Assembly: GCA_043228905.1 (NCBI GenBank)
Contig: JBHGNT010000012.1
Span: 6,944,001-7,008,000 of the forward strand
Direction: 5' to 3'
From: Azolla caroliniana
Lineage: Eukaryota; Plantae; Polypodiophyta
Length of the DNA stretch: 64,000 nt
Position numbers and translations under genes: made by a program. The notes under the pieces are model-generated. The model was not told where the DNA came from, made no database searches, and saw only the letters and a program-made list of their open reading frames with translations. Shown here one piece after another: positions 1 to 64,000 of the stretch (position 1 is the first letter of the stretch; each line of letters opens with the position of its first letter).

Positions 1-863
1 AGGGTCCGTCTAGTTGATTAAAATTAGATGTAGGGCATTTGGAAAATTGCAGAGTCCCTTTTTCACAAGCATCCAAGTTTCCAAGCTCGGTGTTGTGTGT
101 TTGACTATTGTCACCCATCAATTTTCTTTCACTCATAATTTTTCATCTCAAACTAGGATCCATAATTCACATTAAGACCCAAAAACCTTACTGGATTGAA
201 TCCACAAAGGTCCCAATGCCTTCCACGTTCATGAAATCAATCCACAATCATGCATTGAATCCATGATCATGGATTGAACCCATGCAAGGCATTCCTCAAA
301 TTTAAATTCTACGAACAGCCTTTCTTGGGAATTCCAAAAAGAGCATTTCCTAGGAAAATTCCATGAAGGAGGAAACGAACCCCATCTCCCCTTTGTTGCT
401 CGTCATTCGAGGAACAAAGAAAGGAAAAGAGACGAGGTCAACTGACGACTACTGTTGTTGCTCTTGCTATTACACAGTCTCCACCTCTATCATCGATTGA
501 TGTTAGCATCATCCTTACTATAGGTGAGATTCAATCCATCCCCTTTTTCTTCTCCACTTACACCTTTCCTCTTTTAGGACCCTTATCCACAAGCAAAAAG
601 AGAACACTATTTTCGTCACACCAACATACTTAAAACATTTATACATATGCTAAAGTGTGTGTACACTTTTACTTGTACACAACATATCACTCACTGGCAC
701 ACACACCTAGGTATATCATCAATGCCTATCAAGCACGTCCAAATGAAGTTAGGTGCATAACAATCGACGATTTCAAATGTCCCGAAGTCATGAACCTAAG
801 GCAATCTCCTCTTCCTTGGCTCAAGCCCCCGACGGTCCCGCTCACATTTCCCTTCACCATAAT

Positions 864-1258
864 TATTATAGATCTAAGTACTAATGTAAGCTTAAGATAA
901 GGATAAAGAAATGAAAGATAGAAAGGAGAAAGAGAAAGAAGGGTGCCAATCCACCCGACCACCCCCGAGCGAAGGGATCGAGACGGACTCGAGCCTCGAT
1001 CGGCGTCCCATACCACCACCGTGGCGTCGAGTCGTACCTGGTGCTGGTGCGCTCGCTACAAGAGTTGACCCACCACACGAGTAGAGTCTCAATGTAGTCA
1101 AAAGATCCTCAAATGAGGGTAGCTAGGCCTCTTATTTATAGCGATACCCAAGGCCCCCAGGCAAATTCACACTTGACCTAATGGGTTGTCTCAATCCCGA
1201 GGATTAAAAGTAATCCTCCCCTTCTTTACACTCTCGTTTAACCCTCACACTTATCCAC
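864..1258 (-). repeat. 3' LTR of element A, missing its first ~60 nt
   Basis: Matches 11775-12169, then runs directly into the end of the chromodomain ORF. Confidence 0.9.
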
Positions 1259-3767
1259 TCTTTAAAACATTGCACTCTTGCAATGGAAAGTTAGGGAAGT
1301 TAGTTCTAAGAGTATTTTCGCGTTCCCATGTGGCATCTTTTATTGATTTATCCATCCATTTTATTTTAAATTCTCGGATTTCTTTAGTACGTAATTTTTT
1401 TGTTTTAACATCGAGAATTCTTTCTGGTACATGTGGTTTAGAAGATAATTCTTCAGAAGTAACCAGAGTTTCAGTCGTAACTGTATTGTCGCCAGAACCT
1501 AGAAGTTCTTTTAGACGACTCACATGAAAGATTGGATGAATTCCGACACCATCGGGAAGAGCGAGACGATAGGCTGATGACCCAATGCGTTTGAGGACTG
1601 TAAAAGGTCCACAAAACCGTGGGGCTAACTTAGCGCACTTACCCGTAGACAATGTCTTAGAATTGTGAGGTACACGTAAAAATACCTTCTGTCCAGGGTT
1701 GAATACACGAGGTTGCCTATGATGATCGGCATAAAAACGCGCTCTATCTTGAGCTGTTTTTATATTATCTCGTGCAATATGCAACATATCTTGCATATCC
1801 CGAAGAAAGTTTTGCGTACTTCGCAACTCATCATGATATATATTAGCATCAATCGGGGCTCATGGCTGAAAACCATACATCAACATAAAAGGACTATATC
1901 CCGTCGATGTATGCTTGGAGCTGTTATAAGCAAACTCCAAAATTGGGAGATAACGTTCCCATTTTGTTGGTTTTGCACCAACGTATGCTCGAAGCATGTC
2001 CTCAATAATTTGATTTACTCCTTCTGTCTGTCCATCGGATTGAGGATGATCCGTGGAGCTCATGCTCAACGTAGTTTCTAACTTCTTAAAGACTTGTGTC
2101 CAGAAGTCACTAGTAAACTTTGGATCTCGATCACTCATGATATCCATCGGTAACCCATAAAAACGAAACAATTCGTCAACGAATTGGTAAGCCAATTCAG
2201 GAGCTGTTACCGTGGTTTTAGTAGCAATAAATCTGGCCATTTTAGTTAGTCGATCAACGACAACCCAGATGGCATCATGACCTTTTTGGGTGCGAGGAAG
2301 GCTAACAATAAAATCCATGGATATACTTTCCCACTTATTATTGGGAATGTCCAAGGGATGTAAAAGTCCTGCGGCTTTAAGTCGCTCGGCTTTGGTAACC
2401 TGACACTGGTGACATTTAGTCACATAGCTATGTATGTTAGGACGCATCTTAGGCCAATAAAATTGAGTGGAGATGAGAACGAGTGTACGATGTATTCCAG
2501 GGTGCCCTGTTGAGGGTGCATCATGGCATTCAAAAAGAATCCTCTTTTTGACCTCGGGTAAATCTGGAACACAAACCTTCCCATTACGGTAGAGCAAACC
2601 GTTAGCAATGTGGAAGTATTCCTTCGAGGATGTGGTGGTGTCTGTTCCAGACTCAACTCTTGCCCAGTATTTTGCGAAATAACTGTCATCAAGATACTTT
2701 CCTCGAAGGTGATCATAAAGATCTGATGATATTGCAGTGAAGCTAAGCATGTTAACTTCACAGATGCGACTTAGTGCATCAGCGACAGTGTTCATGGAAC
2801 CTTTACGATATCGTATGGAAAAATCAAAGTCCTGGATGAGATCAGCCCATCGTGCCTTACGACCTTTCAGGTCTTGTTGGTCACAAAAATATTTCAAGGA
2901 CTCGTGGTCTGTAGTTACCACAAAGTGATTTCCATAAAGATAATGGCGCCATGTTTTGAGCGCATGTATAACTGCAAATAATTCCTTTTCTTGAACGGTA
3001 TACCGACATTGAGCAGAATCAAGTTTCTTACTCTCGAATGCTATTGGTTTACCATCTTGATACAAAACAGCACCTATAGCATAATCGCTTGCATCGGTTT
3101 CAACCTCAAAAGGTTTTGAAGGATCGGGTAAAAGAAGTGAAGGAGCCTTGCAAACCAAGTCCTTGAGTTCCTTAAAGGCAAGGTCTAGTGTACCATTCCA
3201 CACAATAGGTTTTGTAGACTTACGCGTTTGACCTTTTAAAAGATCAGTAAACGGCGTCGTCAATTGGGAGTAATTACGAAAAGACTTTCGCAAAAACCCC
3301 ACAAAACCAAGGAATGATCGAACTTCTCGAATATTCCGAAGAGTGGGCCAAAGCTTCATTTTCTCAATGCGAGAAGGATCAATTTCAACTCCTCGTTTGG
3401 TTATGAGATGTCCTAGATAAGTAATTGATTTCTTGAAGAACTCACATTTTGAGATCTTCGCATAAAACTGTTTGTCACGCAATGTTTGTAAAACAAAGCG
3501 GACATGTCTAGCATGTTCTTGTAATGTACGGCTATAAACTAAAATATCACCCAAGAAAATAACGACAAATTTTCCAAGTTGTTCTTGGAAAATGTCATTC
3601 ATTTCTTGTTGAAAAGTAGCCGGAGCATTGATCAAACCAAAAGGCATAACCAAAAACTCGTAATGGCCATAGCACGTACGAAATGCCGTTTTAGGAACAT
3701 CGTCCTCACTTATTCGTATTTGGTGGTAACCAGTACGGAGATCAAGTTTCGTAAAATACTGAACTCC

Positions 3768-4166
3768 TGTCATGAACACATGACCATTATGGACTTGAAC
3801 CTCGAACCTTGTAATTCATACTTGAAAACCTCAACCATTAAGATAGCTTATTGTTATATGAAACAATAAAAGCTACTTCTTGTATTACATTGATTATTGT
3901 AAAAACTCTAGATTATTCTAGAATGTTCTAGAATGTCCTAGAGCATTCTAGGTCTAGAACATTCTAGAACATTCTAGAAATCTCTAAGCTATTCTATAGG
4001 ACCCTATGAATAAGCGCATACATGTATTCTCAAATCAATTCGAATCAACACCAGTCTTTAGCTCTCATTACATATCTTGTATCCATTCTCTTTCTTTCTC
4101 TATCTTATACATACATTCTTCTCTATCCTTCTTCCATCACTCTATCTTTTATCCTTGGTTCTGACA
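3768..4166 (+). repeat. B1 5' LTR (399 bp)
   Basis: TGTCATG...CTGACA. It lacks 10 bp (CGTCACCCGG) present in the 3' LTR. Confidence 0.93.
3916..3980 (+). promoter_or_regulatory. Heat-shock element (nGAAn/nTTCn) array in B LTR, upstream of TATA
   Basis: TTCtaGAAtgTTCtaGAA and GAAcaTTCtaGAAcaTTCtaGAA are alternating pentamers. Present in all four B LTRs (also ~8150-8215, ~20026-20090, ~30897-30961). Confidence 0.75.
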
Positions 4167-4175
4167 GTTTGATTC

Positions 4176-4180
<5 letters not shown>

Positions 4181-4247
<67 letters not shown>
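4181..4247. repeat. (CT)n microsatellite in leader of B1 (also 20325-20384 in B2)
   Basis: Pure CT run immediately after the PBS in both copies. Confidence 0.95.
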
Positions 4248-4251
<4 letters not shown>

Positions 4252-4276
4252 CCTCCTTTGTAACCATCCTGAAACC

Positions 4277-5440
4277 ATGCCTGCCATTAACTCAGAAGAA
4301 TATCTCACCCTTGTTGCAGAAATGGAGAACCTTAAATCCAAGTTCGCATCTCTTGAAGTAGAGAATCAACATCTACTTGGGGATCTATAAAAGGTTACTA
4401 TAGAGAAGCAACAACAACAAGAGGAGTTCACGCGACGAGTGCAACAGTTAGAGTTGACAATCGTCGTGTTACAACAACAAAGGGTTGAAGGTCAGGGACT
4501 TATCAAGGAGCCCAAAATTAGCCTCCCAGCTAAATTTGATGGGTCGAGGGCGCATTTCCGAGGTTTTTTGAATCAAGTACGGTTGGTGATTGAAATGCAT
4601 CCCGCACGTTATCCAACAGATGCATCCCGAGTTGAGCTAGTGGGCACTTTATTGACTGGCATAGCATTGTCGTGGTTTGCTCCATTGCTAGAGACCAACT
4701 CTCCTCTACTGAATAATTTCGAGGAATTTATCAAGGAATTTAACGCTTGTTTCGGAGATACTGATGGGGTGAGAACAACTATCAACAAGATTCGTACACT
4801 TCGTCAAGGTGATCAACCAGCTTCAACATATGCTGCCAATTTCCATCTCATCGCAAGCGATATTCCTTGGGATGAACAAGCCCTAATGGAGCAATTCCGT
4901 TCAGGCCTTCGTAGTGATGTCAAAGACTTACTTCTTACCTTCCCCGAGGATCCAAGGTCACTTACAGAAGCTATTAGTCGAGCAATACGGTGTGATAATC
5001 GCCTTTTTGAGCATCGATGTGAGCGACAACAACAAATAACAAGATCTAGATTCACACCAACTTATGCATCAGTAACGGCGCAATCATCCCCAAGGCAAAT
5101 GTATAGCCCTGCTCCAACTCCAAGGCAAACACGTAGTCCAGTCCCAATGGATAGTCCTGCACCCATGGAGATCGATATGACTCAACGACGAGGACCGTTG
5201 TCAAACGAAGAGAAGCAACGTCGTCGAGCAAACCATCTGTGCTTATATTGTGGAGGTCCAGGACATATAGCCATTCATTGCTCCCGTAGGCCGAGACGTC
5301 AGGTAAATCAAATTCACTATGACAATAAAAATGAGTCCAACATTTTAGAAGTAGTTAGTGAATCTAATATTATGAATAATCCACCCTTGTCCAATAAATT
5401 TGAAGTCCTAAGCCAATTAGAAGAGGAGTCAAACGAATAA
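4277..5440 (+). pseudogene. gag: B1 gag (premature TAA at 4388-4390)
   Basis: Near-identical to the intact B2 gag. LPAKFDG motif and CLYCGGPGHIAIHC knuckle. CAA>TAA nonsense change relative to B2. Confidence 0.88.
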
Positions 5441-5466
5441 GTCCGGCTAAAATAGGAGCCATTTGG

Positions 5467-7990
5467 TTGGACAACCCTAGATATGTACAACCTAGTGTGG
5501 GTTCCATTTCTTCCAAGCATGTTAGTAGTGTCTTCTCAGCCCTAGTACAAGTTAGGACACCCAGTTGTCAACTTCAAGTCCAAGCCCTCTTAGATACTGG
5601 AGCCAATTCTTGTTTCATGGATAGAGATTTTGCCCAAAAACATGGAAGTATGGTCTTTACGCCAAACTTGAGAAATGCAGTTTTGATTGCAAACAAGTCG
5701 AATTTTTGGGATACACTATTTCATCCCAGGGTGTTTTCATGGACCCGGCAAAAGTCCAAACAATATTGGAATGGAAACCCCCATGCTCAGTTCGGGATGT
5801 CCAGTGTTTCCTCGGATTTGCAAACTTCTATCGCAAATTCATACATAATTATTCAAGCATTGTGTTGCCCCTTACTCAACTCACCAAGAAAAATCAAGCA
5901 TTTTTTTGGAGTATCGAAGCGGACAAGGCTTTTACGCAGCTAAAAGAGGCATTCACATCAGCACTCATCCTAGCACATATTGATCCTAAAAAGCCATTTA
6001 CTATTGAGGCAGATGCATCAGACTTTGCATTGGGGAGTATCCTATCGCAACCAGGCGAGGACGGGCAGATACATCCAGTCGCGTTTCACTCGAGAAAGTT
6101 TACTGTTTCGGAGATAAACTATGAGGTGCATGACAAGGAGTTACTAGCTGAGGTCGACTCATTCGAGCAATGGCGTCATTTTCTAGAAGGATCACCTCAT
6201 CAGATTATCATTTATAGTGATCACAAAAATCTCACATATTTTCAAACAGCTCAAGTATTAAATAGACGACAAGCTCGGTGGGCCCAATTTCTAACGCGTT
6301 TCGATTTCAAGATCATTTTTCGCCCCGGAAAACAACAAGGGAAAGCAGATGCTCTGTCTCGGCGTTCGTATCTAGCACTTCGACCTGGAGATCCGGCCTT
6401 TGACAATCAAAAGCAAACTCTCCTCGGGCCATCAAAGCTACAGGTAACAACAATTTATGCCACACCACTTGATTCTACCCTTCTTGACACTATTCGGCAA
6501 AAACTTCATTCGGATGATTTTGCTAAGGATGTCTTAGCCCACTGTGGTTCAAGTCGTCCATCTTGCTCCACATTGCCAGGGTCATCTCAACATTATCAGG
6601 ATTTCAAGTGGCAAGATGGTTTACTCTTCTACAAGAATCTCCTTTACGTCCCCGACGGATCACCCTGACTTCAAGTGTTGGAACATTGTCATGATGCCCC
6701 CATGGCTGGACATTTTGGTATTTCCAAGACCATTGAGCTGGTGAAACGTTCGTTTTGGTGGCCTCACTTGCAAAAATTTGTCGAAGATTATGTTCGCACT
6801 TGTGACACCTGCTGTCGCGCCAAAATACCTCGGCATCACCCTTATGGCTTACTACAACCATTACCCCCTCCCAACAAGCCATGGCAGTCTATTTCTATGG
6901 ATTTCATTACGGATCTACCACCTTCCAAAGGCTTTGATACTATTTTAACAGTAGTGGATCAGTTCACCAAGATGGCACATTTTGTACCATGTGTAAAGAC
7001 CATCAATAGTGAAGAAACTGCAGATCTCATTATGCGTGAAGTGTTTCGCCATCATGGTCTCCCGAATGATATTATTAGCGATCGAGGTCCTCAATTTATC
7101 TCACACTTTTGGAAGCACCTATGGGTAGGCCTCAAAATCTCTTGCAAACTCTCTTCAGCTTATCATCCACAAACTGACGGACAAATAGAGCGCACAAATC
7201 AGACACTCGAGCAATATCTTCGATGTTTCATTAGTTATCAACAAGATGATTGGAGTAAAATTTTACATCTTGCCGAGTTTGCATACAACAACACGGTCCA
7301 CTCTTCTACCAAAGTTACACCTTTCTTTGCCTACACCGGCAACCACCCTCGATGGTGTATACTGGATCTTCCCGAGGTGTCACGAAACCCTAGTGCGGCG
7401 CATCACCTCCACCGACTACAACAAATCCAGTTCGAGTTATCGTCACATCTTCAGAAAGCGCAAGCACACCATAAGACCAATGCCGATCGACATCGTCTTA
7501 AGTCTCCATTTAAGGTTGGTGACCGTGTATGGTTGCTTTGTCGTCACATCAAGACTACCCGACCGTGTGCTAAGATTGACTATCAACGCTTAGGTCCTTT
7601 TGTCATCACGGCACAGATTAATGATGCAACATTTCGTCTTAACCTTCCTGCACATATGCGGCTTCACCCTGTCTTTCATAGCTCTCTTTTGGTACCTTGC
7701 CACACCTCTTTAATTCCTGATCGTGTCGTGCTACCACCGCCTTCTGTACAACTTGTGGACGGCCCCGAATACGAGGTAGCTGCTATTCTCGATTCTAAGA
7801 TTGTGCGCAATAAGCTTTTATTATCTAGTTGATTGGCTTGGTTATCCTCCGAGTGATCACACTTGGGAACCCATCGATAACGTTTGTAATGCTGAAGCTC
7901 TGGTCAACGACTTCCATCGTCACTATCCAAACAAGCCCGGCCCAACAATGTTAACGCCGACTTCCACTCGGCGTTCTCGAAGGAGGGATA
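5467..7990 (+). pseudogene. pol: B1 pol with ~1.1 kb deletion of PR/RT; RH, IN and chromodomain remain
   Basis: LLDTGANSCF protease jumps at ~5643 to the RT C-terminus (compared with B2). RH EADASDFALG, IN SDRGPQF/QTDGQ, plus stop codons and frameshifts. Confidence 0.88.
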
Positions 7991-7991
7991 G

Positions 7992-8400
7992 TGTCATGAA
8001 CACATGACCATTATGGCGTCACCCGGACTTGAACCTCGAACCTTGTAATTCATACTTGAAAACCTCAACCATTAAGATAGCTTATTGTTATATGAAACAA
8101 TAAAAGCTACTTCTTGTATTACATTGATTATTGTAAAAACTCTAGATTATTCTAGAATGTTCTAGAATGTCCTAGAGCATTCTAGGTCTAGAACATTCTA
8201 GAACATTCTAGAAATCTCTAAGCTATTCTATGGGACCCTATAAATAAGCGCATACATGTATTCTCAAATCAATTTGAATCAACACCAGTCTTTAGCTCTC
8301 ATTACATATCTTGTATCCATTCTCTTTCTTTCTCTATCTTATACATACATTCTTCTCTATCCTTCTTCCATCACTCTATCTTTTATCCTTGGTTCTGACA
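7992..8400 (+). repeat. B1 3' LTR (409 bp)
   Basis: Follows the PPT; direct repeat of 3768-4166. Confidence 0.93.
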
Positions 8401-8709
8401 GCTCCCTGGAGACGGTCAATTAGATCGTCAGCCCAGGGCAATGGATACGAATTCTTGATCGTCACTTTATTCAAGCGTCGGTAATTAATACACATACGCC
8501 AAGTGCCCTCTTTCTTTTTAACCAAGAGAACTGGTGCACCCCATGGAGATTTACTATAACGTATATAACCTATTCGTAAATAGTCCTTGAGTTGCTTAGA
8601 TACCTCATCTTCTTCGGATCGACTTAAGCGATACGGAGGTATACTTATTGGTGCAACACCAGGTACAATATCTATACGATGGTCTATATTACATTTAGGA
8701 GGTAACCCA

Positions 8710-10089
8710 TCAGGTACAATCGTTCAGTACAAAAGAAATGGAATGACGAACCCATTCAATAAATAAAGAAGAGTTTTTATTATAAAACCAGGGATAACCC
8801 AGTATTACATCGGTGGTACAAAGATTCATTACATGGAAGTCTACTTCCTCTATATAAGTATCAATAGAAATTCCTAATGAATGAATCGCCCCGTTGATGT
8901 ATTGTACTCTTCCATCAGCCAAGTGCACCGTGTAGGTGTGATCACGTATGGTGGGTTGGATTCCCCATATCTGAGCCAAACGATCATTCACAAAATTGTG
9001 TGAGCTTCCCGAATCAAATAAAAATTGTACGGGAGATCCATTGATATACCCGTTTGCACGTAGTAAATCATTGGGACCCAATACATAGTGAGGGAAAGAA
9101 CATTGACAATTACTTAAATGATGTGTATAGACCTGAAGGACATTAGGAATCTGACCTTTATGGTCTGCAGCTTTAGCTTTGTTGTTGTGCTGATTCCGTT
9201 GGAGCTTTCGACATTGATCTTTTGTATGACCCTTCTTTTTGCAGAATACACAAAAAGGATGTTGTCGCTTACAATCGCGATCCAGGAATTCGTTGGGTGT
9301 CTTGCGTTTCCCAACAAATTGCGACTGCTTAGTCCCGGGCGCTTCGTTGGGTTTGTTATGGTCCTTCTTCGAAGTGCGTTGATAGCGAAGAACTATTTCA
9401 ACGGCCTCTTCGAAGGATTTTGGATCCTTATCGTGCACTATCCAGTGATAGTTCGAATTGGGGATGCCATTGACAAAACAAGCTATCAACCAATTGTCCC
9501 CTTGTAGACCCGATTTTTGGATTTGGGTTCTAGCATGGTGAACATAGTCTTCTAGCGAGGAAAATTTCCTGCTAGTGAGGTTCATTAAAGCTTGTGCTGC
9601 CTCGGTTCGAGAGGGAGGTTGCAGAAATTGGCCCTTAAAAACCGTGACAAAATCTGTCCAGGTATCGGGCAATTTCCCCATAGTACGGAGGCCACGCCAC
9701 CAGGCGGCGGCCTTACCCCCGAGTTCTCGGCCGACATATGCAATCTTCATACTATCTGGCGTGGGATAGAGCTCAAAATGAGACTCCCATCGTCCCAGCC
9801 ATGTGCAGATTGCTTCTTTGGTTCTTTCCTTTTTGTCTCCGGTAAATGGCTTAACGACAAATGATGGTTCACCTTGTCGCTCATCAGGTCTATTAGTCTC
9901 ACGTTGTAGACTAATGACACGTGCCTCAAGAGCACTCTGAGATTGCCGAAGTTCGGTCATCTGTTGAGCGGTGAAACTAAGGAATTGGGTTATTTGTGCC
10001 AAATACATCTCAGTGGACATTTGTCCAGGAGGATTCCCTTGAGTTCCTTCCGCTTGAGCGGATGACATCGGGTCGTTAATTTGAGCCAT
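8710..10089 (-). CDS. gag: Element A Gag + aspartic protease
   Basis: 459-aa ORF with retrotransposon gag core, zinc knuckle [14 protein letters not shown] and protease [10 protein letters not shown]. Confidence 0.9.
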
Positions 10090-11264
10090 TAAAGATTATT
10101 TCTGGAAAAGAAATAGGACAAGGTCAGAGATATAGTCATAACATCATGTCGTGATGTAAACATATCATGGGCGAGCATTAATCGATATCATTATCTCACA
10201 TCAATACCCCTCTAGACGTATGAGATGAGGTTCAAGATTAGGTTACTATAGTAACACAAAGGTGTTTTAAAAACCATGGGGGTGACAAATAAATGTCTTT
10301 CCCTGATCTCTATATCGATTTTTTTATGGTGGCTCCCTGAGGCTCAACCATGTATGTTCGCGTTATGAATTGTTTATACACGAAAAAAATGTTAACAATA
10401 AACTATGTTTCGGTGCCCACATAAGTGGTTTCGGCTCTTTAAGTCCTATTACGAGGACCCCGAGGTGCACTTAGACCTTAAGTCTAAACATGTGTTATAG
10501 TCATATGTATCAAGGATGTTGTATGATCTTGGTCATATTTGAACTCGAGACCTCGAGAACAAATACATTAAACACTTGAGCCAACCAAGTAAGTTGCTCT
10601 TCTCGAATGCTTAATGTTTGATGCGTATAAGAGATATGCGAGGCAATTGATCATATATGTTTTTTTAAAAGAACATATATGTCAAGGGTCCTTATTTCAC
10701 CCTCATTTACCAAAACTATGTTGGTATGTTACCTAACCTCAAGTCTCGTAATTATGATGGCATACGCCAAAGTGCAACCTAATGGTCAAGCCAAATGAGC
10801 CCTCGTTTCGTAGTAGGCTCACGTGGGCCATCACATGGTCACGTCATTACGAATGCCTCTCGTAAGAACGAGCTCATGGTGGCATCGTATCCATGTAACG
10901 AGGGAGGGATGTTGGATACGTGCGTCATTGGAGCGACCTCACTTGAAGTGGGTCAAGCCCTACGTACTCAACATCATTTTGGCTATTGGCATTTCTTTAC
11001 GTAACGAAATCGAGGTCGTCAACGGGTTATCAACTATAAAAAAATGTTGAAAAAGGGATGGTGACAACGCCATTCTCACAAAAATGTGAGGACGGCCACC
11101 AACATCCTTCCCGACAAGGACAACTTTCGATATAATCACGTAATAACGAATATACACATATGTTTACTTATCACATATATACGATCAAATACGTATATAT
11201 GTGACCACATATGCCTATATTAAACATATCGTTATATTAAATAGCCACAAATGATGTGATCGAG

Positions 11265-11530
11265 ATACGTAATCGAGGTATATACCTCTACGCACACGAA
11301 ACATCCACAAATAAGAGATCATCGTAATACGCAATGGAGGTATTGACCTCTTACGCATACGAGACCAAACGCATATCGTTTACAACAAATCAAGGTATTA
11401 AACTCATATGCAAACGTAACATATGTTCGTGAAAGTAATACGTAATTGAGGTATTAACCTCGTACGCATACGACACTCATCACATATTATTAATATGTCA
11501 AACGAGGTATTGACCTCGTGCACATATGTA
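11265..11530 (-). repeat. Five-unit array of GAGGT-N4-ACCTC hairpin repeats with dissimilar spacers in leader of A
   Basis: Cores start at 11275, 11337, 11392 (degenerate), 11448 and 11504. Spacing 62/55/56/56. Confidence 0.8.
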
Positions 11531-11774
11531 AACGTTTTAGATAATCAATTAAAGACCACTACAACATCATTGACTTAATGAAAAAAATTACATATAAACT
11601 AAACACATGATTAGATGGGAGAAGAGAGAATAGAAACAAAATTTTTGGAAAGAGTTACCGAAGTTCTTTGTTATTCGTTGTCTGGATCAAGGCCAACCGC
11701 ACAACGATCGATCAGCATCAATCAAAAGACAAATGAAAAACAAAGAAACATTAGTACAAAAATCTGATACCAAA

Positions 11775-12229
11775 TATTATAGATCTAAGTACTAATGTAA
11801 GCTTAAGATAAGGATAAAGAAATGAAAGATAGAAAGGAGAAAGAGAAAGAAGGGTGCCGATCCACCCGACCACCCCCGAGCGAAGGGATCGAGACGGACG
11901 CGAGCCTCGATCGGCGTCCCATACCACCGCCGTGGCGTCGAGTCGTACCTGGTGCTGGCGCGCTCGCTACAAGAGTTGACCCACCACACGAGCAGAGTCT
12001 CAATGTAGTCAAAAGATCCTCAAATGAGGGTAGCTAGGCCTCTTATTTATAGCGATACCCAAGGCCCCTAGGCAAGTTCACACTTGACCTAATGGGTTGT
12101 CTCAATCCCGAGGATTAAAAGTAATCCTCCCCTTCTTTACACTCTCGTTTAACCCTCACACTTATCCACGTGTATAGAATACTACGGTAAATTCTCACCA
12201 CGGGATATTAAATGGTCATGCCTGTAACA
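11775..12229 (-). repeat. 5' LTR of element A (455 bp)
   Basis: Starts TGTTACA on minus strand, abuts the PBS, and matches 864-1258 with a few substitutions. Confidence 0.92.
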
Positions 12230-13809
12230 ATAATGGTATAAAAAGGATCCTTAGAATGCATTCGTATGATTATTTAATTTCCACCACTGACTAAGTTTTA
12301 TCTATATCGGTAGGGAGCACATATTAAGCCATATTAGATCTTGTTGTATCAAACCTTATTTGGCAATCATGTGTTGGCACTCCATTAAATAGTCTACATT
12401 TGTTCCTGGACTTATTGTGTGTTTTGTTGTCTATTTGGTCTCAAAAAACATGAGCACGGAAATAAGCTCTTGGAACAAGAGTATACATAATTATGAGAGT
12501 TGGTGAAGTTGAAATTTGAACTTATAAAAGATATCCCCCAATCCTCTTATGCTCAAATAAGTGACTATCACGTTGATCATTTTATACAGCCTCTTCAAGT
12601 GTGGGAGCATCCATAGGCCCCTTTGTAAACAAGGCCCCTTCGAAAACACTCTTGAAGGGCAATATCACCAAAATGGTACATGGGGTAAATTGCTAAAAAT
12701 CAAAATCATACATTGCGACTATATGTGGTCCTTGCCTAATGTTAGTTAAGCTAGACAAACATCTCCAAAACAAGTTTAGAGCTCTATGGTAAAGGTCTTA
12801 AGATTCTCTGATTGTGGCGTTTTTTTTTCAACAAAAAATCCATAACCCTAAGTTATTTTCAACAATTTAAACAAACAAGGGGTCATGTAAGAAGAGAGCT
12901 TATCATAAATCTTAGACTAGCACATGCCATCATATTTTTGAAAAACTACTTTTTGGCTCTAACAAATACAATGTTTAAATCAATGTGTCTTCTCTCGAAG
13001 CTTAGTCTTCATAATCTCCGAATATTTATGTAATTGACTAAGTTGGGCATCTTTCAACAACCACATTGACATAAAAACTTGTGTGCACAACACAATATCC
13101 TCCATATTAGAGAAAAGAAGAGAATTGTACTCCAAATGTAAAAAATATCGAACGAAAGGATTTTTTGTTCGAATTACCATGAACCTACAACAAATTATCA
13201 ATCTCCTATGAGCAAGAGAGAAAGAAATACTCATAAATGAATAAACTCAACCTTTTGTTGTTCCATCTATCAACCTATTACTCGACTTTAAGAATCCAAA
13301 CTTGGAGTTCCAAAGGATAATGTTTATCATGAATGATGTTATCATAATTTGTTAAATTGAATTTATGGGAGATATTTAAAGTGCCCCATGTGACGTATAT
13401 AAGCAATGTTTTCTCATTATGCTTTAGCAATGTGAAGTTGTAATTCCTAAACATAATCGCATATATAGAAGTGTCATATAATGGGGGGGTCTTCTCAACA
13501 TTTCCTTGGATTGAAAGGCTTCACAAAGAGTATATCCTACAAATGAAAATGTAGTTATCATGCATGTTAAATATACGAAGAAGTTTCCCAAAGAAAAAAT
13601 GGGAATGAAACTTTTCCCGATTGATTCGAAATTGTGTGTCGACCTGATGTCGTGGTCGTTGTCTCAATAGGTTATAAAATCACATTGTATTGACTTACTG
13701 TCCCGATTGGGGCCCGAAGCGATTAGCACACAATGATATGTGAGATAACACGGATTGGATTTGACAAAACTCGATCATGTGTCGGGTTGTTTGTTCGATT
13801 CTTGAATGT

Positions 13810-13810
<1 letters not shown>

Positions 13811-13846
<36 letters not shown>
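13811..13846. repeat. (GT)n microsatellite
   Basis: Direct reading. Confidence 0.9.
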
Positions 13847-13849
<3 letters not shown>

Positions 13850-14278
13850 ATGTATGTGTGTATCCACACTTGCACATGGATCAGGAGAAATAAGAAATTT
13901 GGATGGATATTTTGGATATATTCTAAATTTAGGGGCGGCAAAATTTTGGTAGCCTTCTTTTTCACACTTTGCCGAGAAATCCTGAAATTATCTCCAATTT
14001 CTGCGCCATTTTCTTCTTCCTCTTCTTCTCCTTCTTCCTTTTTTCTTTTTTGTTTTGTGGGCGATATGAAAAAGGAAAATGCAGATTCATATCGAGCTCA
14101 GATATTTCTGTTCTGATGTTTTGATGAATATAATCAGGATGCTCTAATTCTTCTTCTTTTCCCCTTAAATGCAATATTTCATTCGATTGATTGAGAGTTT
14201 GATGTGTTCTAATCAAACACATATATAAATTAGACTTTGATCGAGACCAAAAATCCATCGAGCCGCCAAATAATTGGC

Positions 14279-16301
14279 ATGGAATTCGTGGCGAAATCGA
14301 GTAATGGGTCATCTTCATCCTCATCACCATGTGCTGCCTGCAAGCTTCTGCGGAGGAGATGTGTCGAGAACTGTATCTTCTCACCCCATTTCCCGGCCGA
14401 TGAGCCCCTCAAGTTTGCCAGTGTCCACCGAGTCTTCGGGGCGAGCAACGTTAGCAAAATGTTGCAGGTGACAAACAACTTTTAACTCATTCCCACAACA
14501 CAAATGGATGTAGATGATTCAACAAGCTTAGAATTTTTGTTAATTAAGTTTAAGTTTCTAAGATGATCATTAAGTTTTGAATGATAGTAACATATGTGGT
14601 AATCACAACGTATGTCGGCCTAGGATATGTTTACTTTTGATTATTCGGTATGCTAATAGTGTCAGGTTTTTAATGAAGGATTTCATTGTTATTGGTATAT
14701 ATATATATATAACAATGTCAGCACTAGATTGTCCCAACAAGATTGGACCTTCATTCTTGGGGTCAATAGTATCATGTTAAATGTTATGTTATGTTATAAC
14801 TTGGGGTTTGTCAATCTTATAGATAAAGTTGGTATATCACTTATTTTCACTTTAGTCATCTTAGGCTAGGACATGGAGTCAATTCTTTAATTTGTAGTTT
14901 TAATGTTTGTCAACAAAGAGATGAGTGGTTATGGTGGGGAGAGGGTTAGATCGAGGATTTTACAAGGGTTTGATTAGTCATCTTATGGTTTAGTAATAAA
15001 GATTTTGTCAAGCTTTATTAGAAAATATTATTTAGTACTATCATCATTCACGCAAAAAGTATATGCCCAATGTCACTACTTTAGCCAAGAAATCATATAA
15101 AAATTGTGCATATCACTTTAAAGATAGGTGAAAAGCTAGGAATGATTAAGATAAGTAGTTACAAAATGTTCAAATTTTTCATATGAAATGTAAATAGTAC
15201 TTACCATTTAGTTGAAATGAATACTAGTACATAAAAATGAGTATGTTATAACACATTCTACTAGTGGAATGGTTGCTAGCATAGCTTGGATGGTCTTATT
15301 CACTATTTGGTTATTGTTGATGCCTCAAATAGGTAAGAAGACATTGGATGTGGTTAATCTAGTTATAAACAATGCAATTTTCAAAAATATCCTCCAAGGA
15401 ATGATAAAGAAAGAAAGAAAGAAGGATATATTAACGTCTTCTAAGGCCAAAATTGGCCAAAGATTGTTGACTCTTGGAATATTCTTGTTTGCTTAAGTGT
15501 GATTCATCGTCTATGAGCTACGCATAGCATGTAACTATGTGTCCTTGCCTATGTTGAAAGTTGATGGAAAAGGGAATGCCTTCCCATCACAAGTAAAAAG
15601 TGATGGACATAATTGAAATTGTGGCCCTCGGTTTGTTTTGACTAGGAAAGAGATTCTTGTGTTTAGTATTCTTGTGGGTAATTTTTAGTACCATAAGATG
15701 AACATCATGCTAGTGTCCAAATGTTCAATATTGTAAGTGTTTCTACACCATGATAATGGTGTTAGCGTAAGCAATTGTGCTTAAAACTTACTCTACTCGT
15801 TTAATAGGATGGAGGGTAAAATTTTTTTATCACTTGAAACTAGTTTAAATGGATAGGAATTGATTGGAAGGTGGATTAATATGGAAATGACAGGAAATAT
15901 CGGTGGACCAGAGGGGGGATGCAGTAAGTAGCATGGTATATGAGGCAAACTCGAGAATCAGGGACCCTGTTTATGGATGTGTGGGTGCCATTGCCAACCT
16001 GCAACGCCAAGTATTGCAATTGCAAACACAACTTGCTGTCTCCCAAGCCCAAACTGTTTATGCCCAACTCCAGTATGAACTACTCACCAACGATACCACC
16101 TCCGATCATAATTACTTGGTGCAACACCACCCCTCTTCCTCTCCCACTACCACCACCACCACATCTTATCTTACTCTCACTCCTACAAACACTTCCCCCA
16201 AACACAATCCTCAACTTCAAGCTAGTTCCCTTCAAGTGCACACCCCGACCCAGACCATTTCAGACTCTCGTTGCCTCGATCATTTCAACATATCTGAATG
16301 A
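14279..16301 (+). CDS. LBD: LOB-domain (LBD/ASL) class I transcription factor, 2 exons, ~198 aa
   Basis: Exon1 14279-14467 (CAACKLLRRRC..C block; FASVHRVFGASNVSKMLQ|GT). Exon2 15894-16301 (AG|EISVDQRGDAVSSMVYEANSRIRDPVYGCVG plus leucine zipper). Phase-0 intron. Confidence 0.93.
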
Positions 16302-16929
16302 TAAAACTAGATCGACCTCCTCTATTTCTAATGTAAATTTCACTTTGGCCCTTGTGATAATGATCGTATGATCTCCGATGCTTATATATATTATGCTCGC
16401 CTTGAAACCACTCTTGTATAAATACGCTATTTACAAGTTTAAATTTAAATATCTCTTTATCTCTCTTATAGGTGATATATTATATTAAAAGAAGTTGACA
16501 ATAAAACTCTTGCCACTTTACAAGGTGGTTTACTATATTAAAACCACACAACAATACAAAAGAAAACTTCTTGTTGATTCTATTATTATAGGAAGGTTAT
16601 TGTTTGCTAGATAAACGAGGTAAATTCTCTAAGGTGTGGCAAGGGTAAGTAACATAGAGGTAACTCGAATGAGTACAAGGTGCTCATAGAGCTTAATCAC
16701 AAGAATTATGAAATCAAAATACTTTTCAACCTACATATTTGTAAATGTTGACAGAAAATGTCAATTGGAAGTACTATGAGCAATCCTCCAACTATAATTG
16801 TATGAGGAAAACTAGCATGCGTAAATAGTGGAGTTCTTGAGTTGGTTGGTTGTGTGGAAGACTAAATGTAATACATTGCAATAACATTTTGAATGGCTGT
16901 CTCATTGTGTATTGTGCACTATGTGCTCG

Positions 16930-16932
<3 letters not shown>

Positions 16933-16995
<63 letters not shown>

Positions 16996-17004
16996 TTCTC
17001 TCTC
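16933..17004. repeat. (CT)n microsatellite abutting LINE tail
   Basis: Direct reading. Confidence 0.9.
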
Positions 17005-17005
17005 C

Positions 17006-19755
17006 TTTTTTTTCCTGTAAATCAATGTTTGTTATTAAAACAAGATGATAATACAACCCTTGCTATCTTCACTACATAAATAGTGATAGTGCAAGGGAAA
17101 CCCTCTCAAGTGTTGTAAAACTAGATGACATAAGTTCATCTCCTCTTGGGACAACGTCCCCGTACAACATAGTTGTGACAATTGTCAAATCAACTTCCCT
17201 TTCATTTTAAGGAGTTGTTGTGTTACCCCTGAAGTCCATCAAATAAGGACCCATTTCTCATGGTCCAATTAAACCACATCCCCCAATATCTAAGGTAGTA
17301 AAAAACAACCTTATATGATGGTGTGGGCATAGCTTTATCTTCATCAATAAAAGCCCACTTATAAGGTGACAAAATATTTCCTATTATCGATGCCCAAATT
17401 TGTGATATAATCACCCAAATGGCTTTAGCAACTAGACATGTAATGAATCTATGTATGACATCTTCTTGAACCACCGTACAGAAAAAACATGTCCCATTCG
17501 AAATATGTCTTCGTTTTAAGGCCATCGTCAAAGGCAACCCACCAACTATGGCATGCCAAAGAAACACCTTTGCACGAAATGGAAGATGAGACTACCACCC
17601 TGCATCTAAAACTCTACACCACCACTTTACATGTCGAGTAATTTACCATGTATCCAAAACCTTATTTGATAACCAAGCTCTATCTTCAACCAACTTATGG
17701 TACACATCATTAGTGTGCACCACAAAAATCGATTTCTCAATACAAAATGACCAATCTTTCCATGGGTCCTCGACCACCAACTCTAGAATCGGGAAAACTA
17801 ATCTAGGCAATGCCAATATTGATTACCAAATATACCCATATCCACGTGGTATATGAAACTTTTTTTTTTTTGTTCGAAAGGCCATCATTTTCCTACGTGA
17901 CTCTAAGATACCATCTTCCATAGTTACCAAACCTAGCCTTGCCATTTGATTGAACTGTGAATTTAGACTTTCGTTTCCATCCTAGTGTAATATCCTTGAA
18001 GCTGCCAACACCTTACTGCCAATGAATTTATATCTTTTCTACACTCAAGAGGCCTCCAATTAAACAAATTCAAACATCGTTGCCAAGAAAGCACCAATTG
18101 TTGAACCATAATAGATTCTGAACATTTAAATGGTTAGGTACTATTAATAACATGCCACCACAAAGCTGTAATTCTCGTTTTCCCATGGTATATACCAACC
18201 TTTTCCACAAAGTAATTAATTATTTCTACCCAAGGTTGGGTACCTATGCAGATACCTTTCAAAAGATTGAATCTTCGAGCCACCATATGATCTTCTAAAT
18301 TTAGTAAAGCAGCACCCCCTAACCATTTTGGGGTACAAATATTGTTCCATGATACCAAACGCATACCAAGGTTTGTTTGTTTCTTCCATAGTGTATATTT
18401 AAGTGAACGAGCTAAATGATCAAGTGATTTCTTTGTCCACGGTAACAATGGAAAAAAACTAAGAAATCATTGGCATCAAATTATAGCTTGTACCACTTTG
18501 AGACGAGTATTAAACGACCATGCTTGAGACTTCCAATACATAAATTTTTCCAAAATGGTTCCCGATATCCAATTCAAACTTTGCGATGATGAGATATCAA
18601 CACCAATAGGGTAACCTAAGTGCCAACACACATTCCCTTGATCTAATATTTGGCTACCCCATCCAAGGTAAACTAAATCACTCTTACTGCATCTAATGAG
18701 CATCGACTTCTGCATATTTATATGTAATCCTAACGCCAATGCAAACACATTCCGTGCCTCCATGGCTTTAGCTATATTATTAGGTGCCGCTTTGAGAAAT
18801 AAAAATGAATCATCGGCCAATGCTTGAGCGATCAATTTTTCCCTGATGGTAGAGCTAATCCAACTATTTCCCCACATGTTGCAAACTCATGCATCTTCAT
18901 GAAAATCGAGCGTGTAGCAATTGCAAATAATAATGGACTCAATGGGCATCCTTGTCTAAGTGATCTTTTCAATGGTATCGCCTTAGTAACTCCGTGACCA
19001 TTTAACTTAATGTGTGACATTGCACCTAATCCCACTAACAACAATATTCGAGACATCCTTTCCCCAAAACCCATATGTGACATAAGTTGAGTAATAAAAG
19101 ACCAAATGACATGATCATATGCCTTCTCATGTCTAGTTGTATCATTACAATTTGTTGTTTGGATTCCTTTGCATAATCCACTAACATTTGCACATTCAAA
19201 ATATTATGCAAGATGTCCCTTCCCTCAATAAACCCATATTGCATTGGATGGACCATAGTCAACAATACCTTTTGAAGTATATTTGCAATTACTTTGGCAA
19301 AAATCTTATACATCCCACCCATTAATGATATCGGTCTCCATTGAGCAAAAGAAATAGGAGATGCAACTTTTGGTATAAGTTTAACAAGCCCAACTTTCCA
19401 TGAATCAGGCATTTTAACAGAACTCCACACTTCTTGGAATATCATTGTTAGAGGGCCTTTGAGTTCTGGTACAAAGGCTTTAAAAAACTCATCCGTAATG
19501 TCATTCCAACCCGAACTTTTATCAACTACAAGATGTGACAATACATATTCCACCTCCTCCTTTATATCCTCCTCTAATGCAATCATGACATGTTGCCAAC
19601 CACTCGCCTTGACCGAGTTAAATAACATTGATCGTGCTTGTATTATGTCATCATTTAGAATATAGTCTTGCCTAAAAAGATTCGTGAAATGTTTAACACA
19701 ATTATCAATAATCACTTGTGGGTTTGTAATTCAAAGTTCCATCAATCTCTACACT
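17006..19755 (-). mobile_element. 5'-truncated, degenerate L1-clade LINE (RT + C-terminal zinc-binding domain)
   Basis: Frameshifted fragments: WRPISL, QYGFIEGRDI, LRQGCPLSPLLF, LADD, HLGYPIG, VSWNNICTPKWLGG, C..C...EDVIHRFITC. Short A-tail at 17006-17013 on the minus strand. Confidence 0.85.
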
Positions 19756-20319
19756 TACCACATTCATTCTAGCATGAGATGCATGCAACCCATGGTAAAA
19801 CTTATGTGAATAACAGTTGCGATCATGTGCTTCATTTTTCATACTCTCTCTCTCATGAACCACATAGTGTCATGAACACATGACCATTATGGCATCACCT
19901 GGACTTGAACCTCGAACCTTGTAATCCATACTTGAAAACCTCAACCATTAAGATAGCTTATTGTTATATAAAACAATAAAAGCTACTTCTTGTATTACAT
20001 TCATTATTGTAAAACCTCTAGATTATTCTAGAATGTTCTAGAATGTCCTAGAGCATTCTAGGTCTAGAACATTCTAGAACATTCTAGAAATCTCTAAGCT
20101 ATTCTATAGGAACCTATAAATAAGGGCATACATGTATTCTCAAATCAATTCGAATCAACACCAGTCTTTAGCTCTCATTACATATCTTGTATCCATCTCT
20201 TTCTTTCTCTATCTTATACATCCATTCTTCTCTTAGTATTTCGTTCCTTTCTTCTCGTGTTCTCTAATATCCATCTTCCATCACTCTATCTTTTATCCTT
20301 GGTTCTGACAGTTTGATTC

Positions 20320-20387
<68 letters not shown>

Positions 20388-20412
20388 CCTCCTTTGTAAC
20401 CATCCTGAAACC

Positions 20413-21576
20413 ATGGCTGCCATTAACTCAGAAGAATATCTCACCCTTGTTGCAGAAATGGAGAACCTTAAATCCAAGTTTGCATCTCTTGATGTAGAGA
20501 ATCAACGTCTACTTGGGGATCTACAAAAGGTTACTATAGAGAAGCAACAACAACAAGAGGAGTTCACGCGACGAGTGCAACAGTTAGAGTCGACAATCGT
20601 AGTGTTACAACAACAAAGGGTTGAAGGTCAGGGACTTATCAAGGAGCCCAAAATTAGCCTCCCAGCTAAATTTGATGGGTCGAGGGCGCATTTCCGAGGC
20701 TTCTTGAATCAAGTATGGTTGGTGATTCAAATGCATCCCGCACGTTATCCAACAGATGCATCACGAGTCGGGCTAGTGGGCACCTTATTGACTGGCATAA
20801 CGTTGTCGTGGTTTGCTCCATTGCTAGAGACCAATTCTCCTCTACTGAATAATTTCGAGGAATTTATCAAGGAATTTAAGGCTTGTTTCGGAGATACTAA
20901 TGGGGCGAGAACAACTATCAACAAGATTTGTACACTTCGTCAAGGTGATCAACCAGCTTCGACATATGCTGCCAATTTCCCTCTCATCGCAAGCAATATT
21001 CCTTGGGATGAACAAGCCCTAATGGAGCAATTCCGTTTAGGCCTTCGTAGTGATGTCAAAGACTTACTTCTTACCTTCCCCGAGGATCCAAGGTCAGTTA
21101 CAAAAGCTATTAGTCGAGCAATACGGTGTGATAATCGCCTTTTTGAGCATCGATGTGAGCGACAACAACAAATAACAAGATCAAGATTCACACCAACTTA
21201 TGCATCAGTAACGGCGCAATCATCCCCAAGGCAAATGTATAGCCCTGCTCCAACTCCAAGGCAAACACGTAGTCCAGTCCCAATGGATAGTCCTGCACCC
21301 ATGGAGATCAATATGACTCAACGACGAGGACCGTTGTCAAACGAAGAGAAGCAACGTTGTCGAGCAAACCATATATGCTTATATTGCGGAGGTCCAAGAC
21401 ATATAGCCATTCATTGCTCCCGTAGGCCGAGACGTCAGGTAAATCAAATTCATTATGACAATAAAAATGAGTCCAACATTTTAGAAGCAGTTAGTGAATC
21501 TAATATTATGAATAATCCACCCTTGTCCAATAAATTTGAAGTCCTAAGCCAATTAGAAGAGGAGTCAAACGAATAA
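20413..21576 (+). CDS. gag: B2 Gag (387 aa)
   Basis: ATG-initiated ORF with coiled-coil N-terminus, LPAKFDG capsid and a zinc-knuckle remnant. Confidence 0.9.
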   Translation: MAAINSEEYLTLVAEMENLKSKFASLDVENQRLLGDLQKVTIEKQQQQEEFTRRVQQLESTIVVLQQQRVEGQGLIKEPKISLPAKFDGSRAHFRGFLNQVWLVIQMHPARYPTDASRVGLVGTLLTGITLSWFAPLLETNSPLLNNFEEFIKEFKACFGDTNGARTTINKICTLRQGDQPASTYAANFPLIASNIPWDEQALMEQFRLGLRSDVKDLLLTFPEDPRSVTKAISRAIRCDNRLFEHRCERQQQITRSRFTPTYASVTAQSSPRQMYSPAPTPRQTRSPVPMDSPAPMEINMTQRRGPLSNEEKQRCRANHICLYCGGPRHIAIHCSRRPRRQVNQIHYDNKNESNILEAVSESNIMNNPPLSNKFEVLSQLEEESNE

Positions 21577-22529
21577 GTCCGACCAAAATAGGAGCCATTT
21601 GGTTGGACAACCCTAGATATGTACAACCTAGTGCGGGTTCCATTTCTTCCAAGCATGTTAGTAGAGTCTTCTCAGCCCTAGTACAAGTTAGGACACCCAG
21701 TTGTCAACTTCAAGTCCAAGCCCTCTTCGATACTAGAGCCAATTCTTGTTTCATGGATAGAGATTTTGCCCAAAAACACCAAATATTCTTGCATACACTT
21801 CCTTGTCTAGTTTCCGTAGTAGTGATTGATGGACGCCCCATAGCTTCCGGGAAGATATTTGAAGAGTCTGAACCAATACACATACTCTTGGGTGATTTAG
21901 GATGTGTAGTTTCCTTTAACATAATCTGTAGTCCTGAGCATCCAATTGTCCTCGGTTTGCCCTGGTTCGAGCTACATAACCCTAGAATCGATTGGAGGAA
22001 GCGAGAAATTAGGTGCCCTTTAGCAGAAAATATCATTGTCAAGAATCGAACTCGAGATTATCCTCCTAAAGTATATAGTTCTACCGATGCACCATATCCT
22101 TCTCATCAAATTTCAGCTATCACATTGCAACAATTGTACCAAGTGGGAGGCAAGAAGGACCTTTTCTTATTTGCAATATCAGTGACACCTTCTAATGTCA
22201 CTCAAGGGAATTCAGACATCCAAATTCCCAAAAAATATCAAGACTATGTTGATGTTTTCGACAAAGTCAATGCTAGTGTTCTTCCAAAGCATCAGTCGTA
22301 CGACTGTCCTATTGATCTCCAACCAGGAAAAGAGCCACCATGGGGTACGATTTACAATTTATCACCCACTGAGCTTGAGGTTCTTCGAGAATACATCGAG
22401 GAAAATCTTGCACATGGGTTTATTCGACATGTTGGGATTTCGGTCCCTCCGGATGGGATGTCCGGAGATGAATGACGGCAAGCCCGGTTGCGATTACGGA
22501 ACCGGATGATGAATAGTACCCGGCATGAA

Positions 22530-22676
22530 GCCGGATGAAGAGACCCCGGTTACGGAGCCGGATGACGAAGACCCGGTTACGGAGCCGGATGATGAAGACC
22601 CCGGCTACGGAGCCGGATGACGAAGACCCGGCTACGGAGCCGGATGATGAAGACCCGGCTACGGAGCCGGATGATG
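22530..22676 (+). repeat. ~27-bp tandem repeats in copia C U3 (also ~27353-27499)
   Basis: About 5 copies of GATGAAGACCCGGCTACGGAGCCGGAT-like units. Confidence 0.88.
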
Positions 22677-23198
22677 TATGTACCCGGAGAGAGATCCGGA
22701 TGCGGGGACATATTTGTGAATATGTTTGCCAAGAGCCCTTGAGGCTATATTTGTAAATAGCCCGAAAGTCATATGTGTATAAATATGACTTAGGGCAAAC
22801 AGTTTATTGTTGTTGCTCATTTTATGTTCTAGCCGAGAGAGCGAAGTGAGAGCAGCCTAGAGAGAGAGAGAAAGGAAGAGGTCGACGCCTCTGTGTATTG
22901 CCGCCGCCTGTGGCGAAGACAGTGAGCTCAAGGTTGTTGCCTTGTAGCTTCACCATTGTACATCTCTGTGTATAGTGTGAGTTGGAGTTTGAGGACTCAC
23001 GTGGTTTTTCCCATTTAGGGTTTTCCACGTAAAACATACTGTGTACCCTTCTCTCTATTGCCTTGGAGCATTTTGTATTTCCTGTTTTCTGTGATTTGAT
23101 CCTATTTCTCGGTTGTGGCCGAGTGCTGTTTTCAACAAAGTGGTATCAGAGCGACGGTAACACAGAAAACGAAAGGCGGCGGTAGTGGGCCTCCGGGC

Positions 23199-26100
23199 AT
23201 GATGGTGTTGAACTCACAGAACTACGCCGACTGGAAGATAAAGATGGAAGACCTTCTCATCGTCCGAGACCTGTACGAACCGATCGACAATGCCGAGATA
23301 CCCAAGGGGGTAATAGAGTCGGAGTGGAAGCTCCTGAACCGGAAAGCCGTAGCGACGATCCGGCAATATGTCGATGTAAGTGTCCTGCAACATGTGGCGA
23401 ACGATACGAACGCCTATGAGATGTGGCGGAAGCTGTCCGGACTGTATGAGAGGAAGAATGCTCTGACCCGGACCTCCCTGATGAGGAAGATAGTGAATCT
23501 TAAGTACCGGGACGGCGAGAGCATGGTCGAACACGTAAGCACGTTCATGGGATTCGTGAACCAGCTTGCGGCGATCAAGTTCCCGTTGGAGGATGCAATG
23601 CAAGCCATCATTCTGATGTGTACATTGCCGGAAAGCTGGGAGAACTTGGTGGTGACTCTCAGCACCTCCTGCACCGAAGATAACTTGTCCCTACAAACGG
23701 TAAAGACAAGTATTTTGAACGAAGAAGCGCGTCGGAGAGATAAAGAACCGGCCTCCGACTCGAAGGCGCTGCTTACCGAATCGGAACGGGGAAGACAACG
23801 GAACCGGAGTCCGCAAAGACGGGAGAAGTCGGGGACCCGGTCGCAGTCAAGAGGAAGACCCACATGCTTCCACTGTGGGAAGCCGGGGCACTTCCGGAAG
23901 AATTGTCGGTATTACCGAAAGGACAACGGAGCCGACGACACCGATTCGAAGAAGTCACCGGAGAGAAACGGTGCATACCGGGGAGCCACGGACCGGAGAG
24001 GTCCGGATCGGCGAGGGCAGGACCGGAAAGGAACGACGGCACTCGCGGCAAGTGAAGAGGAGATCATGCTCATTACCAAAGAGAGGGAGCTGAACCTTGC
24101 CGGAGAAGAGATGACCTGGGTGGTCGATTCCGGAGCGTCGTTCCACCTGACCCCGGAGAAGAAATACTTCTCATCCTACACAGCCGGTGAGCATGGTTGT
24201 GTCCGGATGGGAAATGAAGGTACATGCCGGATTGCCGGCATAGGAGACGTGTGGTTAACAACCTCGACCGGATGCAAAATACTGCTGAAGGATGTCCGAC
24301 ACGTTCCGGAGGTTCGATTGAACCTGATTTCGGCCGGGAGGCTAGATGATGAAGGCTACACAGGTAGCATCCGGAACGGCGTAATGAAGTTCAGCAAGGG
24401 GAGTCTGATAGTGGCTCGGGCCCGGAAAGTTAACACGTTGTACCTGATGAATGCCTGGTTATGTCCGGAAGAGCTGAACGTGGCAGCCGACACTGCCGGT
24501 GAGCTGTGGCACAAGAGACTGTGCCACATGAGTGAGAAGGGGATGAAGAGGCTTGCAGATGACAACCTCATTCCAGTGAAGAATGTGCACCTGGAGAAGT
24601 GCACCGATTGCCTGGCCGGTAAGCAGAACCGAACCTCCTTCCACTCAAGGCCACCGACGAGACGTAGCGCACCGTTGGAGTTGGTGCACTCTGATGTGTG
24701 TCAGGTAGAAACGAAGTCACATGGCGGAGCCCAGTACTTCGTAACATTCATAGATGACCACAGCCGGAAGCTGTGGACGGCACCGTTGAAGACAAAGGAC
24801 CAAGTGTTGTCCGTCTTCAAAGAACTCCACGCGAGAGTGGAAAGGGAATCCGGCAAGAAGCTGAAAGCGATACGAGCGGATAACGGAGGGGAATACCGGG
24901 GGCAGTTCGCGGAGTACTGTCGCTCGAAGGGAATCCGGCTCGAGTTTACTGTGCCGAAGACGCCGGAACTGAACGGGCTGGCCGAGAGGATGAACCGGAC
25001 TATAATGGAGAGGGTCCGGAGTATGCTGGCGCATGCGAAATTACCCAAGGGGTTTTGGGCTGAGGCAATGTCGACGGCGACATACGTGATAAACAGATCG
25101 CCCTCAGTACCTTTGGACGGAGACACGCCGCAGAAAGTGTGGACCGGTAAGGAAGTGTCCTACCGGCATCTGAAGGTGTTCGGGTGTCTCGCTTACGTGC
25201 ATGTGGCTAAGGACCGGAGAGGAAAGCTAGATCCAAAGACCCGGTCATGCATATTCCTCGGTTACGGCGACGACGAGTTCGGCTACCGAGTATGGGACCC
25301 GGTCGACAAGAAGATATTCAGGAGTCGAGACATCATCTTCATGGAGGACAAGACACTCGCCGACTTGGAGTCGGAGAAGAAGATGAAGAGCTCCAAGTCG
25401 ACCGGTGAGGATCAACTCTACGAGGAGCAGTCCCGACCGGCAAGGGACCGGTTATCACTCGAGGATCCGGCCGAAGACGGTGAAGAAACAGAACCGGCCG
25501 AAGAAGATGAAAATGATACCGGAACCGGCCACGATCCCGAAATGGATTCGGATGAAGAAGAATCGGAAGAACCGGTTACCGAAGCTCCGGAACGGAGATA
25601 TCCTCTAAGAGAGAGAAGGGCCCCCCGGAGATTTCCGGAACCAGAGCACGTGCTGCTAACCGACGAGGGGGAGCCGGAGAGCTTTGAAGAAGCAAAGCAT
25701 GACACCCAGAGCCGCAGGTGGTTGAGTGCCATGCAGGACGAGATGGATTCCCTGCATGAGAACCACACATATGAACTTGTGGAGCTGCCGAAAGGAAAAC
25801 GGGCACTCCGTAACAAGTGGGTGTTCAAGCTGAAACCGGGAGATGCCGGAAACCCCCCGAGATACAAAGCCAGGATCGTGGTGAAGGGGTTTCAGCAGAA
25901 GAAGGGCGTCGACTTCGACGAGATATTTGCCCCGGTAGTGAAGATGACCTCCATCCGGACGGTGCTGAGCATAGCGGCAAGCATGGACCTCGAGGTAGAA
26001 CAGATGGACGTGAAGACGGCATTCCTTCACGGTGACCTAGAAGAAGAGATCTACATGCAGCAACCGGAAGGATTCGAGAAGAAAGGGAAGGAGCACCTGG

Positions 26101-27242
26101 TATGCCGGTTGAAGAAGAGCCTTTACGGACTGAAGCAGGCTCCCCGGCAGTGGTACAGGAAGTTCGACTCCTTCATGACCGACGAAGGGTACCACAAAAC
26201 GCAGTCTGATCACTGCGTGTTTGTGAAGAAGTTCGAAGGAGGAGACTTTCTAATACTCCTCCTGTACGTGGACGACATGTTGATCGTCGGACGGGACCAG
26301 GTCAAGATACGGATGCTGAAGAAGGCTCTTCACCGAACCTTCTCAATGAAGGACCTGGGTCCGGCGAGGCAAATACTAGGGATGCACATCATCCGGGACC
26401 GGAAGAAGAAGCAGTTGTGGTTGTCACAGGAGAAGTACGTGACAAAGGTGCTTCACCGGTTCAACATGTCGGAAGCAAGACCGGTGGGGTCAACACTCCC
26501 GGCAAATTGCAAGCTGTCCAGCAAGCAAAGCCCCAAGACAAAGGCTGAGAAGGAGGACATGATGAAAGTACCATATGCCTCTGCCGTCGGGAGCTTGATG
26601 TACGCGATGGTGTGTACCCGACCGGACATAGGATATGCAGTCGGAGTGGTGAGCCGGTACATGAGCAATCCTGGCAAAGAGCATTGGAACGCGGTCAAAT
26701 GGATACTCCGATACTTGAAGGGCACGGCAAACATGTGCCTCCGATTCGGCTCCGGTAAGCCCGAACTCGATGGATTTACCGATTCGGATATGTCGGCTGA
26801 TGCAGATACCAGCCGGTCCACATCAGGGTATGTGATGACGTATGCAGGGGGAGCTATTTCATGGCAGTCGAGGCTGCAGAAGACGGTTGCACTGTCAACC
26901 ACGGAGGCGGAGTACATGGCGGCTGTTGAAGCCGGCAAGGAAATAATATGGATGAAGGACTTCATTAGAGAGCTCGGTATCCGGCAGGAGGAGTACCGAC
27001 TCTACTGCGACAGTCAGAGTGCCATCCACCTTGCGAAGAACGCGGCCTACCATTCCCGGACGAAGCACATCCAACGAAGATATCACTGGATCCGGGAAAG
27101 GATAGAAGACCAGGAGTTCGTGTTGACGAAGATCCACACGGACGAGAACGGGTCAGATATGCTGACCAAAGTGCTCACACCCGACAAGCTAGAAGCATGC
27201 CGGAAGAGGATCGGATTGGAGAGACATCCCATGCCGAAGTGA
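23199..27242 (+). CDS. Copia C Gag-Pol polyprotein (uninterrupted; possible ACG start at 23169)
   Basis: Knuckle CFHCGKPGHFRKNC, PR WVVDSGASFH, WHKRLCH, IN DNGGEY/PELNGLAER, RT YVDD, RH TDSD..TEAEY..CDSQSA. Confidence 0.95.
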   Translation: MMVLNSQNYADWKIKMEDLLIVRDLYEPIDNAEIPKGVIESEWKLLNRKAVATIRQYVDVSVLQHVANDTNAYEMWRKLSGLYERKNALTRTSLMRKIVNLKYRDGESMVEHVSTFMGFVNQLAAIKFPLEDAMQAIILMCTLPESWENLVVTLSTSCTEDNLSLQTVKTSILNEEARRRDKEPASDSKALLTESERGRQRNRSPQRREKSGTRSQSRGRPTCFHCGKPGHFRKNCRYYRKDNGADDTDSKKSPERNGAYRGATDRRGPDRRGQDRKGTTALAASEEEIMLITKERELNLAGEEMTWVVDSGASFHLTPEKKYFSSYTAGEHGCVRMGNEGTCRIAGIGDVWLTTSTGCKILLKDVRHVPEVRLNLISAGRLDDEGYTGSIRNGVMKFSKGSLIVARARKVNTLYLMNAWLCPEELNVAADTAGELWHKRLCHMSEKGMKRLADDNLIPVKNVHLEKCTDCLAGKQNRTSFHSRPPTRRSAPLELVHSDVCQVETKSHGGAQYFVTFIDDHSRKLWTAPLKTKDQVLSVFKELHARVERESGKKLKAIRADNGGEYRGQFAEYCRSKGIRLEFTVPKTPELNGLAERMNRTIMERVRSMLAHAKLPKGFWAEAMSTATYVINRSPSVPLDGDTPQKVWTGKEVSYRHLKVFGCLAYVHVAKDRRGKLDPKTRSCIFLGYGDDEFGYRVWDPVDKKIFRSRDIIFMEDKTLADLESEKKMKSSKSTGEDQLYEEQSRPARDRLSLEDPAEDGEETEPAEEDENDTGTGHDPEMDSDEEESEEPVTEAPERRYPLRERRAPRRFPEPEHVLLTDEGEPESFEEAKHDTQSRRWLSAMQDEMDSLHENHTYELVELPKGKRALRNKWVFKLKPGDAGNPPRYKARIVVKGFQQKKGVDFDEIFAPVVKMTSIRTVLSIAASMDLEVEQMDVKTAFLHGDLEEEIYMQQPEGFEKKGKEHLVCRLKKSLYGLKQAPRQWYRKFDSFMTDEGYHKTQSDHCVFVKKFEGGDFLILLLYVDDMLIVGRDQVKIRMLKKALHRTFSMKDLGPARQILGMHIIRDRKKKQLWLSQEKYVTKVLHRFNMSEARPVGSTLPANCKLSSKQSPKTKAEKEDMMKVPYASAVGSLMYAMVCTRPDIGYAVGVVSRYMSNPGKEHWNAVKWILRYLKGTANMCLRFGSGKPELDGFTDSDMSADADTSRSTSGYVMTYAGGAISWQSRLQKTVALSTTEAEYMAAVEAGKEIIWMKDFIRELGIRQEEYRLYCDSQSAIHLAKNAAYHSRTKHIQRRYHWIRERIEDQEFVLTKIHTDENGSDMLTKVLTPDKLEACRKRIGLERHPMPK

Positions 27243-30200
27243 AGGGGGAGTTTGTTGGGATTTCGGTCCCTCCGGATGGGATGTCCGGAGATGAATGACG
27301 GCAAGCCCGGTTGCGATTACGGAACCGGATGATGAATAGTACCCGGCATGAAGCCGGATGAAGAGACCCCGGTTACGGAGCCGGATGACGAAGACCCGGT
27401 TACGGAGCCGGATGATGAAGACCCCGGCTACGGAGCCGGATGACGAAGACCCGGCTACGGAGCCGGATGATGAAGACCCGGCTACGGAGCCGGATGATGT
27501 ATGTACCCGGAGAGAGATCCGGATGCGGGGACATATTTGTGAATATGTTTGCCAAGAGCCCTTGAGGCTATATTTGTAAATAGCCCGAAAGTCATATGTG
27601 TATAAATATGACTTAGGGCAAACAGTTTATTGTTGTTGCTCATTTTATGTTCTAGCCGAGAGAGCGAAGTGAGAGCAGCCTAGAGAGAGAGAGAAAGGAA
27701 GAGGTCGACGCCTCTGTGTATTGCCGCCGCCTGTGGCGAAGACAGTGAGCTCAAGGTTGTTGCCTTGTAGCTTCACCATTGTACATCTCTGTGTATAGTG
27801 TGAGTTGGAGTTTGAGGACTCACGTGGTTTTTCCCATTTAGGGTTTTCCACGTAAAACATACTGTGTACCCTTCTCTCTATTGCCTTGGAGCATTTTGTA
27901 TTTCCTGTTTTCTGTGATTTGATCCTATTTCTCGGTTGTGGCCGAGTGCTGTTTTCAACACGACATTCAAAGTCTCCAGCTGGTGCTCCTATCTTTTTTG
28001 TGAAGAAAAAGGACAGCTCCATTCGTTTGGTCGTGGACTATCGAGGCTTAAATAAAGTCACTATAAGGAATAGGTATGCTTTACCTTTAATCTCCAATCT
28101 CTTAGAACGCATGGGTGGGGCAAAGCATTTTACCAAAATTGATCTAAGGGGTGCATATAATCTTGTTCGAATTCGGTCGAGAGATGAGTGGAAAATAGCA
28201 TTTCGTACTCGGTATGGTCATTTCGAGTATACAGTCATGCCTTTCGGGCTCACAAATGCACTTGCAGTATTCCAACATATGGCAAATGACATCTTCCGGG
28301 ATTTCTTGGATATTTTTCTAATATTCGACCTAGATGATCTATTGATTTACTCTAAAACACAGGGGGAGCATGATATACGTGTGCGGCAAGTACATGAATG
28401 CCTAAGGAAGTATGGTCTTTATGCCAAACTTGAGAAATGCAGTTTTGATTGCAAACAAGTCGAATTTTTGGGATACACTATTTCATCCCAGGGTGTTTTC
28501 ATGGACTCGGCAAAAGTCTAAACAATATTGGAATGGAAACCCCCATGCTCAGTTCGGGATGTCCAGTGTTTCCTCGGATTTGCAAACTTCTATCACAAAT
28601 TCATACATAATTATTCAAGCATTGTGTTGCCCCTTACTCAACTCACTAAGAAAAATCAAGCATTTTTTTGGAGTATCGAAGCGGACAAGGCTTTTACGCA
28701 ACTGAAAGAGGCATTCACATCAGCACCCATCCTAACACATATTGATCCTGAAAAGCCATTTACTATTGAGGCAGATGCATCGAACTTTGCATTGGGGAGT
28801 ATCCTATCGCAACCAGGCGAGGACGGGCAGACACATCCAGTCGCGTTTCACTCGAGAAAATTTACTGTTTCGGAGATAAACTATGAGGTGCATGACAAGG
28901 AGTTACTAGCTGTGGTCGACTCATTCGAACAATGGCATCATTTTCTAGAAGGATCACCTCATCAGATTATCATTTATAGTGATCACAAAAATCTCACATA
29001 TTTTCAAACAGCTCGAGTATTAAATAGACACCAACTCGGTGGGCCCAATTTCTAACGCGTTTCGATTTCAAGATCATTTTTCGCCCCGGAAAACAACAAG
29101 GGAAAGCAGATGCTTTGTCTCGGCGTTCGTATCTAGCACTTCAACCTGGAGATCCGGCCTTTGACAATCAAAAGCAAACTCTCCTCGGGCCATCAAAACT
29201 ACAGGTAACAACAATTTATGTCACGCCACTTGATTCTACCCTTCTTGACACTATTCGGCAACAACTTCATTCAGATGATTTCGCTAAGGATGTCTTAGCC
29301 CACTGTGGTTCAAGTTGTCCATCTTGCTCCACATTGTCAGGGTCATCTCAACATTATCAGGACTTCAAGTGGCAAGATGGCTTACTCTTCTACAAGAATC
29401 TCCTTTACGTCCCCGACTGCAAGTGTTGGAAATGTCATGATGCCCCCATGGCTGGACATTTTGGTATTTCCAAGACCATTGAGCTAGTGAAACATTCGTT
29501 TTGGTGGCCTCAATTGCAAAAATTTGTCGAAGATTATGTTCACACTTGTGACACTTGTTGTCGCGCCAAAATACCTCGACATCACCCTTATGGCTTACTA
29601 CAACCATTACCCCCTCCCAACAAGCCATGGCAGTCTATTTCTATGGATTTCATTACGGATCTACCACCTTCCAAAGGCTTTGATACTATTTTAACAGTAG
29701 TGGATCGGTTCACCAAGATGGCACATTTTGTACCATGTGTAAAGACCATCAATAGTGAAGAAACTGCATATCTCATTATGCGTGAAGTGTTTCGCCATCA
29801 TGGTCTCCCGAATGATATTATTAGCGATCAAGGTCCTTAATTTATCTCACACTTTTGGAAGCACCTATGGGCAGGTCTCAAAATCTCTTGCAAACTCTCT
29901 TCGGCTTATCATCCACAAACTGACAGACAAACAGAGCGCACAAATCAAACGCTCGAGCAATATCTTCGATGTTTCATTAGTTATCAACAAGATGATTGTC
30001 CAGTAATATTTTACATCTTGCCGAGTTTGCATACAACAACACGGTTCACTCTTCTACCAAAGTTACACTTTTCTTTGCCTACACTGGCAACCACCCTCGA
30101 TGGTGTATACTGGATCTTCCCGAGGTGTCACGAAACCCTAGTGCGGCGCATCACCTCCACCGACTACAACAAATCCAGTTCGAGTTATCGTCACATCTTT

Positions 30201-33200
30201 AGAAAGCGCAAGCACACCATAAGACCAATGCCGATCGACATCATCTTAAGTCTCCGTTTAAGGTTGGTGACCGTGTATGGTTGCTTCGTCGTCACATCAA
30301 GACTACCCGACCATGTGCTAAGCTTGACTATCAACGCTTAGGTCCTTTTGTCATCATGGCGCAGATTAATGATGCAACATTTCGTCTTAACCTTCCTGCA
30401 CATATGAAGCTTCACCCTGTCTTTCATAGCTCTCTTTTGGAACCTTGCCGCACCTCTTTAATTCCTAATCGTGTCGTGCCACCACTGCCTTCTGTACAAC
30501 TTGTGGACGGCCCCGAATACGAGGTAGCTGCTATTCTCGATTCTAAGATTGTGTGCAATAAGCTTTATTATCTAGTTGATTGGCTTGGCTATCCTCCGAG
30601 TGATCGCACTTGGGAACCCATTGATAACGTTTGTAATGCTGAAGCTCTGGTCAACGACTTCCATCGTCACTATCCAAACAAGCCCGGCCCAACAATGTTA
30701 ACGCCTACTTCCACTCGGCGTTCTCAAAGGAGGGATAGTGTCATGAACACATGACCATTATGGCATCACCTGGACTTGAACCTCGAACCTTGTAATCCAT
30801 ACTTGAAAACCTCAACCATTAAGATAGCTTATTGTTATATGAAACAATAAAAACTACTTCTTGTATTACATTCATTATTGTAAAACCTCTAGATTATTCT
30901 AGAATGTTCTAGAATGTCCTAGAGCATTCTAGGTCTAGAACATTCTAGAACATTCTAGAAATCTCTAAGCTATTCTATAGGAACCTATAAATAAGGGCAT
31001 ACATGTATTCTCAAATCAATTCGAATCAACACCAGTCTTTAGCTCTCATTACATATCTTGTATCCATCTCTTTCTTTCTCTATCTTATACATCCATTCTT
31101 CTCTTAGTATTTCATTCCTTTCTTCTCGTGTTCTCTAATATCCTTCTTCCATCACTCTATCTTTTATCCTTGGTTCTGACACATAGGATTGCAAGCCGAT
31201 CACATCATATATGCTTGAGAGTGCCTAGCCCCCTTTCTCACTCTAATCTTCAACCTCGCCCTTGCCGAGGGTTTTCAACCACAATGGACCATGAACACAG
31301 TGGCCCCTATACATAAAGGAGGGGACCCAATGGACCCAAATACATATAGGACCATTATGATAGGTCATGCACTCACTAAACTATATGGTGCAGTACTGGA
31401 AGTGGAGCTCAGGGATTATATGGAAACATTAAGTCTTCGAGCACATGAGCAACCTGACTTTAGACAAGCCTTCTCCACTATTGACCATATCTTCACACTT
31501 AGATGCTTAATTGACCAGACGAAGGCTCGTAAGAAGAAAATATATTGTTGCTTTGTGGACTTCTGTAAAGCCTTTGACACAAGTCCTTGGGAGAGGTTGT
31601 TTGATAGACTTAAGAGCTTGGAGATACCAAATGACATGATCTGGGCCATTTATGCCCTATATGAGCAAGTCTTCGAGCGCGTAAGATGCCCAGGCGGTCT
31701 ATCCGATTGTTTCACTAGCACCATTGGTGTAAAACAGGGTTGCCCCCTATCACCGACTCTTTTTGGGATCTACATTGATGAGATCACTAGTTTTATTGCT
31801 CATAAGGGAGGCAAGGGAGTATCTATTGGGGATACGCAAGTTAGTCTCTAACTCTACGCAGACGACATTGTCTTGCTCTCGAAGTTGGAACACGACCTAC
31901 AAAAGCATCTTAATGCCCTAGATGACTTTTGTACACAACAAGGACTGGTAGTGAATCTAGCGAAAACTAAAGTCCTTATCTTTCATACATCATCCCGAGT
32001 TAGGAGTAAATGTCACCTAATCCTCTCTCATAAACTAGTTGAGGTAGTTGGATCATATGTATACTTGGGGGTCACCTTAGTGCTCGCTTAGGTAAATTCT
32101 CGATGACCCAGGCAGCCAAAGATAGGCTAACAAGAGGGTATGCATCCCTCTCACTCTTAGAGAGACAATGCCACCAAGCATACTTTCAAGAGCCACGGAC
32201 TAAGGGATGGCACTAAGGGATGGCTCTTCGACTCATTAGTGACCCCTTCCCTCATATATGCATCAGTAGTATGGGCTCCAAGTCTACCATCTTTCATGTG
32301 GACGCAATTAGAGAGACCTTTGGTGACGGTGTTATCATGTCAACTCCGAAGCAAATCGACAGTACCACATGACATTATTAGAGCAAAGTTCAGTCTGCCC
32401 CCAATGTTAGTAGAAGCACTTTTTCAAGTGGTAGTTTTTATTCATCGAATACACAGCCAACCACAAGATAGGATATCCCGCCGAGCCTTTGAGGCATCCC
32501 GATCCCTACATGCATTTGGAGACACTAGCTCTTGGTATAGCACTTTGGTCAATTGGTTACTTGCAAATAGCATAGAAATTAATAACGTACCTCCCTTTAA
32601 GTACAACCATGGGACTGATCAAACTCTAATATCTCATGAAGACCGTAATAAAGTGATACGCCAAGAAATATGGCAAATTTACACTCGACATAAATGGATC
32701 ACCCCACTAGAGCCGCTCCATCTAAAATGTTGTACTATAAGGAACACTTCTTGCACTTCTCTAATTTAGGTTTTATTACACGACCAATATATGTAGATAC
32801 ATTCTTATCAAATGCACTAAGGGTGGCCATTGGACAACTTAGGATATCATCTCACCAACTTGAGATTGAGAATGGTCGGGCTAATAGAGTCCCTAGAGAG
32901 GAAAGGCTATGTAGGTTATGCCACATAGAGATAGAGGATGAGTATCACTTCACATGCAAATGCCCAACTTATGCCGAGATACAAGCGAAATACCAAGACA
33001 TATTAGGACCCTCTCCCACCCTCTCCAAACTATTAGATACCCCGGATGAAAAGAGACTAGGTAGGTATATCTTAGAGGTAAAACAACATAGCGAGAATAA
33101 ATTACAAAGTGTTAACCATAACCATTTTACTATTCATCAACATGTAACTAGTGTAATTTTTCAGGAACAAGGAGAGACAATGAATGTGGATACACTTACG

Positions 33201-34234
33201 TTGCTCAGCCTCTCTCTTGAGGAAGCAAAAATGCAAAGAACAACCAGACGCCCTCGAATGTTGGGCTTCAAAACAAGTCGACACGGAGTACAAAAGATTA
33301 AGAAGATAAGGGATCGTGAGCTACATCGACTAGAATCTATGGTTGGGGTACCTTTTACATTGGGACCACGGGCCACATCCACATCGAAACCCTTTGACCT
33401 CCCGCTTCTCTTCGAGAGACTTGGATGGAAATGAAATTAGGCCTAGTATAACATCATTTTCATTGTAGAACATGTTTTTATATAGAACATGTTTGTTATT
33501 TTACTAGAACTATTTAGCTTAAAACTCTATTTTTATCTTGTTTTTATTTTTATTTTTTACTTTCAATGAATGGGTGAATATCCCATTTTTTGTTGTAAAC
33601 CATTTGTCTCATGGGCCAATTTTGGCCTTAGAAGACGTTAATATATCTTTCTTTCTCGTGTCCAGTGTGATTATTTGTCTCTATGTTATATCAATATTTT
33701 CATTCTCACAAACACCATTCGTTAGCTCATTCTCAGTATTTTTATAGCTTTATTGTCATGAAGAAAACTAGATGGAAATCTAGATAGAAGGAATTGAAGG
33801 TGAAATGCATGTATTCATGCTCATGTGCAACTAGATGTGCCCAAGTAAAAGACCCTTTCCACACACTTTCAACACACGTGTGCTAGAGAGTACAGTGGCA
33901 TATGCAAATGTGAGTGCTCCTTGACAAAGAGATCCACCAGAAGTTGATGACAAGTACAGTGTGTGTGAGCCATACAAGAAAGTCTAGAATGCGACTAGAG
34001 GAGAGACAGAGGGTGGAGAGTGGAAGATGAAACCTTCAACTAAACACATGTCTAACTAAGGATTATGTGTTTGTTAAAATCACCGTCAAAGGGTCATTAT
34101 GAAGATTGTTAGGAGCATAAGAAGATTTGGACATCTAACATTCTCTCACGATAAGTTAACGTTTGGGCAACCATACCAAACAGTCTTTTGTCTTCTGATG
34201 TTGTTTTAATATTGTGTTTTTTGTAGAGAGATAG

Positions 34235-34705
34235 ATAAATAGATTTTGTTATCGTCTTCGGAGGTCAAATATGACCGATGAGACCAGAAATATTATATTT
34301 CATGTAATACATGTGAAAGTGGGTAGTGACTCCTAATGTTCAAGAACTTTACAAATGAATGTTGCCATCAAGGGAGCACATTGTGATTGTGAGAGAAATT
34401 CGTGCAAGGATTGGGTTTGGTTGAAGACGTATGGAAAGCATAGTGGAATATGATCAAAGGCAAACACAAAGACATAGATAGATTTTGTTATTGTCTTCAA
34501 AGGTCAAATATGACCTATGAGACTAAAATAATTACATTTCACGTGATACATGTGAAAGTGAGTAGCGACTCTCAATGTTCAAGAACTTTACCAATAAATG
34601 TTTCAATCGAGAGTGCATATTGTGATTGTGAGAGAAATTCGTGCAAGGATTGGGCTTGGTCGAAGATGTGTGGAAAGCATGGTCAAATATGATCAAAGGC
34701 AAAGC
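34235..34705. repeat. Diverged tandem duplication, ~240-bp unit
   Basis: AGATTTTGTTAT..AGGTCAAATATGACC..CATGTGAAAGTG..TGTGATTGTGAGAGAAATTCGTGCAAGGATTGGG..ATATGATCAAAGGCAAA occurs twice. Confidence 0.85.
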
Positions 34706-35087
34706 ATTGTATCAAAGTGTGATATTCAGAGTCTCTAACATGTTTAGGGCAAAGTGTGCATAGTCAACAACTCTCATCACTTGTGCGCTAGTGCCCCGTC
34801 TCACATCACAATGCATGCGAGTTAAGTTGCATGGAATCAATGGTTTGCATGGCAAACAAGGGGATGGGCTCTAACATGTATTGATGTGTACGGTTTCCTT
34901 ATTCCAGGAAGACTGTGGTTTTGTAGTTAGGTGCAACATGTGTAATATAATCTATGAAGTGCGAGCCTCCACATTTGCCTCATGCCATGATACATTGGTG
35001 TTGAAAAAAGGCCTCATTTACATAGAAATCTAGTGATTCGGATTTATACTCGTAAAGAACCAGATATGATTCGGTGCAACAGAAGAA

Positions 35088-35143
<56 letters not shown>

Positions 35144-36256
35144 AGTATATAATAGAGAGGTGAAGAAGTTGGGTTTCAAACCCACAACGCAGTGCTTGTA
35201 GTGCTAACAACTTACCACTAGGGTAAGGTAATTACGATAAAAAAAAGAAAGAAAGAAAGAAAGATAGTCAACACAAAGTAGACATAAAAACAATAAAATT
35301 GTATTCACAAGAAGTTGAAAAACAACCAATAGTTACAAAGAAGAGGAGAAGGTGATTATGTAGTCACCTTCTCTCTATACTTTCTCACTACAACTACCCC
35401 TTGAGAAAGAGGTGGAGACTTAACTGCCTACTAACTATGTGTCATAGGGCTTTACTTCTATGACACATTAGTTATCATACAAAGTGGTGGGATGTTCACA
35501 CACTTGGCTATTCCTAAGATGTGTTCCCACATTGGGAAAGTTGAGTTTGATTCTCAACACTCCCCTTCAAATGCACCTTCTGGTTGTTGGATAGTCAACT
35601 TGGGTCTTGATTGGTATTCGGGTCGGCTTCGGTAGTCGGCTCCAGCTTCTGTTGTGGATAACCGGCTCACTCCATTTTCTGTGTTCGTTCTGCTCCATCC
35701 GACTCTGTGTTAGGTGGAGGCTCATTATCCTTAATCGCCCTCATGCTCGGCTTGTGGGCAGTCAAGAGTCATAGGTTCGTCGTGAACTGCCGCAGCTTGT
35801 CGGCTCCAAGGACCTTTGTAAAGATGTTGGTCATCTGCAGGTTCGTGTTAATGTGTTGTAGGTTCACATCTCAAGCCAAGACATGTTCTTGAATGAAGTG
35901 ATAATGCACCTTGATGTGCTTAGTTTGAGAGTGAAAAACCGGGTTGTGAGCCAAGTGAATGATGCTCATGTTGTCGCACTAGAGGAGGATTGGATCTTTG
36001 ATGAAGACATCTAGATCCTTGAGAATTCTCTTTAGCCATACAGTTTCACATGCCGCAATGGCCGTGCCCCTGTATTCAGCTTCTGTGCTCAATAATGCGA
36101 CTGTCGCCTACTTCTTACTAGGATATGGCTCCGCTATTGAGGGAGAAGATGAATCCAGAGGTTGATCATCTATTGGCTTTGTAGTCGACCTAGTCAACAT
36201 CTGTGTACCCTTCGATTTGAATTGGTGTGGCCGATTTGTAGAGGATGCCATAATCC

Positions 36257-36524
36257 TGATAGAAGATTATGTGTAGAGATGTTGATGTGGAAGATGATTG
36301 CGGACCTGTTGATTTAGTTCAACAGACCACATAAGTTTAGATATGCACTATTACAGAGAGAGAGAGAGAGTTAGGCTCAAAGTAAGATTGTATTACATTA
36401 AATCTTCGAACTCTACAAGTACATGGTTACAATGTTAGGATGAGCTTATGTACTCAAGCCCTAGCTCAAGGACATGTTCACACTAAGGACACAAAATAGA
36501 AGGATTCAACCTTTTATGCCAACA
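36257..36524. mobile_element. Small solo LTR (268 bp) of an unrelated family
   Basis: TG...CA ends and perfect TSD AATCC. It interrupts the E pol frame (..SGTMD|YGIL). Confidence 0.8.
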
Positions 36525-36548
36525 AATCCATCGTCCCACTTACATACC

Positions 36549-37275
36549 TGTTAGGAAACAGGTCCCTCCGGATGGGAAGTGAGAAGAACAGTACTGATGA
36601 GCAAACTCGACCGAGGCCGAATCCGGATGTGTGGAGTACCCGGCTACGGAAGACCCGGTGAGAACCGGATGACGAGTACCCGGCTACGGAAGACCCGGTG
36701 AGAACCAGACGACGAGTACCCGGCAAGATCTGGATGGTGAAGACCTGGTGAGAACCGGATGACGTGTGCCCGGCAAGCGCCGGATGATGCAGGCCCGGTG
36801 AGGAGTGTTCATCGGATGAAGGGACATATTCGTAAATATGTTTCTGAGAGTCCATCAGGGCTATATTTGTAAATAGCCAAAAAGTCATATTAGTATAAAT
36901 ATGACTTAGGGCAAACTTTTAGTTGTTGTTGTCATTTCTTGTTGGTGCAAGAAAAGAGAGAGCGTGTAACTGTGTACGTACAAAGAGAGAGAGAGAGAGA
37001 GAGAAAGAGGTCGTTGCCTCTGTTGTAACCGCCGCCTGTGGCGAAGATAGCAAGCTCAAGGTCGTTGCCTCGGTGCTTCACTATTGTACATTCTGATATA
37101 GTGATAGTTTGCAATCTGTGGGCTACCGTGGTTTTTCCCTAGTTTGGGTTTTCCACGTTAACATCCTGTGTACTCTTCTCTTCACTGTGTCGTGCGTTCA
37201 CTATCCGTTTTCTGTGTTTTATCCTAGGCTCGGTTGTGGCCGAGCATTGTTCATTCGGAGCGTGTGTTCCCGTCA
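36549..37275 (+). mobile_element. Solo LTR 'H' (copia D/C-related)
   Basis: TG...CA ends, perfect TSD ATACC, homologous to the D LTRs. Confidence 0.93.
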
Positions 37276-37985
37276 ATACCTTAGTACTTGCTTAACATAA
37301 TCCAGATGGATGACGCGAGGTGTCTACATGAATTGGTTACGGAGGCCGACTAGATAATCGAGGTCGGGTTGAGTAATGGTGAGGTAGATTAGGCTTCTGA
37401 CTAGCTGACGATAGTGAGTCAACTCACACTCTTCTATGCCAAAGTTGGCATCTAGCTTTGGGTTTCGATCGAGAGGGATCACCACAGATTTGCACTCAAT
37501 CATCCCGAACTTGTATAAAAAGTTGAGGTTGTAGTGTCGTTGGGAGATCATAATGTCGGTTGGGGTCCTAATTACTTCTATACCTAGAAAGTAATGGAGC
37601 TCCTTCATATCTTTCATTTCAAATCAGTCGGAGAGAAGCTTCTTGATATGATTAATATCGGTGCGGTGTTCTCCTCCGATTACCAAGTCGTCGATGTATA
37701 TAACAATAAATAACTATCCTCTGGAATCACTTTGGATGAACAAGAATCATCGGACTTGGACATTTTGAAGCCGATTTGGTGAAGATACCAGGTTATCTTC
37801 AAATGCCAAGCTCTAGGTGCCTACTTGAGGCCGTAGAGAGGATTTCTGAGTCGGCAAACTACTTACGGGTGTGTGCTCCACTTGAAACCAAGAGGTTGTA
37901 CCATATACACCTCATCTAATTCTCCTTGAAGAAAGGCGTTCTTTACATCCATTTGATGGAGGTGCCACCTTTTGGCTATTGCAAG

Positions 37986-40900
37986 TGTTGGGAGACAGGT
38001 CCCTCCGGATGGTGCAGACCCGGTGAGAACCGGATGACGAGTACTCGGCTACGAAGAGCCGGATGGTGCAGACTCGGTGAGAACCGGATAAGAAGTACCC
38101 GGCTACGGAGAGCCGGATGGTGCAGACCCGGTGAGAACCGGATGAGGAGTACCCGACTACGGAGAGCCGGATGGTGAAGACCCGGTGAGGACCGGATGAG
38201 GAGTACCCGGCTACAGAGAGCCGGATGGTGCAGACCCGGTGAGGAATGCTCACCGGATGAAGAGACATATTTGTAAATATGTTTCTGAGAGTCCATCGTG
38301 GCTACATTTGTAAATAGCCGAAAAGTCATATTAGTATAAATATGACTTAGGGCAAACTTTTAGTTGTTGTTGTCATTTCTTGTTGGTGCAAGAAAAGAGA
38401 GAGTACGTCACTGGGTACGTACAGAGAGAGAGGGAGAGAGAAAGAGGTCGTTGCCTCTGTTGTAACGACCGCCTGTGGCGAAGATCGTGAGCACGAGGTC
38501 GTTGCCTCTGTGAACTCACCGTTGTACATTCTAACATAGTGATAGTTTGCAGCCTGTGGGCTACCGTGGTTTTTCCCTTAGTTTGGGTTTTCCACGTAAA
38601 CATCTTGTGTACATTTTTTCTTCTCCTTTGTGTCGCGTGTTTTCCGTTTCCTATTTTCTGTGTATGATTCTAAGCTCGGTTGTGGCCGAGCATTGTGCAT
38701 AAGGAGCGTTGGGTTCCCGTCAAGTGGTATCAGAGCGAAACGACACAAAAAATGGACGAATCGTTTGGCGGCATGTTCAAGCTCACCGGCTCCAACTATT
38801 CAGTGTGGAAGTCAAAGATGAGGGACATGCTCGTGGTTAAAGACCTCTGGCTGCCGGTTCAGTTCGGGGACAAGAGACCGGACAAAATCGACGCCGCGAT
38901 ATGGGAGGTGATGCACATGAAGACAACGGCGTACATACGGTGCTTCATCGACATGAGCCAGTACAACAACTTCAATGAAGAGAGCAAGGCTCATGAGCTC
39001 TGGGAGAAGATCGGCATTATGTTTCAAAACAAAAATGTTGTTAATCAGGTTTCGGTATTCCGGAAGCTAGTAAGACTCCGGTACCAAGATGGCTCCAGCA
39101 TGGCAGAGCACATGAATGCCTTCCAGGGGCTGATCCACGAGGCAACATCATTCGAAGTACCTCTCGCCGACGAGATACTAGCGCTACTCCTGCTCGGTTC
39201 CCTCCCGGATAGCTGGGAGACATTGGTTGTCACTTTGGGCAACGCCGGGCCGGAAGGAAAGCGGTTATCCCTAGCAAGAGTAAAGTCGAGCTTGCTAGAT
39301 GAGGAGGCGCGTCGGAAAGATGAAGATACGAGCTCCGACTCCAAAGCGCTCCTTACCGAATCGGAACGCGGAAGACAGAGAAACCGTGGTCCCCAGAACC
39401 GGGAGAAGTCGGGGACACGGTCAAAGTCAAGGGGGAGGCCTACTTGCTTCTATTGCGGCAAGCCGGGACACTTCCAAAAGAATTGTCGGCATTTCCGTAA
39501 AGACAAGGAAACCGACGGTACCGATTCGAAGCGGACCCCGGACCGGAACGGTAAAGACCGGAGGGGAACGGACACGAAGGGAACGACGGCAATCGCGGCA
39601 AGTGAAGAAGAGTTGATGCTCATCACCGAGGAGAGTGAGATAAACCTTGCCGGTGACGAGATGACCTGGGTGGTCGACTCCGGAGCGTCGTTCCACCTTA
39701 CCCCGGACCGGAAATGCTTCTCATCCTACTCAGCCGGTGATCACGGCTGTGTCCGGATGGGGAATGAAGGAACATGCCAAATTGTCGGCATAGGAGACAT
39801 GTGGCTGACAACACCAACTGGATGCAAGTTGCTGTTGAAGGATGTCCGACACGTTCCGGAGGTCCATCTGAACCTGATATCAGCCGGTCGGCTAGATGAT
39901 GAAGGCTACACGGGTAGCATCCGGAACGGTGTCATGAAGTTCAGCAAAGGGAGCCTGATTGTGGCTCGAGCCCGGAAGGTCAACACATTGTACCTGATGA
40001 ATGCCCGGTTATGTCCGGAAGAAGTGAACGTGGCATCCGACACTGCCGGTGAGCTGTGGCACAAGAGGCTGTGTCATATGAGCGAGAAGGGGATGAAGAG
40101 GCTTGCAGACGACAACCTCATTCCAGGGAAGAACGTGCACTTGGAGAAGTGCACTTCTTGTCTGGCCGGTAAGCAAAACCGGACCTCCTTCCGACCAAGG
40201 CCACCGATGAGACGTAATGCACCATTGGAGTTGGTGCATATGGATGTGTGTCAAGTAGACACGAAGTCACATGCCGGAGCGTAGTACTTCATGACATTCA
40301 TAGATAACCACAGCCGGAAGCTGTGGGCCACACCGTTGAAGACGAAGGATCAGGTGTTATCCGTCTTCAAAGAGCTCCACGCGAGAGTGGAAAGAGAAAC
40401 CGGCCGGAAGCTGAAGGCGGTTCGAGCAGATAACGGAGGTGAATACCGGGGGCAGTTCGAGGAGTACTGTCGCTCGAAGGGAATCCGGCTCGAATTTACC
40501 GTGCCGAAGACGCCTGAACTAAACGGGCTGGTCGAGAGGATGAACCGGACCGTAATGGAGAGGGTCCGGAGTATGTTGGCGCATGCAAAACTACCGAAGA
40601 AGTTTTGGGCTGAGGCACTGTCGACGGCGACATATGTGATAAATAGATCACCCTCAGTACCGTTGGACGAAGACACGCCACTGAGAGTGTGGACCGGTAA
40701 GGAAGTATCCTACCGGCATCTGAAGGTGTTCGGGTGTCTCACGTACGTGCATGTAGCTAAGGACCGGAGAGGAAAGTTAGATCCAAAGACCCGGCCATGC
40801 ATATTCCTCGGTTACGGTGACGATGATTTCGGCCACCGAGTGTGGGACCTGGTCGACAAGAAGGTATTCCGGAGTCGAGATATTATCTTCATGGAGGACA

Positions 40901-43359
40901 AGACGCTCGCCGACTGGGAGTCGGAGAAGAAGATAATGAACTCCGAGTTGACCGGTAAGGATCGACTCTACGATGAGCAGACCCAACCGGCAAGAGACCG
41001 GTTAGCACTCGAGGGACTAGCCGGTTACGGTGAGGATACCGAACAGGCTGAAGAAGTAGTAGTGGAAGCTGAAACCAGAACCGGCCAAGACCCCGAATCG
41101 GATTCGGATGAAGAGCCAGTGGAGAAGCCGGTTACCGAAGCCCGAAGACGGAGATATCCTCTCAGAGAGAGAAGGGCCCCCCGGAGATTTCCGGATGCAG
41201 AGCATGTTCTGCTGACCGATGAGGGGGAGCCGGAAAGCTTCGAAGAAGCGAAGGATGACACCCACCGCCGCAAATGGTTAAGTGCCATGCAGGACGAGAT
41301 GGATTCCTTGCATGAGAACCATACGTACGAATTGGTGGAGTTGCCGAAAGGAAAGCGGGCACTCCGAAACAAGTGAGTGTACAAGTTGAAACCGGGAGAT
41401 GCCGGCAACCCCCCGAGATACAAAGCCAGGATCGTGGTGAAGGGGTTCCAGCAGAAAAAGGGCGTGGCCTTTGACCAGATATTTGCCCCGATAGTAAAGA
41501 TGACCTCCATCCGGATGGTGCTGAGTATAGCGGCAAGCATGGACCTCGAGGTAGAGCAGCTGGACGTGAAGACGGCATTCCTTCACGGCGACCTCGAAGA
41601 GGAGATCTACATGCAGCAACCGGAAGGATTCATGGAGAAAGGGAAGGAGCACCTGGTACGCTGGCTGAAGAAGAGCCTGTACGGACTAAAGCAGGCTCCC
41701 TGACAATGGTACCGGAAGTTTGACTCCTTCATGACCGATCAAGGGTACCACAAGACGCAAGCCGATCACTGCATGTTTGTGAAGAAGTTTGAAGGAGGCG
41801 ACTTCCTGATACTCCTTCTGTACGTGGATGACATGTTGATCGTCGGACGGGACCAAGCCAAAATACGGATGCTGAAGAAGGCCCTCAATCGGACCTTCTC
41901 AATGAAAGACTTGGGTCCGGCAAGATAGATGTTGGGGATGCATATTATCTGGAACCGGTCAGTGAAGTAATTATGGTTGTCACAGGAGAAGTACGTGACA
42001 AAGGTGCTTCACCGGTTCAACATGTCATATGCGAAACCGGTCGGATCGACACTTCCGGCAAACTGCAGGCTATCCGGTAAGCAAAGCCCGAAGACGAAAG
42101 CAGAGAAGGCGGATATGATGAAGATTCCATATGCCTCTGCCATCGGGAGCTTGATGTACGCAATAGTGTGCACCCGACTGGATATAGGATACGCAGTCGG
42201 AGTGGTGAGCCGGTTTATGAGCAATCCCGGCAAGGAGCACTGGAACGCGGTCAAATGGATACTCCGGTATTTGAAGGGCACTTCAAATATGTGTCTTCGA
42301 TTTGGCTCCAGAAAACCTCAACTTGACGGTTTCACCGATTCGGACATGTCGGCTGATGTGGATACCAGCCGGTCTACATCCGGGTATGTAATGACATATG
42401 CAGGGGGAGTTGTTTCGTGGCTGTCGAGGCTGCAGAAGACGGTTGCATTGTCAACCACGGAGGCGGAGTACATGGCAGTTGTGGAAGCCGGCAAGGAAAT
42501 ATTATGGATGAAGGACTTCATCGGAGAGCTCGGTATCCGGCAAGATGAATACCAACTCTATTGCGACAGTCAAAGTGCCATCCACCTTGCTAAGAATGTG
42601 TCCTACCATTCCCGGATGAAGCATATCCAGCAAAGGTATCACTGGATCCGGGAAAAAGTAGATGACCAAGAGTTCGCGTTGACGAAGATCCACACGGCCG
42701 AGAAGTTCTGATACCCGACAAGCTAGATGCATGCCGGAAGAGGATCAAACTAGTAAGACACCCCATGCCGGAGTGAAGGGGGAGTTTGTTGGGAGACAGG
42801 TCCCTCCGGATGGTGCAGACCCAGTGAGAACCGGATGAGGAGTACCTGGCTACGGAGAGCCGGATGGTGCAGACCCGGTGAGGAATGCTCACCAGATGAA
42901 GAGACATATTTGTAAATATGTTTCTGAGAGTCCATCGTGGCTACATTTGTAAATAGCCGAAAAGTCATATTAGTATAGATATGACTTAGGGCAAACTTTT
43001 AGTTGTTGTTGTCATTTCTTGTTGGTGCAAGAAAAGAGAGAGCGCGTAACTGTGTACGTACAGAGAGAGAGAGAGAGAAAGAGGTCGTTGCCTCTGTTGT
43101 AACCGCCGCCTGTGGCGAAGATCGTGAGCACGAGGTCGTTGCCTCTGTGAACTCACTGTTGTACATTCTAACATAGTGATAGTTTGCAGCCTGTGGGCTG
43201 CCGTGGTTTTTCCCTTAGTTTGGGTTTTCCGCGTAAACATCTTGTGTACAATTTTTCTTCTCCTTTGTGTCGCGTGTTTTCCGTTTCCTATTTTTTGTGT
43301 ATGATTCTAAGCTCGGTTGTGGCCGAGAGTTGTGCATAAGGAGCGTTGGGTTCCCGTCA
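37986..43359 (+). mobile_element. Ty1/Copia 'D', full length, nonsense-inactivated
   Basis: LTRs 37986-38722 and 42787-43359. Perfect TSD GCAAG. PBS at 38725-38736. PPT just before 42787. Confidence 0.96.
38752..42776 (+). pseudogene. Copia D gag-pol
   Basis: Starts MDESFGGMFKL. All copia domains present. In-frame stops (e.g. 40282, 41374, 41701) arise from C>T/G>A changes relative to C. Confidence 0.92.
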
Positions 43360-46300
43360 GCAAGTGTGATTGCGGTCCAAATTGTGGTCATCTTTGCCAC
43401 TGAGGCAAAGATCTCTTTGTAATCAACTCCTCGGCTCTGTGCATAGCCTTTTGTGACAAGCCTGGCCTTATACCGATTGACGGTGTTGTTAGCGTTGGGC
43501 TTCACCTTGTAAATCCACCGACAACCAATTGCCTTTTGGTGGGGTGAAGAGGCAACAAGATCCTAGGTGTTGTTCTTGTCGAGGGCTTGCATTTCTTCAT
43601 TGATCGCTTCAACCCATTGTGGATCCTTCGCGGCTTCGGCAAAATTTGCCAACTCTCAGACAATCACCACCTTCATCATAAAGGCATAGTGGTATGCCAT
43701 ATAGTCATTGTAGCTAAATCGGGTGACTATGTTCTTTTCTACAGTGGAGCAACAAAGTTTCTCATTGGCCATTGTGAGATCTTTCTTTGCTCCAAGTGTC
43801 CTCATGATAGGCACTTCTAGCCTACCATACTCATTGTCGAGTGAGTGAGTCAATTCGTTGCCATCATATTGATAATCTTCATATTCTGACATTTTGGCCT
43901 TGCCTTTGTCCAATTCGGCACATGTCCGATTTGTGCACAGGTCGACCGTAATTGGTTTGGATGGAGTCAGCTCAGGTTTGTACCATGATGTTGATTCATC
44001 GAATACAACATCTTGACTACATGCACTTTTCAACTAGAGGGGTTGAAGCACGTATACCCCTTTTGCTTGAGTGAGTATTCCTGGAGGATGCACTTTTCCG
44101 ATTTTGGATCAAGCTTCTACCACTTCTCATCGGGAATATGTACATAAGCAATGGTGTTGAATATCCATAGATGGGATAGATCCGGCTTTCTTCCATAGTA
44201 CTTCTCATGGGGAGTTACGTCGTGTACATCGGATTTTGTACACTTGTTCATTTGATTTTATACGGCAATGTTTGGCACATCTTCCCAGTATGACTTTGGC
44301 AGGTTCTTTTCGTTCATCATTGCCCTAGACACCTCTAGTATGTGTTGATTCTTCTGTTCGGCTACACCGTTCTATTGCGGTGTATGTCGGCAAGTGAATT
44401 CTCGTCGAATTCCTTCTTTGTTGGAGGTATGCAATGAAAGTGTCGAAGAAGCATTCTTTACCTCCGCCTGACCATAGACATCTTACATGCCTAACGGTTG
44501 CCTTTTGGACTTTACTTTTGAATTTCTGGAAGTGTGTGAACACTTCACTCTTTTGCCGCATAGGGAAGATCCAGGTCTGCCTGGAGAAGTCGTCAATGAA
44601 TGTCACATAATATTGGCATCCTCCGATCTGGCTTTTGTCCAGGTCCCCACACATCTAAATGTATTACATCCAGAAATCATTTCCTTATGTTCCTCTCTTT
44701 CAGAATAGGTGTTGGTGTTGTTTGTCGAACTAACAGGCTTCACACACTCATGCAATCTCCTTATCCTTGAATGTTGGGAGTCCGATAATGACTCCTTTTG
44801 ACTGCATGCCCTTGTCAAGCATTTGGAGATTGATATGGTCGATTCTCTTGTGCCATAGTTCTAGATCGGCGTCGGCTTTATGGCCCTTTGAGAACATGGC
44901 CGAATTGACCTTGTTCGACTCAAGGATAAACATTCGACCTTATCTTCGATCATGAGCAATGAGTTGTCCTTCCTTCTCAATAAAGCAACCTCCGTGGTTG
45001 ACGTACTTGCATGCCCTATTCAACCATTTGGCCGACCAAGACCAGGTTCTTCGTTATGATCGGAACATGCAAGACATTTTTTATGTAGGTGTGTCATCCC
45101 CAGCTTCTACATAGCCAGGTTGGTTGGGCTTCACAACTCAAGGAACCAATCTTCATGAGATGCCATGTGATTGGACACACCGGAGTTGACAAACCATACA
45201 TTTTTTGAACTGGAGGTGCTGGTCAGACCGGATACCGACATTGAGTTCGCTCTATGCCTCATTATGAACATTCCACCACAGTCGTCGTAATTGGAGTTTG
45301 AGGCATAGTTAGTGAATTGTCGGCTCGTAAACACCGACTCACTCTTCTTTTTCCGGCACTCTACCTCATAGTGGCCGAATTTACCACAACATCTGCACTC
45401 AACTGAATTGTTTTGTCAGCTTGGACCGACATGACGGATCCCCCTTCTACCGAACATTCCTCATGTAATTCCACCGTCTTGCCACTAGTGGGAGTTGGTT
45501 TCATGGGTCGAACCCCGTCCACTTCGTCCCTGGACGAATCGGCCTCTTCCTGTATGATCACATCCTCTTCCTCCATCTGAATTCGAATAAAGCATGTGTT
45601 CTTCCGATGCATTGCTCCTCGTTCGGACGTGGTTTTCTTCGACCAGTAGCATCGACTAGAGATCAAAGGAGGGAGGATTCTCCCTTGTGAGGAAGACCTA
45701 TCTTATTGCACCGAACCAAGTTGCTAGGCGGCCAAGGCATACTTGCACCATTTTATCGTCGTCAATGTTAACATTGATCGAGCCGAGGTAGTCACACAAC
45801 TCATTGATCATCAAGAGCGTTGCCCATCTAAGTATTCACGATGGTTGACTTGGTTGGAGTTGTTATCCTTCTTCTTCGTCTTCTCTGTGATACAAATTGT
45901 GTAGGGTTGCTACTACAACGATCAGTTGGTACTTCATGAACGTTGGCGTATACACAACACACACGGATGGGCTTTGATCAAGCTACCAACCTTGCTCTGG
46001 TACCATGTAAAAAACTAGATATGATTCTGTGTAGCAGAAGAAATGTGTGTATATGAGAGAGAGAAAAAAAGATAGTCGACACAAAGTAAACAAAAAAACA
46101 ATAAAAATGTATTCACAAGAAGATGAAAAACAACCAACAATTACAAAGAAGAGGAGAAGGTGCTTATGTAGTCACCTTCTTTCTATACTCACTCACTACA
46201 ACTACCTCTTGAGAAAGAGGTGGAGACTTAACTACCTACTAACTATGTGTCATAGGACTTTACTTCTATGACACTTTAGTGTTAGGAATTTGTCCCTCCA

Positions 46301-46822
46301 ATGGGAGAGTTGATAGTTGAAGTCGAGGAAGGAGTCGACAGTCAAAATAGACAAGCCGAATACAGGATGGTCGGTCGGATCGACCAACAAGTCAACTGGT
46401 TTGAAGGAGATAGAGAGTCAACTATGATAGTCAACTACATTGGATGGATTCTCCAAGTCGGGCCGACTGGATGGTTGAAGACAAGGCCGACAAGTCAGGG
46501 CGATTAATTATTATATACATTATATAATAATAATAATAATAATAATAACTATATTTGTAAATAGCCCATACTGTGTATGAGTATAAATACACCTAGGGCA
46601 ACCATTATGGGATGAAGAGGTGTATAGAGCTTTTGTAGCAATGAGAAGGAAGAGTGTGCGCGAGAGAGAGAGAGGCATAGTTTAGTGGAACTAGCCAAAA
46701 CCCTAAGTGGGTATTCTCTAATTTATAGAGATTTGTAATCTGTTCCTTCCTTGTATCTCTTTGTTCATAGTGAAATTTGTTGCCCCATGGTTTTTCCCCT
46801 ATTTAGGGTTTCCACATAAAAC

Positions 46823-48219
46823 TGTTGGGAGACAGGTCCCTCCAGATGGGAAGGGAGAAGAACAATGTTGATGAACAAACTCGGCCGAGGCCGAAACCGT
46901 ATGAGGAGTACCCGGCTACGGAGAGCCGGATGATGCAGACCCGATGAGAACCGGATGAGAAGACCCGGCTACGGAGAGCCGGATGGTGCAAACCCGGTGA
47001 GGACCGGATGAGGAGTACCCGGCTACGGAGAGCCGGATGGTGCAGACCCGATGAGGACCGGATGAGGAGTACCCGGCTACGGAGAGCCGGATGGTGCAGA
47101 CCCGGTGAGAACCGGATGAGGAGTACCCGGCTACAGAGAGCCGGATGGTGCAGACCCGGTGAGGAATGCTCACTGGATGAAGAGAGATATTCATAAATAT
47201 GCTTCTGAGAGTCCATCGAGGCTATATTTGTAAATAGCCGAAAAATCATATTAGTATAAATATGACTTAGGGCAAACTTTTAGTTACTGTTGTTATTATT
47301 TCTTGTCTGCGTGAGATCAGAGCGCGTAACAATGTACAGAGAGAGAGAGAAAGAAAGAGGTTGTTTCTAACAATCGGCAACGGTTCGGTTTGAACCGAAC
47401 CGAACCGCGAAACCGCGGTTTAACGGCTTAACGGTTTCAACGGTTCGGTTCGGTTCGGTTCAGGTTTAGGTTTTTTTAAACGGTTCGGTTCGGTTTCGGT
47501 TTGGTTTCAGCAGTCAAAAACCGCGGTTTAAACGGTTTAAACGGTTTTTATTTTTTATTTTTTTTTATTTTAAAAAAAAAAATTTAAAAATTTTGAAAAA
47601 AATTCTAAAAAATTTTAAAAATTGTTTTTAAACAATCTTTTCATTTTTACTCTTATTCTCACATTTTAGGAACATCTTAAAAATTTTAAAAATTCTAAAT
47701 AGTGAAATATTATAAATTTAAAAATAAAATAAAATAAATTTGACCTATGTTGAAAACCGAAACCGAACCACGAAACCGCGGTTTTTAAGGTTTAATGGTT
47801 TAACGGTTTGAAAATTTTTTAACGGTTCGGTTTAAAGGTTTCGCGGTTCGGTTCGGTTCGGTTCAGGTTTCAACATTTTTTAATGGTTCGGTTCCAAACC
47901 GGTTCGGTTTGGACCCTCTCAAACCGAACCGAACCGTTGCCGATTGTTAGTTGTTTCCTCTGTTGTAACCGCCGCCTGTGGCGAAGATCGTGAGCACAAG
48001 GTCGTTGCCTCCGTGAACTCACTACTGTACATACTAACCTAGTGATAGTTTGTAGCCTGTGGGCTGCCGTGGTTTTTCCCTAGTTTGGGGTTTTCCACGT
48101 TAAACATCATGCGTACTCTTCTCTTCCATTGTGTCGTTCTTTATTTCCCGTTCTATGTGTATGATTCTAAGCTCGGTTGTGGCCGAGCGTTGCGTATAAG
48201 GAGCGTACAGTTCTCGACA
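46823..48219 (+). mobile_element. Solo LTR 'G' (D family) inside F 5' LTR
   Basis: TGTTGGGAGACAGG...GACA, perfect TSD AAAAC, 54-bp repeats as in D. Confidence 0.92.
47368..47949. mobile_element. Non-autonomous hAT-type DNA transposon (MITE, 582 bp)
   Basis: TIR TAACAATCGGCAACGGTTCGGTT / AACCGAACCGTTGCCGATTGTTA. Perfect 8-bp TSD GTTGTTTC. Subterminal AACCG/CGGTT arrays and an AT-rich core. Confidence 0.93.
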
Positions 48220-51200
48220 AAAACTTGTGTATTGTTTTATTCTCTATCATTTTGTTGTTTTCGCTCAGTGCATTCTCAGTCTATATTTCTCATAGATCTA
48301 CGATTCAAGTGCTACAAATTGATATCAAAGCTTGAGGTGCAAAAATGGAAGGAGGTGTGAGTTTCCCAGGTATGATAGTCCTAAACTCAAACAACTACTC
48401 TGACTAGAAGATCACACCTCCTTCCATAGTCAAAGATTTGTCTCCCTTAGTGCCCCTAAAGGGTGTGGACAAGTAAAGATGTCTCCTATCAACACGTGAA
48501 GGTGTTTGGATGTTTGGTATATATGCATATAGCAAAGAATCAGAGGTCGAAGCTCAATAGCAAGTCGAAACCATGCATATTCTTGGGGTACTTGGAGGAT
48601 GAAGTCAGTTATAGGTTGTGGGATTTACATGACAAGAAAGTGGTGAGGAGTCGGGACATTGTGTTCCTAGAAGACAAGGCAATCGAGGATTGGAAATAAC
48701 AGAAGTCAGAACAGGCTTCCCAGTCGACTCTCACTACTATCGACTCAAGCCCAGTCGATCATACACTGTTGACAGAGAGGAGACAACCAGCCGCACAGCT
48801 GAATCCGAGTTAATCAACTCGGAACAACCGACTAATACATATGAGTCAGAGTCAACTGATGTAGAGAGATCGATTGAGGCATATGAGTCGAAGTCAGTTG
48901 ATCTCTAGAAACCGATCGACACGTATGAACCTGAGCCGAATGAAGAGTCGACAGAGACATTTGAACCTAAGCCGACTATGGGAGGTGGAAGATATCCACT
49001 CAGACAAAGGAGAGAACCCTCACGATATGCCAATCAATATGTTTTATTGACTGATGAAGATGAGCCTGAGTGCTACAAGGAGGCCATGGAAGATGAGCAC
49101 AAGGAGAAATGGCAGAGTGCGATGCAAGATGGGATGGACTCCTTGCATGCGTACTACACTTGGGACTGGGTGGAACTATCGAAAGGTAAGAGAGCCCTGA
49201 GAAACAAATGGGTTTTCAAGCTGAAAAATGGGGAAGATGGCAGCTCACCTAGATACAAGGCCCGAATCGTAGTAAAGGGGTTTCAGCAGAAGAAAGGGGT
49301 CAATTTGGCTAAGATCTTCGCACCAGTCATAAAGATGACATCCATTCGAATAGTGCTAGGTATTGTTGCCAGTATGAATCTGGAGATAGAGCAATTGGAT
49401 ATCAAGACAACATTCCTGCGTGGGGAATTAGACAAAGAGATCTATATGCAGCAACCCGAAGGCTTTGTGGAGAAAGGAAATGAGAATCTGGTGTGTCGAC
49501 TAAGGAAAAGCTTGTATGGTTTGAAACAAGCTCCACGTCAATGGTACAAGAAGTTTGAATCCTTCACGTTGGAATATGGGTTCCATAAAACACAAGTCGA
49601 TCATTGTGTGTTTGTCAAAAGGTATGATGAGGGCAACTTCTTGATTCTCTTGCTATATGTTGACGACATGTTAGTGGTCAGACATGGCACCAAGAAGATG
49701 GCGAGCTTGAAGAAACCATTAGGCAAGTCATTTGCCATGAAAGATCTTGGACTGGCAAAGCGGGATGCACATAGTTCGTGACAAAACTAAGAACATGCTA
49801 TGGTTGCCACAACAGAAGTATGTGACAAAGATCTTGGAAAGATTCAACATGTCAGAAGCAAAACCAGTCAGGTCTACATTGCCAACCAATTGCAAGTTGA
49901 ATGCTAGGCAATGTCCAAGAGGGGAGAAGGACAAGGCCGAGATGAGGAAAGTACCATATGTCTTGGTCGTCGGTAGTTTAATGTATGCTATGGTTTGTAC
50001 GAGACTAGACATCGCATTTGCAGTCGATATATGAGTAATCCGGGTCGAGAACACTGGGCAACAGTAAAATGGATACTCAGGTGCTTGAAAGGCACCTCAA
50101 GGGTGTGCCTTAGATATGATTTCGGAAAATCTATGCTCGAAGGTTTTACTGATTTGGACATGTCGGGGGACATAGACTCAAGCTGATCCACATTAGGTTA
50201 TGTGACCTATGCAAGGGGAGCAGTGTCGTGGCAGTCAAGACTGTAGAAGACTTTGCCTTTGTTGACCACAGAGGTAGAGTATATGGCTGCGATAGAGGTC
50301 GAAAAGGAGAAAATATGGATGAAGAATTTTCTCAGTGAATTAGGAATGAAACAAGAAAGATTCCTACTCCACTGTGATAGTCAGAGTGTCATACATCTAG
50401 CCAAGAACATTGTGTATCACTCTCGGACCAAGCACATACAAAGAAGGTATCATTGGTTATGAGAGAAGGTGGATGAGGGAGAGTTTACCCTTGTGAAGTT
50501 CCATACTGATGATAATGGATCTGCCATGCTTACGAAACCACTACCTATGGACAAACTCAGAGTCTGTCGACAGAAGACAAGACTAGCCGACTCTGCCCAT
50601 AGGAGTGAAGGGGGAGTTTGTTAGGAATTTGTCCCTCCAATGGGAGAAGTCGACAGTCGAAGTCAAGGAAGGAGTCGGCAGTTGAAATCGACAAGCCGAA
50701 TACAGGATGGTCGGTTGGATCGACCAACAAGTGGATAGGGTGGTTGACTAGTTTGAAGGAGATAGAGAGTCGACTACATTGGATGGATGCTTCAAGTCGG
50801 GCCGACTGGATGGCCGAAGACAAGGCCGACAAGTCGGGCCGATTAATTATTATATACATTAGATGATAATAATAATAATAATAACTATATTTGTAAATAG
50901 CCCATACTGTGTATGAGTATAAATATACCTAGGGCAACCATTATGGGATGAAGAGGTGTATAGAGCTTTTGTAGCAGTGAGAAGGAAGAGACGCGAGAGT
51001 GCGCGTGCGAGAGAGACATAGTTTAGTGGAATTAGCCAAAATCCTAAGTGGGTATTCTCTAATTTAGAGATATTTGTAATATGTTCCTTCCTTGTATCTC
51101 TCTGTTCATAGTGAATTCTACTGCCTCGTGGTTTTTCCCCTGTTTAGGGTTTCCACGAAAACTTGTGTATTGTTTTATTCTCTATCGATTTGTTGTTTTC

Positions 51201-51825
51201 TGTTTTCACACGGTGCATTTTTAGTCTATCTTTCTCATAGGTCTACGGTTCGAGCACTACAATTAGTTATGATACAAAGTGGTGAGATGTTCACACACTT
51301 GGCTATTCCTAAGGTGTGTTCCCACATTGGGAAAGTTGAGCTTGTTCTCAACAATACCTATTCCTAAACCCCTTTAGTTGATGTGCTTTTCTAAAAGATT
51401 TTCCATTCATAGGTTGTCAAGATCATGATAGTGCATGCACTTATCATTCCTTCTATCCAATCACATCATTCCTTTTTTAACATTAGTGAACATACCCTTC
51501 ATTTATGTTATGTAAATATTAATAACCTACCCTGATATACATTATGTGTGCATAACATTGTGATCGAGAGGGCATATACCCAAACTTTGTAAAATAACAA
51601 GAAATCGGGATTGTATTGCAAATTTTGATGATCGGCAAACTATTCAGACCCACAATTCCCGAATCTCTTGATAAGTGCCCATCCAAAACAAACCCATGTG
51701 GGAACAAGCAAGTCCTTCGTGGGGAGAGAGCATCGTGATGAGTCTACCTGTGGCCATCATGGAGAGCAACCACATGATGAGGGGAGCTACAAGGCATTGT
51801 TCAACAAGGAAGTATGGTTTGCACT

Positions 51826-52356
51826 TAACAATTGGCAACGTTTTGGTTTGGTTTGAGAGTGTGAAAACCAAATCGTTTAAAAATTTTGAAACTTGAACCA
51901 AACTGACCAGGAAACCATTTAAACAGAAACAATTATAACCAAACCGTTACAATAAATCCAAACCGTTAAACCATTAAAATCGCGGTTTCGGTTTTCAAGT
52001 TAGGTTTAAATTCAAAACTTCAATTTCAAATTTTAATTTTTCAACCACTTAAAGATTTTCCCCAAAATGTGAGAATTAAGCTTTAAAATGATCAACTGGC
52101 AACCCTAAACCATCAAACCGTTTATACCGAACCGAACCGTTAAAAAAGAAAACTTGAAGAAAGCAATAATCAACTGCCAACCCTATACCATCAAACCGTT
52201 TATACCGAACCATTCACCCCCAAACCGAACCGAACTGAACCGTTAAAAAAGAACTTGAAGTTGAACTGAACCGAATGGAACCATTGAAACTATTAAGCCG
52301 CAGTTTTGCGGTTCGGTTCGGTTCGGTTCAACCAACCGAACCATTGCCGATTATTA
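51826..52356. mobile_element. Older copy of the same hAT MITE family, in the WAV2 promoter region
   Basis: Degenerate TIRs TAACAATTGGCAACG / CATTGCCGATTATTA and AACCG arrays. TSD not clean. Confidence 0.8.
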
Positions 52357-52510
52357 AAATTGCACCATGTTAGGCAATCGAAGCCATCATTTTGTCCGGC
52401 CGCCCAGCCCAGGTGTGAAACCGAAGGCATTTGTTTTTTGTCCGGCCGCCCAAGTGTGAAACCGAAGCATTTTTTTTTGTGTGTGTCCGCCTCATCAAAG
52501 CACGACAGGC

Positions 52511-52592
52511 GAAGGAAGAAGAAGAAGAAGAAGAAGAAGAGAGTGACACAGAAGAAGAAGCAGAAGAAGAAGCAGAAGAAGAAGAAGAAAAA
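52511..52592 (+). repeat. (GAA)n-rich tract in probable 5' UTR of WAV2-like gene
   Basis: Direct reading; ends ~55 nt before the ATG. Confidence 0.85.
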
Positions 52593-52646
52593 GAGAGTGA
52601 TACAGACACAGAGAGAGGTCCCTGTGTTTCTTTATGCTTGGGCGCC

Positions 52647-55600
52647 ATGGCCACTTTCCTGAGTAGCTTCCTCTACGGCATCGGCGGCTTAGCTTGCACT
52701 TGCCTCGTCCTCCTCATCACATTCCAAGAGAAGCTCGTTTATGTCCCCGTTGTCCCTGGCCTCTCCCGTAGCTACCCCATCACTCCTGCAAGGCTTCGCC
52801 TCAAGTATGAAGATGTTTGGATCAATGCCTCTGATGGTGTTCGCCTCCATTGCTGGCTCATCAAGCTTCACTCCGACTTCACTGGTATGATGACCTCTAA
52901 CAAACCTCTCTGCGTTTCGTTTCGTTTTCTTTTATTCCCAGTAATCAGTTTGTACAGGAGATCTCTCCATCTATCTATTTCGTTACTAAACTAAACTACT
53001 TCTTGATTATAAAAGAATTGCCATTTTGACAGAAACTACTATATCTTAGTTCCCATTTTTCTTTTATTAGTTCATTCATGAAAATGTCGAAAGGTCCAGT
53101 GAGAAATCCCCCTCCCCCAAAGAAAAAAGAACAACAATCCGTTAGTTCATTACTGTTGTAAATCATATCAAGTAGCAACTGGATCTCTTTCGTTCACACC
53201 CATCAGATGATCATGATTTATAATTTTTGAAGTAGGTTAGCATATTGCCTAATCCATTCATGACTGCCTCAAGATCTACGATAAATCTAGATGCTAAGTG
53301 GTTAGTCCCAGGAAAGGAATGGGTTGTAATCGTGTCACAAATGGATTAGCGACAATGAGGCAGTCATGAATGTGATGGCTTATGTATATACATTTCTTTT
53401 TTAAGTAGTACATGCATGAATCGAGTTCGAAAAAAATGAACATTAGTTATTAATGATAAAAACATTTCTCATGAATTATATGTATAGATGATTGAAGAAT
53501 CATCTACAAAACAATCATGGCACTTTTATGAACAAGTATAAAATTGAGAATTAAGGCCTGAGAATCCTCATTGTAGCCAAACCAAACTACTAAAAGTAGT
53601 TTTTGCTTAATAGAATCTAGGCCTTATTGCTCAAATATAGAGATGGATTTAATTCAAGGAGGAGAAAATACTCTTGTTGACAGTATTAGGTTTACAAAAT
53701 CGTCCTCTTCCGACATCGAAGAGTATCATTTTCAGCATGCTGCTCACATTATCTCTCGAGAGGCTCATAGACACTCGTAAAAGAGGGATGACTAACTTCA
53801 CATGAAATGGTCCGTGATCGATATCCTAATTTGAGCATCATTTTTGCAAACGCTAGAATTCTATTCACATATATTCTTCTCTGGTTACCCGGAAACTGGA
53901 AAATAGATGGAAATGCATAAAGCAGGCAATGGAAGATCATGCTTCATGTAACACGAATTTGATTGGGAATGCTATCATTAAAACTTCAAATCTTGAATTT
54001 GCGTATAGCATTACTAAGCATTAGCCCAGTGGATGAATCCCGTTTAAATTATGAGGGATAAACTTGTGTTGATATATACTAGGATATAACATGTGGTTAG
54101 TGGCATGTTTGTAATCATAAGAATGTGTGTTGAAGAAGCCTTAGGGTCAGCACTGAGTCTAACATTACTAAGCATTAGCCCAGTGGGGGAATCCCGTTTT
54201 AATTATGAGGGAAAACTTGTGTTGATATATACTAGGATATAACATGTGGTTAGTGGCATGTTTGTAATCATAAGAATGTGTGTTGAAGGGGGTGTGAACT
54301 TAAGAGGTGTGAACCTTAGGGTCGGCACTGAGTCTAAAATAGTGTCTGTGTAACAAGTCAATTCGAATTATGCATCCCTCTGTTGGTCAATTCATGACTA
54401 GATTGAAGTGAAATATTGAGCTTGATAATGTAAGTATAATATCAGATATACAGATCACATAGCTTCCGGGTCTTATCATGCATAGTAATGCTGATATTAT
54501 GTTCAATAACATTAGAGTAATTGTAGTGCATTATAAGCTTGTTTGGTATGAATTCCTTATTGGAATTTAATAATTCATATACCATGAAAGGATATTACTT
54601 AGGTTATCAAACTGATTTCACAAAGTGATATTGGCATTCTTTATATAAAGGCCAAGACTTTAGTTGACATTTCTAATGCTTCATGAAAATAAAATTCATA
54701 CTGCTTACATTGTTTGCAGGTCCAACTATACTTTTTTTCCAAGAGAATGCAGGCAGTATCCTATTTGCTATTCATAAGAGGCTCAATTTATGAGAAAATA
54801 CAGATGCAAATTGTAGTCATATGCAGGTTTCTGTAAACTTTTTATTCATGGATCCTTACATCTCACAACATAATGCTAGATATTGCACACCGACTTGAGT
54901 ACATCAACTTAATGATGCAACGCCTGAGATGTAATGTGTTTATGCTTTCTTACAGAGGGTACCTCTTCTGTCTTTGTTTCTTATTTGTTTTATCCATTGG
55001 TTGCTCTCAAGTACGTTGAAATCTATGCATTTGTTTTATCTGATATGCCTTGAGTCCGACATAGCATATTTTGATTTTAAATATCTCTTTTACTTTTCAT
55101 TCTTTTTTTAACAATCTTCTCTTTCTTTGGCGCTTTCTTTTCTTGATATTGAATTTGTAACTACAAAAGCTTTGTTTGTTTGTTTGAAGGTACACATGCT
55201 CAGACACTGCTTTTTTCTCACAAACAAAAGATCTGGGTGACTAAAATTCAACTAACATGTATAGAAGTTTCGTTAAATCATATGATTTAAGAGTTCTATC
55301 TATAGGTTAAGCATTACATGGAAATGGACACTAACCTATACTGTGTCTTGCCGAAATTGTGTCAAAAGTTTTTTCGTAATATAAGGTCCTTTCCAGTAGC
55401 CATTGTCCCTTGCTTCTTTCTTTTTGTTTTCTCTTCTTTTGGCCTTTTCTTTTTAGGAATGTATACACACACACTCGTTCACTCTCTCACTAACCCCTCC
55501 CTGAATTTCTCTCAAATAAATCCATTCAGGATTTGGAAGACAAATTTCCCTAAGCTTAGACAGAATATTTGAATCCTTTTATTCTGAATATGATGGTTGA

Positions 55601-57421
55601 AATCTGGATTTCCATAGGTATGGTGAAAGTGATGGTTACCCTTCTCAACATGGCTTGATAAAGGATGCACAAGTAAGGTCTTTTGTTAAAATTTGGGTGA
55701 CTCTCATTGTGCCACTTTTGCTAGTTAATTACATTCTATTATCTCTACTTCTGTTTTGGAACAGCAGAAACTGGATTGCCTTTGCTAATTAATTACATTT
55801 TATTACTTTTGTTTTCGATCAGGCTGCATTGGATCATCTGCTAAAGAGAACAGATATTGATACTACCAAGTTGGTTGTATTCGGACGCTCGCTTGGCGGA
55901 GCTGTTGGAGCTACACTTGTGAAGAACAATCCTCAAAAGGTGAACCATTGCATTTGAGGGCTTAAAAAAAGCATTTCCTTTATTCTAAAATGTGATCTAA
56001 TGTGAAAAATAGTGAAATATGAAAGACCAGAATTGATAGAAGCTATCATAGAATGTTCTTCAAATTACAATATGAAGAATATTCCTTGAAAAGTTTAGAT
56101 GGAATACCAGAGGAATATACACAGGTATAATATTCCTCTTACATGAAACATCATGTTGGTGATTTCTGGTTATTGAATTGCAGATTGCTGTCTTGATATT
56201 AGAGAATACATTCACATCAATATTAGATATGGCTGGAGTTCTATTGCCTATCTTGAAGTGGGTAATTGGAGGGACAGGCAGCAAAGGTCTTCGATTCCTT
56301 AACTTCGTTGTGCGGTCTCCGTGGAATACCATTGATATTATTAGTCATGTATGTATATTCTCACCATCATTTTCTGTGCGAAAAGCTGTTAATAGCAGCA
56401 GCGGAAGACTTAAAACAAAATAGGCACAGCCAAGCTGTGAGAAGGCTGTTAGACAGCAGTAGAAAAAATGGTTGCAAAGAGTAGAGACACAGCCAAGGAA
56501 TAGAGCTTGTTTTAAGTAGCAAAAAAGAAAATGAAAACTTATACAAAAGAGGCTGGTATAGCCTATTTATACAAAATTGGGGAATGTGGGTGAAATGGCT
56601 GTTTGGTAGTTAAGTGACTCTTGTACTACCAAACAGGTACAAAAAACTAGGAATATCTTGGAAAAGGTAGAAGAGAGAAAAGGCATTTAAAGCATTGCAG
56701 ATTCTAGAGAGAGAAGGCATTTAAAGAGTTGCAGATTCTAGAGAGAGAAGAATCTGAGAAAAGAGAGAATGTAGTACAAAGATAATAAATATGAAAGAGA
56801 GTGCAGGGCTGGAGCTGCCACCCTCCAACATTTTCATGTGTAAATTTTCTATAGATAGAAGGGTATAATATTTAGGAAAGAACACCAGCATACCAACTTG
56901 TGGTACCTCGCACTATGTATGAGTAGATTTTGTACTGTGAAGGGGTGTGTATCATTAGATTTTGTGCTGCAGAGGGGTACTCTGGTAATGTTATGAAGCC
57001 TTTAGGAGTATGCTAGTGAATATTCAATGAGTTAGGGATATTCTAGTATAGTTTTTTTTAATGGAGCACAATTTCTGGAAATATAGGGACACCCCAGGTA
57101 ATAGCCTAAGGTATGGCTGCTGTGATGTTTTGCCATATCGTGATGACAAATCACTTGATATTTTGTTGTCAATAGATATCCGAGCCGATACTATTTCTGT
57201 CTGGAAGCAAGGATGAGATGGTTCCTCCTGCACACATGAAAAAGCTTCATGCTGCGGCGTCATCAAACTCTAGGTGCTTGTTTGTCGAGTTCCCAACCGG
57301 CATGCATATGGATACATGGCTTTCTGGTGGAGATCGGTATTGGAGGTCAATTCAATTGTTTTTGGAGAGACATCTAGGTACAGAGGGTGAGGGAGAAGAA
57401 TGTGTACTAGATCCCAAATAG
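52647..57421 (+). CDS. WAV2: Alpha/beta-hydrolase ABHD13/BEM46 family (WAV2-like), 7 exons, ~311 aa
   Basis: Exons 52647-52884, 54720-54755, 54880-54958, 55618-55672, 55823-55939, 56184-56348 and 57176-57421 join in frame (936 nt). Motifs FQEKLVYVP, FQENAGNIAHRL, SYRGYG, GRSLG, ENTFTSI, DEMVPP, GMHMDTW. Confidence 0.93.
54009..54336. repeat. ~155-bp tandem duplication in WAV2 intron 1
   Basis: CATTACTAAGCATTAGCCCAGTGG...CCTTAGGGTC.GCACTGAGTCTAA occurs twice. Confidence 0.88.
56375..56830 (-). mobile_element. Solo LTR (456 bp) in WAV2 intron 6
   Basis: TG...CA ends, perfect TSD TTTTC, TATAAATAGGC on the minus strand (~56561-56571). Confidence 0.82.
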
Positions 57422-57552
57422 GGGGTTCGAGTATTTTGCTACACATAGCAAATTGGCATGATGATTTGCTAATTTTTCGTGATGCATAAGGCACTCCTTA
57501 GAATTTAATCTGGAAATATATTTTGAGGTGGGTGGTAAGGTGGGTTGTGTAT

Positions 57553-57763
57553 TTGAACATCAAGATATTGCTGAATGTGTATCCAACATTTTTTCTACAA
57601 GCGACTTCAAGATGCTATATATATCCCTCATGGCCACTAGACCTTTAAAAAAGTGTCTTTGAACATCAAGATATTGCTGAATGTGTATCCAACATTTTTT
57701 CTACAAGCGACTTCAAGATGCTATATATATACCTCATGGCCACCTGACCTTTAAAAAAGTGTC
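57553..57763. repeat. ~107-bp tandem duplication downstream of WAV2
   Basis: TTGAACATCAAGATATTGCTG...ACCTTTAAAAAAGTGTC occurs twice. Confidence 0.88.
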
Positions 57764-58349
57764 CCACTCAGTGTAGTTTAATGTCAAAATGCATTTGTTT
57801 GTAAATGTGCCCAACATTCATGGTTAGTGAATATATATATATATATATATTCATACATACATATATACATGTATGGATGTATGGATGAGAGCAAGTAATG
57901 ACATTGACCCCATTGATCGAAGGCTTCAATCTACAAGAAAGCACCATAAGTAAGATTGTGCTATTGACTTTGCATTGGTTCATATCTTATTGAGTGGCCT
58001 CGTTCACTAATGTAAGTTAATCTAGTTTTAAGGTTGGAGAACTATTGAAGGTTGGAGCTGTCTATCCATGTTTATGATAGATGATAAGATGAATATTTTG
58101 TTGAATGACCATACACACTGTTAAATAGTTGGAAGAAGTGTTTTGCTCAGACTCACAAGAATCTTACTAGCAATACAAATATTTGGAAGTGCCTTGGAAG
58201 TAAACAGAAAGGTTGTGCCATTTGAAAAATCTGAAAATGGGGTATTATGCTGACATATAACGGCAATTTCTCTAAGACTAGTGAATAGGGACCATTGTAT
58301 TGCTCAGCAAAGTCCATACTGCGTTTTTTATGAAGAGGAATGTGAGACA

Positions 58350-58525
58350 TGCCCATTATATATTCATCTACCATACAATGATAGGCTCTTCTATGATAGA
58401 AAGAAATGTGTCAAGTGCCATTCATGATTCATTAATGTGTATATATATTCATCTACCGGATAATGATAGGCTCTTCTATGATAGAAAGAAATGTGTCAAG
58501 TGCCATTCATGATGCATTAATGTGC
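58350..58525. repeat. ~88-bp tandem duplication next to the lipase stop codon
   Basis: TATATTCATCTACC..AATGATAGGCTCTTCTATGATAGAAAGAAATGTGTCAAGTGCCATTCATGAT occurs twice. Confidence 0.85.
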
Positions 58526-58532
58526 ATCATGA

Positions 58533-60256
58533 TTAAGTTTGCAGAAAACTGAGAATTTCCCCGTATATTCGAGTATTGGCCGAATCAGCAAAGATAAAAT
58601 CGAGGTGGCCAAATAAAGGATCTGTATATACTTTGACACCACCATGTAGCTCTACTATTAATCGTGTCACATCTATTGCATCAGCCAATGCATCCCTCAT
58701 TCCAGTTATAAGCATCATGTCAAGAGGTGGAATATTTGCAAGCATATATGGTGGTGCTGAGGACATTCCATATCTCTTGACATTCTCTGTGCTCCCATAA
58801 TCATATCGTGCAAAATTGGACATACGGCCCTCTGCAAATATAGTATTACAAGACTTATGTCAAGATAATGCATGACAATTGGTTCAATAATTACTGTATA
58901 ATACAAGTGTTGGCTATACTAAAAGTAAACTGTAGATCCACAATCCCTCAATAGTTTTAAACACATTATGGCTCTTATAGGAATCAATCTTCAACAATGC
59001 ATAATCATAAGCCATTCTTACGTTGTGCCAAATGTATCAGATTCTTTACGGATGTTGATTGCATTTCATATTTCTCTACAATCGGTCTCTTTGTAAGATT
59101 GAGGCAACAATTGTCACCTGAAATCTAAATGAGACAAACAATGAGCAAACACAAGCACAAAAATTGCTTCGGAGGTTGACTTACAAGTCTTTGCTTACAA
59201 CACGTGTATAAATTTTTCTATACAATGATATACATAGATATAGATGTACATCCACATATGAATGTATTTATATATATATATATATATATATATTCATTTT
59301 TATATAAACACATACAAATGTACATGCATTCATGCACACACACAAACACCCCTCCCCAATTTAACACATAACACATACCGTACATATATAATGACAAAAA
59401 AGGAGTATGTTTTCATGCCTGCAAAGAGGAAAACCCAATGTTCGACACACTTTGGATTACGTTGCCCACATATGAGGTCCACAATTTGGGTTCCCGCTTG
59501 CCTAATAGAAGTTTTTGGTATACATTTGAGATTCACAAGTTTTTGTAGTTAAATTGTTTCTATTTGCTGAATGAAAGCATGTGATGCAAGAATACTTGTA
59601 CTCACGTTTGTGTGCTGAATTCATCGACATGTGCAGCTTGTAAGACCTATAAAGATGATAAAAATAATGTCACGAATGGAAACAATGCGTATGATTTTTT
59701 ACTCATGAATCAATTTACGAAAGGAAAAGAAAATAACATATACACACCTCCAAAAGAAAAGAACTAAACCAACAAGTCAAATCATTAAGATGGATTCAAT
59801 CACCTCGTCGATATGCATTCGAGACAAACCAATCTCGAGGGGGGCAGCACCATGATCCATATATACAAGAGGAGCTAGTAACACAACTTTATCTATGTAG
59901 GGAAGCAATTCTCCTTGTGAAAATGCAGCCAATGCTTGTTGCGAACCCTAAAACCCCACATAAAATCAATCATACAGAACTAAATTCCTATGTGTTGCCT
60001 TGTTCTTTTTACTAGATGCTTGATGATAATAATATAGCTTACTTGTGAGTAGCCAATATAATGAACCTTTTGTAAAGCAATACTATTAACAAGGCTCAAC
60101 ATGGCAGGCAAATCATAGGTGGCCATCTCATCCACACTCCAATCCCAATAAGCCTGCAACCCATGCACATTCACCATTGATATAGTAATATGTTATGTGC
60201 ATACATATATACTCTTGTATATATGTGTATGTATATGTGTCTATGTAGGGTTTAGG

Positions 60257-60290
<34 letters not shown>

Positions 60291-60314
60291 CCATGGATAA
60301 ATGTATGTTTCTCA

Positions 60315-60381
<67 letters not shown>

Positions 60382-61656
60382 CCATGGATAAATGTATGTT
60401 TCTCATGTCAAAATGTTCCAATTGAATTGTGATGGAATATTACAGAATCTTGTGTCTTAAATGTGGTGTGTCCATGGCTGAATTTGGTGGTGCGAGTATT
60501 CCCAATCCAAACCTCATACCCAGCATCAGCTAAAATAAATCCTAGTGCCTCAGAGGGGGTGTTGAGAACCCAAATTTCGCCACCCTTGCAAATGGACAAA
60601 AGGTTTATTGTTTTAAAGTCAAACTTAAAAAGTAGTAAATAAATGTCGTGATCAAATCACACACACAAATGTCGTGATTAGCCATAAATATCATGTGTCA
60701 TTCACGCTCATAAATAATTAGCATGGGGCTACCATTTGTAACCAAAGTTTACGGCCTACATTTTTTTATGCTTTAATAACCTTACCATTAAAATCCCATG
60801 CATTAGGAAAACAACCCCTCTCCTTGATGTTATGGATGGTTGAGTGCTCCACATTCTTTGCACACCCAAGAGGAACCCATCCAGAGTCAACACCTACAAA
60901 TCATTGTTTTAGAAACAAAATATGTCAATTGCAAGTATTTTAATCAATATTGACCCTAATTTTCATAATATGTCTACGGTAATGGTGCTATGAAGGTGTG
61001 GTCAAACAAAAGTTAACAGTTATTATGCAAGTTCTCAGCCTTCAAGTAGTAGTTTCCATATGCTTCTTTTTCAGGGTCTCCCAGTGAGAAGTTTTAACAA
61101 ATTCAAGGTTGTTTGTTAAAAAGGTATGGCGTGAAAGACTGATGATAGTTTTAACAAGACGTATGGCCTACATGTTCTGGTTAATGGCATCCACATACTT
61201 TCTAAAACAAGATATGCATAAATTTGTAATTTGGTGTCCGTATGCTTCCTAAAACAAGGCATTATGTGCATATCATAACATGATAAATGTAGCAACAAAG
61301 TTAACCTTTAGGAATAGATAAAAAAAAGGAGGGATGCGAGCTTATCAATAATCTAGAAATAATGATAAGGACTAATGCCTCTCCAAAAATATGATCATTG
61401 ATCTAATCTCCTGGCATAAAGGTTTAACATATGGATTAGGTTTTACCACATGTTCAGTGCACATGTATTGATCATTAACAAGAACCAAGCTCTCGCATAA
61501 CCCATCCTTCTTGTTTGCAAACATCTGGGCCACCGTGGTGTTATTTATACATGCCCATCCCATCATTAGAAACAAGGTTGTTTTTAACAACCAAGTAAGT
61601 GCATGTGGATGATAAATAATGATGCATTTTCTAGAGAAAAACTTGCACATCCTCAT
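58533..61656 (-). CDS. Acid triacylglycerol lipase (plant LIP1/LIP2, gastric/lysosomal lipase family), 9 exons, ~410 aa
   Basis: Exons 61656-61447, 60893-60786, 60584-60444, 60153-60043, 59947-59804, 59646-59606, 59501-59419, 59117-59022 and 58831-58533 join in frame (1233 nt). Motifs LMHG, LADAGYEVWIGNTR, WDWSVDEMATYDLPA, GYSQG, DALAD, GHLDF. Start ATG uncertain. Confidence 0.9.
60260..60410. repeat. (GT)n tracts with duplicated ~31-bp flank in lipase intron 3
   Basis: (GT)n-GAATCCATGGATAAATGTATGTTTCTCATGT occurs twice. Confidence 0.85.
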
Positions 61657-62083
61657 CGTGTTTATACGTCACTCAACGGTGCCCTACGAAAGCCTCTTCT
61701 TATAAGTTAGAATATGTTTTGGCTTTGTACCGAAGATAACACCAAATGGGTGAGTGGCTTAAGGTACATGTCCTCCATTAAATGAATGAGCATCCTAAAC
61801 CTCTCCTAACTCTAACTTATAAAATAATGTACAAAAATGTAGGGCTCAAATGTTTGAACAAAAGTGCTCATGTTAGAAACATGCATAACCGCAAACGTCC
61901 TAACATTGTCTCACACATTATTTTGGAATTTGATAAGTTATGGATACGACTAAATAAAATATTTAACCGATTTCCTTTCTAGTTTCTAGCTTTGGTACCA
62001 TATTGCAAATGCATAAAGCGTTTTGTGCCATACTAACACCGATCATATGTGGAATATCTCTAAGTTTATGCACAAGTACACCC

Positions 62084-62122
<39 letters not shown>

Positions 62123-63799
62123 CACAACACATTTGATGTTAGATTTTACATCTGAAACTTTGCTCTCTCATATGAAGTTAATTATGACACGTAGACAATG
62201 TTCAAGGAATTTAAATGCCCAAATGTATAACGGGGAGTATGGTAAGAAAGTTAATACATGATCCACTTCCTTTAGTTGTATAACATAATTTATACATTTT
62301 TTAGGCATCAATCGCTTCTTACAAACACAAGTTAAAGTTTCTGCTGAAATGGGGTGGTTCTCCCATGATGGTCAAATATTCGACAAGGCCTAAGTGGAAC
62401 TACCAAGCACCCAAGTGGCTATTTCCGCCAATGACTCCCAATATTGTACAAGGGATGTAAATATGTATAGCTACGGTACAAGTTACCATAGTTGTGTTAC
62501 CCAGATAACTTTGTTGCAAAAGAGTAGGTGGGATCATTTTGTCGTAAAAGAGGGGTGGGGATTATTACCAGATTTGTGGGGGGAAGGACAACGTGAGTTT
62601 TGCGGAATTTGTTGTTGTTTTTGGTGTTGTTGTAAACTTGTATATATTGATCCCTCTAAGGTTAGTCCTTGTGAATCTTTGTGTTTGAACTTTGTTGTAT
62701 TTTGTTTGCTAACTAATGCGAAGTAGTGTTTTTTTTTGGAAAAAAGGCCTTTTTTTAGGGATTGGTTGCTTGTAACAAATAGAAGTTAGTTAAATGTACA
62801 ATTTTTTAAGGCCTTGGTCACTCTAAATCATTCAAATAAATCATATTGTCGTAAGTCCTAACAAAAACGATGTCCAATAAAGCTTTCATAGTTTTATACT
62901 TTAAAAGGAACTTCTTTGACAAATTTATGTAAAAATGCGTACCCAATGTGTAATGCTAAGTTGTAAATATTAACCATCAAGTTTTTGTTTATATGTACTT
63001 TTCGAAACTAATGCCTTATATTTATTAAAGCAACAATGTAATGCATGCACTAAGCCAATATTAATACACCAATTCATTCCAAACAACTAATGCAAACTAT
63101 TTTGACAATGGCTTCGCTTGTACACTCAATTCACATCTTCAACATCTTTTCTTCGGTTGTCAATTGAGGTTTCTCACAAATTCATTCCCACTTCTCCCTT
63201 CCAAAAAATGTGAATCTTCTCCCACATTGATATTATGCCAAAAGTTAACTTTAAGATACAAAGCTTTCAAAACCATCACCTTCATACTTGACAAAATAAA
63301 TCCAAACCATCCTGGTATAATCATCAAAGAACATCACATAGCAAGTGGAGCTGCCAAGGCATGTGCATAACTAAATAAATGTCTTGTCTTGGTGTAAAGA
63401 TAACCATAACATTTATAAAGTTGGAACCTTGTATTCTAATCCCTTCTTTAAGTGTAGATGTACAACACCATTATTTTGGGGTCTTTTTTTTTTAACAAAA
63501 TATCTTTCCATTAGTTTTTGAAAAAGGCATATCAGCTACAACCTACAAAATAGGTGGAAAGGAAGTGACCACTGACTATCCTTCCCAATCCCATCTTGTG
63601 TAAGACAATGGCTAGCCATGGATCACATGATTACATTAATTGAGAGGTTAGATTTCAAGTAATCATCAAATGCCCTTGTTGGATGACAAGATGTTAAATG
63701 TGAGCATAGCTAGTACTTATGCTATTCCAATGTATATACCCATTGCTTGCATATAAGTTTACACAACAGATCTATATAAAGTGTCCCCCCCCCTTTTTT

Positions 63800-64000
63800 T
63801 GGTTGAAACGGCATTGTCTCTAACATTGCAATGTCTTCATCAAGTTGCCCAGAACGAGTGAATAGGTCGATCACACAGTTGTAATGCTCTAGTGTTGGAG
63901 AGAGACCATATTTTTCCATAGCTTTAAAGCACCTCTCTCCGATGCTGACAAGACCTCCATGTCTATAGACAGAAAGAACCTTAAGTAACATCACGCAATC
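63800..64000 (-). pseudogene. PLS-class pentatricopeptide repeat protein C-terminal fragment (continues beyond window)
   Basis: VLSVYRHGGLV..G...F..M...G.SPTLEHYNCVIDLFTRSGQLDE...ETMPFQP is a typical L2-S2-E1 junction. Homology is lost after MPFQP at an A7G8 run. Confidence 0.75.

What the first reader, a model, noticed from the sequence alone, without database searches (positions are those of the whole stretch)
4037..4180. Gypsy family B appears to self-prime reverse transcription (no tRNA primer)
Seen: after the 5' LTR there is no TGG-tRNA PBS. Instead GT-TTGATTCGAATT (4169-4180; 20313-20324 in B2) is the exact reverse complement of AATTCGAATCAA inside the LTR (4037-4048; 20147-20158). That 12-mer starts 32 nt after the start of TATAAAT (20115), where the transcript 5' end is expected. 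Known: fission-yeast Tf1 primes with the first ~11 nt of its own mRNA, released by RNase H. Inference: this is a plant Tf1/Tcn1-like chromovirus using the same mechanism, whereas every other full-length LTR element here has a tRNA-iMet-type PBS.
Basis: partly seen in the sequence, partly recalled or inferred. Interest (0 to 1): 0.85.

Follow-up and report, generated by a model that had tools for sequence, protein, structure and literature searches.

The report
Self-priming Tcn1 retrotransposon in a fern
This jumping gene, in what is likely a fern genome, has no tRNA primer site; the 12 bases after its left repeat pair exactly with 12 bases at the predicted start of its own RNA, and relatives change both sides together, so it likely primes its own copying as yeast Tf1 does, a mechanism already predicted for this lineage (Tcn1) in mosses and spikemosses.

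Summary
Both copies (B1 3768-8400, B2 19868-31181) have no TGG primer site. After LTR end + GT comes TTGATTCGAATT, the exact complement of AATTCGAATCAA in the LTR (1 of 20,000 shuffles), 32 nt behind the TATA box (intact in B2, mutated in B1's 5' LTR). In all 5 clade relatives that hold the junction the pairing is kept; 8 of 11 arm pairs change on both sides, so the T-loop likeness is incidental. The family is Tcn1: RT about 74% identical to the published SM-Tcn1 (hand count), same LTR/PBS layout, chromodomain, overlapping gag/pol, 5-bp TSD. Self-priming was already predicted for 83% of 1,500 plant Tcn1 elements (Neumann 2019), so this is a new member of a known kind. Small additions: a likely fern host (the papers read give only mosses and Selaginella); SM-Tcn1, reported as lacking any primer site, has a 15/15 self-complement; the clade shows no PBS-downstream duplex of Tf1's 'pretzel'. 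Transcript start and cleavage are untested; both copies are broken. The scan had noted self-priming candidates in copia/BEL elements elsewhere, none on look-alike DNA.

The parts
3768..4166 (+). B1 5' LTR (399 bp, TGTCA...TGACA); left TSD copy ACTCC at 3763-3767
4005..4011 (+). B1 TATA box position, mutated to TATGAAT (TATAAAT in the other three LTRs)
4037..4048 (+). B1 predicted self-primer (first 12 nt of R), followed by the clade-conserved CACCAG
4167..4180 (+). B1 GT spacer (4167-4168) and primer-binding site (4169-4180), complement of 4037-4048
4180..4247 (+). (TC)n run abutting the B1 PBS (68 nt)
4277..5440 (+). B1 gag, broken by a stop at 4388-4390
5404..7970 (+). B1 pol remains: protease, RNase H, integrase, SH3, frame-broken chromodomain; about 1.1 kb holding most of RT is deleted at 5642/5644 (end coordinate approximate)
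7979..7991 (+). B1 polypurine tract
7992..8400 (+). B1 3' LTR (409 bp; 396 of 399 aligned bases equal to the 5' LTR); right TSD copy GCTCC at 8401-8405
19868..20310 (+). B2 5' LTR (443 bp); TSD CATAG on both sides of B2
20115..20122 (+). B2 TATA box (TATAAATA), 32 nt before the arm
20147..20158 (+). B2 predicted self-primer; C/A at -1/+1
20311..20324 (+). B2 GT spacer and primer-binding site (20313-20324), followed by a 60-nt (TC)n run
20413..21576 (+). B2 gag (open, 387 aa), overlapping pol in another frame
21540..30754 (+). B2 pol (protease, RT, RNase H, integrase, SH3, chromodomain), split by a copia insertion at 22430-27960 and broken by stops and frame breaks
30726..30738 (+). B2 polypurine tract
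30739..31181 (+). B2 3' LTR (439 of 443 bases equal to the 5' LTR)

Best explanation
Family B is a Tcn1-lineage chromodomain Ty3/Gypsy retrotransposon, in a likely fern host, whose primer site pairs with its own LTR instead of a tRNA, and it likely primes reverse transcription with the first 11-12 bases of its own RNA. Shown: the pairing, its position and its co-variation. Inferred steps: (1) transcription starts at the first A of the arm (4037 / 20147), about 32 nt behind TATA; (2) the 5' end folds back on the PBS 120-154 nt downstream as a 12-bp duplex, extended by a short R-U5 helix; (3) the element's own RT/RNase H cuts at the duplex end, as shown for Tf1, leaving a short RNA with a free 3' end; (4) RT extends it across GT and U5-R to make minus-strand strong-stop DNA, the GT giving the two extra bases beyond the CA end. 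Both copies in the window are broken and could move only with proteins supplied by intact copies.
For: Exact 12/12 complement in both copies, 1 of 20,000 shuffles; forms in the fold with mean pair probability 0.93 (z -2.75 and -2.42). Of 7 loci in B's 14-row clade, 5 hold the LTR/PBS junction and all 5 pair with their own arm: L001 12/12, L002 12/12, L004 11/11, L083 11/11, L005 8 WC + 2 GU of 11 with its 5' LTR and 10 of 11 with its 3' LTR arm (read); the other 2 hold only a 3' LTR, with an arm + CACCAG behind TATA. On 7 aligned rows 98.2% of 112 cells pair, 9 of 16 pairs change on both sides (8 of the 11 arm pairs), 0 of 500 shuffles reach this, slid controls pair 24-47%. All 15 elements tabulated have pyrimidine/A at -1/+1 and 14 of 15 a TATA-like box 30-37 nt upstream. 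Published SM-Tcn1, with LTR ends set by its authors, shows a 15/15 complement in the same place, differing from B at two arm positions, both compensated (read by hand). In two DNA runs no variant at 5% or more was listed at 20146-20168 while 20135-20137, 20145 and 20169 vary. Tf1 mechanism and Tcn1 prediction: PMC7175516, PMC6317226 passages.
Against: No transcript start, primer or cDNA was observed. The host tRNA set was not available (no tRNA in the window). Tf1 is reported to need three duplexes; the PBS-downstream duplex is not found in B's clade (0 of 7 at p<0.05) and the upstream one is short and not above shuffles. Several relatives were found by a scan that asked for self-complementarity or also for TATA, so the tabulated set is selected; L006, a more distant relative with a visible LTR, showed no such pairing. 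The structure counted was derived from the same sequences. PBS conservation among genomic copies was not tested: places near the ends of the laid stretch seem not to be listed (omits variants that one search shows there).
Confidence: 0.9

Rival explanations
1. The PBS is primed by a host tRNA fragment through the T-loop-like core TTCGAATC, and the LTR arm is a by-product or decoy.
For: The complement of the PBS holds TTCGAATC, 8 nt of the tRNA T-loop consensus (consensus recalled). The host's tRNAs could not be searched.
Against: The primer's 3' end would have to read AA where the T-loop consensus goes on CC. L002, L004, L005 and L083 have lost the core yet pair with their own LTR, as does SM-Tcn1. 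Half-tRNA priming was found only in copia lineages in PMC6317226.
Confidence: 0.02
2. The primer has the same sequence but comes in trans, from the 5' end of a second copy of the RNA (or a short LTR transcript), not from a fold-back in cis.
For: Sequence and co-variation cannot tell cis from trans. The clade lacks the PBS-downstream duplex that Tf1's fold-back has.
Against: The cis duplex forms with probability about 0.93 in the predicted fold and the U5 end extends it with one compensated pair. Tf1-type fold-back is the described route.
Confidence: 0.05
3. The pairing is a conserved leader structure for translation, packaging or dimerisation, and priming uses something else.
For: No priming product was observed here.
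Against: The 3' arm sits exactly where a PBS must be, 2 nt after the CA end, in every case; no other primer site is present; the layout matches Tf1/Tj1.
Confidence: 0.03

Closest known systems
Plant Tcn1 chromoviruses (SM-Tcn1 of Selaginella moellendorffii, PpatensLTRs; REXdb lineage chromovirus|Tcn1)
   Same: RT 137 of 186 residues identical to SM-Tcn1 (hand count); same TATA - arm - CACCAGTC ... GACA|GT|PBS layout; arm differs at 2 of 12 positions; overlapping gag/pol, chromodomain, 5-bp TSD, 5.8 kb, pyrimidine-rich leader; self-priming predicted for 83% of 1,500 Tcn1 elements.
   Different: Host is likely a fern; the two papers give the clade in plants only for mosses and Selaginella/club-mosses. 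A (TC)30-34 run abuts the PBS.
Tf1/Tf2 of Schizosaccharomyces pombe, Tj1, Tosmo, sushi (Tf1/sushi group)
   Same: No tRNA site; PBS complementary to the predicted first 11-12 nt of the RNA; same broad clade (B groups with vertebrate and fungal proteins, 100/99).
   Different: Tf1's mechanism is shown by experiment, this one is not. Tf1 is described with a three-duplex 'pretzel'; B's clade shows the central duplex and a short R-U5 extension only. Tf1 itself was not run as a control.
tRNA-Met-primed plant chromoviruses (Galadriel, Tekay, Reina, CRM), e.g. element A in this window
   Same: Ty3/Gypsy domain order and a chromodomain.
   Different: They carry a TGGTATCA-type PBS; a clade of B with element A and four seed-plant proteins is rejected (p-AU 1.4e-5).

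Membership tests
Tcn1 chromovirus | RT/RNase H groups with the Tf1/sushi elements, not with seed-plant chromoviruses | tested here: met
   44-row tree, B in a 32-row clade (100/99) with amphibian, fish and ascomycete proteins; seed-plant rows and element A outside; AU p 1.4e-5 (group chosen after seeing the tree; outgroup not a clean side; no row named Tcn1 or Tf1 in the tree)
Tcn1 chromovirus | Close to a named Tcn1 element | tested here: met
   RT 74% identical to SM-Tcn1 by hand count, against 46-55% for the listed seed-plant hits and 48-64% for listed vertebrate hits; same junction motifs
Tcn1 chromovirus | C-terminal chromodomain with aromatic-cage residues | tested here: met
   PF00385 E 3.3e-13 in B2; Y, W and Y at the cage-type positions read (positions recalled)
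Tcn1 chromovirus | Gag and PR-RT-RH-INT in overlapping frames; 5-bp TSD; 5.5-9.4 kb | tested here: met
   ORFs 20317-21576 and 21540-22475 overlap; TSD CATAG/CATAG and ACTCC/GCTCC; 5,778 bp without the copia insert; lineage values
Tcn1 chromovirus | No tRNA PBS; 10 nt or more starting 0-5 nt after the 5' LTR complementary to the LTR (the criterion of PMC6317226) | tested here: met
   12 nt, offset 2; criterion read
Tf1-type self-priming mechanism | The complementary arm is the 5' end of the genomic RNA | tested here: inconclusive
   Position fits (TATA -32, C/A at -1/+1) but only contigs were served, which cannot show a start
Tf1-type self-priming mechanism | Primer:PBS pairing kept by compensatory change | tested here: met
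   8 of 11 arm pairs change on both sides over 7 rows; SM-Tcn1 adds two
Tf1-type self-priming mechanism | Three-duplex 'pretzel': both PBS-adjacent stretches also pair with the LTR | tested here: not met
   PBS-downstream duplex 0 of 7 in B's clade at 15, 25 and 40 nt, against 5 of 7 in a sister clade at 15 nt; upstream duplex not above shuffles in any of 15 elements, so that half of the test is weak; no Tf1 control
Tf1-type self-priming mechanism | RNase H-dependent cut at the duplex end and extension by RT | not testable with these tools
   needs biochemistry
tRNA-primed LTR retrotransposon | TGG-starting PBS 0-5 nt after the LTR | tested here: not met
   first 8 nt are GTTTGATT in both copies

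The most novel reading that the evidence does not exclude
Land-plant Tcn1 elements, now reaching into ferns, self-prime from a stripped-down structure: one 11-12 bp primer:PBS duplex plus a fixed AACACCAG / ACAGTTT junction, without the PBS-downstream duplex that Tf1 needs (in B a TC microsatellite occupies that place). The invariant junction would then be the recognition site for the cut, a variant of the Tf1 mechanism.
Probability: 0.4. Interest if true: 0.5.

Novelty: new member of a known kind. Interest (0 to 1): 0.3.

Why it matters
Self-priming has been shown by experiment for yeast Tf1 and only predicted for plant Tcn1. This family adds compensatory-change evidence for the prediction, corrects the reading of SM-Tcn1 as having no primer site, and likely extends Tcn1 to ferns, which bears on the proposed fungus-to-plant transfer of the lineage. 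The short invariant junction and the missing third duplex give a small, testable RNA substrate for asking what RT/RNase H needs in order to cut out its own primer. It does not open a new mechanism.

Tried and rejected
No whole genome is held for the window, so family copies and host tRNAs could not be searched; no tRNA gene in the window. Sequencing runs: no RNA holder listed; of two runs guessed to be RNA, one laid 2 contigs on U5 and the other none; contigs cannot show a start, so nothing on expression or the transcript start. Laying contigs does not test PBS conservation, because the PBS lay within 16 nt of the end of the stretch. The viral collection gave 3 distant loci. The protein atlas gave only generic RT clusters and the structure search only Ty3 and retroviral RTs, so no named Tf1 or Tcn1 sequence could be put in the tree. 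The (TC)n run at 16935-16995 is not a third family-B junction. T-loop priming, chance, and membership in tRNA-primed plant chromoviruses were considered and rejected. The test for a PBS-upstream duplex did not rise above shuffles in any element, so it is uninformative. Additional files 1 and 3 of PMC6317226 (element list, protein FASTA) and five .doc supplements of PMC2864245 could not be read; they may list self-primer sequences or fern elements.

Full report
Observation. The window holds two copies of one Gypsy family. B1 spans 3768-8400 (LTRs 3768-4166 and 7992-8400; TSD ACTCC/GCTCC) and B2 spans 19868-31181 (LTRs 19868-20310 and 30739-31181; TSD CATAG/CATAG). Each 5' LTR ends TGACA and is followed by GT and TTGATTCGAATT, the exact reverse complement of AATTCGAATCAA at 4037-4048 and 20147-20158. 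No TGG lies in the first 8 nt after either LTR. One of 20,000 dinucleotide shuffles of the B2 LTR gave a complement of 12 nt or more. In B2 the arm starts 32 nt after TATAAATA; in B1's 5' LTR the box is mutated to TATGAAT, and B1's 3' LTR arm has one C>T change. The four other LTR elements with a visible 5' junction have TGGTA(T/C)CAGA.

What the element is. Pfam finds gag, protease, RT, RNase H, integrase, a Tf2-like SH3 domain and a chromodomain, in Gypsy order. Gag overlaps pol in another frame. Without its copia insert B2 is 5,778 bp. Both copies are broken: B1 has a stop in gag and lacks about 1.1 kb with most of RT; B2 has a copia element inside RT, a stop and an altered catalytic motif. 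In a 44-row RT/RNase H tree B2 falls in a 32-row clade (100/99) with amphibian, fish and ascomycete proteins; four seed-plant proteins and the window's element A lie outside, and holding B's clade with them is rejected (p-AU 1.4e-5; the group was chosen after the tree was seen, and the outgroup is not clean). No row is named Tcn1 or Tf1. The link to Tcn1 by name comes from the SM-Tcn1 record in the supplement of PMC2864245 (whole file read): 137 of 186 RT residues are identical to B2 by hand count (74%), and the LTR has the same TATA - arm - CACCAGTC ... GACA|GT|PBS layout. The lineage table of PMC6317226 (supplement read) gives Tcn1 a 5-bp TSD, 5.5-9.4 kb, overlapping gag/pol, a chromodomain and self-priming in 83% of 1,500 elements; B fits each.

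Host. A two-exon LOB-domain gene lies at about 14279-14467 and 15894-16301. For exon 2 the best named hits are Ceratopteris and two Adiantum species, apart from one Chenopodium protein that ranks higher but covers 41% at 73% identity. For exon 1 the same three fern proteins lead, by a small margin over flowering plants (100-103 against 99 bits). The host is likely a fern. A Ceratopteris protein carries a gag 44% and an RT piece 76% identical to B2, so the lineage is probably in other ferns too. Contigs from runs under four organism labels hold the LTR.

Co-variation. A scan of metagenome contigs kept 79 loci of 577 matches, from 3 of 64 parts of the collection; genome and viral collections added 76 and 3. 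Seven loci fall in B's 14-row clade. Five hold the LTR/PBS junction and all five pair with their own arm: L001 (same 12-mer), L002 (12/12, four changes), L004 (11/11, six changes), L083 (11/11, five changes), L005 (8 WC + 2 GU of 11; 10 of 11 with its 3' LTR arm). L003 and L008 hold only a 3' LTR, with an arm and CACCAG behind TATA. On seven aligned rows 98.2% of 112 cells pair, 9 of 16 pairs change on both sides (8 of 11 in the arm), no shuffle of 500 reaches this and slid structures pair 24-47%; the structure was taken from these sequences and they are related, so the controls lean my way. SM-Tcn1 is the cleanest case, since its LTR ends were fixed by its authors: the 15 nt starting two bases after the LTR are complementary to LTR positions 392-406, and its two differences from B's arm are both mirrored (hand reading). 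The authors had reported no evidence of tRNA priming or self-priming (section 6 read). A more distant sister clade shows the same geometry with other sequences (L009, L010, L012, L019, L025, L040, L049). All 15 tabulated elements have pyrimidine/A at -1/+1, and 14 of 15 a TATA-like box 30-37 nt upstream; the set is selected, because asked for complementarity and one search also for TATA. L006, a more distant relative, showed no such pairing. In two DNA runs no variant at 5% or more was listed in 20146-20168, while neighbouring places vary; the PBS lay too near the end of the stretch to be judged.

Mechanism. [quoted passage not shown] By the same route B would start at 4037/20147, fold back (pair probability 0.93; z -2.75 and -2.42), be cut at the duplex end and be extended across GT into U5. 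That plant starts lie about 30 nt behind TATA at a pyrimidine/purine step, and that two extra bases at each cDNA end are trimmed by integrase, is recalled, not tested. None of these steps was observed: only contigs were served and no RNA holder was listed. The T-loop rival fails because the core TTCGAATC is lost in four relatives and in SM-Tcn1 while self-pairing stays; the host's tRNAs could not be searched.

One difference from Tf1. Tf1 is described as needing three duplexes, the 'pretzel' (passages of the S. osmophilus paper). The stretch downstream of the PBS finds no partner in the loop in B's clade (0 of 7 at p<0.05 for 15, 25 and 40 nt; in B it is a TC run of 60-68 nt), whereas 5 of 7 sister-clade elements have one at 15 nt (-13 to -17 kcal/mol, p 0.03 or less); L101 has none. 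The upstream side gives only a short R-U5 extension with one compensated pair and is not above shuffles in any element. Tf1 was not available as a control, so this is a lead.

Novelty. Self-priming in plant Tcn1 is in print as a prediction (passages of PMC6317226). [quoted passage not shown] Searches for Tcn1 with fern terms and for 'pretzel' found no report of fern Tcn1 or of a reduced structure; PMC8282616, PMC3350952 and PMC13469084 (passages; one supplement searched) add nothing on it. The library lacks most subscription papers, and two REXdb files could not be read, so fern Tcn1 may well be recorded. Earlier notes of this scan concern copia, BEL and other elements, none on look-alike DNA; they did not change my reading.

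Verdict.

Noticed in passing
window 3909-3986, 8143-8220, 20019-20096, 30890-30967: U3 of every family-B LTR carries a palindromic array of alternating TTC/GAA units two bases apart, just upstream of TATA. This matches the heat-shock element consensus (recalled). Similar arrays are seen in L001, L003 and L083 but not L002, so the family may be heat-inducible.
   Followed up: partly
SM-Tcn1 record, supplement S3 of PMC2864245, positions 392-406 and 499-513: The published Selaginella element, described as having no primer site, has a 15/15 LTR/PBS complement in the Tf1-type position.
   Followed up: yes
window 856-12169 (minus): Element A, a chromodomain Gypsy with a tRNA-Met-type PBS and a 1.7-kb leader, LTRs 97.8% alike; B1 is nested in its pol in the opposite direction. 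Lineage not resolved.
   Followed up: partly
window 22430-27960: Copia element inside B2's RT with 100% identical 708-bp blast-matched LTRs, TSD CGACA and an open 1,380-codon frame: a very recent insertion.
   Followed up: no
window 14279-14467 and 15894-16301: Two-exon LOB-domain (LBD/AS2) transcription factor gene, closest named relatives in ferns.
   Followed up: partly
L017:2419-2435, also L032, L045, L046, L048, L052, L056, L060, L069: A distant Gypsy clade has CT + 8 nt after the LTR complementary to a site about 88-91 nt before the LTR end, extendable past a bulge; much closer to the LTR end than in the other clades and no TATA box was picked up.
   Followed up: no
L083-L158: Many bacterial and archaeal genome bins hold contigs of eukaryotic Gypsy elements, e.g. 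a Tcn1-type element in a cyanobacterial bin (L083); likely binning contamination.
   Followed up: no
window 17400-19867 (minus) and 31219-33434: RT-bearing remnants flank B2 on both sides, in opposite directions; the right one gave no hit to B's RT. Likely LINE-type; not classified.
   Followed up: no
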